The notes below the pieces were generated by a model. It saw nothing but the letters and a program-made list of their open reading frames with translations. It did not search any database and was not told where the DNA came from. Positions 1 to 64,000 of a stretch of 64,000 bases of DNA are shown one piece after another. The translations under genes and the position numbers were made by a program. The stretch lies in the IMG/VR virus record IMGVR_UViG_3300013212_000097, positions 1,888 through 65,887 of that record; one strand, written 5' to 3'. The number at the start of each line of letters is the position of its first letter. The first letter of the stretch is position 1. This DNA comes from a virus (Duplodnaviria; Caudoviricetes).

Positions 1-269
1 AACTGGACACGATAATCATCTCCATAAATAAACTTAACACCCAAAGTTACAATACTTTCAATTGTTTCAATAGCTGAATCGCGAATTTCTGTTGCTTTAG
101 AAATCATCATCACTTCAGCTTTTTGGGTATAAGTCTTATCTGTTTTGAGTTTTTCAATTTGAGTATTTAACAAATCTAACCTAGCAACATCATTCTTTTT
201 CTGTTTTTCAAGATATTCTAAATGTCTGTCGATTTTATCGTACTTTTGCTTAAACTCTTTTAGTGTCAT
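1..269 (-). CDS. Coiled-coil protein running off the window edge; probable C-terminal half of split SbcC/Rad50
   Basis: Manual translation MTLKEFKQKYDKIDRHLEYLEKQKK...ETIESIVTLGVKFIYGDDYRVQ; ATG at 269 overlaps the TGA of the upstream ORF; downstream of sbcD. Confidence 0.6.
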   Translation of the reverse strand, partial: MTLKEFKQKYDKIDRHLEYLEKQKKNDVARLDLLNTQIEKLKTDKTYTQKAEVMMISKATEIRDSAIETIESIVTLGVKFIYGDDYRVQ

Positions 270-523
270 TCTGCGTTCTTTATCTCAGTAAGAATTAGTT
301 CGGCTTCGTTTAATTTTTCAACAAGAGTTTGATCAGTAGAGTCGTATAAACTTTGAAGCTTATTTACTCCAATGCCATATTTTGTTTTAACTTCTGTAGA
401 TGTGTTTTTGAAATCAGTAAGAAGAACTTCAAGTTCTTTTTCCTTAATGTCCTTAACAGTTTCAGCTCGTGTGATTTCATCTCGTAAAGCTTTAATACGT
501 TTGGTATAATCTGTGATATCCAT
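266..523 (-). CDS. Small coiled-coil protein in the Mre11/Rad50 operon
   Basis: 85 aa, heptad-like, abuts both neighbours. Confidence 0.7.
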   Translation of the reverse strand: MDITDYTKRIKALRDEITRAETVKDIKEKELEVLLTDFKNTSTEVKTKYGIGVNKLQSLYDSTDQTLVEKLNEAELILTEIKNAE

Positions 524-1510
524 TTATGCCTCTGTCTTTTTAGTATTGTTGCTAAACTTTATCATAGCATTTACAGCAATTTCAATCACTTCTTCTTCAA
601 CATCTCGTGCCTTTGCAAAATCCTTAATTGATTCGATTTTGTCTTCCAATGTTGTGTAAGACCATGTGCCAGATTGAAATGATGCAGTTTGCTTTACAAA
701 ATCCTTAAGCTCTTGCTTTACAGCTTTTTCTTCTTTGATTTCTTCCAGTCTGAAAACTTGTTCTGCTGGTAAGGCTGTTTTTAAAGGAATATATTCAATT
801 TTGTATGTATTTCCGTCTAAATCATATTCCAACATTACAACATAGATGTCTCTTTCCAAATTATCTTTTTTAGCAGATGTTCTTCCTACAGCTCCTGGAT
901 TAATGAATATCTTGCCATCACTTCTTTCCTGAGACATAGGTGTGTGAATATGACCAGCAAATACAACTTGAGTATTTGGATGAAGAGGTAAATCCTTGAA
1001 CATCGTAACTCGATACATATTATTAGGCTTGTCTGATATAGCAGCATGACATGCCCAAATAACAGCAGGTTGTGTAGTCAAGAAACCCTTTTCTAGATTC
1101 TCTTCAATGTCTGGATTGAAATGAGCAAATGCTACGCTAAATTCAGCACAATAGTCCATTTTTTCAATAACATTTGCTTCAATCAAAGATCCCAAATCAG
1201 ATTCCATAAGTGGATATGAACTTTCGATGTCATGGTTACCCACAACTACAAATTTTCTAAATGACCAAGGTTCTCCATTTAGTTGGCTATGTAAATGTTT
1301 GATCAAGGTGTTTCTTGTTTTTGGTCCTGACAATCTGTGATCAAAAATATCGCCTAAATATATAATATAATCAACTTTATTAGCCTCTGCTATCTCTAAG
1401 GTTTCTAGAAATTTATTTGTTGATGTGAGCCAGTATTCATCAATTCTGTTGGCTGGATTTTTGTCTTTGCAATGGTTGTCACCCACTACCAGTGTTTTGA
1501 TTTTTTTCAA
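524..1510 (-). CDS. sbcD: Mre11/SbcD-like metallophosphoesterase nuclease
   Basis: GDNH, GDIFD, GNHD, H, GHIH, NPG motifs. Confidence 0.92.
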   Translation of the reverse strand: MKKIKTLVVGDNHCKDKNPANRIDEYWLTSTNKFLETLEIAEANKVDYIIYLGDIFDHRLSGPKTRNTLIKHLHSQLNGEPWSFRKFVVVGNHDIESSYPLMESDLGSLIEANVIEKMDYCAEFSVAFAHFNPDIEENLEKGFLTTQPAVIWACHAAISDKPNNMYRVTMFKDLPLHPNTQVVFAGHIHTPMSQERSDGKIFINPGAVGRTSAKKDNLERDIYVVMLEYDLDGNTYKIEYIPLKTALPAEQVFRLEEIKEEKAVKQELKDFVKQTASFQSGTWSYTTLEDKIESIKDFAKARDVEEEVIEIAVNAMIKFSNNTKKTEA

Positions 1511-2670
1511 ATTAATTCACCACCAAATTTATTACAAGTCTCACAGACAATCTTTTCATCAATTAAGATAGTTTTGATTCTCTCATATTCTTGCTTGTCA
1601 GCATCAATCTTCTTAATTAATTTTGTAATTTCATTTTTCTTATCGTCAATCAAAGTTTGTTGATCTAAGAAAAAATTAATAAACTTTTTCAATTCACTCA
1701 ATTTATTTTTCAATGATTCGATATCAGAAATTGATTGCACAAAATTTTCATCGCAAATGGCTTTAGCTTTTGAGATTTCAGCTTCAAGGTTTGCTTTGTT
1801 GTTGTTGTATTTATTAACTATTTTTATGTATGAGGAGAGATTTTTAAACTTGTCTTCTAGAGTTTCTAATTCATCCAAATGATTAGACACTGAGTTTACA
1901 ATTTTCTCACATTCGCTTATTGTGTTTGAAATTTCACGGTTGGAATCTTTTAATCTTTTAAGTTTATTTATATAACCGGAAATTTGATTGCAATCTTCCT
2001 CGATTAGAGTACAGCTTTCTAAAAGTTGTTCAAGGCTTGTTTTGTGAAGTAAATCAGTTTCCAAATCAGCATATTTTTCATCAATCTCAACTTTGAGTTG
2101 ATCGTAATCTTTTGATTTTGATTTAAAAGATTTTTCAATAGAATTCACTTCGGAGCCAAGAATCTTTCCCACCTCTTCAAGATCTCCAATATTGAGAAGT
2201 TGAGATAAAGTTTTGGGCATAGATTGCGATGTCTGATCAATCAAAAATAATTTCTTCGATTGTTTAGCATAATACAAGGCTTTGTTTTCTTCATCTTTTG
2301 GCAAGTTAAGAAGAAAAGTATTTACAGCCTCGGGGTATTTTGTGCTAAAGTTTGAATATACAGTGAAGTTTTCATCTTCAGGATGTTTGAATTCAACTTT
2401 ATTAACACTGTCGCCTTTGGAGCGTGATATTACTCTGCCATCTGTAAACTCAACTGTTACTTTGGCAAACTTAGCCTTTGTTAGTTTATTAACATAGGAT
2501 GTGCCTGAAGACATATTGTCAAGAACAAACATCAACGCTCTGACAAAAGCTGTTTTTCCACTGTCCGAAGTGCCAGTGATAATATTCGTACCAGGTTCAA
2601 GAGTAACAAATGTATCTTTGTGATTAGCAAAGTTTTCTATCTTTACGCTTTTTATGTGATTTCCATTCAT
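1507..2670 (-). CDS. sbcC: SbcC/Rad50-like ATPase, N-terminal half ending at a zinc hook
   Basis: IENFANH start, Walker A GTSDSGKT, coiled coil, terminal CETC; no Walker B. Confidence 0.85.
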   Translation of the reverse strand: MNGNHIKSVKIENFANHKDTFVTLEPGTNIITGTSDSGKTAFVRALMFVLDNMSSGTSYVNKLTKAKFAKVTVEFTDGRVISRSKGDSVNKVEFKHPEDENFTVYSNFSTKYPEAVNTFLLNLPKDEENKALYYAKQSKKLFLIDQTSQSMPKTLSQLLNIGDLEEVGKILGSEVNSIEKSFKSKSKDYDQLKVEIDEKYADLETDLLHKTSLEQLLESCTLIEEDCNQISGYINKLKRLKDSNREISNTISECEKIVNSVSNHLDELETLEDKFKNLSSYIKIVNKYNNNKANLEAEISKAKAICDENFVQSISDIESLKNKLSELKKFINFFLDQQTLIDDKKNEITKLIKKIDADKQEYERIKTILIDEKIVCETCNKFGGELI

Positions 2671-3155
2671 TTCATCATGATATTATCCAATAAATCAGGA
2701 AAATGCAATTCTATAAATTCGTCCTTGACTGAAGAAAGCATTTCATTTATTTCGCTGAGTTTTGGAATATAAATTTTATTTATTTGAGCTTCTTGGATAA
2801 TAATTAACCCTCGCATTGAGCAACATTTTGATTGTTTTTGATCAATAAAAATTCTATTACACGATGCGCATGTAAATTTGCATTTTGAATACAAGGGTAT
2901 TACTATTTGTGACTCTGTATTTATATCATAAGATGAAAATGATAAATATGTTGAAGAATGATAATCTTTATTGTAATGGCATGTTTTCTTGATAATCTTA
3001 CCTTCAGTTTCAATTTCAATAATCTTTTTTTGTTTTATTTTATAATTATCACTGAAGGCAAATTTGTTGTCTGAAATTTTATATGGTTCTGCCACTTTTA
3101 CCATAATTTCATTTTTGAATTTGGTGAATCTATATAAATGAGAAGGGGTGTTCAT
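2667..3155 (-). CDS. Hypothetical protein with Cys cluster
   Basis: 162 aa, CASC...CC; ATGA overlap with sbcC. Confidence 0.6.
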   Translation of the reverse strand: MNTPSHLYRFTKFKNEIMVKVAEPYKISDNKFAFSDNYKIKQKKIIEIETEGKIIKKTCHYNKDYHSSTYLSFSSYDINTESQIVIPLYSKCKFTCASCNRIFIDQKQSKCCSMRGLIIIQEAQINKIYIPKLSEINEMLSSVKDEFIELHFPDLLDNIMMK

Positions 3156-3351
3156 AATGAAAATACTTATTGATAAAGATATGTTATTGATGGATTTATA
3201 CGAGTTAAGAAAACATGTTATGGAGGTAGCATTAATTTCCGATGATGCAAAAGAAGCAAAAGATAAGCTTGATAAAGTTGTTCAAATGATACAAACTTAT
3301 CCTGATGCAGAAGTTACTTCATCATTCCCAAAAACGAGGCTAAAAAGATGA
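3148..3351 (+). CDS. Hypothetical protein
   Basis: ORF with ATGA overlap to next gene. Confidence 0.6.
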   Translation: MFIMKILIDKDMLLMDLYELRKHVMEVALISDDAKEAKDKLDKVVQMIQTYPDAEVTSSFPKTRLKR

Positions 3352-3590
3352 CACAAGTTCAATTAGATAAAATAATGAAGTTAGCAGAAAATGGCGAAAT
3401 CTCTATAGCAGAAGTTGGAAAAATTTGCGGGGCTCTTTTAGAATCCAATAGCAGACATTTTAAAGAGATAAAATCTAAAATGAAATCTTTGGAAGAACAA
3501 TTATCCAGTGTAGAAGAAAAGCTGGAAATGATTATTGAAAATCAAAGTCCAGCTTTTGGAATTATTGTTGAGGATGACGAGGAAGACTAA
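3348..3590 (+). CDS. Hypothetical coiled-coil protein with acidic tail
   Basis: 80 aa ORF. Confidence 0.65.
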   Translation: MTQVQLDKIMKLAENGEISIAEVGKICGALLESNSRHFKEIKSKMKSLEEQLSSVEEKLEMIIENQSPAFGIIVEDDEED

Positions 3591-4063
3591 TCTTCCTCGT
3601 TTGCCTTTGTGTCTGCTAAATTTACTTCAATTCTGAATCGTTGATCAGTTTCGTAGCTTGCAAAAATACCAGTGCTTACTTGATAAACTTGGGTGCTACC
3701 AGTGTATGGACATGTGATTGTGTAGTTTCCTTCATCATCAATTGCCATTTCACCAAGTTTGAGCTTATTTCTACTTTTTAGATTTTTGTCAGCATCAGAA
3801 GTAGTGTCGTAATCAATATCAATTACTCCCAATGCTCGCTCACCCTCACTTGTAAGATCATCATCATCAAAATCATCTAATAAATCAATATCATCAATTG
3901 GAACTTCAATTTCAACTAGTTGTCCATCTTTTTCAACTGTTACTGTATGAAATTGAAAATTGTGCAAACTGCCACTAATCTCATTGATTTCACTAAATGC
4001 AGATTCTGTTTGCGCTAATGCAGTGGCAGCATCAGCAATTGTTCCACTTACTTTTCTTTCCAT
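3587..4063 (-). CDS. Acidic hypothetical protein
   Basis: 158 aa, D/E-rich, AAAGGA RBS upstream. Confidence 0.7.
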   Translation of the reverse strand: MERKVSGTIADAATALAQTESAFSEINEISGSLHNFQFHTVTVEKDGQLVEIEVPIDDIDLLDDFDDDDLTSEGERALGVIDIDYDTTSDADKNLKSRNKLKLGEMAIDDEGNYTITCPYTGSTQVYQVSTGIFASYETDQRFRIEVNLADTKANEED

Positions 4064-4076
4064 TGGTTTATCCTTT

Positions 4077-4931
4077 TTACTGAGATAATAAATTTGTTTC
4101 TGAAGTGATCAATGAATGTAAAGAAAATTGCAATTCAATTGGATAGTTTAAGCCACCAATAGGAATAAATTTAAAACTTTCTTTTTTGTCTTTTTCAACA
4201 TACATGACAACTGAATCAAATTTCTTACCAGCAGGCTTCATATCTGTTATGAATATTTTACCTTTGTTTTCAAAAATAATCAAACCTGATCCCCCTCTCG
4301 GAGAAAAAGAAACTTTCAATATACCAGATTTTTTAGGGTTTATAACCACAACAATATCATTTCCATACTGACCCTTAATCGCTAATGGTATTGGATCTCC
4401 AAGACGAAAACTTGCCAGAATATCATAATCTACTTCTTTATTGATTTCAAAATAATATTTATTTTGATAAAAGGGCAAAGAAGACATTGTTTCATTTGAT
4501 GATCCAAATTTGTAAATTATAGAATCATTTTTTTGAAAATCCCCTTCGATGATTCCTGATATTGTTTCTGATGGATTGAGCACACTCAAACAGTTTAAAA
4601 TTGCATCAAGCGGCTTTGCATACATGAAATTTTTAGTTGCTACAGTTCCAGCTTTTTCAGGTGATTGATCTGAGTAAGATCCTTTCTTGAGATTCTTTAC
4701 TGTTTTTAAAGTATTGATAGTAAAACTTTGTTTTTTATCAGTTCCATTTTTGTAATGATAAAAATACCTTACTCTTGTATTTTGTTTATAATGATTCTTG
4801 TAGATAATTCCAGGTTTTTTTATTGTTTCTGGAGTATTCAAATAAACAAAATGAGTTGATGATGCGTGAAATAGATATAAAGCAGTCAAAAGAGCTTTAA
4901 TTGATAAAAGAAATTTAGTAAACAACGCCAT
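4077..4931 (-). CDS. Putative exported hypothetical protein
   Basis: Hydrophobic N-terminus; GGGGGAG RBS. Confidence 0.65.
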   Translation of the reverse strand: MALFTKFLLSIKALLTALYLFHASSTHFVYLNTPETIKKPGIIYKNHYKQNTRVRYFYHYKNGTDKKQSFTINTLKTVKNLKKGSYSDQSPEKAGTVATKNFMYAKPLDAILNCLSVLNPSETISGIIEGDFQKNDSIIYKFGSSNETMSSLPFYQNKYYFEINKEVDYDILASFRLGDPIPLAIKGQYGNDIVVVINPKKSGILKVSFSPRGGSGLIIFENKGKIFITDMKPAGKKFDSVVMYVEKDKKESFKFIPIGGLNYPIELQFSLHSLITSETNLLSQ

Positions 4932-4982
4932 TGTTATCTCCCCCTAAAATAACCTTAACATTAAAATATTATTCGAGTTTGT

Positions 4983-5007
4983 AGGGCTAGAACACTGTAT
5001 TTGAGAA
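4983..5007 (+). promoter_or_regulatory. Putative phage late promoter AGG-N18-AGAA
   Basis: Identical spacing at 4983, 11740, 50770, 52935; GGG variants at 35302 and 36019. Confidence 0.55.
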
Positions 5008-5043
5008 AAAAACAGATAGTGTATATTATTTACAGGGATAAAA

Positions 5044-7644
5044 ATGTTCAATTTCAAAAAATTCGCTAACGATTTAAACTTTGCAGAAAAAGTAGATATC
5101 AAATCTATTCCCGGTACTTTAGAGCAAAAAGTAGAATGGGTTAAAAATTGGTTTTTAAGAAATGGTGTTGAACTTAGTGTTCAAGATGCATATGCAATGC
5201 TTGGACATGTGCCACTTGGACCAGAAGCTCAACATTTAGAGAAATATAGAGCGAATATTAATCAACTTCGTGATTTGGCTGGAGATGCGCTGAAGCAAAT
5301 TGTTTTATCTCAAAGACCTGACCTACAACAAAGAGTTATGAACGGTGATAAAGATGCCAAAAAGGAACTTGATAGATTAATCTATGTCACAGTGTCCAGT
5401 AAACTTGGCTCAATTGTCGAGCACACCATACAACTTGCAAATCAAAAATTTATACCAGAATTGGTCAAACTTCATTCTTCTTCAACAAGAACACTTCAAG
5501 ATGTCGATGAATTGAGAAAATATGATTCTCCAGAAGAAATCGCAACTATACAAAACTTTATCAGTGAAGAGATCATGAGACTGAAAAATGAAACTAACAC
5601 TAAATTCTTAAGGATTTGGGAATATTTCAATAAGTCAAATCCTGATTTAACTCTTGATCATATGTTTTTTATTCTTCAAAATACAACAAATCAAATTCTC
5701 AAGAATGAAGATATTTCATTATCTCCCGAAGACAAAGAAAACATCAAAGCTCAAGTGGTAGATTTATCCAAATCAGTTCAAAATATGAATAACTCAGGAG
5801 CAGTATGGGCAAGAATATTGTCATTGCATCCTGATGCTCCAAATGTTGAAGAATGGAAACAGTTTATTCCAGATGAATTAAAGGCAACTTGGAATATTAT
5901 TGCAGTCTTACAAACATTCCATAGACAACTTGAATACGAAGCTGTGCCTGTTAGAGTTGTTAGCAATGAAACTGGCAAAACAGAATTGCTAGATACAAGT
6001 TATTTATATTTTTATCCTGGACTAAAACCTGATGGTACTAAGTTTGAATCAGATGCAGAAAAGAAGCAATTTGCATTAGATAGGCTTAGGGATTGTGTTG
6101 AAAATGGTTATGAAAATGAAAGAATATTTTCTGCACTAAGTATCACAATCAAAAAAGCTCCTAAAATTGATCAAACTGTTGTAGAAAATGCACCAGAAGA
6201 TGAAGAACCATCCGAAGATTTGGAAATTTCTGAAGATACCAAGTCAGCTGAGCCAAAAGATAAAGATTCATCACTAATCAGATATTACTACAGATTTATT
6301 TGTACTAAATCTACTAATACTGCAAGCTTAATGCAAGCAAATTCACAACTTGGTAGTTTCAGAAATGATTTAAGAGCTGCCGGATTAGGTCATGTGGCTG
6401 ATTTATTATCAAAGGCATATGAAAAACAACCAGATCTTAGATACAGTGATTTGGATCTCATGTTCTTATCAGGAGAAGAAGGGAATATGATTAACGAACT
6501 TAGAGAAAATTATAATCTAGATGCTATTCCTTTCCCTGTAAAGATTCCTTGCCCAGTTGACAATCCTACATCTGTAAGTAGATTTGAAATTGACTTTTTA
6601 TTACCATGCGATATTTTAGTTAGATTTAGAAAAAGATATCAAGAATTTATGGATGAAAATACTGGAGAAAAAACTAAAATTTTTCAAACTTTCCCAGTTG
6701 TTGAATCGCAAGTAATGTTTGTAGGTGAGTATTTTGGATACAGAAGAACCAAACCTTACTTTCCAAAATATACAGGAAGACCATGGGTAAAACCAAATGG
6801 AGATTTACCAGTCTATTCTTACAAAAAATCTGGAAAAACATACGATGTAAGACCTGGTGGATTTTGTAGATATTTGGAGTTTTACAAATTAAAAAGAGAA
6901 TGGAAAGTTTTTACCACTGAAATAATTGCAGACATTATGGGTACAAGGACTTTATCTTTAGATGACAGACATTTAGAGAAACCTACCCTATTAATGAGCG
7001 CATTGGATGAACAAGGTATAGTTTATCAATCTCCAAGATGTACTCCAGAAGTTGGATGTAAAGCTACAAAATTAATTGAAGAAACCCTGGGCAGAACTCC
7101 AGAAGTTGAAAAAATCATTGATGAGAGATATTTGAGAGAAAATTTTGATTCTCCTAAAAATAGATGTTTAAGACTAGTTGATTGTTGTATTGCAAACTTA
7201 AAATTGACAACTGCCTTAGCAAGAACTAGAGATGAGTTTATTCCTGTTGATGATCCAAATAATTTCTTAGGAAAAGGCTTTAACAGGCAAACAATGTATG
7301 ACCATCTTCAAGAAAAAAGACGCATTTTAGAAGAAATTAAAATGTTGGAAAAGATGCACCTTGATGATTTGGAAGATAGCGAAATATTACAAGATTTGCA
7401 ATCAGCTAGAGCTAATTTAAAAGGATTTTATTCTTCTCCTATTTATGATTTCAAAATGAAGTTTGAAGAGATATGTGAAAATCCTAATGGTGAAATATAC
7501 AAGAAATTGCAAAAATTTCAATCATTAAGAAATGAGATAGAATCTGAAACTCAAAAATATACTTTGTATGAATTAAGAGTAAAAATAGCTGAAATTGACA
7601 ACACATTCCTTGCTGAAAGAATAAAAGACGATGAGGTCATATAA
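5044..7644 (+). CDS. Large protein with FNFKKFA N-terminal tag and possible PD-(D/E)xK-like domain
   Basis: 866 aa; SGEE..MINEL, FEIDFLLP, GEYFG pattern. Confidence 0.55.
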   Translation: MFNFKKFANDLNFAEKVDIKSIPGTLEQKVEWVKNWFLRNGVELSVQDAYAMLGHVPLGPEAQHLEKYRANINQLRDLAGDALKQIVLSQRPDLQQRVMNGDKDAKKELDRLIYVTVSSKLGSIVEHTIQLANQKFIPELVKLHSSSTRTLQDVDELRKYDSPEEIATIQNFISEEIMRLKNETNTKFLRIWEYFNKSNPDLTLDHMFFILQNTTNQILKNEDISLSPEDKENIKAQVVDLSKSVQNMNNSGAVWARILSLHPDAPNVEEWKQFIPDELKATWNIIAVLQTFHRQLEYEAVPVRVVSNETGKTELLDTSYLYFYPGLKPDGTKFESDAEKKQFALDRLRDCVENGYENERIFSALSITIKKAPKIDQTVVENAPEDEEPSEDLEISEDTKSAEPKDKDSSLIRYYYRFICTKSTNTASLMQANSQLGSFRNDLRAAGLGHVADLLSKAYEKQPDLRYSDLDLMFLSGEEGNMINELRENYNLDAIPFPVKIPCPVDNPTSVSRFEIDFLLPCDILVRFRKRYQEFMDENTGEKTKIFQTFPVVESQVMFVGEYFGYRRTKPYFPKYTGRPWVKPNGDLPVYSYKKSGKTYDVRPGGFCRYLEFYKLKREWKVFTTEIIADIMGTRTLSLDDRHLEKPTLLMSALDEQGIVYQSPRCTPEVGCKATKLIEETLGRTPEVEKIIDERYLRENFDSPKNRCLRLVDCCIANLKLTTALARTRDEFIPVDDPNNFLGKGFNRQTMYDHLQEKRRILEEIKMLEKMHLDDLEDSEILQDLQSARANLKGFYSSPIYDFKMKFEEICENPNGEIYKKLQKFQSLRNEIESETQKYTLYELRVKIAEIDNTFLAERIKDDEVI

Positions 7645-8636
7645 TGTCTTTATTAACTTCAGATTACATAGCTAGTTGGTTTTTTCTGCAAAAAAAAGAC
7701 TTTAGTGGTTTAGCACAAATATTACAACCTTATTATGTTCTTGAAAGCTTGGATTATAGCAAAAATGTTAGTACAGAAGCAGTTGATTTAATTCAAGGTG
7801 ATGCTGGTGTTCATGTAATCAATACTTCTGGAACAACATTTAAAACAACTATCAGTTCTGAAGCGTTGATTATAAAAGACGTTGATACCACCACTGTTCA
7901 GTACAGAGATATTTTTGATATCTTGCTAGAAGATTATTATGCTCTTCTGAACTATTTTTTTATTCCATCTACAGATTTGAATAATAATGGTGGAAATTCT
8001 AATGATTTATTCAGTGGAAACAAAGTTAGAATAGAAAATCTCTTCAATAATGCAACTATCACTATTGGACAAAAGATTTCATGCAATATTGATTACAATT
8101 GTGTGTATTCTAATAAGTTTAATATTGCATATAATAATTATTCCGAAGGTTTACAGGGAGATTTTGATTTTATTGCTAGAACAGCAAGAAATTATGATTG
8201 TAGATTTTTCATAGACAATACTAATGATTATTATATAAAATCTGGCACTTTGACTATTAGCATGAGCCATAAACAAGTTTATATTGCAAATACTAAAAAT
8301 TCTGTTCCATTTTATTCTCCACAAGGATACAAAGTCACAGGCAGTATTACAGTATTGGTAAAAAACTTTGATTTTGAAAATATACCTACATATGGAAATA
8401 TTTCTTTATTAGTAGGAGATAGATATTTAGAATTAGGTCAAGCTAGTATAAAATCAGAGTACAGCAGAAAACTCAATGCATCTGAAAGTGCATCAACCAT
8501 GACAATTCAATTCACTGGATATGCAAGATTGGGTGCTGGAATCAACAATTCTACATGGCTTACTTATTTCCAAAGCAAATTGGATCAAGAAAAGTTTACC
8601 AAAGTATTGCAAAAAATTAATGGATATCTATCATAA
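7644..8636 (+). CDS. Putative tail tube/baseplate-like protein, paralog 1
   Basis: Beta-rich; shares LL..(D/E)Y...W, GD.G.H, R.A..YD, P.YS..GY...G.IT.L blocks with the next gene. Confidence 0.45.
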   Translation: MSLLTSDYIASWFFLQKKDFSGLAQILQPYYVLESLDYSKNVSTEAVDLIQGDAGVHVINTSGTTFKTTISSEALIIKDVDTTTVQYRDIFDILLEDYYALLNYFFIPSTDLNNNGGNSNDLFSGNKVRIENLFNNATITIGQKISCNIDYNCVYSNKFNIAYNNYSEGLQGDFDFIARTARNYDCRFFIDNTNDYYIKSGTLTISMSHKQVYIANTKNSVPFYSPQGYKVTGSITVLVKNFDFENIPTYGNISLLVGDRYLELGQASIKSEYSRKLNASESASTMTIQFTGYARLGAGINNSTWLTYFQSKLDQEKFTKVLQKINGYLS

Positions 8637-9511
8637 TGCCACTCTTATCTCCTGAATATTTCGGCACATGGTATGTTATTACTTTGGATGGCAAAAGAAG
8701 AATTTTGCAATCTTATAGTGAAACATTAAATCTTGAATCTAGCAATGAAAAATCTGCTCTTGTAGGAGATATTGGAAAGCATATTGCTGACATTGGTCCA
8801 TATCACTATGCATTGACTTTGACCTCACCAATATTAATTTTAGAGCCCTATGGTGTTTTTTACGATGCTTTTGATATTGTCTTAGAAAATCTTGACAAGA
8901 TACAGCAGCCTATTACAGCTTCAAATATTTCAACTTATGAATATGTAATGCAAAGTGCATCAATTAATATTGCAACAGATGGTTCCAATGTATCTACACA
9001 GCTTGAATCATGGCAAGATTTTGCTGATACGAAAGAATATCGTCCAGCAGATGATTTCTTTTACGGTAGATTGGCAAAATTTTATGATATTTATTTTTCA
9101 ATGTTTGGAAATGAATATTTAGTGCAAAGTGCCAATTTAAATGTAAGAGTAAATAATGATAAGCATTTTTACATTGCTGGAACGAATGATTTTCTTGGTA
9201 ATCAAGTTCCCAAGTATTCTATAAATGGGTATTCAATTTCTGGTGATATTACATTATTAATAAAGCCTGATCAATATGAAACTTTGAAACTTTATAATGC
9301 TCAAAGTCCAGGCATATTTAATGCATTAAAAGAATCTGTCAAACTAAAAGTTTTTTACAGACCCACTGGTGTAAACAGAGATAAAACAATTGATTTTGGA
9401 GACTTTGCTTTTATGCCGAGCATTGAGTTATCTATCAGTCCAAATCAAATTATCACTGCCAAGATTAATTTCTACACCTTGTTTAGAAGAACCAGTGTTA
9501 TCAATTACTAG
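8636..9511 (+). CDS. Putative tail tube/baseplate-like protein, paralog 2
   Basis: Paralog of 7644..8636, translationally coupled. Confidence 0.45.
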   Translation: MPLLSPEYFGTWYVITLDGKRRILQSYSETLNLESSNEKSALVGDIGKHIADIGPYHYALTLTSPILILEPYGVFYDAFDIVLENLDKIQQPITASNISTYEYVMQSASINIATDGSNVSTQLESWQDFADTKEYRPADDFFYGRLAKFYDIYFSMFGNEYLVQSANLNVRVNNDKHFYIAGTNDFLGNQVPKYSINGYSISGDITLLIKPDQYETLKLYNAQSPGIFNALKESVKLKVFYRPTGVNRDKTIDFGDFAFMPSIELSISPNQIITAKINFYTLFRRTSVINY

Positions 9512-9526
9512 TTGTATAACCCATAT

Positions 9527-10060
9527 ATGGAAGATATTCACCGTATTGATTTATCTGAACACGAAGATAAACTAAAAGCATTAGAAAATTTACAAGACGG
9601 TGAGTTGATACTCAAGTTTGCAATTCCTGGCAGACCTTCAACCAAAAAAACTTCACAAAGAGTAGTAAGACGAGGTGGTTTTACTAAAATTTTACCTTCT
9701 CTTTTGTATGAAAAATATGAAAAGCATTGTAAAACATTTTGTGAAGATGCATGGAAACATCATAATCTTCCACCTATTGATTGCGGTATCGGAATCAAAA
9801 TCAAAGTTTATTTAGATTCTTGGATTGTTGGTGATGAATGCGGTTATCAACAAGCGCATGGAGACATAATTCAGGCTCATGGAATCATAGAAAACGATAT
9901 GTGGATTCATTGGATTGATAAAAATGAAAACATGATTTTTTATGATAAAGAAAATCCAAGAATTGAAATTGAAATATGTAGACACAGACATGCCAAGGAA
10001 ACTTTTAGGGAAGATCAAAGAATAAAGGAAGCAAAGAAGCTTGCAAAAATAAAGAAATGA
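9527..10060 (+). CDS. RusA-like Holliday junction resolvase
   Basis: IPGRPSTKK N-motif, D.IQ..GIIEND, DKENPRIEIEI; ATG at 9527 preferred over TTG at 9512. Confidence 0.7.
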   Translation: MEDIHRIDLSEHEDKLKALENLQDGELILKFAIPGRPSTKKTSQRVVRRGGFTKILPSLLYEKYEKHCKTFCEDAWKHHNLPPIDCGIGIKIKVYLDSWIVGDECGYQQAHGDIIQAHGIIENDMWIHWIDKNENMIFYDKENPRIEIEICRHRHAKETFREDQRIKEAKKLAKIKK

Positions 10061-10557
10061 AATGGTATGTTTATATTGCTAGAGATGATGAAAATATTGT
10101 CGAAGGCATTTGCAATGATTTGATAGCTGAAGACAATTTGCTAAACTATGAAAATGATTGGGCTACAAATTATAAGATTGTATGGTTTCTAGAAACAAAA
10201 AATAAAATAGATGCACTTTCAAAGCTGAAGTCTATATCTATCCTGTCTCTAGAAGAAAAATTAGATTTAATATCTGAATCTAAGAAAATTATTATCATGT
10301 CTGAAAATCATGACATTGATAAAGAAAAATATCCCTTAGTGGTAAATTTAAAATGTACATTGGAAATTATTAATTTCTTCAATGAACTTCCAGAGCTTTG
10401 GAAACTTAATGATTTATATCTTGAAAATGTAGCCGAATATCTAGCTATAAGAAGAAGTCAAGTCATGAATGTAAAACTTTGGGACATCTCAATTGATTCA
10501 TCCAAATATGTTGGAATTATCACTAGAGAAAAATTTTACCCTATTATTAAATACTAA
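10057..10557 (+). CDS. Degenerate GIY-YIG-like protein
   Basis: WYVYI...GICNDL pattern; catalytic Arg not evident. Confidence 0.4.
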   Translation: MKWYVYIARDDENIVEGICNDLIAEDNLLNYENDWATNYKIVWFLETKNKIDALSKLKSISILSLEEKLDLISESKKIIIMSENHDIDKEKYPLVVNLKCTLEIINFFNELPELWKLNDLYLENVAEYLAIRRSQVMNVKLWDISIDSSKYVGIITREKFYPIIKY

Positions 10558-10577
10558 AAGCGGACCGAAGTCCGCTT
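10558..10577. terminator. Hairpin terminator between convergent genes
   Basis: AAGCGGAC-CGAA-GTCCGCTT. Confidence 0.75.
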
Positions 10578-10601
10578 CTAATATTTTGAGTTTTATGACA
10601 A

Positions 10602-10928
10602 CTAAGCTGGAACAATAAAGTGTGGCTCAGTGTCAGAGATGGAAAATTCACCCTTAACACCAAGAGGCTCAATCAGATCCTTCATTCGCTCTTGAAGTGC
10701 AACAGTGTTCTCATTCAAGGAATCATTGATTAGATTCAAGCGCTCTTGTGCCTGTTGAAGCTGTGCTGCATACTGCTGCGCAACATTGACAAACTCAAGA
10801 ACATCAGCCTTCTGAGCCTTCAACTCAAGAATTGACTGACGCATAGCTACTAGCTCAAGATAATCCTCATGAGAAATTGTTGGGTTGTCTCCACCCTCAA
10901 CCTCTGATACTACGTTCTCTTCACTCAT
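10602..10928 (-). CDS. Coiled-coil hypothetical protein
   Basis: 108 aa, GAGG RBS. Confidence 0.7.
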   Translation of the reverse strand: MSEENVVSEVEGGDNPTISHEDYLELVAMRQSILELKAQKADVLEFVNVAQQYAAQLQQAQERLNLINDSLNENTVALQERMKDLIEPLGVKGEFSISDTEPHFIVPA

Positions 10929-11060
10929 TTTTTGGTTAACCTCTAACGATCATTTGATCTTTTTTATGATACCCACAAAATATCATATTGTCAATTATTG
11001 ACTATGTTGTTCATCCGTGGTATATTTCAAAAGTATTTATACAACAAATAAGGATATCAA

Positions 11061-11747
11061 ATGAAAGAAGTTACAATTGCACCATCTGATTTTGCATTTT
11101 TATATAGCGAATCACCTTGGGCTTTTCATCAGAAATATATCTCAGGTATTAGGAGACCACCACTAATCCTTCCTAAGATTTTTAATGTAATTGATGGTGC
11201 AATTAAAGAATCCTATGCTGATGAAGATTTCTCCAAAATATCTAAAAATCTTCCTCCTGCTACCCTTCGTACATCTTCAAAATGGGTAAAATCTAAACCT
11301 ATTATCAATCCAGATTACGATTTATCTGTTCAAATTATTGGCAAGATCGATGGTTACCTTGAATATTCTGATGGCAATGTATCTATTATTGATTTCAAAA
11401 CAAGTGAGATCAATGAAGAATTTGCACAAAAATATAACTTGCAACTTCATTCATATTGTTATTCTGTGATGAATCCTGATAATAGCAATTGTTTACATCT
11501 TGAAAATGTTACAGATCCAGGTTTGTTGATTTTTGAGCCTAAAAAGTTTATGATTGACCATGACTGTAAAGCTGGGCTTAAGGGCAACTTGAAATGGATG
11601 TCTTTTAAACTTGATATTGATTTTTTCACAAATTTTATCAAGAATGAAGTGATCCCATTATTATCTGGTCCAGAACCTAAACCGCCAGTAGAAGATCCTT
11701 ATTGGAAATATTTACAACAATTTGGATTTGAATACGAACAGGAATAA
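11061..11747 (+). CDS. PD-(D/E)xK (RecB/Cas4-like) nuclease
   Basis: GKIDG...IIDFKTS...QLHSY. Confidence 0.85.
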   Translation: MKEVTIAPSDFAFLYSESPWAFHQKYISGIRRPPLILPKIFNVIDGAIKESYADEDFSKISKNLPPATLRTSSKWVKSKPIINPDYDLSVQIIGKIDGYLEYSDGNVSIIDFKTSEINEEFAQKYNLQLHSYCYSVMNPDNSNCLHLENVTDPGLLIFEPKKFMIDHDCKAGLKGNLKWMSFKLDIDFFTNFIKNEVIPLLSGPEPKPPVEDPYWKYLQQFGFEYEQE

Positions 11748-11785
11748 ACAATCTAGTATAAGAAGAAGACATTGAATATCTCAAA

Positions 11786-12874
11786 ATGGAGTGTAGAATG
11801 TCTTCTTTTTTATTTGATCTGGTTAGCAAAGCAAAACAACTTGATATTGAAGGCAATTATGTCGAAGCTGACAGAGTGTATGAGAATCTTAAGAAAATTG
11901 CTAACACTGAAAACCATTTTGATTCTCGTGTTGTAATTAGTCAATCTAATATTAATCAAATGGAAAGATTTGAATGGTTGACACAGCCTGGTTCTGCTGA
12001 TTATATTGCGGGTACAGAATTGGTTAGTCGAGATAAATCGTTTAATCAAGATCCTACTAATGCAAAACATCAAGCATTAAATTATGTTAATGCTATCGTA
12101 AATTCATTAAGCAGAATTTTGGATATGAATATTGCATATAAATCAAATGGAAAGGATAAAAAACATGGTTTTAATTTGACTCCAGATGTAAAGAAAAAAC
12201 TTGAAGAAGCTCGAAAAGAATATAGAAAATGTAAAGAATTACTTGAAAAAGTACAAATTGGAGCTAATAGAGATAATTTTAATATACCTGATAGATTCGC
12301 TGAAGGTCAAATAAATATCAGTTCTATAGACCAAAATCAACATGTTTCTGCAATCTTTACAGTAGGAACAGCTATAAGAAATTTGCTTAGAGGTTTACTT
12401 GAAGGTGCTGTCCAAGATGCTTTGAAACAACTTACATTTTCAGAAGTAGCACTCAAACAAGCAATAGAGCCAAGTTTGAAATTGCCTCCAGATTATGAAG
12501 CTGCAAAAGAAAATGCTCAAAATGCTTTCGGACATAGTGATGCTGCAGGAAGTGTAAATCCTGCTGGTTATAAAGAGCCTAGTTCATGGAAAGAAAAAAG
12601 AATGCCTGATTCACCACCTGATATTTTTGGTGCAACAGTTGGTGGGAGCAAGGCAGCTATTAATTCAGGTTTTGATAAATTAAATAATACTGATGATTCT
12701 CAATTTTTAAACATTTATCAAGGTGAAATTGAAACGATTGAAAATGCATTTATTGCCAATGAAGGCAAATTGACAGGGCAAGAAAAAGCAAAATATCAAA
12801 GAGAAATGAAGAGTTTGGAAGATAGATATTACACTCTTCTGTACAAAGACAAAGAAAAACCATTCGTAGATTAG
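11786..12874 (+). CDS. Hypothetical protein with N-terminal helical tag
   Basis: LVSKAKQLDIEGNYVEADRVYENLKKIA resembles the KIANELD family; AGG-N18-AGAA at 11740. Confidence 0.65.
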   Translation: MECRMSSFLFDLVSKAKQLDIEGNYVEADRVYENLKKIANTENHFDSRVVISQSNINQMERFEWLTQPGSADYIAGTELVSRDKSFNQDPTNAKHQALNYVNAIVNSLSRILDMNIAYKSNGKDKKHGFNLTPDVKKKLEEARKEYRKCKELLEKVQIGANRDNFNIPDRFAEGQINISSIDQNQHVSAIFTVGTAIRNLLRGLLEGAVQDALKQLTFSEVALKQAIEPSLKLPPDYEAAKENAQNAFGHSDAAGSVNPAGYKEPSSWKEKRMPDSPPDIFGATVGGSKAAINSGFDKLNNTDDSQFLNIYQGEIETIENAFIANEGKLTGQEKAKYQREMKSLEDRYYTLLYKDKEKPFVD

Positions 12875-12933
12875 GAATATATTATGTCTGCTCAAGTTAA
12901 CAAATTACATGACAGATTTCTTAGTGATGATTA

Positions 12934-13509
12934 ATGCTTTTAGATGTAGAAATTAATAAATTATATAATTATGATTTTTATGGATGCAAAGATAAAAAAG
13001 AAAAGCTTCTTAAATCTTTAAAATCCTTAGATCTTGAACTTGAATCTTTTGGTGTTTTCAATTTGATTGACCAAAAGATTTCTTCTTTTAATATTCAAGA
13101 CAATAATATTCAAAATATTAATAAGCTTAATATTGATGATGTTCTTATAGAATCTAATATTTGGTTGCATTCCCAACTTGATTCATTGTTTTATTCTAAA
13201 TATTCCAGACAAAGTAGATATTTATTTAAAGATGGCAGTATAACACCAGAACTTCCAGCACATTATAAATTTGATCAATTAATTGCTGCTAATTTTGGCT
13301 ACAAGAGCGATAATTCTTTATTCGTACCCATTTGGTCTAACACTATAAGAATATCTAAAAATACTGCAGAATTGGTTTATTTTCCATCCCCTGAACAAAC
13401 AAAAACTCTTTTGTCTTTGAATATAAATAATTATATAGTCAAAAATATACATGTTCAGGATATCTTTGATGTATTAGTTGATAAATTGCCAACTTTCCAT
13501 TCATCTTGA
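12934..13509 (+). CDS. Hypothetical protein
   Basis: 191 aa ORF. Confidence 0.6.
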   Translation: MLLDVEINKLYNYDFYGCKDKKEKLLKSLKSLDLELESFGVFNLIDQKISSFNIQDNNIQNINKLNIDDVLIESNIWLHSQLDSLFYSKYSRQSRYLFKDGSITPELPAHYKFDQLIAANFGYKSDNSLFVPIWSNTIRISKNTAELVYFPSPEQTKTLLSLNINNYIVKNIHVQDIFDVLVDKLPTFHSS

Positions 13510-13528
13510 TTGTTTGTATAATGTTTGC

Positions 13529-14314
13529 ATGGATATAAATTTTGGAGATGTTTTTGAACAAGAAAAGAAGTGGAAAAACGCTCAACCTTACCATCATGTC
13601 GTAATAGACAATTTTCTTCCTATAGACATTGCTAACAAAGTCGCTCAGGAATTCCCTGATGTAAATAGTGATTTTTGGTACGAGTATGCAAATCCATTAG
13701 AGATCAAGAAGACATGCTCTGATTGGAATAAGTTTCCGCCATCAATCTATCAAGTATTTACAGCATTGATGAACAGACAAGTGGTTGAAGTTTTGTCTTT
13801 TTTCACTGGAAAAAACTTGATGGCAGATTCTGGTTTGCATGGTGGTGGACTTCATTGCCATAAGGATGGAGGAAAGCTAAATACTCATCTAGATTATTCT
13901 ATTCATCCAAAGATCAACATGCAGCGCAAAGTAAACATCATTGTCTATGTAACTAAAGATTGGGATCCAGCATGGGATGGAGCATTAGGATTGTGGGATA
14001 ACGACAATTCTGATGGTGTTGACAAACCTGGTAATCTTGTTCAGAAAATAGAGTGCAAGTTTAACAGAGCTGTGATCTTTGATACAACAATGCATTCCTG
14101 GCATGGTTTACCAGATCCAGTTCTTTGTCCAGAGGGTAAATCAAGAAATTCTTTAGCAACATATTACTTGTGTGATCCACCACAAGATGTTGACCCAAGA
14201 GGTAAGGCTCTTTATGCTCCTAGTGAGAATCAAAAAGGCGATTCTCATATTGAAGAGTTGATCCGTAAGCGAGCTAATCTACAAACATTCTCAGAGGTTT
14301 ATAAAACAAAATAA
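13529..14314 (+). CDS. 2OG-Fe(II) oxygenase
   Basis: GGGLH, HLD, FNRAVIF, SWHG, R.SLA.YY; TATAAT just upstream of ATG 13529. Confidence 0.9.
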   Translation: MDINFGDVFEQEKKWKNAQPYHHVVIDNFLPIDIANKVAQEFPDVNSDFWYEYANPLEIKKTCSDWNKFPPSIYQVFTALMNRQVVEVLSFFTGKNLMADSGLHGGGLHCHKDGGKLNTHLDYSIHPKINMQRKVNIIVYVTKDWDPAWDGALGLWDNDNSDGVDKPGNLVQKIECKFNRAVIFDTTMHSWHGLPDPVLCPEGKSRNSLATYYLCDPPQDVDPRGKALYAPSENQKGDSHIEELIRKRANLQTFSEVYKTK

Positions 14315-15027
14315 TGGTAACTTTAGATATTATTATGACTGGTTTCACAGGAAGTGATGAAATCAGAGAAATGACAGAAAGATCTATTAGATCTTTGCGT
14401 GAATCTGAAGGTTCAGAAAATTTTAATATTATTTTTCTTGAATCAAATCAAGAATCAACTCATAAGTATGATGTTGATCATCAGATCCACCCAGATTTTT
14501 CATATCATTGTAACAAGTATTACAATATTGGAGTTCAGTATGCAACTTCTGATTTCACAGGTATTGTAAACAATGACACTTATTTTTACAAAAACTGGTG
14601 GACAAAAATGCATGCTGCTATGGAAAAACATTCTTTAGATTCAGCATCTCCAAGAAGTCCAGTCGAGCAATTTGGTCTTATTGCACAATGTGAAATGAAG
14701 CATAGATTTACACCTCCAACTAGAGTAGTTGAGGGTTTTCTTGCTGCGTACACATTCTGCGGTTGGTGTTGGGTAATTAGAAAAGAAGTAAGAGAATGGC
14801 TTTTTCCAGTTGATGAGCAATTTTCATTCTATTACAACGATAATGATGTAGCCATGCATCTTAAGGATCGTGGATGTAAGCATGCATTGGTTGCTGGTTC
14901 ATTAGTGGAACATTATGGTCAAAAATCACACAAGGCATTACATGACCGTGGTGAATATTACAAGCATACTTTTGGGCTAGAAAAGAACTTTGTTGGTAAA
15001 TGGAAACACATATTTGACAAGCTATAA
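14314..15027 (+). CDS. GT-A/GT2-like glycosyltransferase
   Basis: NKYYNIG, NND, DE.F..YYNDND, H..Q.SH. Confidence 0.8.
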   Translation: MVTLDIIMTGFTGSDEIREMTERSIRSLRESEGSENFNIIFLESNQESTHKYDVDHQIHPDFSYHCNKYYNIGVQYATSDFTGIVNNDTYFYKNWWTKMHAAMEKHSLDSASPRSPVEQFGLIAQCEMKHRFTPPTRVVEGFLAAYTFCGWCWVIRKEVREWLFPVDEQFSFYYNDNDVAMHLKDRGCKHALVAGSLVEHYGQKSHKALHDRGEYYKHTFGLEKNFVGKWKHIFDKL

Positions 15028-15053
15028 AAAAACCCCCTTTTCAGGGGGTTTTT
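15028..15053. terminator. Bidirectional intrinsic terminator
   Basis: AAAAACCCCT-loop-AGGGGGTTTTT between convergent genes. Confidence 0.8.
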
Positions 15054-15055
15054 CT

Positions 15056-15961
15056 TTACCAGGTTGGTTTACTCAAATCAGATAAGAAATATTCAGCTAC
15101 ACCCTTTGTAGTATTGTATTTCATAAAGTGAGCTACAATTTCACTCTGGAAATATTCATATTCTCTATCTAAATATTTAGGCTCATTGCGGAAGAAGAAT
15201 TCAATCTTTGTCATTAGAGCCTTAGGTGCTCTTGTCATAACAAATCTTGGGCTATTAGCAACATTTAAGAAAATAGGAACACATCCATTACCAATAATTT
15301 CCCAATGACGAAGACAATCCCAACCTGCCTTTGACATTGTATATGCATACTTGGAAACTTGATAATCTTGGTAATAAGGTCCCTCATCCTTGAAAACATA
15401 TGTCTTCCTATCTCGTGGATCAACATGTGCCATTCTCTTTTCTTTCTTTGTGTCAGTGACAACATTGAAAGTTGGAAAACCAAAACCAATTTGATTTACT
15501 TTGCCAAAGAACTCCTGATATTCGCCATTATTTTCCCAGATACATTCACGCTTAAAATAACGAGCGCCTTCTCTTATCAATGGATGGAATTTAGTGTTGT
15601 CTTCGCCATCTACAAAAACAACTTTTTCCTTATCATAATTCTCTAAAACTGTGTCTAAATAATCCTGACATCGCCATACGCTTCCGTATACAACATAGTC
15701 GAAGTACTTGTTTTTGATTTTCTTTAAGATATCTTCACGATCTGTGTCATCAGGATCTAAAGTTCGAGTTACAGTAAATCCTTTACCATATTGATTTCGA
15801 GCTTCTTGATAAGGAAAATCCTTGTAAATATGGATTCTTGGGTTTACATCAACTACATCTGCGCCAAAAAGTTCTTTCAATCCGATAAACAAACAGTCAT
15901 CCTGGTAATCAACCATGTCAATGGGCTTACCAGCTTTTTTTGATATATACAGAATTTTCAT
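15056..15961 (-). CDS. Putative GT-B glycosyltransferase
   Basis: DGED, YFKRE, GWDCLRHWEI..GCVP. Confidence 0.65.
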   Translation of the reverse strand: MKILYISKKAGKPIDMVDYQDDCLFIGLKELFGADVVDVNPRIHIYKDFPYQEARNQYGKGFTVTRTLDPDDTDREDILKKIKNKYFDYVVYGSVWRCQDYLDTVLENYDKEKVVFVDGEDNTKFHPLIREGARYFKRECIWENNGEYQEFFGKVNQIGFGFPTFNVVTDTKKEKRMAHVDPRDRKTYVFKDEGPYYQDYQVSKYAYTMSKAGWDCLRHWEIIGNGCVPIFLNVANSPRFVMTRAPKALMTKIEFFFRNEPKYLDREYEYFQSEIVAHFMKYNTTKGVAEYFLSDLSKPTW

Positions 15962-16006
15962 AAATTACCTCACATCTATTATACATTTTTTTTGTACAAT
16001 TAGAGT

Positions 16007-16696
16007 ATGAAAAATGTCGATTTAGATGTTGTTATCACCACAAATTCAAAAAATAGTGACCTTTGGACCATGACTCACAATGCTATAAAGTCTTTGAGAA
16101 ATTGCATTGGTGGAGAAAATTTTAATATAATAGTTGTTGAAACAAACACAAATGCTGAAGAATTTCCAGAATCTGACATTACAATTAAACCAAATGAACC
16201 ATTTCAAATTAATAAATTTTACAATTTGGGTGCTGATCATTGTCAAGGTGATTATTTGCTAGTGACAAATAATGATGTTTTGTATGATGAGAATTGGTGG
16301 GTTCAAATGAAAAAATCATTTATTGACAATAATCTTGATACCGCATGTCCGCAAGTTACAAATGAACAACCAGACATTTACAATAAATGGTTTAAACAAA
16401 AAAATACATTTAAAAATCTCGAAGGATATGAATGGTTCTTTGGACAGGCATGGCTAATTACCAAAGATGTCAAAGATTGGTTATTTCCGTTAGATGAAAA
16501 TATTCATTTTTATTTTAATGATGATGATATGGTAATGAGACTTAAAGAAAAAAATTGCAAACATCACCTTGTTTACAAGTCAAAAATGCAACATTTCCAA
16601 GCTAAGTCACACCACATTCTTAAAGAAGAAGGAAGATACCAACAAGTTACCTGGGGAACAAAACAATATTTTGATTCAAAGTGGAACAAGTCCTAA
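16007..16696 (+). CDS. GT2-like glycosyltransferase, paralog of 14314..15027
   Basis: NKFYNLG, NNDV, WLFPLDE, FNDDD. Confidence 0.8.
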   Translation: MKNVDLDVVITTNSKNSDLWTMTHNAIKSLRNCIGGENFNIIVVETNTNAEEFPESDITIKPNEPFQINKFYNLGADHCQGDYLLVTNNDVLYDENWWVQMKKSFIDNNLDTACPQVTNEQPDIYNKWFKQKNTFKNLEGYEWFFGQAWLITKDVKDWLFPLDENIHFYFNDDDMVMRLKEKNCKHHLVYKSKMQHFQAKSHHILKEEGRYQQVTWGTKQYFDSKWNKS

Positions 16697-17259
16697 TAAT
16701 CTAAAATTGAATAACAAATATCAACTTCATAGTCTTGGCAATGATCCACAAGTTTGTCCAATACATGAAGTTGATTGAGTACATTTTTGTTCACAAAGTT
16801 TATATCATCTGCAAAAGTCAACTTTTCTTTTGCACTATTTATTTTGTTTCTCAATGATGCTGGAAAAATGACACCTTCTTTTTTAAGATCTAAAATAAAA
16901 AGTATTGGATGAATAAAATCTTCGCAAACTTCTACTTTCAAATCAGAACTATTAATGTCACATGAAAATAATTGAAATTCATACGTTGTATAGTCCAAAT
17001 CAAAAATAACATAACCTTTGCAATGGTCATGGTCAAAGTTCTTTTCAAATTTAAAGCCATTTTCTTCAAGTAATCTTTCCCATTCTTTTATTGTTCTTCG
17101 ATTATTTACTTCAATATTATCTGACAATAAAATACTAGAAATAGAATTGAATTTTGCTGGTTTTATTAATTGTGCTTTCCATAATATTGTTCCAGAAGAA
17201 ATATTGGAAGACTTAAGATCCAATATTGCTGGCTTAAATAATAAATATTTGTAGTTCAT
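16693..17259 (-). CDS. Hypothetical protein
   Basis: 188 aa ORF. Confidence 0.6.
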   Translation of the reverse strand: MNYKYLLFKPAILDLKSSNISSGTILWKAQLIKPAKFNSISSILLSDNIEVNNRRTIKEWERLLEENGFKFEKNFDHDHCKGYVIFDLDYTTYEFQLFSCDINSSDLKVEVCEDFIHPILFILDLKKEGVIFPASLRNKINSAKEKLTFADDINFVNKNVLNQLHVLDKLVDHCQDYEVDICYSILDY

Positions 17260-17280
17260 TTATTTTATTATAAAAGAGTA

Positions 17281-17739
17281 TTAATCTATTTTGTAAGTTT
17301 CATCAAACTCTTGTCTTGCAATTCTATATACTTCAGCAAAATTGGGACATGGGGATACAATCATATCTCCAGTTTTCAAGACCATATTTCTGCCCCAGGA
17401 GGCTACAAATTCCATATCACTACCTTGATATACAGTTGCCTTTACTTTGCCCTTAGGTTTCAAAATATGTCCGTTTTCAGTTTGATATAAAAAATCATAT
17501 CTTTGAATACACATTTCTTCTGTTACAATATATTCTTCTTGAGATTGTGTATTGAGATTTTTAAGCACAAAATCACCTTCTTTGGCATAGTTTGTTGTTT
17601 CTAAACCATCTGAGGTCCAAGTTTCTATAAACTCACCAGATGTGGCTTTTCTAGCATAAACTAAAGATGTCTTAGAATATATCTTCCCTTGTGATTCAAT
17701 ACAGGGAAAGAACATTTCATAGGCTTCTTTTTGGTTCAT
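17281..17739 (-). CDS. PGDYG-like protein with internal duplication
   Basis: Two repeats of K...V.A...GD.(V/I)...E.Y.(V/I).......Y. Confidence 0.6.
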   Translation of the reverse strand: MNQKEAYEMFFPCIESQGKIYSKTSLVYARKATSGEFIETWTSDGLETTNYAKEGDFVLKNLNTQSQEEYIVTEEMCIQRYDFLYQTENGHILKPKGKVKATVYQGSDMEFVASWGRNMVLKTGDMIVSPCPNFAEVYRIARQEFDETYKID

Positions 17740-17787
17740 ACAGTATATATTCTAATAAGAAGATTCTATTTCTTATGAGGTTACATT

Positions 17788-18150
17788 GTGAATTCTAAAT
17801 TATTATTAAAAATAATCAAAACAGCAAATGCATTAGACATTTTCGAAGAGTATCATGCAGCCAATTGTTTAACAAAAATAGCTACTAAAATTACTCAAAT
17901 GGACTTCGATACTGAAAACTCATTTACAGAATGTGATAGCTTGATGTACGATCCATTAATGATGAGATACAAAATGATGTTGGAAGAAGATTCAACTAAT
18001 ATTGATCAAGAAATAGAACAAAAATTAATTGAAAAATTGAACAAATGTTTATTTGGAACAAGATTAGATGGCAATGGAGAATATGTTCTCAAAGATTTGC
18101 TCAATGATAAATATGGCACAAAATATTCAATGATTTTAGAAAATCTATAA
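17788..18150 (+). CDS. Hypothetical protein with N-terminal helical tag
   Basis: KIIKTANALDIFEEYHAANCLTKIA. Confidence 0.65.
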   Translation: MNSKLLLKIIKTANALDIFEEYHAANCLTKIATKITQMDFDTENSFTECDSLMYDPLMMRYKMMLEEDSTNIDQEIEQKLIEKLNKCLFGTRLDGNGEYVLKDLLNDKYGTKYSMILENL

Positions 18151-18186
18151 CAATAAAAACCCTCGCATTGCGGGGGTTTTTATTGT
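18151..18186. terminator. Intrinsic terminator
   Basis: CAATAAAAACCCTCGC-loop-GCGGGGGTTTTTATTG. Confidence 0.8.
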
Positions 18187-18379
18187 TTTAAACAGAATAT
18201 TTCAATTAGGGGAAATTAATGAAAAGTAAAATTTCTGCATTGGATATTATTATTTGTTTAGTGGTTTTAGTAACGATGGTTTTGATATTTGTACCTTTTT
18301 ATTTATATTCAAGAACAATGAATCATAAACCAAATTATGATTTGAAGAATTTGAAACTTTATAAATAAAAAGACCCTGA

Positions 18380-18952
18380 TTACTCAGGGTCTTTTGTGAA
18401 ATCAAATTTTTGTTGACCAGTATTTATGTCATCTAAAGACTTAGTGCTATCAAATCCGTAAAGAAAAATATTTCTCAGTGAATTTAATTCTTTTTTTGAC
18501 AAATCAAGCTTTAAAAATTTGACCAAAGTATCAAATCGTTCTTCAAGTTCATCAGGAGTAGATATAGCGTTATGAAGAGCAAACATACCACTATCCATAC
18601 CTAAAGAATATGCTTCAGGACCAAAGCCAAATTTATCGTAAAGTAAGCCTCTATATGAGCTGTTATATTTAAAATAGTTTTCAAATATAGTGTTTGTGAT
18701 ATGAAAGAATAACAATAATTTATTGTCTATTTCTAAGGAATCAAAATACTCTTTAGCCTTTTGCTTATATTGTTCCAAAGCTTCTTCTTCAATTTCCAAA
18801 AATTCTTTATATTCATCTGAATTTAAATAATCACTGAACGACTTATATGTTTTGCCATTCTTTTCAACTGGATTAGGATTCTTCACCATTGGATTACCTG
18901 TGCTTTCACGAATAGAATCTTCTTTACGTTGTTTGACTTCTTCCCATGTCAT
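18380..18952 (-). CDS. Hypothetical phage protein
   Basis: 190 aa; SYRGLLYD.FGFGPEAY..GM block. Confidence 0.7.
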   Translation of the reverse strand: MTWEEVKQRKEDSIRESTGNPMVKNPNPVEKNGKTYKSFSDYLNSDEYKEFLEIEEEALEQYKQKAKEYFDSLEIDNKLLLFFHITNTIFENYFKYNSSYRGLLYDKFGFGPEAYSLGMDSGMFALHNAISTPDELEERFDTLVKFLKLDLSKKELNSLRNIFLYGFDSTKSLDDINTGQQKFDFTKDPE

Positions 18953-18956
18953 AGAA

Positions 18957-19574
18957 TTACACTTTTGCCACTAATGATTCAATGTTATTCAAATCTGTAT
19001 ATGGAATATCCCAATTCCAAAATTCCATTCCAGGTCTTCTTGCTTTCTTGAAATAGGACTCGTTTATTAATGATTTTTCAAAAAACCCCATTACAGCAAT
19101 TTTAGCAAATTTATTTTCTCTATCATCATTGAGAACATATGCTGCAATATAAATATCATTTCTAAGCTCAAGGCGATTTGTTGGATTTGCCCCTTTTGTT
19201 GCTTTAATTAAAAGTGCTCCATGATCTGTAATGGCAGTTTTTACATCTGTTGGGAAGCCATTTATGATAAAATCTGTTGCATCTCCACCTACTTTATATG
19301 TAATATTTACAGAAAGATCTAGTATTTTAGCCACAGCCATCTCTCCAAGAAGTCCACTTCTTTCTGCAAGATAAGGATCCTTTTCATTATTGACCATACC
19401 TCTACCCCAAGGTCCTTGTCTATTGTTTGCCCACATTAGTTTGGCAAAATCTTCACATTCTTTGTATTCAGTGGGATTAATATCAACTACAGCTGCTTGA
19501 ACATTTGTTTTCAAACGTTTGCATTCAATTGATTCAAATCTTAGGTTACACACTTCGGGTTTATAAAGGTTCAT
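18957..19574 (-). CDS. Restriction-endonuclease-like PD-(D/E)xK protein
   Basis: G.LGEMAV, GGDATDF, DVKT; TATAAT just upstream of ATG 19574. Confidence 0.6.
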   Translation of the reverse strand: MNLYKPEVCNLRFESIECKRLKTNVQAAVVDINPTEYKECEDFAKLMWANNRQGPWGRGMVNNEKDPYLAERSGLLGEMAVAKILDLSVNITYKVGGDATDFIINGFPTDVKTAITDHGALLIKATKGANPTNRLELRNDIYIAAYVLNDDRENKFAKIAVMGFFEKSLINESYFKKARRPGMEFWNWDIPYTDLNNIESLVAKV

Positions 19575-19581
19575 GATTATA

Positions 19582-19812
19582 TTATACCAACGAAGTAAGT
19601 ATATCGGCAATATGAACACATTCAGCTTCTTCTTTTCGCAAGGCTATAGCTGAATTTCGACAGTTTATAACCATCATCCCTGTGATATTTTTACTGGTGA
19701 TTTTAATCATACATCCAGGGTTAAATCCCAACTCAGCTAACCTGTTCCTATATTGCCCTGAGATATTAATAATCTCATACTCAATACCAGGGATTCCATC
19801 AGAAAGTATCAT
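19582..19812 (-). CDS. feoA: FeoA-domain protein
   Basis: RLAELGFNPG...IALRKEEA. Confidence 0.85.
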   Translation of the reverse strand: MILSDGIPGIEYEIINISGQYRNRLAELGFNPGCMIKITSKNITGMMVINCRNSAIALRKEEAECVHIADILTSLV

Positions 19813-19813
19813 A

Positions 19814-20263
19814 TTACCACCAAAGTCCAAACCATAAACTAGTTAAATATTCGAGACCTTTTTTAGCATTTATCAATCTTTCTTTTTCAAGTTCTAAAGA
19901 TGAGACATCATTGTCATTTAAATAATACTCTTCAAATGATTTGATAATAAAGTTTAGTTTTTCGTTGAAAGATTCTTCAGTTTCTCCAGAAGGAACTCCA
20001 TTGTTTACCTGAATGAATCTTTTCAATCTAGGAAGTAAAAATAAAGCTATTGTTTTATCAAGATGACATGTTTCTGTATCATCGAAGCCTTGCTCATCTC
20101 TTTGTTTTTTGTAATGCTCTAGCTTTTTGGGATCATCCTTGTAACATTCTTCAGCAAGGCTAAAACAAACATTTTTATTTGCTTCTGTATTTGTAGATAA
20201 TTGCAAGCAATCTTTTGATTTCTTCTGGGTCGATTTTGATTTGTTTTGGCTCATCTTTATCAC
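19814..20263 (-). CDS. Hypothetical phage protein
   Basis: GFDDTET..LD.TIA.F.LPRLK block. Confidence 0.7.
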   Translation of the reverse strand: MIKMSQNKSKSTQKKSKDCLQLSTNTEANKNVCFSLAEECYKDDPKKLEHYKKQRDEQGFDDTETCHLDKTIALFLLPRLKRFIQVNNGVPSGETEESFNEKLNFIIKSFEEYYLNDNDVSSLELEKERLINAKKGLEYLTSLWFGLWW

Positions 20264-20451
20264 TCATTCTCTATCTTTTCAGCTTTTTTGCAATATGCCA
20301 TACCGTTTCTCAATGCCCATACAGCAAATGCTCCAAGTAAAAAATCTCCAGGTAAAGTGTTGTAAGTACGCCATGTGTGTAAGGTTATTAAGACACAAAT
20401 AGTGTTCCAAACAAAACCAGCAGCTTTATTATTGTCAATTTTGTTTTCCAT
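20260..20451 (-). CDS. Small membrane protein
   Basis: Two hydrophobic segments. Confidence 0.6.
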   Translation of the reverse strand: MENKIDNNKAAGFVWNTICVLITLHTWRTYNTLPGDFLLGAFAVWALRNGMAYCKKAEKIENE

Positions 20452-20494
20452 AGTTGTTATTGTATCACAAAAAAAGGGGCTTTGCAGCCCCTTT

Positions 20495-21625
20495 TTAAAA
20501 TGTGAGAATCTTTATTGACTCATTGATTTCTAAAACTTGTTTTCTAATCTCTTCATCAAAAAAACTATTCTTCAAAATCAATACTGGATTATCATAATTT
20601 TTCAATATACTTGGTGATTTTATTTGAAGATTGGTTCCATACAATCTTTTTTCTTGTTTATTAGGGTCATTGTCTAATAAATATTTAATTTTATTTTGAT
20701 CTAACCCCAATGAAATTAAAAATTGTGATGTCACATGACCACCAAACATAAAAACACCATCGTAATCAGACGAATTATTAAAATCATCAATAAATGATTT
20801 TATGTCTTTGAAATAATCAAGATATAAATTTTTATATTCTAAATATTTAGAAGAATCATATGCAGTATGTTTTGGATCAGTTTTTTCAACACAGTAAAAG
20901 ACATTGTATCCGTCTGCATAATAAGTTTTTTCAACTATTTTAAATCCATGTGATTCAAATAATTTCGATAAAAAATATTCGTCAATATGAAATGTATGCT
21001 CAAAATGCAATGAGTTAGTAATTCTTTTATTGAGAAATAATTCAAAATTTGGCAATGAAAAAATCATATAGCCATTTTCATTCAATCTACTGTGGCAATT
21101 TTTCAAGAATGAATTGACATCTATAACATGTTCAATCAAATGCGAATGAACTACTAAATCATATTTTGTTTCATCTAAATATTGGTCATCAAAAAATGAA
21201 TTAATAATCTTGACATTATCGTTTACATGTTTAGCATGTGGATCAATAATTGTCCATTCTATTTCATTGTTTTTAGACAAGCAGTTATTGGCTAAAATTC
21301 CACTGTAACCACCAATTTCAAGAACTTTCTTTTTATCAAATTTTAGTAAAAAATCAGCCAATGCTTCATGATGTTTTTTCCAAATTTGACCAATTGTTCC
21401 AGGATTATGGCTTTTTAAATAAACAATGCTCAAATCAATCAATGGATTAATTTGAACCATCCCTGTTGATTTACTAATTTGGAAATTTAAATCAATAAAA
21501 ATGTCGTCTTCTTGTGAATTTTCAGATGCACCCATAAAAACAGGAAAGTTCTTTATAGAATATAAAAGTTCTAAATCTTGTGCTCCTGAGATAACATCAT
21601 TGTTTCTTGCGTATGTTATATTCAT
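20495..21625 (-). CDS. Class I SAM methyltransferase, NDP-sugar C-methyltransferase-like
   Basis: VLEIGGYSG, HLIEHV, FEH, LDND..KQ...LYGT. Confidence 0.8.
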   Translation of the reverse strand: MNITYARNNDVISGAQDLELLYSIKNFPVFMGASENSQEDDIFIDLNFQISKSTGMVQINPLIDLSIVYLKSHNPGTIGQIWKKHHEALADFLLKFDKKKVLEIGGYSGILANNCLSKNNEIEWTIIDPHAKHVNDNVKIINSFFDDQYLDETKYDLVVHSHLIEHVIDVNSFLKNCHSRLNENGYMIFSLPNFELFLNKRITNSLHFEHTFHIDEYFLSKLFESHGFKIVEKTYYADGYNVFYCVEKTDPKHTAYDSSKYLEYKNLYLDYFKDIKSFIDDFNNSSDYDGVFMFGGHVTSQFLISLGLDQNKIKYLLDNDPNKQEKRLYGTNLQIKSPSILKNYDNPVLILKNSFFDEEIRKQVLEINESIKILTF

Positions 21626-21628
21626 ATT

Positions 21629-21865
21629 TTAATTACTTATAAAGTAAGGGCATTTTTGGTATCCAGCCCCATCTCGAACCCATCCATTACCCATACAAGA
21701 TTCTTTGCCTTTGCCTTTGCATTCACAAAAACCGATTGGCTTACCATGACGAATAATTATATTTTCAATCTTTGATTGTTCCTCAGGAGTAAGATTTAAG
21801 AATTCAGCCACTGAACCCACTTGAAATCCTGCAGATTCTAATTTATTTTTCTTATCTTCAATCAT
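21629..21865 (-). CDS. Antitoxin-like N-terminal peptide fused to a Cys-rich tail
   Basis: KLESAGFQVGSVAEFLNL followed by CECKG...C.G.G...CP. Confidence 0.55.
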   Translation of the reverse strand: MIEDKKNKLESAGFQVGSVAEFLNLTPEEQSKIENIIIRHGKPIGFCECKGKGKESCMGNGWVRDGAGYQKCPYFISN

Positions 21866-22070
21866 CAGAGTTTACTTTTTGAGCTTTAATAGTCACACGA
21901 TAAGCCACTTTTTCTTCTTCAAAACAATATCTTAATGAATCCAGAAATTCTTTTCTATCATTGTAATAAAGTTTCTAAAGCATTTTTACCATTTCTTTTT
22001 CTGATACTTCTGAATCTTCATCAGCAGTAATATCAATATCAAAAGACAAGTTTAATCTATATTTAGCCAT
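21858..22070 (-). pseudogene. 70-codon ORF interrupted by in-frame TAG at 21975-21977
   Basis: MAKYRLNLSFDIDI...MVKML*KLYYNDRKEF...NSDD*; end overlaps next start. Confidence 0.65.
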
Positions 22071-22084
22071 TTCTGTCCCTAAAA

Positions 22085-22125
22085 TACGTGCGGTTACGTG
22101 CGATTTGCGAGCGATTACGTGCGGT
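22085..22125. repeat. Four ~10-bp tandem repeats
   Basis: TACGTGCGGT, TACGTGCGAT, TGCGAGCGAT, TACGTGCGGT. Confidence 0.8.
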
Positions 22126-22352
22126 TATTCTACTATTTCTCAGTCATCATCTTTCATTATATCATGGAAGATTTCTTGAAATTTATATTGTGCTTCTTGT
22201 GGGCAATCAACATTTCTGAAATAGTACCAGCATAGAGCAGGAGAATATTGTACCCAAAAACCGTTAGATTCAATATACGCACCTGGATCCCATTTAGACA
22301 TACGGATCCTTTTGCCAGATTTAAGTAGAGATAAAGCTTCGATTCCAGTCAT
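22125..22352 (-). CDS. DUF2829/Tad2-like protein with TGA at the conserved terminal Trp
   Basis: EALSLLKSGKRIRMSKW...DDD*EIVE*. Confidence 0.6.
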
Positions 22353-22567
22353 TCCACTACCTCCCAGAAGTCAGACATCAAATCTTTAGGAGTAAGATCT
22401 AGAGATGAGCGATATTGCGTTCTACATACTTCTCCATCTAAGACTTCGTAGAAATCAAAAGTGTTATCTTCCTTGTCGTAGATTAGATAGGCAGTTTTGC
22501 TTTCCCAATTGGTTTTACGCACACGCTTGCCAGCCATTAATGAATCAACTACTTCAGAAAATTTCAT
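22349..22567 (-). CDS. DUF2829/Tad2-like protein
   Basis: MKFSEV...L.AGKRVRKTNW...DLMSDFWEVVE. Confidence 0.7.
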   Translation of the reverse strand: MKFSEVVDSLMAGKRVRKTNWESKTAYLIYDKEDNTFDFYEVLDGEVCRTQYRSSLDLTPKDLMSDFWEVVE

Positions 22568-22582
22568 TCCAGCATCTCCAAA

Positions 22583-22852
22583 TCATTCTTCTTCTACCTT
22601 TTTGTTAGCGTCAACAATATGGTCTGGATCCCAAATATCAATATCCCAATCATTAGCAATTATATCATGGGGGTATAAATCAAGACCTACAGATGCCAAT
22701 TCATATCTTTTTTCAATGTCATCTGGATAATTTACAAACACAAAACAATTGTCATTTTTGTCATAAAAGATATAGTTGTTATTTTCCCAACCAGTTCTTG
22801 AGATTGGTTTACCTTCCATCAAAGCATCAATTACTTCAGTAAATTTCATCAA
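22583..22852 (-). CDS. DUF2829/Tad2-like protein
   Basis: MKFTEVIDALMEGKPISRTGW...DIIANDWDI. Confidence 0.7.
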   Translation of the reverse strand: MMKFTEVIDALMEGKPISRTGWENNNYIFYDKNDNCFVFVNYPDDIEKRYELASVGLDLYPHDIIANDWDIDIWDPDHIVDANKKVEEE

Positions 22853-23074
22853 CTATCTCCCAACTATCTCCCAATCATCTTCTAAAAAATCACCATTATC
22901 AAGACAGTCAAAAAAACTTATATATTCATCAAACTCAGGGTCATCAGGTACAGACTCTGGAATAGTTTTGTTAAAAATAGAAAAATAAGCTTTACATTTA
23001 ACATCTGGGTCCCATGATTCACGTCTCATTGTAAAGCCTTCTTCTAATTTGCTCAATGCTTCTTTGCCTGTCAT
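22853..23074 (-). CDS. DUF2829/Tad2-like protein
   Basis: EALSKLEEGFTMRRESW...DFLEDDWEIV. Confidence 0.65.
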   Translation of the reverse strand: MTGKEALSKLEEGFTMRRESWDPDVKCKAYFSIFNKTIPESVPDDPEFDEYISFFDCLDNGDFLEDDWEIVGR

Positions 23075-23082
23075 TTTTTATT

Positions 23083-23295
23083 TTAAGCTTTTGGCTCAAA
23101 ACTATAAGAAGCATTAGGGTCGAGAATTAATACATCTGCTTTGACCCAAATGTTCTCAGTCACATTTTCATCGCAGAAACAAGACTCAAAATTTTCATCC
23201 AAGATTCTCCATTTTGAAAAGCCTTTTTCATGCTTTTGAATAATGATAAAACCCATTTTCAACTTATATAAAATATCAAAAGAAATATTAAACAT
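23083..23295 (-). CDS. Small hypothetical protein, paralog of 23349..23567
   Basis: Shared G(F/Y)..I...WR...W...LIL..A.Y.F pattern. Confidence 0.55.
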   Translation of the reverse strand: MFNISFDILYKLKMGFIIIQKHEKGFSKWRILDENFESCFCDENVTENIWVKADVLILDPNASYSFEPKA

Positions 23296-23348
23296 TTATT
23301 CCACTATCTCCCATTCATCTTTAAAGATATTAAGTAAAACTCTTATAA

Positions 23349-23567
23349 TCACACTGATTCTTCAAGTTTCTTAAACGTATACTCTGCTTCCATTGGTAAA
23401 ATAAGATATTTAATTGTCATCCAACCAGTGGTGCCTGTTTTATGTTTACATCTGTTTTGCAAATGCCCATCTTTAACTCGCCACACTGTTAACAAATCTT
23501 TTTCTTTAACAATTAAAAAATATCCATCATTAAATTTTTCAATCACATCTGATGGAATAGGTAACAC
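23349..23567 (-). CDS. Small hypothetical protein
   Basis: See paralog 23083..23295. Confidence 0.55.
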   Translation of the reverse strand: MLPIPSDVIEKFNDGYFLIVKEKDLLTVWRVKDGHLQNRCKHKTGTTGWMTIKYLILPMEAEYTFKKLEESV

Positions 23568-23836
23568 TAATCTACCTCGAAGCTTTTTCTAAAAGTTTCT
23601 CTTACATTTTTATCCCAAAGTAATTCAGATGCAAAGCCAATAGTGCCAGAGTCAAAATGAACCCACACTGTTTTGCTATCATCAGACATACTTACTTCAA
23701 TAATATCATCTTTGTCGTATTGAAATTCTTCGCAGAAAATATGGGAAATTTGATGAAGATATTTTCTGAATCTGACAAAACTATAGATACGACCTCTTAC
23801 ATATTCTTCGCCGTAAATTTTTGGATCAGTGTTCAT
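23567..23836 (-). CDS. Hypothetical protein
   Basis: 89 aa, coupled to neighbours. Confidence 0.6.
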   Translation of the reverse strand: MNTDPKIYGEEYVRGRIYSFVRFRKYLHQISHIFCEEFQYDKDDIIEVSMSDDSKTVWVHFDSGTIGFASELLWDKNVRETFRKSFEVD

Positions 23837-24689
23837 TTCTGTCTTTCAAAATCTGCTCTTGCTGATTGTTGACTTCAGCTACGACATCTACAACTTCCCA
23901 ATCATCAGCAATTAAATCTAAATAAATAATCTTGCCATATCTAGCATATTTACCAACACCCCAATCAGCATGCCAACTTTTACGTCTGATTGTTTTACCA
24001 GCATAAAGATCGTCCAATACATCTTTGAAAGTTTTATTAGGAACAATAACCCAATCCTCAGCAAAAAGATCTACGGTTGTTATTGTAGATTCAGCATGGT
24101 CGTATTTTTTTGGAAATAAAGTAAGGCTTGGACTGCCTTCTCTTGAAACCATTTTGCCAGATTCAATCATCTTTATAGCCCAGTTCATATCTCTTTTAAG
24201 CTCGATGTTATTCTCTTTAGCAAAATCATCAAAATTGCTTCCTATATGCTTGTTTTCAATTGCATAAGGTAAATAATCTTCACCTGGGTCTAAGGAATAA
24301 GGAAATTTAGTCTTTACCAATTCACCAGCCTTCCAAGTTTTATTATGATATTGTCTGTAGGTGATGGCATCTATTTCTTTTCCCCATTCTTGAGTTTCAA
24401 AATAGTAAATATAAGTTTTCTTATCTACATAAGCGAAACTGTATTTACGCCAGTGTGTCCCATTAGAACGTGGATCTTCTTCTACCATGCTGTCATTATA
24501 GATATAACAGCCATGTATGAACATCATATCTAAAGCAGCCTGAAAATTATATTCAGCATTTTCAATATTAAAATCATAAAACATGCTTACACACTTAACA
24601 TTCATACCTTTGCCTGTGCGCTTCTCAAACTCACGTATTTTATTGTGATAATAATCTTTTTGACTTTTAGGCGATTTGTCCACGAGCAT
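23826..24689 (-). CDS. Multidomain protein with two C-terminal Tad2-like repeats
   Basis: WAIKMIESGKMVSR...DLFAEDWVI and DVLDDLYAGKTIRRKSW...DLIADDWEVV. Confidence 0.65.
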   Translation of the reverse strand: MLVDKSPKSQKDYYHNKIREFEKRTGKGMNVKCVSMFYDFNIENAEYNFQAALDMMFIHGCYIYNDSMVEEDPRSNGTHWRKYSFAYVDKKTYIYYFETQEWGKEIDAITYRQYHNKTWKAGELVKTKFPYSLDPGEDYLPYAIENKHIGSNFDDFAKENNIELKRDMNWAIKMIESGKMVSREGSPSLTLFPKKYDHAESTITTVDLFAEDWVIVPNKTFKDVLDDLYAGKTIRRKSWHADWGVGKYARYGKIIYLDLIADDWEVVDVVAEVNNQQEQILKDRNEH

Positions 24690-24912
24690 CCTCCAATGCA
24701 GAAATTAATTTATCAAGTTCTTCTTTATCTAAAACAACTAAATCTGAGTAAGCGAATCCATTAAGAAGAATTTTCAATCTTTTCTTCCAATGCAACTTAC
24801 CATCATTAAAACCATAATTCCAAAGTGAAATGTCTACAGTTTTTGATTCTATGTCTGGGCGTACATGCAAAGAATGGCATAAACAGTCGCAGTTGATTAT
24901 AGTTGATTCCAT
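24667..24912 (-). CDS. Hypothetical protein
   Basis: CDCLCH motif; -10-like box just upstream of ATG. Confidence 0.6.
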   Translation of the reverse strand: MESTIINCDCLCHSLHVRPDIESKTVDISLWNYGFNDGKLHWKKRLKILLNGFAYSDLVVLDKEELDKLISALEDARGQIA

Positions 24913-24988
24913 TTTAATATCATACCATAAAAAAATGAACTTGTAAGTATTTCTTACAAGTTCATTAGAATAAAGAAAGAACTATTAT

Positions 24989-27667
24989 CTAAAACAATTT
25001 TACATTAGGGAAGCTTGTCAATACTTCAAATCCCATATTGTCCCAATGACGTTCATCAGCAAAAGGTCTGAAGTTAATCCAATATGAGTTATCTGGTTGC
25101 CAAGTTCTTTGTTCACCAATTTCATTCCATGTGTGATAGATTAAGTGAGTGTAGTTGACATTAATTTCATCAAACGGAAAGTCAACAGGTAATGGAGAAT
25201 CAGCAACTAAATATCCATCTTCTGTTACTACAACTCTGTTCTTCGAAACATATAAATCAAACTTCACTCTTCTGTCTAATCCTTGCCATGTTCTATTCAA
25301 AGGAAAATCTCTTCTGTCAACACTTGGTCTAAAGAAAATTTCACCTTCATATTTACCAGAAACAGCATTCATAGTAGATCTGTATATGATTGCTCCTGAA
25401 CGGTTAGTGGAATAAGTATCCATCAATTTATTTAACGATGCTTTTGATGTTTCTTTAATCCACCAGTTATTAGGATTAAAATCAATGTCATCAATCATCT
25501 TGAATGTTTGAGGAGTCCATTCATATTCAGCCGCACCACCAAATTCAGCAAATCTAATCCAGCCATGTTTAGGAGAATAGTTTGATTCTAAATTAAAAGA
25601 TGGAAATTTATTACCATCAAAAAACTTAGATGATAGCTTGGCATTAACATCATTTCCATTTTGAACAACAGAATTAGTAACAAATGTACCAACCTTATAT
25701 TCAGTGAGATTGTTGATATTTCTAAAAGGAGCTGGGTAAGAATAAATACTACCTCTATCAGCAAACTTTACTGGTACTGAATAAGATTTTCTTGAACCAT
25801 CAGGATTGTAGCCAGTGTCAACATTAATAGTATGAACACCAGCATTTATAGCCCATCTGAATAATTTTCCAGATTTAGTATTCATATCAATTTTGTCTGC
25901 TGCTTTACCAGAATAAACTGTTTCTCCGGCTGGCAATAATAAAACATCACACCATCTTCTTCCAGAGAAGTGTGGGTCAACTTCAAATGTAACGTGTAAT
26001 ACCTTATCTCCAGCAATATTTGCAGATTTCTTTGGAGACATCAGCATGACACCATTACTTAAGTGTGCCCAACCAGGAACAGGTAAAGAAGCACCATCAT
26101 AAATAGTGTCCATAAAGTGAGAACCCATCAAGAACACAGTAGAATGGTTTGTGTCTAAATCATCTAAAAAGAAATTCCATTTATCATTTTCAAACCATTT
26201 CAAAAATAAATCACTTCTGTCCCACCATTGAGAACCTGGACCACCTATTCTGTTTGTTACAATTTCAGGCTTTTGTGGTAATTGAACTATAGGCTGAAAA
26301 TCTCTAAAGTTATCAAAGAAAACTTGTTCTCCAGTTAGTTTTCTTTCAACAGTGATAACTTTGTATGGATTTGATCTTGCTACTACATTAGGTACATTAG
26401 ATGGATCACCATGACCATTAACTGCAGCGTGGATTTCACCATTAGGACCATTTGCGCCAGGACCTATCACTCCATCTATTTTTTGATAAGGACCAAATTT
26501 GTCAAGAGCTTCTACAATAAGATTGTAAGATTGATTTGAAATAAGACCATTCATTTCAATCATGTTAAATCCAGAAGAATATTTGACAGAATTTGGTTTA
26601 CCTTCTACGTAAACTCTATAATCGATAGCACCTGGAACATAATCAAATTTCACTACAACACTATCGTCATTAGGTTCGTAACTAGTAATATTGATAGGAG
26701 TTGATGATAAAACTTTAGGACCAAAAGCAGTGGTAATTTCAACAACTGGACCTAATGTTTCTTGAACTTTAAATTGATCCATGTTAACTGAACCAATTTG
26801 ATATTTGTAAGTTTTACCAGAAACGACATTTGTATCAATGTAATATTGAGACCATAGTCCTGAGCAAACTTTTACTCCATCTCTATAAACATTATAAGCA
26901 CTTGGAGCATCTTGACCCCAAACTTGTTGATCTTGCCATTTAATAAAGTTTCTAGGTCTACCGCTATTCCATTCAGGATTTACAGCATATTTTCCAGGAG
27001 TGGATGGAGGATTTGTTCTCCAGCCAAAGTTGTAATTTGGTGCCCAACTTCCTCTTGCCATACCTAAATTAGATGGTAAAGATTCTAAGCCATATTTATC
27101 AACAGCACTAACTGTATATGTCCATTGATCTTGGAAAATCAATTTATTTACAGTAAAAGAATTAGTATTTGATGTGCCAATCTTATAATCATATCTATAA
27201 ATATTATATGACACTGCATCTGGGCTTGGTTCCCATTGTAAAACATCAAAAGGTCCGCCATCCCAAAACCCAAATGTTCTTAAGTTAGTAGGAGCTTCTG
27301 GATTTTTAGTGGCAAACTTGGGAATTGTAACCTTAACGGGCAGAGATAATTGCAAGTTGCCACTAGGTACTAAACCGCCTACTTGATAAATGTAAGACTT
27401 GTTATTCAATACTGCACGATCAATGTGAATATTTTCATTATTGGTGAGTAAAGTAAGTTGTTTTCCATCTCGGACAATGCGATATCGAGTGCATTTAGGA
27501 ATTAAATTCCACTTCATTACAACGTGAAATTTTGAGTTATTTCCTGTACAAAAACATTGTTCGACATTAGCAGTGAAATTTTTCACTTGCGGTGGCTTTT
27601 GTGCTAAACACAAATTTGCCACAAAAAAGAACAAGATAAATAAAACAATAGCTTTCTTCATTTCCAC
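24989..27667 (-). CDS. Secreted protein with fibronectin type III-like repeats
   Basis: Signal peptide MKKAIVLFILFFFVANLCLA; repeated W...Y.(I/V).RD...Y.Y.V patterns; GGAGG RBS. Confidence 0.75.
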   Translation of the reverse strand: MEMKKAIVLFILFFFVANLCLAQKPPQVKNFTANVEQCFCTGNNSKFHVVMKWNLIPKCTRYRIVRDGKQLTLLTNNENIHIDRAVLNNKSYIYQVGGLVPSGNLQLSLPVKVTIPKFATKNPEAPTNLRTFGFWDGGPFDVLQWEPSPDAVSYNIYRYDYKIGTSNTNSFTVNKLIFQDQWTYTVSAVDKYGLESLPSNLGMARGSWAPNYNFGWRTNPPSTPGKYAVNPEWNSGRPRNFIKWQDQQVWGQDAPSAYNVYRDGVKVCSGLWSQYYIDTNVVSGKTYKYQIGSVNMDQFKVQETLGPVVEITTAFGPKVLSSTPINITSYEPNDDSVVVKFDYVPGAIDYRVYVEGKPNSVKYSSGFNMIEMNGLISNQSYNLIVEALDKFGPYQKIDGVIGPGANGPNGEIHAAVNGHGDPSNVPNVVARSNPYKVITVERKLTGEQVFFDNFRDFQPIVQLPQKPEIVTNRIGGPGSQWWDRSDLFLKWFENDKWNFFLDDLDTNHSTVFLMGSHFMDTIYDGASLPVPGWAHLSNGVMLMSPKKSANIAGDKVLHVTFEVDPHFSGRRWCDVLLLPAGETVYSGKAADKIDMNTKSGKLFRWAINAGVHTINVDTGYNPDGSRKSYSVPVKFADRGSIYSYPAPFRNINNLTEYKVGTFVTNSVVQNGNDVNAKLSSKFFDGNKFPSFNLESNYSPKHGWIRFAEFGGAAEYEWTPQTFKMIDDIDFNPNNWWIKETSKASLNKLMDTYSTNRSGAIIYRSTMNAVSGKYEGEIFFRPSVDRRDFPLNRTWQGLDRRVKFDLYVSKNRVVVTEDGYLVADSPLPVDFPFDEINVNYTHLIYHTWNEIGEQRTWQPDNSYWINFRPFADERHWDNMGFEVLTSFPNVKLF

Positions 27668-27732
27668 ACCTCCCCAGGTTATTTTTTTTGAATGTGAGCT
27701 ATTGTTTTATTCTTGATTTAATGGGTTCCTAC

Positions 27733-27963
27733 TTAAAGATGAGATTCAAAGTCATCATCAATAACATCCCAAGCGTATCCCGAGTTATCTAAAATATGAA
27801 GATTATTCTTAATATATTCATTAAAGTCAGGGTAATATAAATTTTCTAAAGAATCATAAATACTATTCTCTTTTAAGTAAATATAATAATCTTTTGTCCA
27901 TGATTTCATCTGGATTTTATAGCCAGCTTTTAAAAATACTAATATTCTTGAAAATAAAAACAT
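27733..27963 (-). CDS. Divergent DUF2829/Tad2-like protein
   Basis: FSRIL..LKAGYKIQMKSW...WDVID. Confidence 0.5.
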   Translation of the reverse strand: MFLFSRILVFLKAGYKIQMKSWTKDYYIYLKENSIYDSLENLYYPDFNEYIKNNLHILDNSGYAWDVIDDDFESHL

Positions 27964-28012
27964 TTTATTTTATTTTTCCCAATACAAATACACACATTGT
28001 ATACCTCGATAA

Positions 28013-28273
28013 TTAATATGATAAATGAGCGGTAGCAATTCCATTTGGAATTTTAGAAACAGAACCTACCCATTCTGTTCCTTCAAATGATAATGGAAAA
28101 TAAACTCTATTTTTTGTCCACACTGTAAATGGAGCTCCTTCGATAACATTAGAATCATTATCAAAATAATAATCTAACCATTTACCATCAGATGGAGCCA
28201 TCATAACAATATTTTTCCATGAGTCATTTTGAATTTGAAATTCTTCTTCTAATAATTTTCTCCAAGTAGTCAT
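28013..28273 (-). CDS. Hypothetical phage protein
   Basis: EG.PFTVWT..RVYFP...EG..WVGSV. Confidence 0.7.
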   Translation of the reverse strand: MTTWRKLLEEEFQIQNDSWKNIVMMAPSDGKWLDYYFDNDSNVIEGAPFTVWTKNRVYFPLSFEGTEWVGSVSKIPNGIATAHLSY

Positions 28274-28302
28274 AATATCTCCATATATATTTTACCGAAT
28301 GT

Positions 28303-29475
28303 ATGTATAAAAATTCTATGATCCTTTTTGTCAATGTAAAAATCACTAACATCAGAATACACAAATTAATGGGTTGGAATTTAAGAAAATGTGATTGGAT
28401 GCCAGAAGATGATCGGTTAGACACATTTAAATATGCATTGGCAAGTCTGAATGAATTAAGTAGTTTGTTTAGTAAAATTTATATTTTTGCATCTTTAGAA
28501 GATGATTTCAAAGATAGAAAAGATGAATTTAAATCTTTTTGCAAAAAAACTTTTGCAGAAAATATGGACAAAGTCTTCATAGGAGATAGAAGAATTAATT
28601 CTATATCAGACTGGAGAGAAATTTATCCTCAAATATTTCATGATGAAAAAGAAGTGATTCTTTTTGTAGGAAATGATGATCATATTTTTTTAGATAGTAA
28701 TCTGGAAACAATGAAGGGTCTTGAAAGACAATTGAAAAATGATCCAGACCCGATGGCGTTTTCTATCTATGCACATTACCCTGAGTGTAGCAGATTTATG
28801 ATGCTAAATAATGCAGTATCCACTGATGATCCAAACATCATGAAAGCTAAACTTTCAAGTAATGATTTTTCATTTCAAATGTTTAAAGCTGCAAGACTTA
28901 AAACCACAATATTTGAAATTGATTTTCCAATAAATGCAAGAGCACACAGATTTGATGAAGTAAGCTCTGAAATTACAAACAGTCCAATAGGTCATAAATA
29001 CAAATCAACTTGTTATTATCCTCTCAAGGAACAATTTAGACATTATGATGGATATGGTCATGTTGGTTATTTCAATAACAATTTTCCAGCGTTAAATATC
29101 CCTATTGGATTTTTTGAAAATAACATAAAAATTAAATATGGATATAGACAAAGAGTGCAAAACTACACAAATATAAATCCTAAAGCACCATTTTTATATG
29201 CTCATGATAAAAAAGGAACAGATTACAGATTTTATATTGGACCAAACAATGATTTGTCAGATATTCCAATGGTTTTCAAATCAAGAATCAGTGAAATAGA
29301 TTATAATCCAGAGTTAAACTTTGATGAATTGAAAAAATACAGGAATAAAAATTTCATAAAATTAACAAGATGTAAAATATTTTGTAAAATTCTTGGAAAA
29401 TTTATTCCTGGTGTTTATGAAAATGATTATGAAAATGTCATTCCTTTAGAGAATCTGCAGCATTTACTTCTATAG
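28303..29475 (+). CDS. Hypothetical protein, possibly glycosyltransferase-like
   Basis: 390 aa; GNDDHIF, RHYDGYGH. Confidence 0.45.
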   Translation: MYKNSMILFVNVKITNIRIHKLMGWNLRKCDWMPEDDRLDTFKYALASLNELSSLFSKIYIFASLEDDFKDRKDEFKSFCKKTFAENMDKVFIGDRRINSISDWREIYPQIFHDEKEVILFVGNDDHIFLDSNLETMKGLERQLKNDPDPMAFSIYAHYPECSRFMMLNNAVSTDDPNIMKAKLSSNDFSFQMFKAARLKTTIFEIDFPINARAHRFDEVSSEITNSPIGHKYKSTCYYPLKEQFRHYDGYGHVGYFNNNFPALNIPIGFFENNIKIKYGYRQRVQNYTNINPKAPFLYAHDKKGTDYRFYIGPNNDLSDIPMVFKSRISEIDYNPELNFDELKKYRNKNFIKLTRCKIFCKILGKFIPGVYENDYENVIPLENLQHLLL

Positions 29476-30066
29476 TTTCAAAGAAGTGAAATCAAATGAC
29501 ATGCCATTCCAATATGAATTTCTAAATTCTTGTATGGAATCATAATATTCAAATCTATCATCAAATTGAAAAATCACTGGATCGTAGCCAAGTTCAACCA
29601 ATACTTTATTAAAAAGTAATCTGCCAGTTCGACCATTGCCATCTATAAAAGGATGCACCACTTCAAACATATGATGCGATGCCCATGCAATATTATAGGC
29701 AGATTTCTTGTCCTGACATGAATCCATCCATTTTCTAGTACATTCATACCATTGCATCATTAAAGAAGGCAATAATACAAATTTAGGACACATATCTATG
29801 CCTATCCAAACAGATGTTGTTCTGTATTGCCCACTCATATTACAATCTTCAAAAAATGGAATACCTTTTGTCAAAAGTCTATGAACATCTAAAGGGGTGG
29901 ATTCTTTCAATTCAAAATCACTAGACAATGCAAAATTCAATGCACTCATATGATTTTCAAACATGGGGCAGCCACTAGAATTTCCTAGATACCCAGGTTG
30001 AGGATCTATACGGTTGCTCTCACTTACAAAAAGCTCTTTCCAATTTAAAAACTCAGGATTATTCAT
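29470..30066 (-). CDS. Fic-domain protein
   Basis: Canonical HPFIDGNGRTGR. Confidence 0.93.
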   Translation of the reverse strand: MNNPEFLNWKELFVSESNRIDPQPGYLGNSSGCPMFENHMSALNFALSSDFELKESTPLDVHRLLTKGIPFFEDCNMSGQYRTTSVWIGIDMCPKFVLLPSLMMQWYECTRKWMDSCQDKKSAYNIAWASHHMFEVVHPFIDGNGRTGRLLFNKVLVELGYDPVIFQFDDRFEYYDSIQEFRNSYWNGMSFDFTSLKL

Positions 30067-30216
30067 AATTTAATTATACCATGATAAAGCATAAAAGAAT
30101 TATTATGTTATGTTTAGAATATTATCATGGTTTCATGAAGGGTATTGATTCAATCTAAAAACAAAGGTGTCTTTTTGATGCCTTTATTTTTTTAAATCTG
30201 TAAGGTATAATCTCTC

Positions 30217-30981
30217 ATGCACGAATACAAAAATCTAGATTGCCTTGAATATCTAAAGACATTACCGGACAATTCTGTAGATCTAATTCTCACTGATCCG
30301 CCTTATTTCATTGGCTATGATGGTGGAAGAGGATGGGACAAACAATGGACTTCAGATGAAACCTATTTGATTTGGTGTCAATCATGGTCAAATGAATGTT
30401 CTAGGGTGCTTAAATCAAATAGAATGATGTGTGTGTTTGGTACTTTGAAATATAATACTTTCCTAAGATATAAACTAGAAATTCTTGACAAACTTCCTAA
30501 TTTTCATGCTCAAAATGAAATTATTTGGTCTTATAATTGGGGTGGAAGAAATAAAACTAATTTTTCTAGAAAGCATGAATATATTTGGTGCTACTCAAAA
30601 GAAAAAACTTTCTTATTCAATGATGATGCTGTGAGAAAAGAAAGAAAGCAAAAGATTAATATTCGTACAGGAGAAGAATATGATAAAGGCACTATTCCAA
30701 CTTGTGTTTGGGAAAAAAATAATCACACCACTTCAAAAGAATATTGTAACTGGCACCCAACACAAAAACCATTAGAGATTTTAGAAAGATTAATTAAAGC
30801 ATATACAAAAACTGGAGATGTTGTTTTAGATCTTTTTGCTGGTTCTGCATCTGTGATGATTGCATGTGAAAACAATGAAAGACTTTTTAAGGGATGTGAA
30901 ATGGACAATGAATATTATGAAAAATCCATTGCCAGATATACAACTCTTACTGGAAAAGGATTCAATATTAAAGAATCTTAA
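30217..30981 (+). CDS. DNA amino-methyltransferase (N6A/N4C, beta-class motif order)
   Basis: DPPY, HPTQKP, VLDLFAGS. Confidence 0.92.
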   Translation: MHEYKNLDCLEYLKTLPDNSVDLILTDPPYFIGYDGGRGWDKQWTSDETYLIWCQSWSNECSRVLKSNRMMCVFGTLKYNTFLRYKLEILDKLPNFHAQNEIIWSYNWGGRNKTNFSRKHEYIWCYSKEKTFLFNDDAVRKERKQKINIRTGEEYDKGTIPTCVWEKNNHTTSKEYCNWHPTQKPLEILERLIKAYTKTGDVVLDLFAGSASVMIACENNERLFKGCEMDNEYYEKSIARYTTLTGKGFNIKES

Positions 30982-31075
30982 TAGGAAATTATTAAGATAT
31001 ATTGTATTATATAATTAGAGCATTGAAGCCCTATTCTTTTTTGAATAGGGTTTTTTTATTTGGGGAGGTGTACTT

Positions 31076-31315
31076 ATGAAACTAAACTTTGAAAAAATTG
31101 GGTTTTATTTATTGTTGGTGTTAATCAGTGGTAGTATTGGATATGCTTTGAAACCCGCAGAGCAAGTTGATCAAAAAGAACTTGAAAGAAAATATCAAAA
31201 TCAACAACAAGTATGCACTGCTGCCATACACATGATGCAAGATTTTTCTAAAAAGAACTATTATCAGTCTAAGACTAAAAAAGAGTGGGCAATTGAAAGA
31301 ATGATGAGTAGATAA
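31076..31315 (+). CDS. Membrane-anchored hypothetical protein
   Basis: N-terminal hydrophobic segment; GGAGG RBS. Confidence 0.65.
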   Translation: MKLNFEKIGFYLLLVLISGSIGYALKPAEQVDQKELERKYQNQQQVCTAAIHMMQDFSKKNYYQSKTKKEWAIERMMSR

Positions 31316-31357
31316 AATAAAATTGACATGCAAGTGTAAGAGCGGTAATATTATTTC

Positions 31358-31585
31358 ATGAAAGAAAATCAATTAAAATTCTTGAGCTTTTTATGTTTAA
31401 TGTTAGGCTTCACTTCTATCATTGCTTCTATTGCAATTTGGTATCTCACTGGTGGCAAAACCCCTGAACTTCAAGCCCACGCAGAAAGATTTGGTATCTT
31501 TGTAGGTCTATGGGCACCTACTTTCATGATCTTATCTAATAGATTTGATCGATATGCAGAAAGTATAAATGAAAAATCAAGCTAA
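31358..31585 (+). CDS. Small two-helix membrane protein
   Basis: HAERFGIFVGLWAPTF. Confidence 0.7.
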   Translation: MKENQLKFLSFLCLMLGFTSIIASIAIWYLTGGKTPELQAHAERFGIFVGLWAPTFMILSNRFDRYAESINEKSS

Positions 31586-31682
31586 ATTAGTAAATTTCAT
31601 ATTTAGTTTTGTAGTTGCATTTGCGATTATCACAATTCTAAAAGTTGCATGTGATTAGAATTATGGTATAATAATTTTGTAG

Positions 31683-31756
31683 CGCGGGATGGAGCAGTTT
31701 GGTAGCTCGGTAGTCTCATAAATTACAGGTCGAGGGTTCGAATCCCTCTCCCGCAC
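31683..31756 (+). tRNA. tRNA-Met(CAT) with initiator-like acceptor stem
   Basis: CGCGGGA/TCCCGCA with C1:A72 mismatch; GTAGT-ctCATaa-ATTAC; GGTTCGAATCC; no encoded CCA. Confidence 0.88.
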
Positions 31757-31761
31757 GATGG

Positions 31762-32042
31762 TCCAACTTAGCTCAGCGGTAGAGCAATCGGCTGTAAACA
31801 GATAGCAGCTTATTAGAGTAATTTAATATAGAAAATTGTCGAAATTCAGTGAAAACTAAGTCGAAAGATATGTCAACACTGAGCCAAGCCTGTAAGGGAA
31901 GGTGCAGAGACTATAATGACGACATCCTACTAGGTAATGCTAAGGATGATGGTATAGTCCAGACTACAAACAGATTATCTGGTAGTGAAAACTATAGTAG
32001 TAAGTAACCGATCGGTCGCTGGTTCGATCCCAGCAGTTGGAG
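31762..32042 (+). tRNA. tRNA-Asn(GTT), intron-containing (exons 31762-31795 and 32005-32042)
   Basis: TCCAACT/AGTTGGA acceptor; spliced arm ATCGG-ctGT|Taa-CCGAT; GGTTCGATCCC. Confidence 0.9.
31796..32004 (+). ncRNA. Group I self-splicing intron, IC3-like, 209 nt, no ORF
   Basis: P1 GGCTGT/GCAGCT with U.G at the splice site; P4 TCAGTG/CACTGA; R GAAGGTGCAGAGACTA; P8 CATCCT/AGGATG; S GGTATAGTCC; terminal G. Confidence 0.92.
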
Positions 32043-32046
32043 TTTT

Positions 32047-32119
32047 GGTCTGTTAGTCGAGTGGTTAAGATGTCTCCCTTTCACGGAGAAGACCAGGGGT
32101 TCGATCCCCCTACAGACTA
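32047..32119 (+). tRNA. tRNA-Glu(TTC)
   Basis: TCTCC-ctTTCac-GGAGA; GGTTCGATCCC; GGTCTGT/ACAGACT. Confidence 0.92.
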
Positions 32120-32197
32120 TAATGACTCTTTTGCTTAATTGCAAAGGAGTTTTTTTATTTAAGTACGTATAATAATAATGGTGTTCAGTTCGAATGA

Positions 32198-32971
32198 ATG
32201 TCATTAGGAGAATTTATGAGAAATTGTTTAAAATGCAACAATAAAATTCCATTTAGTATGGTTATAGATGGAAAAGTAAGAAAATTTGATAAAAGAAAAT
32301 ATTGTTTGGATTGTTCACCTTTCGGATTACATAACACAAGAAGTTTGCAAAATGATGACACAAGAGTTGTTATGAAGATTTGTGAAATTTGTGAAAGAGA
32401 ATATCAAGGTGGACATAGAAAACATAAAGATAAATGTGGTAGATGCTATAGTTTAGCCTATAGGACTAAAACAAAAGAAAGAGCTATTGAATATAAAGGT
32501 GGAGCTTGTTCAGTTTGTGGTTATAAAAAATATATTGGCTCTTTGCATTTTCATCACGTATATCCAGAAACTAAATCATTTAATATCGGTGAAATTAATT
32601 TTAGAAAATTTGACCTTATTGTTGATGAATTAGATAAGTGCATTTTAGTGTGCTCTAACTGCCACGGAGAAATACACGCTGGGCTTGTTGATGCTAAAGA
32701 AATTTTTAATTTTCAACAAGCAACATTTCCAAAATATATTAAAGAAATAAAACCAGAAAAATTCTATCAACCCGTCATAAAAATCTCAAGAAGACCAGAT
32801 AAAGAAATTTTGCAAAAATTAGTCTGGGAAATGTCTTGTGTAAAGATTGGAGAAATGTATGGAGTAAGTGATAATGCTGTCAATAAATGGTGCAAAATCT
32901 ATGGTATTTCTAAACCTGGCAGAGGAGATTGGGAAAAACTTAAGGCTGGAAAAATTGACAAACCTGAATAA
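32198..32971 (+). CDS. Free-standing HNH homing-endonuclease-like protein with Zn ribbons and C-terminal HTH
   Basis: GGACSVCGY...LHFHH...CILVCSNCHGEIH; IGEMYGVSDNAVNKW. Confidence 0.85.
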   Translation: MSLGEFMRNCLKCNNKIPFSMVIDGKVRKFDKRKYCLDCSPFGLHNTRSLQNDDTRVVMKICEICEREYQGGHRKHKDKCGRCYSLAYRTKTKERAIEYKGGACSVCGYKKYIGSLHFHHVYPETKSFNIGEINFRKFDLIVDELDKCILVCSNCHGEIHAGLVDAKEIFNFQQATFPKYIKEIKPEKFYQPVIKISRRPDKEILQKLVWEMSCVKIGEMYGVSDNAVNKWCKIYGISKPGRGDWEKLKAGKIDKPE

Positions 32972-32982
32972 ATGGGTACAAT
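32955..32982 (+). promoter_or_regulatory. Sigma70-like promoter for tRNA-Gln/Thr
   Basis: TTGACA-16-TACAAT. Confidence 0.65.
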
Positions 32983-32998
32983 CTAAATGTAAGAATAT

Positions 32999-33070
32999 TC
33001 CCCTGTAGTGAAACTGGCATCACATCAGTTTTTGGAGCTGAAATTCCTTGATCGTACTGAGGCGGGGGAA
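32999..33070 (+). tRNA. tRNA-Gln(TTG) with atypical T-loop
   Basis: TCCCCTG/CGGGGGA; TCAGT-ttTTGga-GCTGA; T-loop ATCGTAC. Confidence 0.7.
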
Positions 33071-33082
33071 TCTTACTAATTT

Positions 33083-33156
33083 GCCTCTGTAGCTCAAAGG
33101 TATAGCAATGGTTTTGTAAACCATTTTAATTGCAAGTTTGATTCTTGTCGGAGACT
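33083..33156 (+). tRNA. tRNA-Thr(TGT), degenerate or pseudo
   Basis: ATGGT-ttTGTaa-ACCAT; acceptor mismatch; T-loop TTTGATT. Confidence 0.55.
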
Positions 33157-33179
33157 TCCTCTATTTATGGAAAAATACA

Positions 33180-33401
33180 ATGTCACTTAGCGAAGCTTTA
33201 ATTGATTTAAAACAAAATAAGATTATAAGAAGAATTCATTCAAACACTTCTTATAGCTTTGATGTTAATACCAAAAAGTTTGGTATGATGATAAAATACA
33301 ATGTTCACGAAGGTGTGAAGTATGATATCAAATATGCAGAACGAGATACTATTAGTTTTTATGCTGATGATCTTTTGGCTGACGATTGTATAGTAGAATA
33401 A
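33180..33401 (+). CDS. Divergent DUF2829/Tad2-like protein
   Basis: MSLSEALIDLKQNKIIRR...DDLLADDCIVE. Confidence 0.5.
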   Translation: MSLSEALIDLKQNKIIRRIHSNTSYSFDVNTKKFGMMIKYNVHEGVKYDIKYAERDTISFYADDLLADDCIVE

Positions 33402-33755
33402 ATGACAAAAGTACAAGCCGACGAAATTAAAAATAGAATAGAAGATATAAACAAAAGATATGCTCCTATTAAATTAAGATTTGGTATGTATCCAAGTCTT
33501 CATCCTTATGATGATGACAATTGGTTTGTAACTATAGTTTACAATTACACTGAAAATGAATGGATGACATTTTTTGGTATGATTCATAGTTACGCTCAAG
33601 TGATGGATCAACTTTCAGGATATGGGTTTGCAATGGAAGCAGTGCAAGCTTACAATGAAGAATATGGTTCATTAAATCTAGACAAAACTCCACCAAAAGA
33701 AAATGTTCAATCTGAAAGAGTTCCTGAGTCTGATGAATGGTGGCATCAGTCATAA
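33402..33755 (+). CDS. Hypothetical protein
   Basis: 117 aa ORF. Confidence 0.65.
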   Translation: MTKVQADEIKNRIEDINKRYAPIKLRFGMYPSLHPYDDDNWFVTIVYNYTENEWMTFFGMIHSYAQVMDQLSGYGFAMEAVQAYNEEYGSLNLDKTPPKENVQSERVPESDEWWHQS

Positions 33756-34071
33756 TGTGATATAATAAACATATGAACGAAACTATTTTATTATCAATTT
33801 TATTTGCTTTAGTAGCAATTTTATTCGTCATGTTATTTGTCATAATTTTTCAGATTAAAAAAATCTTGAAATCTTACGATAATAATTTTGAAACATTGAA
33901 TAAAAAGACAGCGAAAATTGTGGAGTAGATATGAATATTATTACTGCAACTTGGATTAACTGTTCTATTATTTTTGTATCTGTTATGGCATTTTCTCTCT
34001 ATATGAATTATCGTTTAAATAGATTGATTAAGATGTTGGACGGTTTGATTACAGATAGACCCGAATAAACT

Positions 34072-34389
34072 ATGAATGAACGCGAGTGGGTTGAAAAAAT
34101 TAAAAAAGAATGTGTATTGAATATTGGTAATTTTGACACTAAATATGCTATTCAATTAATTGGTAGATCTGGAAGTAAAATTGGAATTGTTTCTTTAAAT
34201 AAAAAATTCACAAGTGTGGATATTATTGACAAAGAAAAATATGAAAAGTTTTATGACAATTTCTATTCAAGAAATAATAAAGAAGCTCGTGTCCCATTAG
34301 TTATCGATTATCATTTACAACATACGATTGGTAAAAATGGTTTTAATGAACTTTGGAATTTTTACTACAAAAAAATAAAGCCAAAGTGA
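34072..34389 (+). CDS. Hypothetical protein
   Basis: 105 aa ORF. Confidence 0.6.
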   Translation: MNEREWVEKIKKECVLNIGNFDTKYAIQLIGRSGSKIGIVSLNKKFTSVDIIDKEKYEKFYDNFYSRNNKEARVPLVIDYHLQHTIGKNGFNELWNFYYKKIKPK

Positions 34390-34402
34390 AAAGGAAAATA
34401 TT

Positions 34403-34675
34403 ATGGATGTAACTACACAAATATTGACATGGATTCTTGTCCTGCTTATTGCATATGGTTGTGCAGTTTGGGCAAATAGAAAAGGTTATAGTTTTTGGAT
34501 TTGGTTGTTTGGTGGAAGTTTACTGGGAGCTGTAACTCTTTTATTCATGCCTAATGTAAATGATTTAGAAGAAGATAAACGAGCCAAGCAAATTAACACT
34601 GGAAATACTGCTGGAATTATATTAGCAGTTGCATCATTTGTTTGGGGATTCGCTCAAGGGGTTTACAAGCCTTAA
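34403..34675 (+). CDS. Small membrane protein
   Basis: Hydrophobic helices, A..KGYSF..W; AAGGA RBS. Confidence 0.7.
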   Translation: MDVTTQILTWILVLLIAYGCAVWANRKGYSFWIWLFGGSLLGAVTLLFMPNVNDLEEDKRAKQINTGNTAGIILAVASFVWGFAQGVYKP

Positions 34676-34676
34676 C

Positions 34677-34706
34677 AAAAAAGGGGAGATTTTCTCCCCT
34701 TTTTTT
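34677..34706. terminator. Bidirectional terminator
   Basis: AAAAAAGGGGAG-loop-CTCCCCTTTTTT. Confidence 0.85.
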
Positions 34707-35112
34707 AATCATCACATTCTATATAATATCCATCATCATCTGGAAGAGTTACATTATCTTCTATTTTTGCACTAAAAAAACAATATGACAAGCTTGAGTG
34801 AGCAATCAATAGTTTCATAAATGTTTCATATAAAGAAGAATCTGTGCAATAAGGTGTGTGAAATTGAAGTACTTTGTCATAATTTAAAAGAATAAATTGT
34901 TGATTATTAATACTCACAATATAAAATTTATTTAGACTTGTATCAACGGAAAATGCTTGAAGTCCTGGAACATTTTTCTTAAGCATTTCCCAATCTACTC
35001 CTAGATTGTTTTGAGCTGGAAAAATACTTCTTCCCCATTCTTTCAATGTGAAGATTTTTTCAATATCATATGAAGATTGTCTTGGTAAATTGTAAATATC
35101 TTTTATTTTCAT
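34705..35112 (-). CDS. Hypothetical protein
   Basis: Probable start MKIKDIY; the longer track ORF overlaps the tRNA-Arg promoter. Confidence 0.55.
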   Translation of the reverse strand: MKIKDIYNLPRQSSYDIEKIFTLKEWGRSIFPAQNNLGVDWEMLKKNVPGLQAFSVDTSLNKFYIVSINNQQFILLNYDKVLQFHTPYCTDSSLYETFMKLLIAHSSLSYCFFSAKIEDNVTLPDDDGYYIECDD

Positions 35113-35139
35113 TTCACTAATATTATACCTAAGAAGTGT

Positions 35140-35167
35140 TTGACATTGATGAAAAAGTTGGTATAAT
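35140..35167 (+). promoter_or_regulatory. Sigma70-like promoter for tRNA-Arg
   Basis: TTGACA-16-TATAAT with extended TG. Confidence 0.75.
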
Positions 35168-35201
35168 AGTTTTGTAAGTTGAAATGATGGCATTTGAATA
35201 T

Positions 35202-35275
35202 GCACCAGTAGCTCAGTTGGATAGAGTAGCAGGTTTCTACCCTGTTTGTCGGGGGTTCGAATCCCTCCTGGTGTA
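35202..35275 (+). tRNA. tRNA-Arg(TCT)
   Basis: GCACCAG/CTGGTGT; GCAGG-ttTCTac-CCTGT; GGTTCGAATCC. Confidence 0.93.
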
Positions 35276-35336
35276 TTATAATATCCCCTAATGAAAATTA
35301 GGGGATATTTTGTTTATGTTCTAGAATATATTCTTT

Positions 35337-35999
35337 ATGTGGTACAAAAAAGCTAAATTTGATTCTGAAATTGATAATATAAATAAAACAAATGATCCTG
35401 ATAGTCTCTATGGAGCAATGACAGGATATATTTTTTCAATCAAGCAAAAAACCTCTGATTTGCAAAAAATATCAGATGCACTTAGAAGTTATAAAAATAA
35501 GTTAGTTGTTGAAGGTAAATTCCCTACACAGGAAATTGAAGATGCCTATGATTCAATTGTTTATAGTGAAAATTTACCCTCAAATGATGAAAAGTCTGAG
35601 ACTATAAATGACACAGGTGATTTAAATTTTAAAAAACCACTTGAAGGTGAAATCACTTCAAATTTTGGACCTAGAGATGCTCCTATGGAAGGTGCATCTA
35701 AAAACCATCAAGGTCTTGATATTGATGGAGAAGAAGGCGATTATGTTGTAGCTTCTGAAAGTGGCACAGTTACGCATGCTGGTCCTAAAGGTAGCTATGG
35801 CAATTTGGTGATTATTGATCATGGTGGCGGTTATGAAACTTATTATGCACACTTGAGTAATGTTGATGTTCGTGTTGATGAAGAAGTGATGCAAGATAGA
35901 GTAATTGGAAAAGTAGGGAAAACAGGACGTGCTACAGGTTCACATCTACATTTTGAACTGCGAAAAAATGGAACACCCATTTCTCCACCTTTCAGCTAA
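35337..35999 (+). CDS. MWY-tagged M23 peptidase
   Basis: HQGLD, YGNLVIIDH, YAHL, ATGSHLHFE. Confidence 0.92.
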   Translation: MWYKKAKFDSEIDNINKTNDPDSLYGAMTGYIFSIKQKTSDLQKISDALRSYKNKLVVEGKFPTQEIEDAYDSIVYSENLPSNDEKSETINDTGDLNFKKPLEGEITSNFGPRDAPMEGASKNHQGLDIDGEEGDYVVASESGTVTHAGPKGSYGNLVIIDHGGGYETYYAHLSNVDVRVDEEVMQDRVIGKVGKTGRATGSHLHFELRKNGTPISPPFS

Positions 36000-36053
36000 T
36001 ACAATACCCCCTCTTGCAGGGGGTTTTTTCTTTTAAAATAGAATAATTGACTT

Positions 36054-36554
36054 ATGTGGTATAAATTTGCATCTCAGAGCTTAAATTTTGATAACGATCC
36101 AATAATTACAAGAATTGAGAAAATTAGTAATGAGATTGCTAGTGCTGCTCAATCAGTGTATGACAGCTGGGATCCAAATAATTACAATTCTGAAGAAGAA
36201 TATAGACATGCCTGGGGTGTTGGTGGAATTTGTAACGATATAGCTCAGAAAATAGCTGAGGTTGTTAATAAAGAATTTCCAGAATTTACAGTTCTCACTC
36301 AAAATTCAGAAGGCGAACATTGTAATCATGAATTTGTTCAACTTGTTATAACTTCCAATGAAGCGTTTGATTTTCCAGTTGATAGCGATGAAGAAGAGAT
36401 TGTTGATGTGTATGACATTGATATACCTTATTCATGTTATGAAATATGTAATAGTTATTATGAATTTACACGAATCAAAGATGTCAAACTTTCAGGTGAT
36501 AGTGTCAGTATTCATAAACATAGACAATATTTAGCAGATATAAGAGAGTATTAA
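36054..36554 (+). CDS. MWY-tagged protein, possible papain/transglutaminase-like fold
   Basis: GGICNDIA...H...DID gives Cys-His-Asp order. Confidence 0.45.
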   Translation: MWYKFASQSLNFDNDPIITRIEKISNEIASAAQSVYDSWDPNNYNSEEEYRHAWGVGGICNDIAQKIAEVVNKEFPEFTVLTQNSEGEHCNHEFVQLVITSNEAFDFPVDSDEEEIVDVYDIDIPYSCYEICNSYYEFTRIKDVKLSGDSVSIHKHRQYLADIREY

Positions 36555-36555
36555 G

Positions 36556-37065
36556 ATGTGGTATAGAATTGTTTTAGCAACATTTGGAATTCACCCTAAA
36601 GAAAAAGAAGCTGTTGAATTTTATGGAGTCACTGACAATCCACAACTTGCTGGTTATATCTTGAGTGATGGAAGATTTCTTGATTATTCTGAGGGAGGAT
36701 ATGAAAGATCTTTAGACCACAGAAATATTGAAAATATAATGGACGACCCCGAAGAATCCAAGGGCAGTAGATACAGTGATTACGTAGAACCATTCATGAA
36801 AATGACAGGAGCTATAAGAGCGTCAAATTATGGCTGTTGGGATTTAGATATTTTCACCCCACCAACAGCTGAACAAATGAGAACTATAGTAAGCCATCAT
36901 AATAAGGTATTTGACCGTCGTAATATGGATGGCGATGGCTATTTCCCAGATTTTCATATAAAGGTTGACCCATTAGGGATTAAAGAAACAATACCTAATG
37001 CAACAAAAGAAGCTGTAAGCAATAAGTTATTATCTATAAGGAACCAATTGCTAAATGTGGTATAG
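36556..37065 (+). CDS. MWY-tagged hypothetical protein
   Basis: AGYILSDG.FLDYS...DHRNI...GAIR...PT.EQ. Confidence 0.65.
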   Translation: MWYRIVLATFGIHPKEKEAVEFYGVTDNPQLAGYILSDGRFLDYSEGGYERSLDHRNIENIMDDPEESKGSRYSDYVEPFMKMTGAIRASNYGCWDLDIFTPPTAEQMRTIVSHHNKVFDRRNMDGDGYFPDFHIKVDPLGIKETIPNATKEAVSNKLLSIRNQLLNVV

Positions 37066-37382
37066 AATTTCTCAATCTTTGTTTAATCAAACTTCTGAAA
37101 TTAATGAAGAATGGTTGCAAAGACATCAAGTTCAAAAAGAGGGTGATAAATATGTTTTTTATCATGGCTCTAGAATTGATTTTAATGTATTCATTATTAG
37201 CCACCACACCTGAAGAAGCAACAGACTTTGGCGACACTAATTTTTTCAATGATAGAAGAAAATCTCTTATAATTTACAAAGTATTAGTTTCTCCTGAAGA
37301 AATAGTTCCTGGATATTGGGCATCATTAATTAACAATCATCCTGTAAGTGTTTTATATAAAATTAAAAAGAAAGTAAAATAA
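37055..37382 (+). pseudogene. Frameshifted MWY-tagged ADP-ribosyltransferase-like gene
   Basis: MWYRISQ...YVFYHGSRIDFN (stop at 37211) continues in another frame as YSLLATTPEEATDFG. Confidence 0.55.
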
Positions 37383-37383
37383 A

Positions 37384-39204
37384 ATGTGGTACAAACTTGC
37401 GCAAAATGTAGAGAGAGCTTACGAAACACTTAAAACTAAAGGTGTAAGCGAAGACACAATTAACAAACTTCAACAATTAACTGATATTCCCCTCAGAGGT
37501 AAATATATTGGCGCATTGATGCAAAACCCATCTATGCCTTGGAATGAGTTAGAAGAAAAATTTAGTCCTAAACAAGAAATGAAAGTGTCAATCCAAGAAA
37601 TCAGATACTTGTTTGATTTGAAAAGAATGCTCTCAGGTTCTTATTTGCCCGAAGAACCAAAAGCTAATTTTTATAGGTGGGTAGACAGAGTAGCTTTGCC
37701 TTCATATAGACCCAATCAGCATAATCCAGAAAATTACACTTATCCAAAATTTTCACAAATGCCAAATCCTATATATAGTATTCAAAGAGAATTAGATCAT
37801 GTATATGATTGGTATTGTGAATATATGGATGAAAATCCAAGATTCAACATTTTTTCTATGTCTCTTGATAATGCATTACAAGCAAGCGATGAATGGCATG
37901 AAGAACTTGCTAATCAAACAACTGGAAGTAAATTTACAAAAATTAAGAAACAAAATGGGAAGATTGTTGACCCCAATGTTGTAATGGTGTTTGATGAAGA
38001 CACAATCAACTCACTTGGATTATCAAAAGAATATGTTGATTGGATGATTGTAAAACTTACAGTTGAAACTGATTTCCGGTTAGAAGCTGGCATTATGGGT
38101 CACTGTTTAGGAACAAATAGATACTTTGATAAGTATGAAAAGGGTGGTTGTGAGATCTACTCATTAAGAGATGAATCAAATCAACCTCACACAACTATTG
38201 AAATTATACCACCTGACACTGTTGAACAAATACAGGGAAAAGGCGATAGAACACCAAAGTCTGATTATTTAAAATTAGTCCAACATTGGGTAATTGCAAA
38301 CAACTTCTATTCATCAAGCAAAGAACATGATCCTTATTTAGATTTTAGAACAGGTATGGGCGAAGAAAGAGCACTTGAAGCTATTTTTGAATATAGGAAT
38401 CCATATCATGATGAAGATGCAGTAGATCTTTTAGGCGTTCCAATCAGACCACCATCAATAAATGACGAAGATTTCTTAAGTGAATTCAACTTGGATCATT
38501 TTATTGATCAAGTTGGAGTTAATAATAATGGTCACTACAAAACTTATCAAGAAATTCCTGATGATGATAAATTTGATGAGTTGGTAAATTTTTTAGGCAA
38601 TTTATATATTGAACACGACATCAAGTTATTAAGAGAATATGCAAGTCAAACACGTCCTTTAGGAACTGAAAGAAAGGCAGTCGTAGATAAACTTAAAACT
38701 ATATATGTTAGAGATAATTTCGAATATGCATTGTCAAAAGAATTGGATTTTGTTAAAGATTATAGAGATGTTAAAGTTGATGATGAATTTGGTGCTGCAA
38801 AAGAAACGAATTTTACTAACAAAAGCCCTGATGAAATTAACCAGATAGCTCAACAACCTTTTATGAGAAAAGATGCAAGGGGTTATGGTGAATTACGTGA
38901 ATATGACGGAGTTTACGATGTATATCCAGTTCATTTCTATAATGCTTTGTATGATTATATCCGAAAAAATTTACCAAGAGAATTTTTTGATTTAGCTAAT
39001 AAACTTTCTTTGGGATTAGATTTGCCGAATATCACTTCAGATTATATAATTGAAAGAGAAAAACAATATATGGGTTCTTTGGGTAGAGGAGGCAGAAGAG
39101 GCAGACAATTAGCTTTATTTGACACTGAACTTAACATTCCAGATGAAGAAAAAGAATGGATTTATGCTTTCAATAATAAAAGACACAGATTGGCGAGAAA
39201 GTAA
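37384..39204 (+). CDS. MWY-tagged PcfJ-like domain protein
   Basis: E..IMGHCL...IYSLRD..NQPH.TIE...QIQGK. Confidence 0.7.
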   Translation: MWYKLAQNVERAYETLKTKGVSEDTINKLQQLTDIPLRGKYIGALMQNPSMPWNELEEKFSPKQEMKVSIQEIRYLFDLKRMLSGSYLPEEPKANFYRWVDRVALPSYRPNQHNPENYTYPKFSQMPNPIYSIQRELDHVYDWYCEYMDENPRFNIFSMSLDNALQASDEWHEELANQTTGSKFTKIKKQNGKIVDPNVVMVFDEDTINSLGLSKEYVDWMIVKLTVETDFRLEAGIMGHCLGTNRYFDKYEKGGCEIYSLRDESNQPHTTIEIIPPDTVEQIQGKGDRTPKSDYLKLVQHWVIANNFYSSSKEHDPYLDFRTGMGEERALEAIFEYRNPYHDEDAVDLLGVPIRPPSINDEDFLSEFNLDHFIDQVGVNNNGHYKTYQEIPDDDKFDELVNFLGNLYIEHDIKLLREYASQTRPLGTERKAVVDKLKTIYVRDNFEYALSKELDFVKDYRDVKVDDEFGAAKETNFTNKSPDEINQIAQQPFMRKDARGYGELREYDGVYDVYPVHFYNALYDYIRKNLPREFFDLANKLSLGLDLPNITSDYIIEREKQYMGSLGRGGRRGRQLALFDTELNIPDEEKEWIYAFNNKRHRLARK

Positions 39205-39210
39205 AATAAA

Positions 39211-41424
39211 ATGTGGTACAAACTTGCGCAAAATGCAGAAAAAGCTTTTGAAACACTTAAAACAAAAGGTGTGAGCCAAGAAAATATTTCCAAGCTTGAA
39301 GAGATGACAGATCTTGCTTTGAGAGGAAAATATATTGGAGCATTAATGCAAAACCCATTAATGCCTTGGAATCAATTGGAAGAAAAATTCACTACTAAAA
39401 AAACCAATAATCTTTCAGTTCAAGAAATGAGATTACTTGGTGAAATAGATACTTTAGTTACAAATTCTAATCTTCCAGAAGATCAACAAGCTAATTTTTA
39501 TAAATGGGTAGATAGAGTAGCAATTCCTTCCTATAGACCAAATCAATTTGATCCAGAAAAGTATATTTATCCTAAGTTTTCTGGTGCATACAATCCAGTG
39601 TTTGAAATAGAAAGAGAAATTAATCATATTTTTGACTGGTATGTTAATCATATTGATCAAAACCCCAGATTTAATATTTTCTCAATGTCTCTTGATAATG
39701 CATTGCAAGCAAGCGACAGATGGCACGAAGAACTTGCAAATCAAACATCTACAAGAACTTTCTCTAAGATAAAGAAAGAAAATGGACAGATTGTAGATCC
39801 TAATGTAGTAAAAGTTTTTGATAGAGATACTCTTGAAAAAATTGGATTACCTGAAAAATATCAAGGCTGGATGATTGTAAAACTTACTGAAGAAAATGAT
39901 TTTGAGATAGAGGCAGATATTATGGGTCACTGCCTAGCAACAAATAATTACTTTTATCAATATGAAAAAGGCTATATTGAAATCTACTCTTTGCGTGATG
40001 AATCTAATCAACCACATGTAACAATTGAAATTGTTTTGCCAGACAAAGTTAAGCAAATACAAGGCAAAGGTGAAAAAAGACCAAAAGATGATTACTTGAA
40101 ATTAGTTCAACAATGGATATATCAAGGAAATTATTATTCAAATGATAGTAGTCATGATCATGAATTGCATTTTAGAACAGGTTTTGATGAAAACAGTGCA
40201 TTAGAATCTATACAAGAATATTTAAATCCATATTTTGATGAAGAATCAACTGACGATTTAGGTGTCCCTTTAAGACCGATTACTGTAGATGAAGATGAAT
40301 TTGTTGAAGAATTTGATATTGACTATTTGATAGATAAAATAGGACAAAAAAGTGGTGGATATTATAATGATCCAGAATTTTACAAATCATCTGAAGAAAT
40401 TAATTATGATGCATTTGAAGAATTAATTTCTTTTATTGGAGAAATGTTCATTCACCACGATATTAATTACTTAAAAGAATATGCAAAAGAAACTCGTCCA
40501 TTAGGTATTAATCAAAAAGAAATCAAAGCTAAGCTTAAAATCGAAGTTGTTAAGGATCACTTAATGACTTATATTAATGAAGAATTAGAGCAGATTACTT
40601 ACCCACAAAGTAGAAAATTCAGAGAAGAAGATTTAGGTCCTGCAAGATCTTTTAACTTTAAAGATAAAAATCCAGGAGAAATAGACGAAATAGCAATGTC
40701 GTCATATCGTAGAGAACCTAAACGTGGTAGAGCTAAATTTGATGAAGATGGTGAAAGAATACTTAAACAATATAATGGAATCTACGATGTATATTCAGTT
40801 TACTTTGCAGATGAGTTGTATGAGTATATGTTAAAAAATCTTCCATCTGAGTTTTATGGATTAGCTAATAAAATCGGATTGAATTTAGATTTATCACCTG
40901 TTACCCCAAGTTCTGTTGTGGAATTTAACAATGAATACAGAGACTTCTACCAAGGAAGAAATAGACAGTTAGAATTATTTGATTCTAACTCTAATGTATC
41001 TCCCGAAAAATGGATTTATGCCTTTAATCATAAAAAGTTTAGATTAGCAACATTACAAGACGAGGGACTGTCTGATTTTGGCTACAATGATTTATTCAAA
41101 CCTTCTAAAGATATATCTAACAAACAAATATTAGAAAATATCAAAGATTTTTATATTAGCAAGTGCTTGCAAACAATTAAATCTGAAGGACCTGATCCTG
41201 ATTATGTTGGCAATTATTTTGCAGACATAACTGAAGAACTGCATTTAATGTGGGAAGAATATATAGACGACATAAAAAAAGGCGATATTACTTCTTTGAA
41301 GAATGTTATTGAAATTGCTTTAAGCTACGAATCAACACTTTCCAAAGACTCAAATGAATATGAAAAATTGTCTGAAATGATTTCATCAGGCAACATAGCA
41401 GTAGTGATAAAGAGAGATTTATAA
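39211..41424 (+). CDS. MWY-tagged PcfJ-like protein, tandem paralog with C-terminal extension
   Basis: Colinear with 37384..39204; same motifs. Confidence 0.7.
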   Translation: MWYKLAQNAEKAFETLKTKGVSQENISKLEEMTDLALRGKYIGALMQNPLMPWNQLEEKFTTKKTNNLSVQEMRLLGEIDTLVTNSNLPEDQQANFYKWVDRVAIPSYRPNQFDPEKYIYPKFSGAYNPVFEIEREINHIFDWYVNHIDQNPRFNIFSMSLDNALQASDRWHEELANQTSTRTFSKIKKENGQIVDPNVVKVFDRDTLEKIGLPEKYQGWMIVKLTEENDFEIEADIMGHCLATNNYFYQYEKGYIEIYSLRDESNQPHVTIEIVLPDKVKQIQGKGEKRPKDDYLKLVQQWIYQGNYYSNDSSHDHELHFRTGFDENSALESIQEYLNPYFDEESTDDLGVPLRPITVDEDEFVEEFDIDYLIDKIGQKSGGYYNDPEFYKSSEEINYDAFEELISFIGEMFIHHDINYLKEYAKETRPLGINQKEIKAKLKIEVVKDHLMTYINEELEQITYPQSRKFREEDLGPARSFNFKDKNPGEIDEIAMSSYRREPKRGRAKFDEDGERILKQYNGIYDVYSVYFADELYEYMLKNLPSEFYGLANKIGLNLDLSPVTPSSVVEFNNEYRDFYQGRNRQLELFDSNSNVSPEKWIYAFNHKKFRLATLQDEGLSDFGYNDLFKPSKDISNKQILENIKDFYISKCLQTIKSEGPDPDYVGNYFADITEELHLMWEEYIDDIKKGDITSLKNVIEIALSYESTLSKDSNEYEKLSEMISSGNIAVVIKRDL

Positions 41425-42224
41425 TGTGGTACAAATTAGCTATCACTAAAGTTGATCCTTCTGGTCAAATCAACATGGATTTCTCTGGTAAAAACAACTA
41501 CCCAGTAAACCCTGGAGAAAAACCAAAGCCTTTTGATTTGAATAATCTTAAGTTTGAGGTTGTTCAGGAAGATCCAATTGAATATCCAGAAGAATATACT
41601 TTGTATGCCTTGTTAAATGATGGAAGAAAATTAGGTTACATTTATTTTGAAGCTCCTGATAATTCTGATACAGCTGACATAAAATACACATCAATTTACG
41701 AATATCCTACATCTTTAGGCAAAGAAAAATGGGAAAAGCCTGTAAATCCAGAAGATAAAACTAAATCTCAATTTGTTGAAGAATTAAAAAATGCTGGTTA
41801 CTTAGTTGATGATTCTTCAGTTACTAGAACTGATTGGGGTATTGGGAAAACATTGTATCAAGAATTGAAAAAATTTCTTCAGGAAAACAAACCAAACATA
41901 AAATTTGTCACTGGAAAAGTTCATTCCAAAGAAGCATTTTGGGCAAGATATAAAGGACTTGGTTTTCCAGTAGAAGCTTTAGATCCCTATCAATCTTATA
42001 ATAAAGAAATTAATGAAAAACATTCTTATTTGTCTGAAGAAGAAAAACTTAAGATGATCAGAAATATGGCTAATGAATTAGGAAGTTCTTCATTTGATTC
42101 AAGTGGACGTTCAGATGCGCCAAAATGGGAATTTAATGTTAAGAATAAGATTGAAAATTTACCATCTGAAAAAGAAATAAATATTGATTCCGAAAATCTT
42201 TCTTTATTCGACGAGGCAAAGTAA
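41424..42224 (+). CDS. MWY-tagged protein, possible GNAT-like fold
   Basis: LGYIYF...ADIKY...RTDWGIGKTLYQEL resembles acetyl-CoA motif A. Confidence 0.45.
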   Translation: MWYKLAITKVDPSGQINMDFSGKNNYPVNPGEKPKPFDLNNLKFEVVQEDPIEYPEEYTLYALLNDGRKLGYIYFEAPDNSDTADIKYTSIYEYPTSLGKEKWEKPVNPEDKTKSQFVEELKNAGYLVDDSSVTRTDWGIGKTLYQELKKFLQENKPNIKFVTGKVHSKEAFWARYKGLGFPVEALDPYQSYNKEINEKHSYLSEEEKLKMIRNMANELGSSSFDSSGRSDAPKWEFNVKNKIENLPSEKEINIDSENLSLFDEAK

Positions 42225-43855
42225 TGTGGTACAGATTTGCAGGTTTACAAGACGAAGTAGAAAAGTTACGCATTCAAGGCATAAATGAACTTATTTTAGC
42301 CTTATTTTCGGATCCAAAATATGATAATGCGTCTAAAGGTAAAATGCTAGGTGCTATCAAGCAAAATCCAAATATTTCAATAGAAGAATTAAGAAATCTT
42401 TCTATGCAAAACAAACCAACAAAAGGAGAGCAATTTATTTTAGCTCGTTTTGAAAATGAAAGATTCAAAAACTGGTTTTTTCATAAATTGAAAAGTTGGA
42501 GAATTCAACCTGCAAAACCTGATGGAGAATATGATCACAACACTCCAAAAGAAAACCTTGGAGAACATGCAAATTTTACAGAACTAGCTATCCACATGCA
42601 AGATTTTGTAAATAATATTGAAATTAATGATCCCGATTATAATTTAGGTTTAAGATCTTGGGAGGAAGTAGTTCAAGATACAGATCAATGGGAATCAATG
42701 TTGCAAGGTAGAGGCTCAAGTAAATTTTATAATCCAGCTGACAGAAATGAAATAATGAAATACCCAGATGGCTGGAGTATGGTAGAAGTGATTTCTGAAA
42801 ATGATTTAGACGTAGAAGGCGCAAAAATGCACCACTGTGTTGCTGGGTATTGGGAACAAGTAAGAAAAGGCAACACTAATATTTATTCCTTGAGAGACCC
42901 TGGAAATCAACCACATGTAACAATAGAAGTGGTTGGTGATAAAGTAAAACAAGTCAAAGGGCATAATAATAAAAAAATTACAGAAGATGATTTAGTAGAA
43001 AAAATTAAAGAGTTCTTTGAAAGCCAGGATGATATTGAAAAAGATATCAGACATAATCCAATAGAGGGTCATTTTGAAAATTGGGAAGATGGAATATATT
43101 GGACTTATGACCCAACTGAAATAGATTACAATATTCACAGATCTACATATGGTCCAGAAGAATATGAATTTGATGATCTCGATGATGATGGTCCTGAAGA
43201 TTTTAACATATTTGGTATCAATTCACCAGTATTTTCATATAAAAAATTCAGTGAAGGAAATTTATATCAGGCTAGTATGACAGATATTACAACTAATGTT
43301 GTAGATTCGATTAACAATGGTTTAAGTAAAAACAGAAGCGCATATAATTATGGGGATAGAAAAGAATATACTATCGAAGATTATGATTTAGACGATTACT
43401 CTGATAAAATATACGAAGGATTAGTGGCTAAAGCTAATTTAGCCTTAACACAACGTCCAATGGCTCATGATTTTGGAAAATATTTGGATGCTAGACATTT
43501 TCTTGAAGTGTCTACAAAAGAATATGAAAGCATGAAAGAAAAATATCAAGAAGATTCACCTGCTGAAGATTTTGCAACATGGTATCAAAATCAACCTGAA
43601 TTTTTGTGGTTCATTATTGCAGAAAAAATTCAAGAATGGTTTGAAAAGAGTGATTTTGCATTTAAATTCAAAGACATAAGAGGCGAAGAGTTTAAATTGC
43701 CTTCTGGATATAAAAAATGGTGGTATGGCGGAGAAGAATCGGAAAATATCACTCCTTTCATCAATACTAAGGAAATTAGAGAAACAGTGTTAAAAGATGA
43801 TGAAAAATTTGCATCATACAATAATAATAATTACAGAAAAAATTGGGTAAAGTGA
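42224..43855 (+). CDS. MWY-tagged PcfJ-like domain protein
   Basis: EGAKMHHCV...IYSLRD..NQPHVTIEV...QVKG..N. Confidence 0.7.
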   Translation: MWYRFAGLQDEVEKLRIQGINELILALFSDPKYDNASKGKMLGAIKQNPNISIEELRNLSMQNKPTKGEQFILARFENERFKNWFFHKLKSWRIQPAKPDGEYDHNTPKENLGEHANFTELAIHMQDFVNNIEINDPDYNLGLRSWEEVVQDTDQWESMLQGRGSSKFYNPADRNEIMKYPDGWSMVEVISENDLDVEGAKMHHCVAGYWEQVRKGNTNIYSLRDPGNQPHVTIEVVGDKVKQVKGHNNKKITEDDLVEKIKEFFESQDDIEKDIRHNPIEGHFENWEDGIYWTYDPTEIDYNIHRSTYGPEEYEFDDLDDDGPEDFNIFGINSPVFSYKKFSEGNLYQASMTDITTNVVDSINNGLSKNRSAYNYGDRKEYTIEDYDLDDYSDKIYEGLVAKANLALTQRPMAHDFGKYLDARHFLEVSTKEYESMKEKYQEDSPAEDFATWYQNQPEFLWFIIAEKIQEWFEKSDFAFKFKDIRGEEFKLPSGYKKWWYGGEESENITPFINTKEIRETVLKDDEKFASYNNNNYRKNWVK

Positions 43856-43859
43856 TAAA

Positions 43860-46202
43860 TTAATATTCGTTATCATCAAAATCCATAAACATCATGTATT
43901 TTTCTTCAATATAATCTTGTACTGGTTCGCCTAATAATCTTCTGCTAAATTCTTCTTTAATGTCTCTAAATTGCGCCATAGTAACTGTTGAATTAATTCC
44001 AAGATCATCAGCTTCCATATTGTGAAATTTATCAGCAGGTCTCATACTTAAGAGTTGCATTGCTTTTTGTCTTGTTATTGTGGCATTAGGATCAACTGGC
44101 AATGCTGGCGCTGGCTGAATCTTTCTTTGAACAGGATAAAGTCCAGGGAATCTCTTTTTCAAAACTGCCTGTAAGTTTTCGTTAGCAATTGCTTTTAGAA
44201 CTTGTGTCTTGTTATCTCTGGCATAAGCATATGCATCAGGATTGCTAGCTATAGCATTTTTTTGATCTTCAGATGCATCTTGAGCAAATTCAATTGTGAA
44301 TTTGTCAGATTTGATAAGCATATGAACGAATGTTTCTTCATTCATCAAACTAGCAGGTATTTCCAGTATTGAGTTTACATTCTCAATAATAATCTCAAAT
44401 ACTCCTTCAAGACCTAATTCTCCAGAAGCATCTATAACTTCTCTAGGTAAATCATTAATGACATATGATTCTGATAAAAGACCTTGAGCATACAATTGAA
44501 AAGCTATGTTGAAATCATAACTATCATAAGGATCATCTGACATTGCAGCAACAACTGTACCAAACTGATTGATTCTTTCATTTTCTTCTATGTCAGATCC
44601 ATAGTTATAAACATTGAATTCATCATCAGTATTGTATTTACCACCTAATACTTTTACTGATATAAGATTGTTCTTGATACATTCAAAAACAAAATCAGGT
44701 GTCAACACTTCTTTCGTGAGATATAAAGGCTTTTCTATTTTGTATTCATTTGACAATATAGATTCTTGCACTTTTTGTATTGCTTCCTGAATATCAATTT
44801 TGCCTATGATAGCCTTTTCAAAGAAATCTAAATCCATTTCTTGTTTTGCAAAAGCATCAATAATACTATCAGTGTCAAATAAAGATTGGAATTTTTCTCT
44901 TGCAATTTCACTGAAAGATGGCATAAGATTTTGAAGTTCATCTATACTAAATAATTCAAAAAATCTATAATCAAAAGTAAAGTCTGAAGTGAATATTTTC
45001 TCTGAAATAAACTTTTTGGCATATTCTTTCATCTCTGGATTAATATCAAAATTAGAAATGCCAAGTCTTGGAAAATTGCCAACAAAACTTTGAATATATC
45101 TTCCCAGCACTGTGTAAACTTTGTATTTTACAATCTCATCAAAATCTTCTTGGTTAAAACCTGAACTTACAGAGCCTAATAGTTTATTTCTAATTCTATT
45201 TTTATTTAATGCAGGGTCTTTTTTAATAACTGCTACTATTTCAGCTGGTAAATATGTATTTGATGAAATAAGATTTAATAAATCACCAAATACATTTTTT
45301 CTTTCGTACATGAACATAAATTGTGCAAATGTAAGATCATGCATTCTAAGAACGTATGCTTCTTTGTCACTGTACGAGAGATCCATAAACCAAGATAAAC
45401 TTTTGTTTTGCTTTGAAAATCTTCTTTTGTTATCATCTTCTTCTGGTGACAATGGTCTAGGAGCAAAATCTTCTTTTTTAATTTCGCCACCAGAAACATC
45501 ACTCAAATATTGGAAATAACCATCAATACTTTTTCCATAATTTTTACCATTGACAACTAAATTAGCCATCAATTTATCACCAGTCTCATTTATTTCATCA
45601 GTGATTTGAATGCCTGCTGGTCTTACGTCAATTGCAACTTTTCTAAATGGATAACTTCTATTAGGATCTTCAACTATGTAAAAATTACTAGATTCATCGT
45701 ATCTGTATTTTAAGAACATTCCAGTGGAACGATCACCAATACACCATGATGTGCCTACACAAGTTTTTTCAGATTCATCATAAGTTTTTGGATTGAATAT
45801 TTTGATTTTTTCATTAGTTATGACAGGCTCCAAATCTTGAGTGGCTGCCATATCTTTTTTAGGTTTTAATTGAGAATCTAAATAATCTACATGTTCAACA
45901 ATAGCCTCAAAATCATCAAAATCAACTTCATCAAAAGCAGATTTTATTTCAAGAGAATTTTTTGAAACTTTTGTGGTAATAACATTTTTTTGTTTTAAAT
46001 TAAATAATTTTTCAGATAAATGTGAAAGAGCTAAAGTTGTTTCAATAGAATCTCTGTTATCTGCAACAATATAACAATATGCAAGTTCTAATTGAATGTT
46101 GGTTGGCGCATTTTCAATTACTTCTGGAACAGGCAAAGGAGAAAGAAATTTTTGAATTTGAGCAGAGGCAGATACGATTATTTTTGAAAACTTATACCAC
46201 AT
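43860..46202 (-). CDS. MWY-tagged large hypothetical protein
   Basis: MWYKFS start; GTSWCIG block. Confidence 0.7.
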   Translation of the reverse strand: MWYKFSKIIVSASAQIQKFLSPLPVPEVIENAPTNIQLELAYCYIVADNRDSIETTLALSHLSEKLFNLKQKNVITTKVSKNSLEIKSAFDEVDFDDFEAIVEHVDYLDSQLKPKKDMAATQDLEPVITNEKIKIFNPKTYDESEKTCVGTSWCIGDRSTGMFLKYRYDESSNFYIVEDPNRSYPFRKVAIDVRPAGIQITDEINETGDKLMANLVVNGKNYGKSIDGYFQYLSDVSGGEIKKEDFAPRPLSPEEDDNKRRFSKQNKSLSWFMDLSYSDKEAYVLRMHDLTFAQFMFMYERKNVFGDLLNLISSNTYLPAEIVAVIKKDPALNKNRIRNKLLGSVSSGFNQEDFDEIVKYKVYTVLGRYIQSFVGNFPRLGISNFDINPEMKEYAKKFISEKIFTSDFTFDYRFFELFSIDELQNLMPSFSEIAREKFQSLFDTDSIIDAFAKQEMDLDFFEKAIIGKIDIQEAIQKVQESILSNEYKIEKPLYLTKEVLTPDFVFECIKNNLISVKVLGGKYNTDDEFNVYNYGSDIEENERINQFGTVVAAMSDDPYDSYDFNIAFQLYAQGLLSESYVINDLPREVIDASGELGLEGVFEIIIENVNSILEIPASLMNEETFVHMLIKSDKFTIEFAQDASEDQKNAIASNPDAYAYARDNKTQVLKAIANENLQAVLKKRFPGLYPVQRKIQPAPALPVDPNATITRQKAMQLLSMRPADKFHNMEADDLGINSTVTMAQFRDIKEEFSRRLLGEPVQDYIEEKYMMFMDFDDNEY

Positions 46203-46210
46203 GATATGTT

Positions 46211-46594
46211 TTATTCTACAGGTTCATAGGAAATTCTTACCAAAGGATCTCCTGATATATACAAATATCTTACATGAACATTTTCAATATATCTTGATGT
46301 ATCATCTGGAAATATTTCAGCTCTCACTAAAAGATCAATTAATGGCTTGGCTAAATTATCAATATCATTTTTTTGTCTCCATAAATGATTAGCCATCACA
46401 AGCAATTCAACATTTACTGGAAACTGTTTAGCAGGCAACATATCCTGGATTACAACTGGGAGATTTTTGTCAATCCATGCATTATATTTTCTAGATTTCA
46501 CCATTTTTCCACGAGCAATTGGAACATACATTTGATTTGCAGAAAAAGGTTTATTTACAATGCACGATGTCTTTTGCATCATGAATTTATACAA
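46211..46594 (-). CDS. rusA: RusA family resolvase
   Basis: PFSANQMY, DIDNLAK..IDLL, PDD. Confidence 0.88.
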   Translation of the reverse strand: MYKFMMQKTSCIVNKPFSANQMYVPIARGKMVKSRKYNAWIDKNLPVVIQDMLPAKQFPVNVELLVMANHLWRQKNDIDNLAKPLIDLLVRAEIFPDDTSRYIENVHVRYLYISGDPLVRISYEPVE

Positions 46595-46641
46595 GTCAAA
46601 TGCAGAATTTATTTTTCTTGAAAAAAAAGATATAATAGATT

Positions 46642-47010
46642 ATGCAAGACAAAAGTTATTGGTTATTTTATGTTTTTGTAGAATGTATGATTTACAACAA
46701 TAGATCATTTTGCGAAGATGATTTCAAAGCATTATTAGATTCTCAAAGATTAAGTCAAATAAAAATGAACTTCAATGATGAAGTTAAAGACTTTGTAGAT
46801 GAATGTAAAATATTAGATGATATAGATTATGAACTTAACAAAAACAATTACTGGATGCCAAAAAATAACATTATAAATCACGACTATAATTTGAAAACTA
46901 TTATTCAAGATTTGCGACTGGATTTAGAGTTAGAACATGCAAATAATGATTTTTATGATTCTTCTTGCGATATAGTGCAAAAAATAAACAACTATTTACA
47001 TTTTCTATAA
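46642..47010 (+). CDS. Hypothetical protein
   Basis: TATAAT just upstream of ATG. Confidence 0.6.
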   Translation: MQDKSYWLFYVFVECMIYNNRSFCEDDFKALLDSQRLSQIKMNFNDEVKDFVDECKILDDIDYELNKNNYWMPKNNIINHDYNLKTIIQDLRLDLELEHANNDFYDSSCDIVQKINNYLHFL

Positions 47011-47057
47011 ACCCTTGAATAAAGGGTTTTTCTTTTTAACATGCAAAAAATATATGT

Positions 47058-47804
47058 ATGTGGTACAGAACAGTTATAGCTCAAATATCTGATGTTGATC
47101 AATTTAATTTAGATGCTGAGAAATATAATAAAATGCTTGAGGAAAAAGCAAAAAAAACTCAACCTAAAAAAACAACAAAACCTGTAATAAAACCTGTCAC
47201 TAAACCAGAATTAACAACTGAACCTATAAGCCCAAAACCCAAACCTGTAGCGCCAAAACCAATTGCGCCAACCTCTAATCCTTCAAAACCAAACAACTTC
47301 AAAAATATAATAAATAACTTAGTAGAACTTGAAGGCGGAAAATCCAATTTATCTTATGATAAAGGCGGTAAAACAAATTTAGGTATCACACAATATACCT
47401 ATAACAATTGGAATAAAAAACACAATAAACCACTTAAAGATGTTTATAAGATAACAAGACAAGAAGCAGATCAAATTTACAAAGAAGAATATTGGAACAT
47501 TATAAAAGGTGACCAACTACCACCAAATGTTGCGCACATTATGCTTTCACAAGCTCTTCTTGATGGTCCACAAGATTCAATAAGACTTGTACAAAAATTA
47601 TTAGGTTTAAAAGTGGATGGAATTATGGGTTCTGACACTTTAAACAAAATAAAAAGACTCACTGTCAACGGAGACATAAAACTAGCCAAAGCAATAGCAA
47701 ATAAACAAATTTATAGACTAAAAACTGATGAAGATGCTGATAAATTTGGTAAAGGCTGGAATAATAGAGTTCAAAAAGTAATGAAAAAATTTAAAGGAAA
47801 ATAA
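47058..47804 (+). CDS. MWY-tagged GH108 lysozyme
   Basis: EGG.SN...DKGG.TN.GIT, IYK..YW, VDGIMG..T, F..GW.NRV; Pro/Lys linker. Confidence 0.88.
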   Translation: MWYRTVIAQISDVDQFNLDAEKYNKMLEEKAKKTQPKKTTKPVIKPVTKPELTTEPISPKPKPVAPKPIAPTSNPSKPNNFKNIINNLVELEGGKSNLSYDKGGKTNLGITQYTYNNWNKKHNKPLKDVYKITRQEADQIYKEEYWNIIKGDQLPPNVAHIMLSQALLDGPQDSIRLVQKLLGLKVDGIMGSDTLNKIKRLTVNGDIKLAKAIANKQIYRLKTDEDADKFGKGWNNRVQKVMKKFKGK

Positions 47805-47978
47805 ATGGATAAAAGAAAATCTTTATTATCGCCTGAGCAAGAAAAACTCTTGTCTAAATTTCAAAATAATCTTGGTGATAAATCTGCATCGCTAGAAAAT
47901 AATCAGAATACAAATAAAAAAGCAAATTCTAATGGAATGAAACCTAACATTAGAAGAAGCGGCAGTAGAGGGAAATAA
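47805..47978 (+). CDS. Small basic protein (57 aa, not in the ORF track)
   Basis: MDKRKSLLSPEQEKLL...IRRSGSRGK. Confidence 0.55.
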   Translation: MDKRKSLLSPEQEKLLSKFQNNLGDKSASLENNQNTNKKANSNGMKPNIRRSGSRGK

Positions 47979-47986
47979 TTTTTAAA

Positions 47987-48958
47987 ATGCAAATCTATGG
48001 AAAATTTTCACAACTAATTATAGAAGCATATAGAAATCCAAATTTTAGATTTGCTGAAGAACCTTCGCCTGAACCAGAGCCAGAAATAGTAGCACCTACA
48101 GCGTTAAATTATCCTGGTTTGTTTGCAAGAATGCAAAGTTTAGAAGATGATAAAAAACTTAGCATCTATATGAATTTAAAAAGAGCACAGACAAAATTAA
48201 AACTAAAATATAATATTGATTCACTATTACCAATAAAATTAGATTCAACTAAATCTCCAGCTGAATATAGTGACAATTCAAATTCCAACACTGATGAAAA
48301 AATACAAACATATTTTTATAGAGTGTTTGCATATTTAGTTGATTATTTTGAAAATGAAGCTTCATCTGCTCCTACAAGTGAATCTACATCGTCATCAGAA
48401 TCAGAAGAGTCAAATCCATTTGCAGTGACTGATCCATCAACTGATTCAAGTTCTAGTGAAACATCAGCTACAACCGAAACTACATCAAGTGGCGAAACAA
48501 CATCTACAACTAGTTCAGATACATCGGAAGAACTTGCTGAGAATATCCCACCAATTACAATTAAAGTAAGTGGTAAAGAATATTCGCCAGCCAAATCTAT
48601 CACACTTGTTAAAAGAGTAAATTTAATTGGCAGTAATCGAAATAGTGCTATAGTCTTAGATGATGATTCCGTCACTGATTATAATTGCTTCATCCAATTT
48701 GAAAATGAAAAATGGAAATTATCGAAATTTAATGATTCATATTTAACTATAAACGGAAATATTGTTGATGAATTCTTTGAGTTGAACGTTGGCGATTATT
48801 TTGTTCCAGGCACTAAGGAGACATATATATTATCGGTGGAGAGGATAGGAACTGATAGTGGTGGATTCTCTGGTGAAAGTGCACCAAGTAGTGGTGGATT
48901 CTTTGGTGATGGTGGTGGAAGCGGTGGTGGCTTTGGTGGTAGAAGAAGATCATTATAA
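47987..48958 (+). CDS. FHA-like domain protein with Ser/Thr linker and Gly tail
   Basis: LIGS...IVLDD.SV...C.I...W...INGN; phosphothreonine-binding residues degenerate. Confidence 0.55.
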   Translation: MQIYGKFSQLIIEAYRNPNFRFAEEPSPEPEPEIVAPTALNYPGLFARMQSLEDDKKLSIYMNLKRAQTKLKLKYNIDSLLPIKLDSTKSPAEYSDNSNSNTDEKIQTYFYRVFAYLVDYFENEASSAPTSESTSSSESEESNPFAVTDPSTDSSSSETSATTETTSSGETTSTTSSDTSEELAENIPPITIKVSGKEYSPAKSITLVKRVNLIGSNRNSAIVLDDDSVTDYNCFIQFENEKWKLSKFNDSYLTINGNIVDEFFELNVGDYFVPGTKETYILSVERIGTDSGGFSGESAPSSGGFFGDGGGSGGGFGGRRRSL

Positions 48959-48985
48959 AGGTATAATAATATTGAGGTAAAAAAA

Positions 48986-49333
48986 ATGAAAATCTTAATC
49001 CCTTTTGTCGTATTACTTAACGCAACAACAGTTCATTCAGTAATTAAGTTTGAACAATTCAAATTTTCTGGAGCTAAATATTTTACACTTACTGGCACAA
49101 ACAGAGTGGATCATGTTTACGACAGATTAAGAGATGTTCTTTCATCCGATGCTAAATCTGATCATGTCTCAACTAAGAAAGTCAATGGAGCCTGGTGCGT
49201 GACAGTGAAAGATAATGTATTTGTAACTGTTACTTCTACAGACTCAATGTTCCATAAAACAGCACCAAAGAAACTTGCTGAAACTTGGGCTTTCAATCTT
49301 AAGTCTAATCTTGATTCTGTAAAACCAAGATAA
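48986..49333 (+). CDS. Putative exported small protein
   Basis: Signal-like N-terminus; GAGG RBS. Confidence 0.6.
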   Translation: MKILIPFVVLLNATTVHSVIKFEQFKFSGAKYFTLTGTNRVDHVYDRLRDVLSSDAKSDHVSTKKVNGAWCVTVKDNVFVTVTSTDSMFHKTAPKKLAETWAFNLKSNLDSVKPR

Positions 49334-49400
49334 TCTCGGACTGGTTAACAAAAAAAAGATGCGCTGTTTTGGCGCATCTTTTTTTATGTCTAACCATTCC

Positions 49401-50369
49401 TTATCTTACAGGATTGCCAAACTGATCAAGAATACTTTGCCCAGTTGGGTAATAGCTTTTACCCCATAAGAAATTGTTTGGATTGATTGTTGTATCAAAC
49501 TTGAAGAACTTTGCATGACCATCTGCAAATACATAATTAGAACCACCAGTGTGTCTGCCTGGTTCCATAAAACGAGTGTGATATCCAGTATCCGCTGATA
49601 CAGATCTGCAACCACCTGTGCCGTTTGAACTTGTTGAATCTGATCCACCACCCCAACCAAGAGCGCCTTCAGCTTCAAACTTTGTGATTGCAAAGATTGG
49701 ACCTGTTGCATCTGCAAAGTTCTGTCCAGCCCACTGACCGCCACTTGCTGTACGCATCATGGCGTTAACTGGTCTGTGACTCTTATTGCGCTTTTCAGTA
49801 TTAAGTTGACCAGTTGAACCAAGAAGGATGCAGTTGAGGTTACTGGTCATTTCTGCAATAGCAATAACATCTGCAGGAGCATCAACAGAAGCGATTGCAA
49901 CAATGTTTGGTGCATCTTGTGGACCACGCTTACGCGGAAGAACTGCAGAGTTTGGAATGTAAGAAAGACGAGGAACTTGTGCTTCACAACCAAGTGTCAC
50001 AACATCTAACCAGTTTGCACATGGTGGGTTGTCAGGACGAACACCCTTGTTAGGATCTGATGGACAAACCCAAACTTGCTCATTCTTGATATAAGGATGA
50101 ATCATAGCTGTGAAGTGGACATAACCACCAGAAGAACCACCATTAGTAGTAGCAGTATTGTTCTTATAGAAATAAGCAGTTGGATAAGTCTCATCATAAT
50201 CTTGGGTATACATCATGAGACCTAAACCAATTTGCTTTTCATTTGACAAACAACTAGCAGAACGAGCCTTGTCACGAGCCTGTGCAAAAACAGGGAAGAG
50301 GATAGCTGCCAAAATCGCAATGATAGCGATGACAACAAGTAATTCAATTAAAGTAAAAGCTTTTTTCAT
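49401..50369 (-). CDS. Prepilin-type N-methylation / DUF1559 / H-X9-DG protein
   Basis: [29 protein letters not shown]...CLSN.KQ; [14 protein letters not shown]. Confidence 0.93.
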
Positions 50370-50460
50370 TTTTTTATTTCCTTTTATTTAGGACCAAAAT
50401 ATTATTCCCAATTTAAAAGAGAGAAATATTAAGAACTATTTAATATAAGGATTTAAAAAA

Positions 50461-50706
50461 CTAAGGCATTTGATTGCTAGTCCAATCAGGACCAGAAAGA
50501 ATAGCTAAAATCTCTTCGTAAGTGTACAAATCAGTTTTTGTTGTAAGAGCATCAACACAAGGTGGAACAGTGGGACCATCCCATTTGACAAATGTTTTTA
50601 AACCATCAACTGATTTTCTAACAGTGTCAACACTAGTCTCCAAAACTTGAGTAAAATCAATCAAGTTTAATTCACTAACATCAAAAATAACAAAAGTTCT
50701 ATCCAT
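50461..50706 (-). CDS. Hypothetical phage protein
   Basis: VLETS..TVRKSVDG.KTFVKW. Confidence 0.7.
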   Translation of the reverse strand: MDRTFVIFDVSELNLIDFTQVLETSVDTVRKSVDGLKTFVKWDGPTVPPCVDALTTKTDLYTYEEILAILSGPDWTSNQMP

Positions 50707-50833
50707 AAAAACCTTACCTCATATGTAGAATAATATAGATTATATACAGCATACTTAAAAACAAATAAAAGGTAATAATCCTAATACAAAAGAAATTCTA
50801 TATATTATAAGTGGAATTCGATAAAAAATAAAT

Positions 50834-51403
50834 ATGAATATAAACATTTTAGTGAAAATAGCGCAAACCTTAGATCAACAAAAAAAATATAAATTAGTTG
50901 ACAAAATTACTACAGCCATGATGCAAAAAGAAAGTATGATTTTCTTACTCAAAGTAATAGAAGATGCCTTTAACTTTAATGCATTAGTAAAAGCACTAAA
51001 TAATTTTTATGATCAAAGAGATTTAAATTACCTTATAAGTGAAAATGGATTAAGAACATATAAAAAATTGCCCACTGATTATCAAACATCTGAAGTATTG
51101 TGGAATCACACCCTTGAAGATTTAGAAAATTTATACAAACCAATAAAATCTCTAAATGAAAAAGTGACAATATCTGGCACTTATCTTAACAATGCACCAA
51201 TAAAAATGGATGGCGAATCTCTCAACTACTATGAAATAAAAGAAAAACTTTTAGCCCTATGCACCGAAATTGAAAATTTCCACTCATCGTTATTCGAAGC
51301 ACATCAGAAAATGAAAAAACCACTAAGCGATTTAGAAGAACAATTGACCCGAAATACAATCGAAGAGATGGAAAATTCTAACGATCCAATACCAGAGGAA
51401 TAA
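50834..51403 (+). CDS. Helical-tag hypothetical protein
   Basis: LVKIAQTLDQQKKYKLVDKIT; AGG-N18-AGAA at 50770. Confidence 0.65.
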   Translation: MNINILVKIAQTLDQQKKYKLVDKITTAMMQKESMIFLLKVIEDAFNFNALVKALNNFYDQRDLNYLISENGLRTYKKLPTDYQTSEVLWNHTLEDLENLYKPIKSLNEKVTISGTYLNNAPIKMDGESLNYYEIKEKLLALCTEIENFHSSLFEAHQKMKKPLSDLEEQLTRNTIEEMENSNDPIPEE

Positions 51404-51404
51404 T

Positions 51405-51749
51405 ATGAATAAATTTATCAAAGTAGCATTACTAGAAAATAAAGAACGTCTCGACGCTCAAGAAACACAATTAGAAGAAGTGAGAACAAACAAAACATAC
51501 ACTTCAATTAATGATGCACTTGAACAACAACACAAAAATATCAATAAGTCAATAACAGAATCACTAAACAAAAAATTCAATGATCCTGATAATGAATTCT
51601 TTGAGAACTTGTTAGATCAAGCTGGTTTATATTCAAGACAATATAACAAAAACAATAAAACCTTGGGATTTATGGTGGATTCAACCAACAAAGGTGTGGA
51701 CGAAAGACATATCCAAGAAAAACTCAAGGAAAGACACACAAATAAGTAA
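51405..51749 (+). CDS. Hypothetical protein
   Basis: MNKFIKVA start, 114 aa. Confidence 0.6.
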   Translation: MNKFIKVALLENKERLDAQETQLEEVRTNKTYTSINDALEQQHKNINKSITESLNKKFNDPDNEFFENLLDQAGLYSRQYNKNNKTLGFMVDSTNKGVDERHIQEKLKERHTNK

Positions 51750-51986
51750 TTATAAATTAGAATACCACATATCTAATATCTTACAAATCAAAATAAAAGA
51801 CAATAAAATATTCGATAAAAAAACATAAGCTAATTTGTAAGACTTTGTCTTTTCATTAATATACTTCCAACAATAATAACCACTTACCCACAAACAAAAG
51901 TTATATAAAAACCAAGATTCAAAATTGTTCGCTGTATATGCAAAATAGGCATAAATAATAAACTCTATACCGAAAATAGTAAACAT
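51750..51986 (-). CDS. Small membrane protein
   Basis: Hydrophobic 78 aa. Confidence 0.5.
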   Translation of the reverse strand: MFTIFGIEFIIYAYFAYTANNFESWFLYNFCLWVSGYYCWKYINEKTKSYKLAYVFLSNILLSFILICKILDMWYSNL

Positions 51987-52015
51987 AATATTTTTATAAA
52001 AGATGCAGGCTTTTT

Positions 52016-52933
52016 ATGGATAACAGACAAATAATATCATCTCTCAATGAACTCGCTAATGAACTTGATCAATGCGGTCAATACAAATTTAGTGAAGAGA
52101 TTGACAATTTAATAAGAATAGCTATATTACATGGTCATGGACCTAAATTAAGATATAACCATCCAGCGGTAGGTGACCTCAAAAGAAAAGAGCTAGAACC
52201 ACTACCGCCACAAAATTTAATAGAAAAAGTATTTCAAGAATTCGCTGGATATGGAAAACCATTACCAAAATCATTTTATGATTTTTTAAATCCATTAGAA
52301 TGGAATATTGATGATTTTCTTGATGATGTCCTACAATATTATAAAGAAGATAATACTATAAGTATGGATTTTATTAAACTTATTACATCTTCTTCCGAAT
52401 TTGTAAAAAAATTAGACTTAAATCTGAAAAATAGAAACAAAATACCTGTGTTTGAGCCTGTTTATACTTTTCAGGAAAAACCAGAAGTTTTCAAAAAAAT
52501 TCTACAAGAGGGTGAAAACGAACTTATAAAATCATTGGAAAAAGAATTCAAAAAATTAAAAGAATTAATTGTTTATAATCCAAACACTAGAATAAATAAA
52601 GTGGTACCTGCTCTGCTAGAAATTAGAGAATTATTACCACCTAAATTCTTAGCATATGTAGAAGCTGTAAATGAATGGTTAGATTATCAAAATAATGCTG
52701 AAAATGAAATGTTTGAAAAACAAGACATGCTTCATGATAACTTTAGATCAGAAGCCCGCGCTAGAGAAGAATTAGAGAATCGTCTAAATCCAAAAGAAGA
52801 AGAAGAAAAATGGTCAGTGCTTTCAAAATACACAATCAATAAACTTTACAAAATAGCCAACTCATTAGATGAAGCTAATCTTTATAAACAAGCTAGCTCA
52901 GTTACTAATCTTATGAAAAGAATAGCAAAATAA
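52016..52933 (+). CDS. Protein with the helical tag at both termini
   Basis: RQIISSLNELANELD...RIA and KLYKIANSLDEANLYKQASSVTNLMKRIAK. Confidence 0.7.
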   Translation: MDNRQIISSLNELANELDQCGQYKFSEEIDNLIRIAILHGHGPKLRYNHPAVGDLKRKELEPLPPQNLIEKVFQEFAGYGKPLPKSFYDFLNPLEWNIDDFLDDVLQYYKEDNTISMDFIKLITSSSEFVKKLDLNLKNRNKIPVFEPVYTFQEKPEVFKKILQEGENELIKSLEKEFKKLKELIVYNPNTRINKVVPALLEIRELLPPKFLAYVEAVNEWLDYQNNAENEMFEKQDMLHDNFRSEARAREELENRLNPKEEEEKWSVLSKYTINKLYKIANSLDEANLYKQASSVTNLMKRIAK

Positions 52934-52990
52934 AAGGAAATGATAATTCCTAAACAGAATTAATCAATCAAACCCTATATAGGAAACATT

Positions 52991-53437
52991 ATGAATAAAA
53001 GACAAATTATATCTTCTTTGAACAAGATAGCAAATGAACTCGACTCAGCATCATTGTTCGTAGAAGCAAACACTGTTACCAAAGTGATGACAAAAATTGC
53101 TCAAGCACCAAGCGATTTTACAGGCGATTTTACCTCCAAATATGATTCTAAAGAAATAGGAAGAAATATTGTCAAAAGCTTATCAGAATTAATTATCAAA
53201 AAGCTACAAGGTAAAGAAGAAGCAAGACAATATTTTAGTGGTGGTAATTTACAATCATTTGTATTAGATATTTTAGATAAATCTATTGAAGATTATAAAG
53301 AAGCTATGCAACAAATGGAATTAATGCTTGAGAAATATCAAACAGGTTTTAATGAACCTGATTATAAAATACTCAATGGTCTAATAAATAATTGGAAAAG
53401 TTATAAAAATGCACAAAGTAGGGAGATGGGATTATGA
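52991..53437 (+). CDS. Helical-tag hypothetical protein
   Basis: MNKRQIISSLNKIANELDSASLFVEANTVTKVMTKIAQ. Confidence 0.7.
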   Translation: MNKRQIISSLNKIANELDSASLFVEANTVTKVMTKIAQAPSDFTGDFTSKYDSKEIGRNIVKSLSELIIKKLQGKEEARQYFSGGNLQSFVLDILDKSIEDYKEAMQQMELMLEKYQTGFNEPDYKILNGLINNWKSYKNAQSREMGL

Positions 53438-53930
53438 ATAAAAAGCAAATTATAGCATCTTTAAACAAGATAGCTAACGAATTAGACTCAGCTTTATTGT
53501 TTGTGGAAGCTAATACAATCACAAAAGTGATGGTAAAAGTGGCTGATGATATGGATATGGATTCTGATGTGGATCCGAGAGATAGTTTACTTACCCCACA
53601 ACAAAAAGCAGATGTATCAAGAGGAAACATTTAGAGGGAATATTCAAAATACTTAAACAATATTTTAATAAAAAATTTGGTCATCTTTCTGGCGTGAATA
53701 GATCATTTGTAATTTTAATGGGAAAAACTTATTATATGAATAATGCATCTGATCAAAGACAAATTAAAGAATTTTATGAATGGAAAACCCGAAATCACGA
53801 ACCAGGTCTTGACATGGAAAGTGACATAAATGTTGAAGTGCTAAAAATGATTAATTTTTTAGATGGTTTTCAACAAGAACATGGCACTCCAGATGAAATC
53901 ATGAAAGATTATGTTAACGCTCTAAGATAA
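53434..53930 (+). pseudogene. Helical-tag gene apparently split by a frameshift near 53625
   Basis: First ORF stops at 53634; the -1 frame is open from 53631 (LEGIFKILKQYF...) into ORF 53694..53930. Confidence 0.55.
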
Positions 53931-53933
53931 AAA

Positions 53934-54422
53934 ATGAATAAAAGACAAATTATAGCATCACTTGCAAATGTAGCTGAAAGCTTTGAAAACAGCCATGAAA
54001 TTCTTTTAGCTAATGAAATTAATCTCTTAATGACTAAGTTAGCAGAAAAAGAAGAAGACTGCCCAGAAGCAACACAAAACGTCAAACTAAACCTTAAAAA
54101 TAGACAAAAAGGTATTGATGAACAAGGTTATGGACCAGCAGACCCTTCACAACCTAATGACAAATTCTGGAAAAAGAAAATGGAAATGTGGAAAGTAGAT
54201 GAGCTGTCAGAAGTGAAGAACATGCTTTGTGGAAACTGTGCTGCATTTGATATCACTTCAAAAACATTGGACTGTATAGAAAAAGGCATAGGAGAAGAAG
54301 CCACAGAAACCATAAACGCTGGAAAACTTGGCTACTGTAAATTTCTCAAATTCAAATGCGCATCCAAAAGAACTTGCGATGCTTGGGTGACAGGCGGACC
54401 AATCACTGACAAAAAGAAATAA
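53934..54422 (+). CDS. Helical-tag protein with Cys-rich domain
   Basis: CPEAT...YGP...CGNCAAF...LGYC...FKCA..RTC.AW..GGP. Confidence 0.7.
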   Translation: MNKRQIIASLANVAESFENSHEILLANEINLLMTKLAEKEEDCPEATQNVKLNLKNRQKGIDEQGYGPADPSQPNDKFWKKKMEMWKVDELSEVKNMLCGNCAAFDITSKTLDCIEKGIGEEATETINAGKLGYCKFLKFKCASKRTCDAWVTGGPITDKKK

Positions 54423-54453
54423 CAAAAAAAGGGAGAATAAAATCTCCCTTTTT

Positions 54454-54615
54454 TTATATCTTGTCAATCTTCTTTAATTCATATAATAAATTCCCAATCA
54501 CATAATTAGGTATGTTTATCATATCTGCAACCAATGCTCTCAACGCATCATTCTTCAAAACAACCAACGCAATCTTTAAAATAATATTCTGATAATCTTT
54601 AGATAAGTTTTCCAT
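54454..54615 (-). CDS. Small hypothetical protein (53 aa, not in the ORF track)
   Basis: MENLSKDYQNIILK...; AGGGG RBS; terminator at 54424-54455. Confidence 0.5.
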   Translation of the reverse strand: MENLSKDYQNIILKIALVVLKNDALRALVADMINIPNYVIGNLLYELKKIDKI

Positions 54616-54697
54616 TCTATAATCCCCTAATGCAAAATTTATCTTTTATTTTTTATTGACTATAGTTTCTTTCAATAATTTAGATTTTTATCCTATT

Positions 54698-55395
54698 AAA
54701 ATTACTTAACAATAACCAGCCAAAAAGGATGGTTATAAATTCCCAATTTCGAAAAATCTAAGCCACCCCCCCTATACTCCAAAATTACTTAACATAAACC
54801 AGACAAAAGGGATGGTTGTTTTTTTTTTTTTTTTTTTAAATTTAACCACCCCCCCCTCAATCACAAAAATTTATAATTTTAAACTTGACAAAAGGGATGG
54901 TTAGTTTTTCTGGAAAATGAAAAAATCTAAGCCACCCCCCCTATACTCCAAATAAATTTGTTACCACTAATGTCTCATAATGTAATGTGTTTCTATAAGG
55001 CATACCGTAATGATCCAAAGCTACATGATAAATAAATAAAATATAATTACAATCCTTCAATTGTAAATCATAATCATAATCCATGTTACCAAATGATACA
55101 GTTTTATTTTCTTCTAAATGCATAGATAAAACATAAGACAAAAACTCTTCTTTGAATATTTGTAAACCATCTGTCATATAAATATTTTCCCAAAATTATT
55201 AATATATACCAGGGCAAAAAGGATGGTTATTCCTGGGGGAAATTGAAAAAACTTAACCACCCCCCCCCATACCTAAAAAAATAGCCCTCGATAGATGAAG
55301 GCATGTGCTTTTTAATTGACGGGGGTGCGGATCCAGATGGGACCCAAAATGTTTTACCACCCCCCCTACCTGGAGAATTACCACCCCCCTATACA
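54698..55395. repeat. Noncoding repeat cluster GGATGGTT-N~25-(A/G)CCACCCCCC
   Basis: Four full units (about 54726, 54808, 54894, 55221) plus two lone TTACCACCCCCC half-sites (about 55354, 55378). Confidence 0.85.
54941..55177 (-). CDS. Hypothetical protein embedded in the repeat cluster
   Basis: 78 aa ORF; its stop codon lies in a repeat arm. Confidence 0.45.
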   Translation of the reverse strand: MTDGLQIFKEEFLSYVLSMHLEENKTVSFGNMDYDYDLQLKDCNYILFIYHVALDHYGMPYRNTLHYETLVVTNLFGV

Positions 55396-55755
55396 CTATA
55401 AACAATACTGTACAGGTATATGATTATAACATAACAATGACATAGAAGCTAAAGAATTATATTTATCATCCCTAACCACTGGATTATCTAAACAAAATAT
55501 ATCTTCCCTGTAAATAGTTTTCCAAATATGTTTAGCTACATCTGGCTCCACTATTATTATTGTATCATGTTCTTGGATAGGAAGATACTTAATCTCTTTT
55601 ATATTGTAGGTTTTAATGCTCAAATCTTTATGCAAATCTACAGGCTGCTTGTCAACTACTAATCTTGCTGCAAAGCCTTGTGGGAATATTGTTTGCCATT
55701 GATTGTTTATCCACAATGCAATCACATGGTCTGTCTTATTTAGTATCTTTACCAT
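55396..55755 (-). CDS. NLTPH-family-like protein, possible Crn4-like ring nuclease
   Basis: ILNKTDH.I, P.G..AR, LP.....IIIV, REDI, VVRDD. Confidence 0.45.
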   Translation of the reverse strand: MVKILNKTDHVIALWINNQWQTIFPQGFAARLVVDKQPVDLHKDLSIKTYNIKEIKYLPIQEHDTIIIVEPDVAKHIWKTIYREDIFCLDNPVVRDDKYNSLASMSLLCYNHIPVQYCL

Positions 55756-55814
55756 TCTTCCATGCCATATATAATATCACACAAGTCCACATTGCAACAC
55801 ATAATAATAAAGTA

Positions 55815-56087
55815 TTAACCACAATCCCTAAAATATTCATACTTGCCACCTGTTTCACTGGATGCTATAGCTAACATTTCTTCCCAGGTACAATAATAGC
55901 CTACCATAGTGTTTAACACTTTGGAAACTATTTCCCATTTTCTAGCAGTGTGTTCATCTTTAAATACAGCTAGGGCATCACCATCTTTGAACTTAGCATG
56001 CTTGCCATTTAAAGGATTTACAAATAAGAATACATCTGGGGGTAATGGTAATCTATTTTGTAATTCAATAGGGAGTTCTTTCAACAT
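55815..56087 (-). CDS. Hypothetical protein
   Basis: TATAAT immediately upstream. Confidence 0.6.
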   Translation of the reverse strand: MLKELPIELQNRLPLPPDVFLFVNPLNGKHAKFKDGDALAVFKDEHTARKWEIVSKVLNTMVGYYCTWEEMLAIASSETGGKYEYFRDCG

Positions 56088-56100
56088 TTAATTATACCGT

Positions 56101-56220
56101 AAAATAATTTTTGCCAAACATATATGTCGTGGTAAAAAACAGAATACCACGCGAAATTTTTTTGTCAAATTAAAAAATTAAATAAAAAACCCTTGACTTT
56201 TGTCAAGGGAGATGGTAGTT
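56101..56220 (+). repeat. Composite palindromic element, copy 1
   Basis: CGTGGTA/TACCACG, TTTGTCAAATTAAAAAATTAAATAAAAAA, CCCTTGAC/GTCAAGGG. Confidence 0.85.
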
Positions 56221-56371
56221 AGTCGATTACATCCCAGCCTTCAGGACATGGGCTTTCTTCTTCTTCTTCAATGTCCAAGTCTTCATCCACAAAGTCTTCC
56301 AACAAGTCTAGTGGGTCAATGTCTACGCTAGGGAAGATTCGTGCTTCCATTTCTGCTTCTAAGTAATCCAT
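56219..56371 (-). CDS. Highly acidic 50-aa protein (not in the ORF track)
   Basis: MDYLEAEMEARIFPSVDIDPLDLLEDFVDEDLDIEEEEESPCPEGWDVID; AGGA RBS and promoter upstream. Confidence 0.65.
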   Translation of the reverse strand: MDYLEAEMEARIFPSVDIDPLDLLEDFVDEDLDIEEEEESPCPEGWDVID

Positions 56372-56421
56372 TATCCTATCTCCTTACTAGTAGTATAATC
56401 CAAGCTTCCTATATTGTCAAA

Positions 56422-56727
56422 TTATTTCTTTACTATAATAGGAAAATCTTTGTTACTGCTGAATTCTTCAAAACCTTTGTCGGTAATAATAACTTGGTAC
56501 AAATGGTTTGTATCACCAACAGTGTATTCCAATGTGCTGGAAAGCTTTACAATGTTATCTGTCTTAATAAGTGGTTGCATGGCTTCTACTACAAACATTC
56601 GCAAGTTTTCAATTGTAAGATTGTAGATATAAGATGTTTCAAGGTTAGCATGAAATTCATTGGTCTTTTCAGGTGTTGCCACGCACACTACCATAGACTT
56701 TATAATCGGTTTCAGTTCAAGCTTCAT
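56422..56727 (-). CDS. Hypothetical protein
   Basis: TTGCAT...TATACT upstream. Confidence 0.65.
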   Translation of the reverse strand: MKLELKPIIKSMVVCVATPEKTNEFHANLETSYIYNLTIENLRMFVVEAMQPLIKTDNIVKLSSTLEYTVGDTNHLYQVIITDKGFEEFSSNKDFPIIVKK

Positions 56728-56831
56728 GGATTAAGTATATCCCAAGATACACTATATGCAAGTTAATTAGTGTAATATTTTTTTATAAAATATACCTTGC
56801 TTTTGGGTAAACTAGGCTGTAATATATAGAC

Positions 56832-57032
56832 ATGAACAGTAACACTAAAGTTGAAGTTGAAGAGCCAACCGGTCAGATGCATTTTTTCAAGTTGGGACAA
56901 ATTGGAGTCAATGAATCGATGTCCGAAGCAGATATCATTGCTCGCTTAGGTCGGAGCATCTACACGGATAAGTTCAAGTATACTTATCACCAATCACACA
57001 ACCTGCTACTAGTCAAAACCCTAGCAGGCTAG
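56832..57032 (+). CDS. Hypothetical protein
   Basis: TTGCTT...TAATAT upstream; ends at element hairpin. Confidence 0.65.
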   Translation: MNSNTKVEVEEPTGQMHFFKLGQIGVNESMSEADIIARLGRSIYTDKFKYTYHQSHNLLLVKTLAG

Positions 57033-57160
57033 TTACCACATCCCTTGTCAAAAGTCAAGGGATATTTTTTTATTTTTTTAATTTGACAGTTATAAAAATC
57101 GGCGGTTTTTGCTGCTACCGCCGAAAAATATTTTCAGCAAATTTATTTTTTTCCTTGACA
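57033..57160 (-). repeat. Composite palindromic element, copy 2 (inverted)
   Basis: TCGGCGGT/ACCGCCGA at 57099-57124; CCCTTG/CAAGGG at 57042-57061. Confidence 0.85.
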
Positions 57161-57203
57161 ATATTGTTAAACTATGATAGCTCCCCTTTCGGGGAGCCTT
57201 TTA

Positions 57204-57338
57204 TCAGATTGTTTCCAAGTAATCTTTAGCAGTAGTTTCAGAGTTGAAGTATTTAACAATCTGGTAATTTCCATCTTCCATCACTTGCACAACGTACCAG
57301 AATTTGTCATTACAGTTGAATTGGAAAAGTTTGTACAT
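57204..57338 (-). CDS. Small hypothetical protein (44 aa, not in the ORF track)
   Basis: MYKLFQFNCNDKFWYVV...; coupled to a 30-aa hydrophobic ORF at 57338..57430. Confidence 0.5.
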   Translation of the reverse strand: MYKLFQFNCNDKFWYVVQVMEDGNYQIVKYFNSETTAKDYLETI

Positions 57339-57515
57339 TACTTCTTCTCTTTATTTAAAGTCAGGGTTGACAGCAGACCGAGAAACAAAACAACGATTCC
57401 GAAAATGTTCAAAATGATGATTGGATTCATGTTTATATTATAAGCCAAAGATAAGGGTAATGCAAATTATATTTTAAATTAAAAGTCCCTTGATGTAAAT
57501 CAAGGGATATAGTGT

Positions 57516-57680
57516 TTAGTCTTCTTGGAAGTGCTGAGATTCACAGTAGGAATCCCATCTTTCATATGCAAGTGAAAGAGCATTTTCCATCAGGTCTTCT
57601 TGTGACATCTCAGGGTCTTGCTTTGACAGTTCCTGATAGGCTTGGGTGACGAAGAGTGAAAACATTGGGTGGTCGTTCAT
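57516..57680 (-). CDS. Small acidic protein (54 aa, not in the ORF track)
   Basis: MNDHPMFSLFVTQAYQEL...; TTGCAA...TATACT upstream; CCCTTGA/TCAAGGG hairpin downstream. Confidence 0.6.
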   Translation of the reverse strand: MNDHPMFSLFVTQAYQELSKQDPEMSQEDLMENALSLAYERWDSYCESQHFQED

Positions 57681-57793
57681 GTATTAAGTATATCCTATAT
57701 TCTACTTATTGCAAGTAATTCAGATAATGTAGATCTACAATTATTTTTTCTCCTAAGTGTGGCATTATGGTGTAAATTTGGTATACTGATGTC

Positions 57794-58048
57794 ATGAGCA
57801 AGATATACCGAATGATTTTAGGTCAAGACCCTACCAGCACAAGACCGATTGGGACTGAAAAAACTCTTAAGGAAGCAAAAGAATATATCTTATCTCGTGC
57901 ATACAACAATGATTATTGTGCAATCTATGTAGCAGACAATGAAAACCCTGCTGGCGAATTGGTTGGACGTTGGATTGTAAAGAATAAGAAGCTTACATCG
58001 TTTGAAAAAAAATCAAAACCAATTGATTATAAAAAAGTAATATTTTGA
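57794..58048 (+). CDS. Hypothetical protein
   Basis: TGGTATACT just upstream of ATG. Confidence 0.65.
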   Translation: MSKIYRMILGQDPTSTRPIGTEKTLKEAKEYILSRAYNNDYCAIYVADNENPAGELVGRWIVKNKKLTSFEKKSKPIDYKKVIF

Positions 58049-58070
58049 CAGTTATATATAAGGTGAAACT

Positions 58071-58316
58071 ATGAACAAACACAACGGCTGGTACAACAAG
58101 ATGACTTGGCATATCAATGTTTCCTATATGGGAGCAATGGAAGATATGGTAAAGGCTGGCGGAACAAGTGATATCAAATGGCACATCCAGAATGAATTAA
58201 CAAAAGGCTTGTCCAGAGAACAGCGAGACATAATGTGGTGTTCTTTTGAACTGATTGACTGGGACGTTCTCATTGAAAGAGCCACAGAGAATGTTGAAAA
58301 GGAAAAGGCAGCTTGA
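58071..58316 (+). CDS. Hypothetical protein
   Basis: NGW.N..TW...IDW pattern; terminator near 58365. Confidence 0.65.
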   Translation: MNKHNGWYNKMTWHINVSYMGAMEDMVKAGGTSDIKWHIQNELTKGLSREQRDIMWCSFELIDWDVLIERATENVEKEKAA

Positions 58317-58401
58317 GATATGATGCAAACTGCATAGCACTACCATATGTTTGAATAGTTGTCAAGCTCCCCCGCAAGGGGAGCTATCACACTTTAATGT
58401 G

Positions 58402-58538
58402 TTTGTCAAGAAAAAAAATAAATTTGCTAAAAATATTAGTCGGCGGTACTAGCCGGAAATACCGCCGATTTTTGTTCTTGTCAAATTAAATAATTTAATA
58501 AAAAACCCTTGACTTTAAATCAAGGGCTGTGGTAAAAT
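58402..58538 (+). repeat. Composite palindromic element, copy 3
   Basis: TCGGCGGTA/TACCGCCGA at 58440-58468; CCCTTGA/TCAAGGG. Confidence 0.9.
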
Positions 58539-58545
58539 GTAAGGT

Positions 58546-59022
58546 TTAGGCTAGAGACTCTATATTCTCTACGCTCACCGCTACAAAAAGTGCTTGACCT
58601 TTTTCTTCGGTCTCCTCCTTGGAGGGCTTGGTAGCATATTCTGATGCTAGCAGAGCGTCCTTGACATCATCAAGGTTTACAGGCTCACCGTTGCGATACC
58701 ATTGTGCCTTGGATGGATTTCCAGTCACGCACACTGGCAGGTAGAGGTTGCCATTCTTAACATTACGCCAAAAGCGCATACCTTCAATCTCAATGGATTC
58801 CGCCCAAACTGGCATCATTGGCGTATCACGCTCTCCGGCTACTACAGCATCCTTCACAGGCTTGCGGTTGGAATATTCTGCCAGCATACCTTGGAATACC
58901 GATACTTTGGTGATGTTATCTGCAACGCCCTTGCGAACCTTGCCGGGACGGTTTACCTTCACAGAGTAGAATGAACCGCCTTGCTTTGCGGTCAGGATTC
59001 GTGCGATTTCAGTTACGTTCAT
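58546..59022 (-). CDS. Hypothetical protein, visibly higher GC
   Basis: 158 aa; GAGGGG RBS; TTGACT...TACTAC promoter. Confidence 0.75.
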   Translation of the reverse strand: MNVTEIARILTAKQGGSFYSVKVNRPGKVRKGVADNITKVSVFQGMLAEYSNRKPVKDAVVAGERDTPMMPVWAESIEIEGMRFWRNVKNGNLYLPVCVTGNPSKAQWYRNGEPVNLDDVKDALLASEYATKPSKEETEEKGQALFVAVSVENIESLA

Positions 59023-59103
59023 TGTATTATCCCCTCTAACAATAGTAGTATACGGCAGGTTTTACCCAAAGTCAAATATATTAAGGTAATAAACTAGAGT
59101 TGA

Positions 59104-59439
59104 TTATTTGTTGCAACCTTTCACAAGGGTTTTGAATTCGTAGATGTATGTGGTTTCAATCTCATATGCACCAGACTCCTCAATGGCTTTCTTGAGAGCC
59201 TGTGCCGATACCTCAGTCATCATCTCTTTTTGCACCATGGAATTTACGGCTTTGATTACATGGGTTGCAAGAAACTGAAACCTTATCATTGTGGGGATTG
59301 TCACTTTTGTATGAATGAGATGAGGAACCTTGAAAGGCTCTACAAGGAACTCTTCCAGATTGTCGATATCTGGACAGAACTCCATATCTACCGACTTTGT
59401 CGCATCAAACAAACTAACCGTCTTAAGTGTTTCTACCAT
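59104..59439 (-). CDS. Hypothetical protein
   Basis: 111 aa; GGGAG RBS. Confidence 0.65.
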   Translation of the reverse strand: MVETLKTVSLFDATKSVDMEFCPDIDNLEEFLVEPFKVPHLIHTKVTIPTMIRFQFLATHVIKAVNSMVQKEMMTEVSAQALKKAIEESGAYEIETTYIYEFKTLVKGCNK

Positions 59440-59578
59440 GTCTCTATCTCCCTTACGCTATTATTATATCGTAATTACACTATATAGCAAAAAAAAGTGT
59501 AAAAACATTATAACTATATCTTAAGTATTTAGTATCATGCTTATTTTAGTTTGTCAAGCACTACCACATAAAAAAATA

Positions 59579-59715
59579 TTTGTCAAGAAAAAAAATAAAT
59601 TTGACAGATATATTTATCGGCGGTAAATACGGTTAAAACCGCCGCATTTTATTTTTGTCAAATTAAAAAATTAAATAAAAAAACCCTTGACAGGAGCCAA
59701 GGGATGTGATAGATG
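59579..59715 (+). repeat. Composite palindromic element, copy 4
   Basis: AATTTGACA...CGGCGGT/ACCGCCG...TGTCAAATT; CCCTTG/CAAGGG. Confidence 0.9.
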
Positions 59716-59723
59716 GGAGGTGG

Positions 59724-60092
59724 TTACTCTGCTGGTGGCAGGGTAACTTTGAGAATGGTTTGCAGAGCGTACAGGGTATCTCTGGTAGCACGGATGGTAT
59801 TCTCAGATTGTGACAGTTTAGACTTTGCTATGATAATCTTGGTTTCTGCAACCTGTACAGACTTTACATCTTCCACCAGCAATGTGGCAAGGTGTGCTTT
59901 GCGGGTTGCTTCGTTTGAACCTTGCACAAGACCATCTGCGTAAAGGGTTGCGGTCTTGGATTCAAGCATATTTTCTGCGTCAAGCTTCTCAAGTGTGAGA
60001 GTTGTAACCAAAGCTTGATTCTTGTTTACAACCAAGGTCTGCTTGGCGATGTTGTCGATTGAGGTGGTGAGTTGGTCAATAAGTGTTTGCAT
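59724..60092 (-). CDS. Coiled-coil hypothetical protein
   Basis: G.NE..RKA motif; GGAG RBS. Confidence 0.7.
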   Translation of the reverse strand: MQTLIDQLTTSIDNIAKQTLVVNKNQALVTTLTLEKLDAENMLESKTATLYADGLVQGSNEATRKAHLATLLVEDVKSVQVAETKIIIAKSKLSQSENTIRATRDTLYALQTILKVTLPPAE

Positions 60093-60239
60093 AGTGTCTT
60101 CTCCGTCTGTGATGTCTTATTATAAGCCAAGTTTCTACCATATGCCAATGAATTGGATAAAGATTTAAATAATTGTTTATTACCTTAAATGCTGGCAAGC
60201 TCGTGTAAATTTGATATACTTAAGGCGTAAGGGAGAACG

Positions 60240-60452
60240 GTGATGACAAGAACAAAGATGACGTTTGAAGACAAGACATATGCGCGTGAGATGTTTCTCC
60301 AAGAGTATATGATTCGAACAGAAGTGTATCTGGAATTTGACTTTCACAATGAACAGTCTAGAATCACGCTTATCAAACAAGCACACCAAGAATTGAAAGA
60401 AAAGCTTAAGAAGGTTGATGAAGAGTACAAGGCTATCAACGCAGGTAAGTAA
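60240..60452 (+). CDS. Hypothetical protein
   Basis: GGGAG RBS; TATACT upstream. Confidence 0.6.
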   Translation: MMTRTKMTFEDKTYAREMFLQEYMIRTEVYLEFDFHNEQSRITLIKQAHQELKEKLKKVDEEYKAINAGK

Positions 60453-60509
60453 TCGCTGGCTATGTCCCCTGAAACATGGGGACATTCTTCCAATATAATA
60501 GGTGATATA

Positions 60510-60725
60510 ATGTCAAAGTATACTAAAGTTTTCTTCTCTGTTGCTGTTGTATGTCAAATAATCTTGTTGGCTGTGCTTAATGACTCTAAAGTTACAAATA
60601 ACACTTATAATATTGAATTTTCTACTTTATTTACGATTATAACGTGTTCTGTAGCATCAATGTTGTATATTTTTGTTGGTTTTGCATCTTATAACCAAGA
60701 TAAACAATTTGCTAATATAAAGTAA
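60510..60725 (+). CDS. Small membrane protein
   Basis: Two hydrophobic helices; probable start MSKY. Confidence 0.55.
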   Translation: MSKYTKVFFSVAVVCQIILLAVLNDSKVTNNTYNIEFSTLFTIITCSVASMLYIFVGFASYNQDKQFANIK

Positions 60726-60742
60726 ACAGTTGCCCTATCATG

Positions 60743-60852
60743 AGCCTTGACAAAAGTCAAGGCTTTTTGGCTTTAAAAAATAAATTTGACAAAAATATTT
60801 TTCGGGGGTTTTCTGGCTAGTACCCCCGAGAATTGGTTTTAGCAAAAAAAAG
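60743..60852 (-). repeat. Composite palindromic element, copy 5 (inverted)
   Basis: GCCTTGAC/GTCAAGGC; TCGGGGGT/ACCCCCGA at 60802-60829. Confidence 0.85.
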
Positions 60853-60983
60853 AATCGCCAGAATTTTTATCCTGACGATTTTTGTGTTTTAGTTTGCGAT
60901 TGTATTTTGATTTATCTTTAAAAGTTGTGGGTCTCATCTGGCTGGCTCTCATCATTTCTGTACCAGATGCAATGTTTAAGTCT

Positions 60984-61289
60984 TCAACATACTTTTTGCG
61001 TTTCATTCAGCACCTCTAAGTAATTTCCGTTAGTTGCATGACGATTGAAAATATCAACAAATGTTTTATATTGACATTCTTGTATTGAATATTTCAGATT
61101 AAATATATCATGATATGGTGTATCTATCAGTCTTTTGGCGATATATTTAATTAGTAAATTGTTTGCTGTTTTATCTAAGTGAATTCCTGTTACATCTTCA
61201 ATGAGCATATCAAAAGTATTTATATCAAACTGGTCAACGCCTAAACCGTCATTGCTTACCCAGAAAACCATTACGCAAGACATAATCAT
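60984..61289 (-). CDS. Hypothetical protein
   Basis: 101 aa, overlaps upstream ORF. Confidence 0.55.
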   Translation of the reverse strand: MIMSCVMVFWVSNDGLGVDQFDINTFDMLIEDVTGIHLDKTANNLLIKYIAKRLIDTPYHDIFNLKYSIQECQYKTFVDIFNRHATNGNYLEVLNETQKVC

Positions 61290-61506
61290 TTTCCACCTTG
61301 TTTAATTTTCGATTCTTGTAATATTTAAATCCAACATAATCAAGAAAAATCACTGCTACAATTGCTGATGTGATAAAAGGCATCTCTAAACTGAAATGAA
61401 ATGCTCCGTTGAAATCAAAAGTTGAATTGATATACAGCAAATACAATGCAAATGCACGAGTAAAATAAGATAAGATGTTAATTAGTTTGAGAATTTTTGT
61501 TGTCAT
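61249..61506 (-). CDS. Small membrane protein
   Basis: Two hydrophobic helices. Confidence 0.55.
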   Translation of the reverse strand: MTTKILKLINILSYFTRAFALYLLYINSTFDFNGAFHFSLEMPFITSAIVAVIFLDYVGFKYYKNRKLNKVENDYVLRNGFLGKQ

Positions 61507-61723
61507 TTATATCTACCTGAAATCCATAACACCATTTATTGTTATCTAAACGAAATACTACACGATTTTCTCTTACAGTGTTCAAATCTACTTCATTGAC
61601 ATTATTTCCATATTTTTCTTCTGGAGCATCTGTTATTTCAATTCCTGTAATTTTAGCATCAATTGGTGGAGCAGTTCCCCAAGAGCCACGCCATGTGACG
61701 TTGTCGCCTATTTTTATTTTCAT
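61478..61723 (-). CDS. Small beta-rich hypothetical phage protein
   Basis: IKIGD.V.WRG.WG...KYG...LDN.KW.YG.QV. Confidence 0.65.
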   Translation of the reverse strand: MKIKIGDNVTWRGSWGTAPPIDAKITGIEITDAPEEKYGNNVNEVDLNTVRENRVVFRLDNNKWCYGFQVDINDNKNSQTN

Positions 61724-62060
61724 GACGTATTGTATCGGAATATATCAAAAAAGCAAGTGTAAAACAGATAATGTATAGAGGGATATCAGATAGAAAAAAA
61801 CCTTGACTAAATGTCAAGGTCTTCAAATCAATCAAAAATGTAACCGGAGAGACCAAATCTTTTCACAGATTGTTTCAAACCAGCTATTGTTGTTGTGCTA
61901 GTGTAAAGCACATTGTTCACGTAGAGATTAAACATCCCAAATTCTATCTTGACTATTCCTACCATGACATTATTTTATCATGCTCTAAGTGCTGAATCAA
62001 ACAAACATTTTACTTGCATATGAGGATTTACCTGATATACTATAACCAAGGAGAAAAGTT

Positions 62061-62669
62061 ATGTCTGATAAAATCACTGTTCAGTCTGTGCAGAGCATGG
62101 ACAATCTTTCAAGCGTATTGCAAGATATCTGCAAGGAGTTTCAGGTTCGATTCCCCGGTCTCACCACTGTAGATAAGTTTATGATTGCAAAGAAACGTGG
62201 AGAGTCTCGAAATTCGCATCGCGTTATGAATCTCTCGAAAAGTGGCTCTCTCGCATTTGTTTATAATGAGAAGTTGGTTTTGGTGGTTGACCGACTGTAT
62301 TTGCAACCAACCAAAAAAGATGACCCAAATTCCTCGAAATTGACACCTGGTGATTCTCCAAAAAAGCAAGCTTGGGTGTGGGATGTCTTGCGCTCTTATC
62401 AACAGGATGTTTCAATCCTTTCATTCATGTCTGGTGATATAAATGAATTGGGTGAATTGTTCCAATACAAAGTGTCTGATTTTGATACATTCTATTATCA
62501 AAGCAATTCCATTTATCTTCAAAAGGAATTCAACTATAAGGAAATCACAGACATTGTGCGAACTGTTCTGTTGCGTGTATTGCTGGTGGAAGCATTGCTC
62601 GCGGGAGACACCCAAAAAATCAATGGTAATTTCACCACAGGAGACCTTATTGACTTGTTCAATGAGTAA
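62061..62669 (+). CDS. Hypothetical protein
   Basis: 202 aa; AAGGAG RBS; promoter upstream; terminator near 62688. Confidence 0.75.
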   Translation: MSDKITVQSVQSMDNLSSVLQDICKEFQVRFPGLTTVDKFMIAKKRGESRNSHRVMNLSKSGSLAFVYNEKLVLVVDRLYLQPTKKDDPNSSKLTPGDSPKKQAWVWDVLRSYQQDVSILSFMSGDINELGELFQYKVSDFDTFYYQSNSIYLQKEFNYKEITDIVRTVLLRVLLVEALLAGDTQKINGNFTTGDLIDLFNE

Positions 62670-62737
62670 ACCTGTGATATAATGCGCAGCTCCTGAGGAT
62701 TAGTTTCTTCAGGAGTTTTTTTTGCTTGTTTTATTGG

Positions 62738-62761
62738 TCAGGGGTATATATATACCCCTGA
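62738..62761. repeat. Perfect 24-bp palindrome
   Basis: TCAGGGGTATATATATACCCCTGA. Confidence 0.9.
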
Positions 62762-62838
62762 GTTGCCTATTGAGCAAATAAATTATTCTTGCAATTACAA
62801 GTGATATAGTGTAAGATGTAACTTAGAGGATTGAAATA

Positions 62839-63315
62839 ATGAATCAGAACCCATTTAGGGGACGACCACGCACTTCGGAGATACATGATGGTGTGATGAT
62901 GGTATATAAAAATATTGCAAATGGCAATATAGAGAGTTATTCAGCAATTGTATCATTTATGAAGTTGTCTGACCAGTATGGAAAGATTTCAAACTTATAT
63001 AAGATTAGGAATCAAATCTCTTCGCACTTAAAAGACATTGCAAAAGATGTTTTAAAGTTAGACCATGTTACGATTGAATATATCTTCTCTAAGGAAATGA
63101 ATGGTGAAAGGATTTCTGTCACTTGTGCAAAAATCTGTTTACAAGATGATTACTATAACAAAGTTATTTCGAAAAATGTCACCTACTATGAGTATATCCA
63201 AAAATTAGTATCTCTGAACGAAAAACCCTCGGAAATCGCCAAGCAAATGATTTCACTAGGAATCAAAGATAAAAAATGCACAGAATTGTTTTTGGAATAT
63301 GTGGCACATGATTAG
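62839..63315 (+). CDS. Hypothetical protein with RGRP (AT-hook-like) motif
   Basis: FRGRPR; GAGG RBS. Confidence 0.65.
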   Translation: MNQNPFRGRPRTSEIHDGVMMVYKNIANGNIESYSAIVSFMKLSDQYGKISNLYKIRNQISSHLKDIAKDVLKLDHVTIEYIFSKEMNGERISVTCAKICLQDDYYNKVISKNVTYYEYIQKLVSLNEKPSEIAKQMISLGIKDKKCTELFLEYVAHD

Positions 63316-63335
63316 GGTAATGATATAATAATAAC

Positions 63336-63557
63336 ATGAAACTTGAACAGGTCTTACCAATGCTCCGTGATGGCAAAACTATCACAAGAAGCAAAAAATG
63401 GAATCCTAATTCTACCACTGTTATCTTAGTTAAGATTGAAGAATCAAAACTTAGATTTAAATGTGTTTGGTCTAGTGGTGAAGAAATGAATTTTTGGGCT
63501 TGTTATAAGTTTACAGCAGAAGATATATTGTCAGAAAATTGGGAGATAGCAGGATGA
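63336..63557 (+). CDS. DUF2829/Tad2-like protein
   Basis: LEQVLPMLRDGKTITR..KW...EDILSENWEI. Confidence 0.6.
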   Translation: MKLEQVLPMLRDGKTITRSKKWNPNSTTVILVKIEESKLRFKCVWSSGEEMNFWACYKFTAEDILSENWEIAG

Positions 63558-63967
63558 CAGAAGAGATTATTCAAAGAATGATGCAAAAACAATACGTAAG
63601 TTCTCTTACCGAAAGAAAAAAAAAATTATTAAATTTAATTTCTCTTACCGAAAGAAGAAAAATATTATTAAATTTAATTGAACAAGAGTGCAATGAAGAA
63701 AAAAAGAAAATTTACAATCATATGCTTCTACAAATCCAACTTGATATAAAATGGGAATCTAGAGTGTCCAGTTTCCTTGAAAAAGAATGGAATGAAAATG
63801 GTTCTCTTGCAACAGAATCAATAATTGTAGAATTAGATAATTTAAAAAGATTTGAAAAAGAAGAACGTGATAGCCACTGGATTGAATGTTTATGTTTGCT
63901 ATTTCCGCCATTAATATTTTTTTTTATACCTTATTGGATTTGGCAAGGGTATCAAAAGGAGAGATAA
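63554..63967 (+). CDS. Hypothetical protein with C-terminal membrane segment
   Basis: Start MTEEIIQRMM; the next gene at 63969 begins identically. Confidence 0.6.
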   Translation: MTEEIIQRMMQKQYVSSLTERKKKLLNLISLTERRKILLNLIEQECNEEKKKIYNHMLLQIQLDIKWESRVSSFLEKEWNENGSLATESIIVELDNLKRFEKEERDSHWIECLCLLFPPLIFFFIPYWIWQGYQKER

Positions 63968-64000
63968 GATGACAGAAGAGATTATTCAAAGAATGATGCA

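Follow-up and report, generated by a model that had tools for sequence, protein, structure and literature searches.

The 64,000-nucleotide stretch of DNA analyzed here (the window) belongs to a fragment of an uncultivated freshwater phage, the 65.9-kb record of which is rated 18% complete. It contains a block of small-gene cassettes encoded on both strands, with five copies of a composite repeat at their borders (Table 1). For the cassette genes tested, neither Pfam (0/10) nor PHROGs (0/10) gave a match. A preliminary description of the window had proposed five copies of a hairpin element separating small genes with their own promoters, some of them GC-richer, and these observations were borne out: the places and strands of the copies by matches to a covariance model (R1) and to a gapped sequence pattern, the genes and their promoters by open reading frames and a sigma-70-type promoter scan, and the composition by a G+C content of 0.40 in the 58-60 kb bin versus 0.29-0.37 in the other bins. 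In several cassette genes, the ATG comes 6 nt after a -10 hexamer, which is a leaderless layout. Transcription of the small-gene block is probably early and by the host polymerase, the timing being judged from the host-type promoters.

Table 1. Modules, related units and exchanged segments in the window (positions in window coordinates)
Feature	Position	Strand	Description
Cassettes	56219..60725	both	B-C / D, E-F-G / H-I, J-K, L / M-N; 36-158 aa; ORF and promoter scans
Copy 1	56106..56222	+	R1 121.2 bits; hairpin 1 56128-56151, right box 56163-56171, hairpin 2 56190-56209; flanked by tandem minus-strand genes B (56219-56371) and A (55815-56087); terminator scan flags 56209-56190, minus strand
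Copy 2	57029..57197 (core 57029-57145)	-	R1 127.2 bits; hairpin 2 57042-57061, ending gene D (56832-57032, +); hairpin 1 57099-57124; extension 57146-57197 with TTGACA box 57155-57160 and outer hairpin 57180-57197 beside convergent gene E
Gene E segment	57201..57321	-	other alleles in relatives; edge next to the copy 2 outer hairpin
Simple unit	57455..57515	+	hairpin-2-type terminator and promoter, without central stem; from repeat family, promoter/terminator scan and alignment with L005; terminator 57486-57508 ends gene G, followed by minus-strand -35/-10 pair 57466-57437 before gene F
Copy 3	58366..58539 (core 58419-58539)	+	R1 124.8 bits; outer hairpin 58366-58384, after gene I (58071-58316, +); hairpin 1 58440-58468; hairpin 2 58506-58526, ending gene J (58546-59022, -)
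Gene K cassette	59090..59578	-	replaced in closest relative; right edge is left edge of copy 4
Copy 4	59552..59716 (core 59596-59716)	+	R1 128.6 bits; hairpin 1 59618-59644, between exact 9-nt inverted pair 59598-59606 / 59656-59664; hairpin 2 59684-59703, ending gene L (59724-60092, -); left extension with two more TTGACA boxes
Copy 5	60731..60880 (core 60731-60850)	-	R1 122 bits; hairpin 2 60744-60763, ending gene N (60462-60725, +); hairpin 1 60802-60829; adjoining terminator-like hairpin 60853-60880 serves convergent minus-strand genes (terminator scan)
Further hairpin-2-type terminator	61801..61819	-	same stem letters; at end of minus-strand ORF 61828-61965; without central stem

The five copies scored 121-129 bits against R1, and all R1 matches with E < 1e-3 in the 64-kb window fell within 56.1-60.9 kb. 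The gapped pattern (right-hand box, gap, hairpin 2) was matched five times in the window and not once in 100 dinucleotide-preserving shuffles. Copies 2, 3, and 4 run about 45-55 nt further on the left (in element orientation), with a further TTGACA box, and the left extensions of copies 2 and 3 also contain an outer hairpin. Scanning the covariance model over the genome and its relatives, a check suggested with the preliminary description, found the copies clustered within the window and the family present in related phages: across 81 sources (the window and 80 loci), R1 matched only in the window and in loci encoding an anchor protein at least 79% identical, and the module family was restricted to about ten related IMG/VR contigs.

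The order of parts within the element had been described correctly, as the sequences of all five copies confirm. Each module consists of the hairpin 2 terminator, an AT-rich tract, and a central unit of box, hairpin 1, and box, after which comes the promoter of the next cassette. Hairpin 2 (CCCTTGAC..GTCAAGGG, with a T-run) has a folding energy of -12 to -16 kcal/mol, has its T-rich tail on the strand of the gene it ends, and is invariant in sequence across relatives. In 26/26 hairpin 2 copies from the window and eight loci, an ORF of at least 49 aa on the correct strand has its end no more than 60 nt away. In the window, the terminator scan flagged 4/5 copies on the strand of the gene ended; the tail of the other, copy 5, falls slightly below the T-run rule of the scan. 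Hairpin 2 thus has the attributes of a predicted intrinsic (rho-independent) terminator.

Hairpin 1 keeps its structure and not its sequence. Twelve distinct stems were found among 22 copies, in all of which the six loop-proximal pairs are Watson-Crick; 83 of 84 cells were paired, compared with 50.9 on average and at most 73 in 5,000 partner shuffles. The three central stems quoted in the preliminary description are correct and do covary, with double changes at 5 of the 13 predicted pairs. The stems are uninterrupted and free of bulged bases, and they vary between copies of one genome while their distance to both boxes is fixed. In the relatives, hairpin 1 is not a terminator, since neither strand has a T-run after it. 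At the homologous G-F junction, the central unit is absent from the window and from the related locus L007 and present in L005, as about 60 extra nt holding hairpin 1; L005 also has a central unit beside a different terminator hairpin, at about 1977-2012.

A TTGACA-type hexamer stands on each side of hairpin 1, 16-18 bp away, and 20/22 copies have a box matching TTGACA in at least 5/6 positions at a distance of 16-17 bp from the stem top. Counted on both strands, TTGACA occurs 4.4 times per kb in 56001-61000 versus 1.07 per kb elsewhere (Poisson 6e-8). Beyond hairpin 1 lies either a sigma-70-type promoter of the next cassette or a degraded remnant of one, with degraded outward remnants in copies 2-4. 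In the tandem settings of L019 and L005, the module is followed by a -35 box and a -10 hexamer spaced 16-17 bp apart and, 6 nt further on, by ATG, and a canonical promoter layout likewise directly follows the simple unit of the window. Although 5/5 window copies contain the terminator, AT tract, and -35-type box, the simple unit is the only place in the window where a clear -10 and a start codon come directly after the terminator and -35 box; in the tandem copies of relatives, these come after the extra palindrome. In the five window copies, the stem and loop of hairpin 1 sit at the -10 place, and the would-be -10 is without the final T found in the clear promoters of the region. Three of the five copies have convergent genes on their two sides and hence no following gene.

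Comparison with relatives set a variable gene content against persistent modules. R1-positive loci have the backbone genes p162, p119, and A in common, and p53 in some, but beyond gene A only a few of about 20 downstream genes are in common, in other orders and on other strands. Aligned with the closest relative, the window has an identity of 0.88-1.00 in the modules and less in adjoining segments. Two of its cassettes have given way to others there, with borders that fall at the modules, and one of these two replacements is reversed. The gene E segment has an identity of 0.51-0.54 versus 0.92-1.00 on both of its sides, and contigs of four runs have 135 or 151 other letters in its place. The K cassette has an identity of 0.24-0.49, and the relative has at this place a 103-aa gene that is unrelated and encoded on the other strand; gene K and its replacement have about 70 nt of promoter, ribosome-binding site, and start in common, in inverted orientation. 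Not all divergence begins at modules: some begins within genes, namely, in the 3' half of D (56900-57000) and in N (60550-60740), and identity drops gradually over B-C. Short-read contigs (four runs from four studies) end or fork at modules and continue with other hairpin 1 variants and other genes, and metagenome contigs join one hairpin 2 to several different partners, with joints between copies on the short sides of contigs being unreliable. That breakpoints coincide with modules is partly built in, because alignments resume at conserved repeats and short-read assemblies, for technical reasons, break at them; moreover, the comparison covers two levels of divergence, with L007, L087, and L088 being nearly one lineage. 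Gene content at element boundaries, which had been put forward as a further check, changes at or beside copies between relatives. Invariant gene order and insignificant covariation, named in advance as grounds for abandoning the preliminary description, were both contradicted: order varies among relatives, and covariation is strong.

The modules are probably boundary elements of the PeSL (promoter-early stem-loop) type, that is, terminator/promoter sequences that also serve as homology for cassette exchange, here with an extra palindromic unit. PeSL cassettes are described from T4-type myoviruses (Arbiol et al. 2010, PMC2839356; Comeau et al. 2014, PMC4122927), and in these accounts PeSLs are proposed to supply the homology with which general recombination would replace, delete, or flip cassettes. 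Features of PeSLs recur here: (i) a small composite of terminator- and promoter-type sequences with an AT-rich tract and sigma-70-type boxes at 17-bp spacing, (ii) a stem-loop with a family-specific conserved stem, (iii) clustering in a hypervariable region among ORFans, and (iv) insertions, replacements, and degraded half-copies between close relatives (PMC4122927, PMC2839356). The analogy to PeSLs drawn in the preliminary description accordingly holds, given the composite terminator/promoter-type sequences at cassette edges, the hypervariable region, and the content that changes at or beside copies, one cassette having been replaced in reversed orientation. The block is a hyperplastic region beside ORFans that differ between close relatives, and both E and K are replaced up to the borders of modules. 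Degraded half-copies occur too, as the outward promoter remnants of copies 2-4; other edges are inside genes. Among the families matched by the 65 of 95 window ORFs scanned, in a record rated 18% complete, no T4-type hallmark was seen.

Followed along the strand of the ending gene, the module starts with the sequence-conserved predicted intrinsic terminator (hairpin 2 and T-run), the AT-rich tract, and a TTGACA-type box; next come the G+C palindrome of hairpin 1, centered at the would-be -10 region of that box, and the mirror-image TTGACA-type box; and last, the predicted true sigma-70-type promoter of the next cassette. Where the neighbor is convergent, a degraded promoter copy and the neighbor's own terminator take the place of that promoter. 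Modules of this kind may insulate cassettes transcriptionally and, as proposed for PeSLs, could provide homology for such replacements, deletions, and inversions by general recombination, since they are the only stretches common to otherwise unrelated cassettes. The record encodes SbcCD-like, RusA, and PD-(D/E)XK nucleases.

While a PeSL-type boundary module is known, the extra covarying palindrome with its mirror-image -35-type box, placed here between terminator and promoter, differs from the described PeSLs, and the PeSL model leaves hairpin 1 unexplained. Three further differences are that three of the five copies are between convergent genes, that several genes are leaderless whereas PeSL genes are described with a Shine-Dalgarno sequence, and that the available part of the phage shows no T4 hallmark. 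Promoter and terminator activity here is predicted, none of the runs listed as containing the stretch being RNA, and mini-circles, which recombination between neighboring PeSL copies yields, would likewise be a prediction for these modules. As the role of hairpin 1, we favor a symmetric RNA polymerase-binding or insulator unit; our second choice is a structure-prone recombination hot spot, and our third a small mobile palindrome. With respect to the first, symmetric bidirectional bacterial promoters (Warman et al. 2021), as summarized in PMC10268837, pair the -11 A and -7 T reciprocally and have divergent starts about 18 bp apart. The modules resemble them in having a pseudo-symmetric core between two opposed -35-type hexamers, such that RNA polymerase could bind either way. 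The short-loop copies, unlike these promoters, have a 6-bp TA..TA core without a -7 T on either strand, flanked by a G+C stem of 6-14 bp. Classification as a symmetric bidirectional promoter was rejected: opposed -35-type boxes are present at 16-18 bp, but the cores are a 6-bp TA..TA or a loop, and most copies have no -7 T. It is unlikely that hairpin 1 is a structure-specific break or crossover site, forming a hairpin or cruciform beside strong promoters that would be cut or resolved by the SbcCD-like, RusA, or PD-(D/E)XK nucleases encoded in the record, or else a tiny mobile palindrome. If true, exchange would be programmed to occur at each border of a cassette, and a phage would contain a recombinase-free, integron-like cassette exchanger atop a PeSL-type terminator/promoter.

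A purely regulatory origin would make the modules terminators, promoters, and an operator or insulator palindrome that are alike through local cassette duplication, with recombination no commoner than elsewhere. Every part does have a plausible transcriptional reading, and the divergence edges inside genes fit as well; nevertheless, the cassettes are mutually unrelated and relatives lack most of them but retain the modules, the two replacements end exactly at module edges, and one hairpin 2 is joined to several partners on metagenome contigs, so we consider this origin improbable. Nothing observed calls for the protein-loading sites that the preliminary description offered as one reading. Less credible still is an array of loading or binding sites for a phage or host DNA-binding protein (an early-promoter repressor or nucleoid protein) recognizing TTGAC-type half-sites, with the hairpins as by-products of palindromic operators. 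TTGAC-type words do occur in inverted pairs at several spacings per module and are invariant while their surroundings vary, but these words equal the host-type -35 hexamer of the clear promoters in the region, which explains their conservation more simply. Furthermore, the variable, compensated part of hairpin 1 is unfit as a sequence-specific site, and our analysis of this record identified no candidate binding protein. Such an array can be given very little weight.

The preliminary description had also invoked a dedicated shuffling or inversion system and an analogy to integron attC sites, in which case the hairpins would be folded sites at which a site-specific recombinase or invertase, integron- or shufflon-like, excises, inserts, or flips cassettes. 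The likeness to attC is that of a folded inverted repeat, keeping structure over sequence, at the end of each small cassette; copies in both orientations around cassettes, the reversed cassette in a relative, and a hairpin 2 as invariant across relatives as a core site would be are also in keeping with it. However, no evidence of such a system was found. Phage_integrase (PF00589; matched in 14/14 genomes as a search control) and Resolvase (PF00239) had 0 matches in the 65.9-kb record, rated 18% complete, and hence neither a tyrosine nor a serine recombinase was found in it. In particular, PF00589 found no IntI-type tyrosine recombinase next to the array in this incomplete record. The attC analogy itself fails: integron cassettes are promoterless and in one orientation, whereas those here have promoters and terminators and lie on both strands in a fragment in which no integrase was found, and hairpin 1 stems are perfect, without the extrahelical bases of attC. 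The module also has a second hairpin, sequence-invariant and with a T-run, and its invariance is equally expected of a terminator family spread by duplication. The inverted homology of the reversed cassette is its promoter segment and not a hairpin. A dedicated recombinase thus appears very unlikely, and exchange through PeSL-like boundary homology is preferred.

A small non-autonomous mobile palindrome, Correia- or REP-like, would reduce the extra element to its central unit (box, G+C palindrome, and mirror box, spanning about 60-70 bp), which would have entered the gaps separating terminators from promoters, with promoter-like ends that are incidental or outward-reading. The unit does behave as an indel at the G-F junction, it adjoins a different terminator hairpin in L005, and copy 4 has the exact 9-nt inverted pair at its ends. 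These MITE-like features amount to exact inverted ends in copy 4 only and to one presence/absence case; no clear target-site duplications were seen, a check that is uninformative because the flanks are A/T runs. Against mobility, the copies are in one 5-kb block and not scattered, no transposase-type gene was noticed (the search covered families other than IS200/Y1), and a stem that differs within one genome at a fixed distance from both boxes suggests function in place and not recent copying. A mobile palindrome is therefore an unlikely explanation of the central unit. Bacterial REP/BIME and Correia elements are short hairpin-forming intergenic repeats at gene ends, sometimes with promoter-like ends; they occur genome-wide in hundreds of copies, and some are mobilized by known transposases. 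The modules are similar in being short hairpin-forming repeats at the ends of tandem or convergent genes and differ in being confined to one block of a phage genome, with a fixed geometry relative to terminator and promoter.

Five composite hairpin elements, reported in the preliminary description at 56101 (+), 57033 (-), 58402 (+), 59579 (+) and 60743 (-) and thought to delimit small-gene cassettes, were confirmed in the sequence at these positions and on these strands. They form a genuine family of cassette-boundary modules, restricted to one lineage. A gapped pattern combining the right-hand box with the distal hairpin (hairpin 2) matched 5 times in the window versus 0 times in 100 dinucleotide-preserving shuffles, and a covariance model (R1), based on an alignment (A3) that combined the five window copies with the five equivalent ones of the closest relative, scored the window copies at 121-129 bits. 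Other R1 matches in the window were opposite-strand mirror images of the copies and weak matches at 57417-57519 and 62.7 kb. The nine letters of the right-hand box occurred 7 times in the whole record, all within 56163-60791, and TTGACA (both strands) was four times denser at 56-61 kb (22 in 5 kb) than in the remaining 59 kb (63). Rfam gave no match at the elements, its matches in the window being 4 tRNAs only. Among related loci fetched with a backbone protein, the R1 family was found, besides the window, in L005, L007, L008, L009, L012, L015, L016, L018 and L019, with weaker or partial matches in L014 and L017 and no match in 67 loci (L020-L086) whose anchor protein was 50-71% identical. Single pattern matches in L004 and L006, in coding-like sequence that is not AT-rich and has no further similarity, were taken as chance.

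Parts of a copy (in the orientation of the preliminary description), associated features, and identity of segments to the closest relative (50-bp profile). Positions are those of the window unless a locus is named.
Feature	Position	Description
Copy, part 1		A-run
Copy, part 2		-35-type hexamer: TTGACA, TTGCTA, TTGCCA or TTGCTG
Copy, part 3		16-17 bp; final 6-8 are the left arm of the G+C stem, ending GGT(A)
Copy, part 4		loop, 10-13 nt
Copy, part 5		right arm of the G+C stem
Copy, part 6		spacer, ~10 nt
Copy, part 7		box TGTCAAATT; reads TTGACA on the other strand, where it stands 16-17 bp from the stem top
Copy, part 8		A-rich tract, ~18-20 nt
Copy, part 9		hairpin 2: CCCTTGAC, 4-6 nt, GTCAAGGG
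Copy, part 10		short conserved tail
Outer hairpin of copy 2	57180-57197	
Outer hairpin of copy 3	58366-58384	
Plain unit	57455-57515	hairpin 2, T-rich tract, -35/-10 pair (57466-57437), then gene F
L019/L005 order, steps 1-3		stop codon and hairpin 2; T-rich tract; -35-type box
L019/L005 order, steps 4-6		17 bp into G+C palindrome; mirror box; ~10 A/T
L019/L005 order, step 7		predicted clear promoter: -35 box, 16-17 bp with TGTGA-type extended -10, TATAAT/TATACT/TAATAT
L019/L005 order, step 8		six nt, then ATG
Leaderless starts	56727, 56832, 57680, 57794; L019 4456, 4923, 5547	
Five modules		identity 0.88-1.00
B-C		identity 0.68-0.88
3' half of D		identity 0.68-0.76
E	57201-57321 (-)	identity 0.51-0.54
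Stretch before copy 3		identity 0.52-0.73
K cassette	59090-59578 (-)	identity 0.24-0.49
N		identity 0.64-0.76

Hairpin 2 is a predicted terminator. Its T-run lies on the strand opposite to the orientation used in the table, directly after the hairpin, and its folding energy is -12 to -16 kcal/mol. In a terminator scan, 4 of the 5 window copies scored as terminator-like, each on the strand of the gene it ends; the T-rich tail of copy 5 narrowly missed the scan's rule. In all 26 copies analyzed (5 in the window and 21 from eight related loci), hairpin 2 lies within 60 nt of the end of a 49-198-aa ORF, and the ORF is on the strand that carries the T-run; in the window, copies 1 and 4 stand between tandem genes and copies 2, 3 and 5 between convergent genes. 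An antisense promoter composed of hairpin 2's TTGAC and the conserved letters that follow was rejected, because conservation covers the stem-extending part and 5 nt only, with no -10 hexamer. Read along the gene's strand in the tandem settings of L019 and L005, a predicted clear promoter follows the mirror box, and the module would therefore include the promoter of the next cassette. Window copies 2, 3 and 4 each have one additional outward-facing TTGACA in their left extension, a putative remnant of that next-cassette promoter whose -10 is spoiled where the neighboring gene is convergent. A leaderless layout, in which the ATG lacks a Shine-Dalgarno sequence and has a -10 hexamer 6 nt upstream, was found for window genes C, D, G and H and is common in the cassette block and its relatives; other genes of the block have GGAG-type ribosome sites.

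The gene content between modules varied among relatives. Backbone genes p162, p119 and A were common to all, and p53 was detected in 5 of 13 loci; beyond A, the relatives had only scattered homologues of genes G, H, I, U, R and F, in differing orders and on differing strands. In the closest relative, ~88-91% identical, segments E and K were replaced. The E replacement spans the stretch between copy 2's outer hairpin and the end of F; that of K begins just upstream of the promoter of cassette gene J and extends to the first base of copy 4's extension. At K's place the closest relative has an unrelated 103-aa gene on the other strand. An outer hairpin resembling those of copies 2 and 3 follows this gene, and the promoter, RBS and start that precede it (~70 nt) correspond to those of K in inverted orientation, with an 86% match. 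Just outside the five copies, ~250 nt (61007-61258) are present in the window and L007 and have no alignment in L088, which is otherwise 98% identical to L007, apparently another small replacement.

Contigs from four runs in four studies ended or started at 56160-56188, 57069-57098, 59653-59681 and 60851-60883. Summed contig depth peaked over hairpin 2 of copy 2, and loose contig ends beside it led to several other hairpin 1 variants and other genes; contigs also carried 135 or 151 other letters in place of E. Since repeats break short-read assemblies anyway, these breaks are evidence that modules are shared and that their partners vary, but not of how often exchange occurs. Contig joints between copies (e.g., 56178 to 59599 and 57074 to 58402) were not counted as deletions, inversions or circles, because their sides were 20-47 letters at 85% likeness and lay within repeats.

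Base pairing in hairpin 1, the central palindrome, was counted over 22 non-identical copies, which came from the window and seven loci and were aligned at the top of the stem because MAFFT had split the right arm in a further alignment (A5). Among these copies were 12 distinct stems, for which 83 of 84 cells pair; shuffling the partners 5000 times gave 50.9 on average and never more than 73. The six loop-proximal pairs were Watson-Crick in 22/22 copies, positions 4-6 showed three or four pair types, and the stem top was GGT/ACC in 21/22. The window lineage has loops of 10-13 nt; in the others the loop is 2-6 nt and the unit is a near-perfect palindrome of ~22-30 bp. In 20 of the 22 copies, a hexamer matching TTGACA at 5 or more of 6 positions (exactly in 11) precedes the stem top by 16-17 bp. 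A weaker mirror box stands at the same distance on the other side of the stem. A search for such a hexamer separated by 16-18 bp from a G+C stem found 14 window matches versus a mean of 1.9 in 30 block shuffles; 7 of them were the five copies and the rest mostly ordinary terminators.

The would-be -10 of hairpin 1 is only TA..TA or loop sequence, without the final T of the region's clear promoters, and the relatives have no T-run after the stem on either strand; there, hairpin 1 thus appears to be neither a convincing promoter core nor a terminator. In window copies 2-4 a T-run does follow the stem and could stop the convergent gene. As a general role, termination of a convergent gene was rejected: it fits these three copies but not the relatives or copy 5. 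Hairpin 1 behaves as a separable unit: the window and L007 lack it between G and F, whereas the homologous L005 junction has it, and in L005 it also adjoins a different terminator hairpin.

The preliminary description had likened the elements to the PeSLs of T4-type phages. In the cited passages, PeSLs are small composite terminator/promoter elements that have an AT-rich tract and, just upstream of a sigma-70-type promoter, a stem-loop; their stem is family-typical, they cluster in hyperplastic regions and adjoin differential ORFans, some PeSLs are degraded half-copies, and PeSL-PeSL recombination has been demonstrated through mini-circles (PMC4122927; PMC2839356). This analogy was largely borne out, the modules being alike in placement and comparative behavior and broadly so in design. 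Unlike PeSLs, the modules here have an extra covarying palindrome and mirror boxes and often lie between convergent genes, several of their cassette genes are leaderless, and no T4 hallmark was found in the available part of the phage; the papers found describe PeSLs in T4-type myoviruses, with passing mentions at most for other phage groups. A second suggested analogue, the integron attC site, did not hold up: "structure, not sequence" is the sole property in common, cassette promoters lie on both strands, the stems have no bulges, and no tyrosine or serine recombinase was detected in the record (rated 18% complete), a result that also bears on the weak rival reading in which a dedicated recombinase acts on the elements. 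Symmetric bidirectional promoters, which in the cited passage require reciprocally paired -11 A and -7 T (PMC10268837), likewise have two opposed boxes, but most copies here lack that pairing.

The PeSL-type reading of the modules is the best supported and is probable; it does not account for the central palindrome, where the remaining novelty sits. A PeSL-like design would then extend to an unrelated-looking, widespread freshwater phage lineage: ORFan cassettes, proposed to be portable and insulated in transcription, with conserved regulatory repeats at their borders. The case would support the idea of a general route for accessory-gene trade among large phages. The extra palindrome, with its compensating changes and fixed distance from two opposed -35-type boxes, is absent from the PeSL description in the passages cited, and offers a concrete testable object for the insulation or breakage of cassette boundaries.

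The window (G+C ~0.29-0.40) is bases 1888-65887 of one 65,887-bp virus record, which, being classed as linear and given that 18% rating, probably represents one part of a far larger phage genome. Among 50,697 INPHARED phage records there were no close DNA relatives and no relatives of cassette protein J, for which the ESM Atlas also gave no usable match; a metagenome scan with p119 returned two near-identical relatives and nothing more. The stretch was found in 20 public DNA runs from 10 studies, labeled lake, river, estuary, runoff, freshwater metagenome or plain "metagenome," with ~0.4-0.5 of the sampled words present; among the 24 runs listed, no holder was RNA. Families matched by ORFs of the record included nucleases (an SbcCD-like pair, RusA, PD-(D/E)XK and an HNH endonuclease), DNA methylase, Fic and glycosyltransferases, GH108 endolysin and M23 peptidase. 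Encoded at 49401-50369 (-) is a prepilin-type DUF1559 protein that bears a prepilin N-methylation motif; this motif and DUF1559 together are typical of Planctomycetes-type bacteria, and the protein could be a clue to the host. The stretch 31682-35276 (3.6 kb) contains five tRNA genes (Met, Glu, Gln, Thr and Arg).

Several other repeats and insertions were observed. Just upstream of the cassette block, at 54698-55400, are at least four direct repeats of ~84 nt with runs of 8-9 C (one with a run of 19 T), each including an inverted pair GGATGGTT..AACCACCCC. Consecutive genes at 52016-52933, 52991-53437 and 53934-54422 share an N-terminal module of ~35 aa, which recurs at the C terminus of the first; several more genes with this start occur in relatives, and the protein family is widespread (228 relatives in IMG/VR, tblastn-confirmed). 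L005 has, between its p119 and p53 homologues (4420-5595), a 391-aa ORF absent from the window, with four zinc-finger-like repeats and an endonuclease-like tail, that resembles a homing-type insertion. A 33-nt direct repeat with identical copies (63553-63585 and 63968-64000, 415 nt apart), the second at the record's very end, may stem from tandem duplication or from an edge effect of the assembly.
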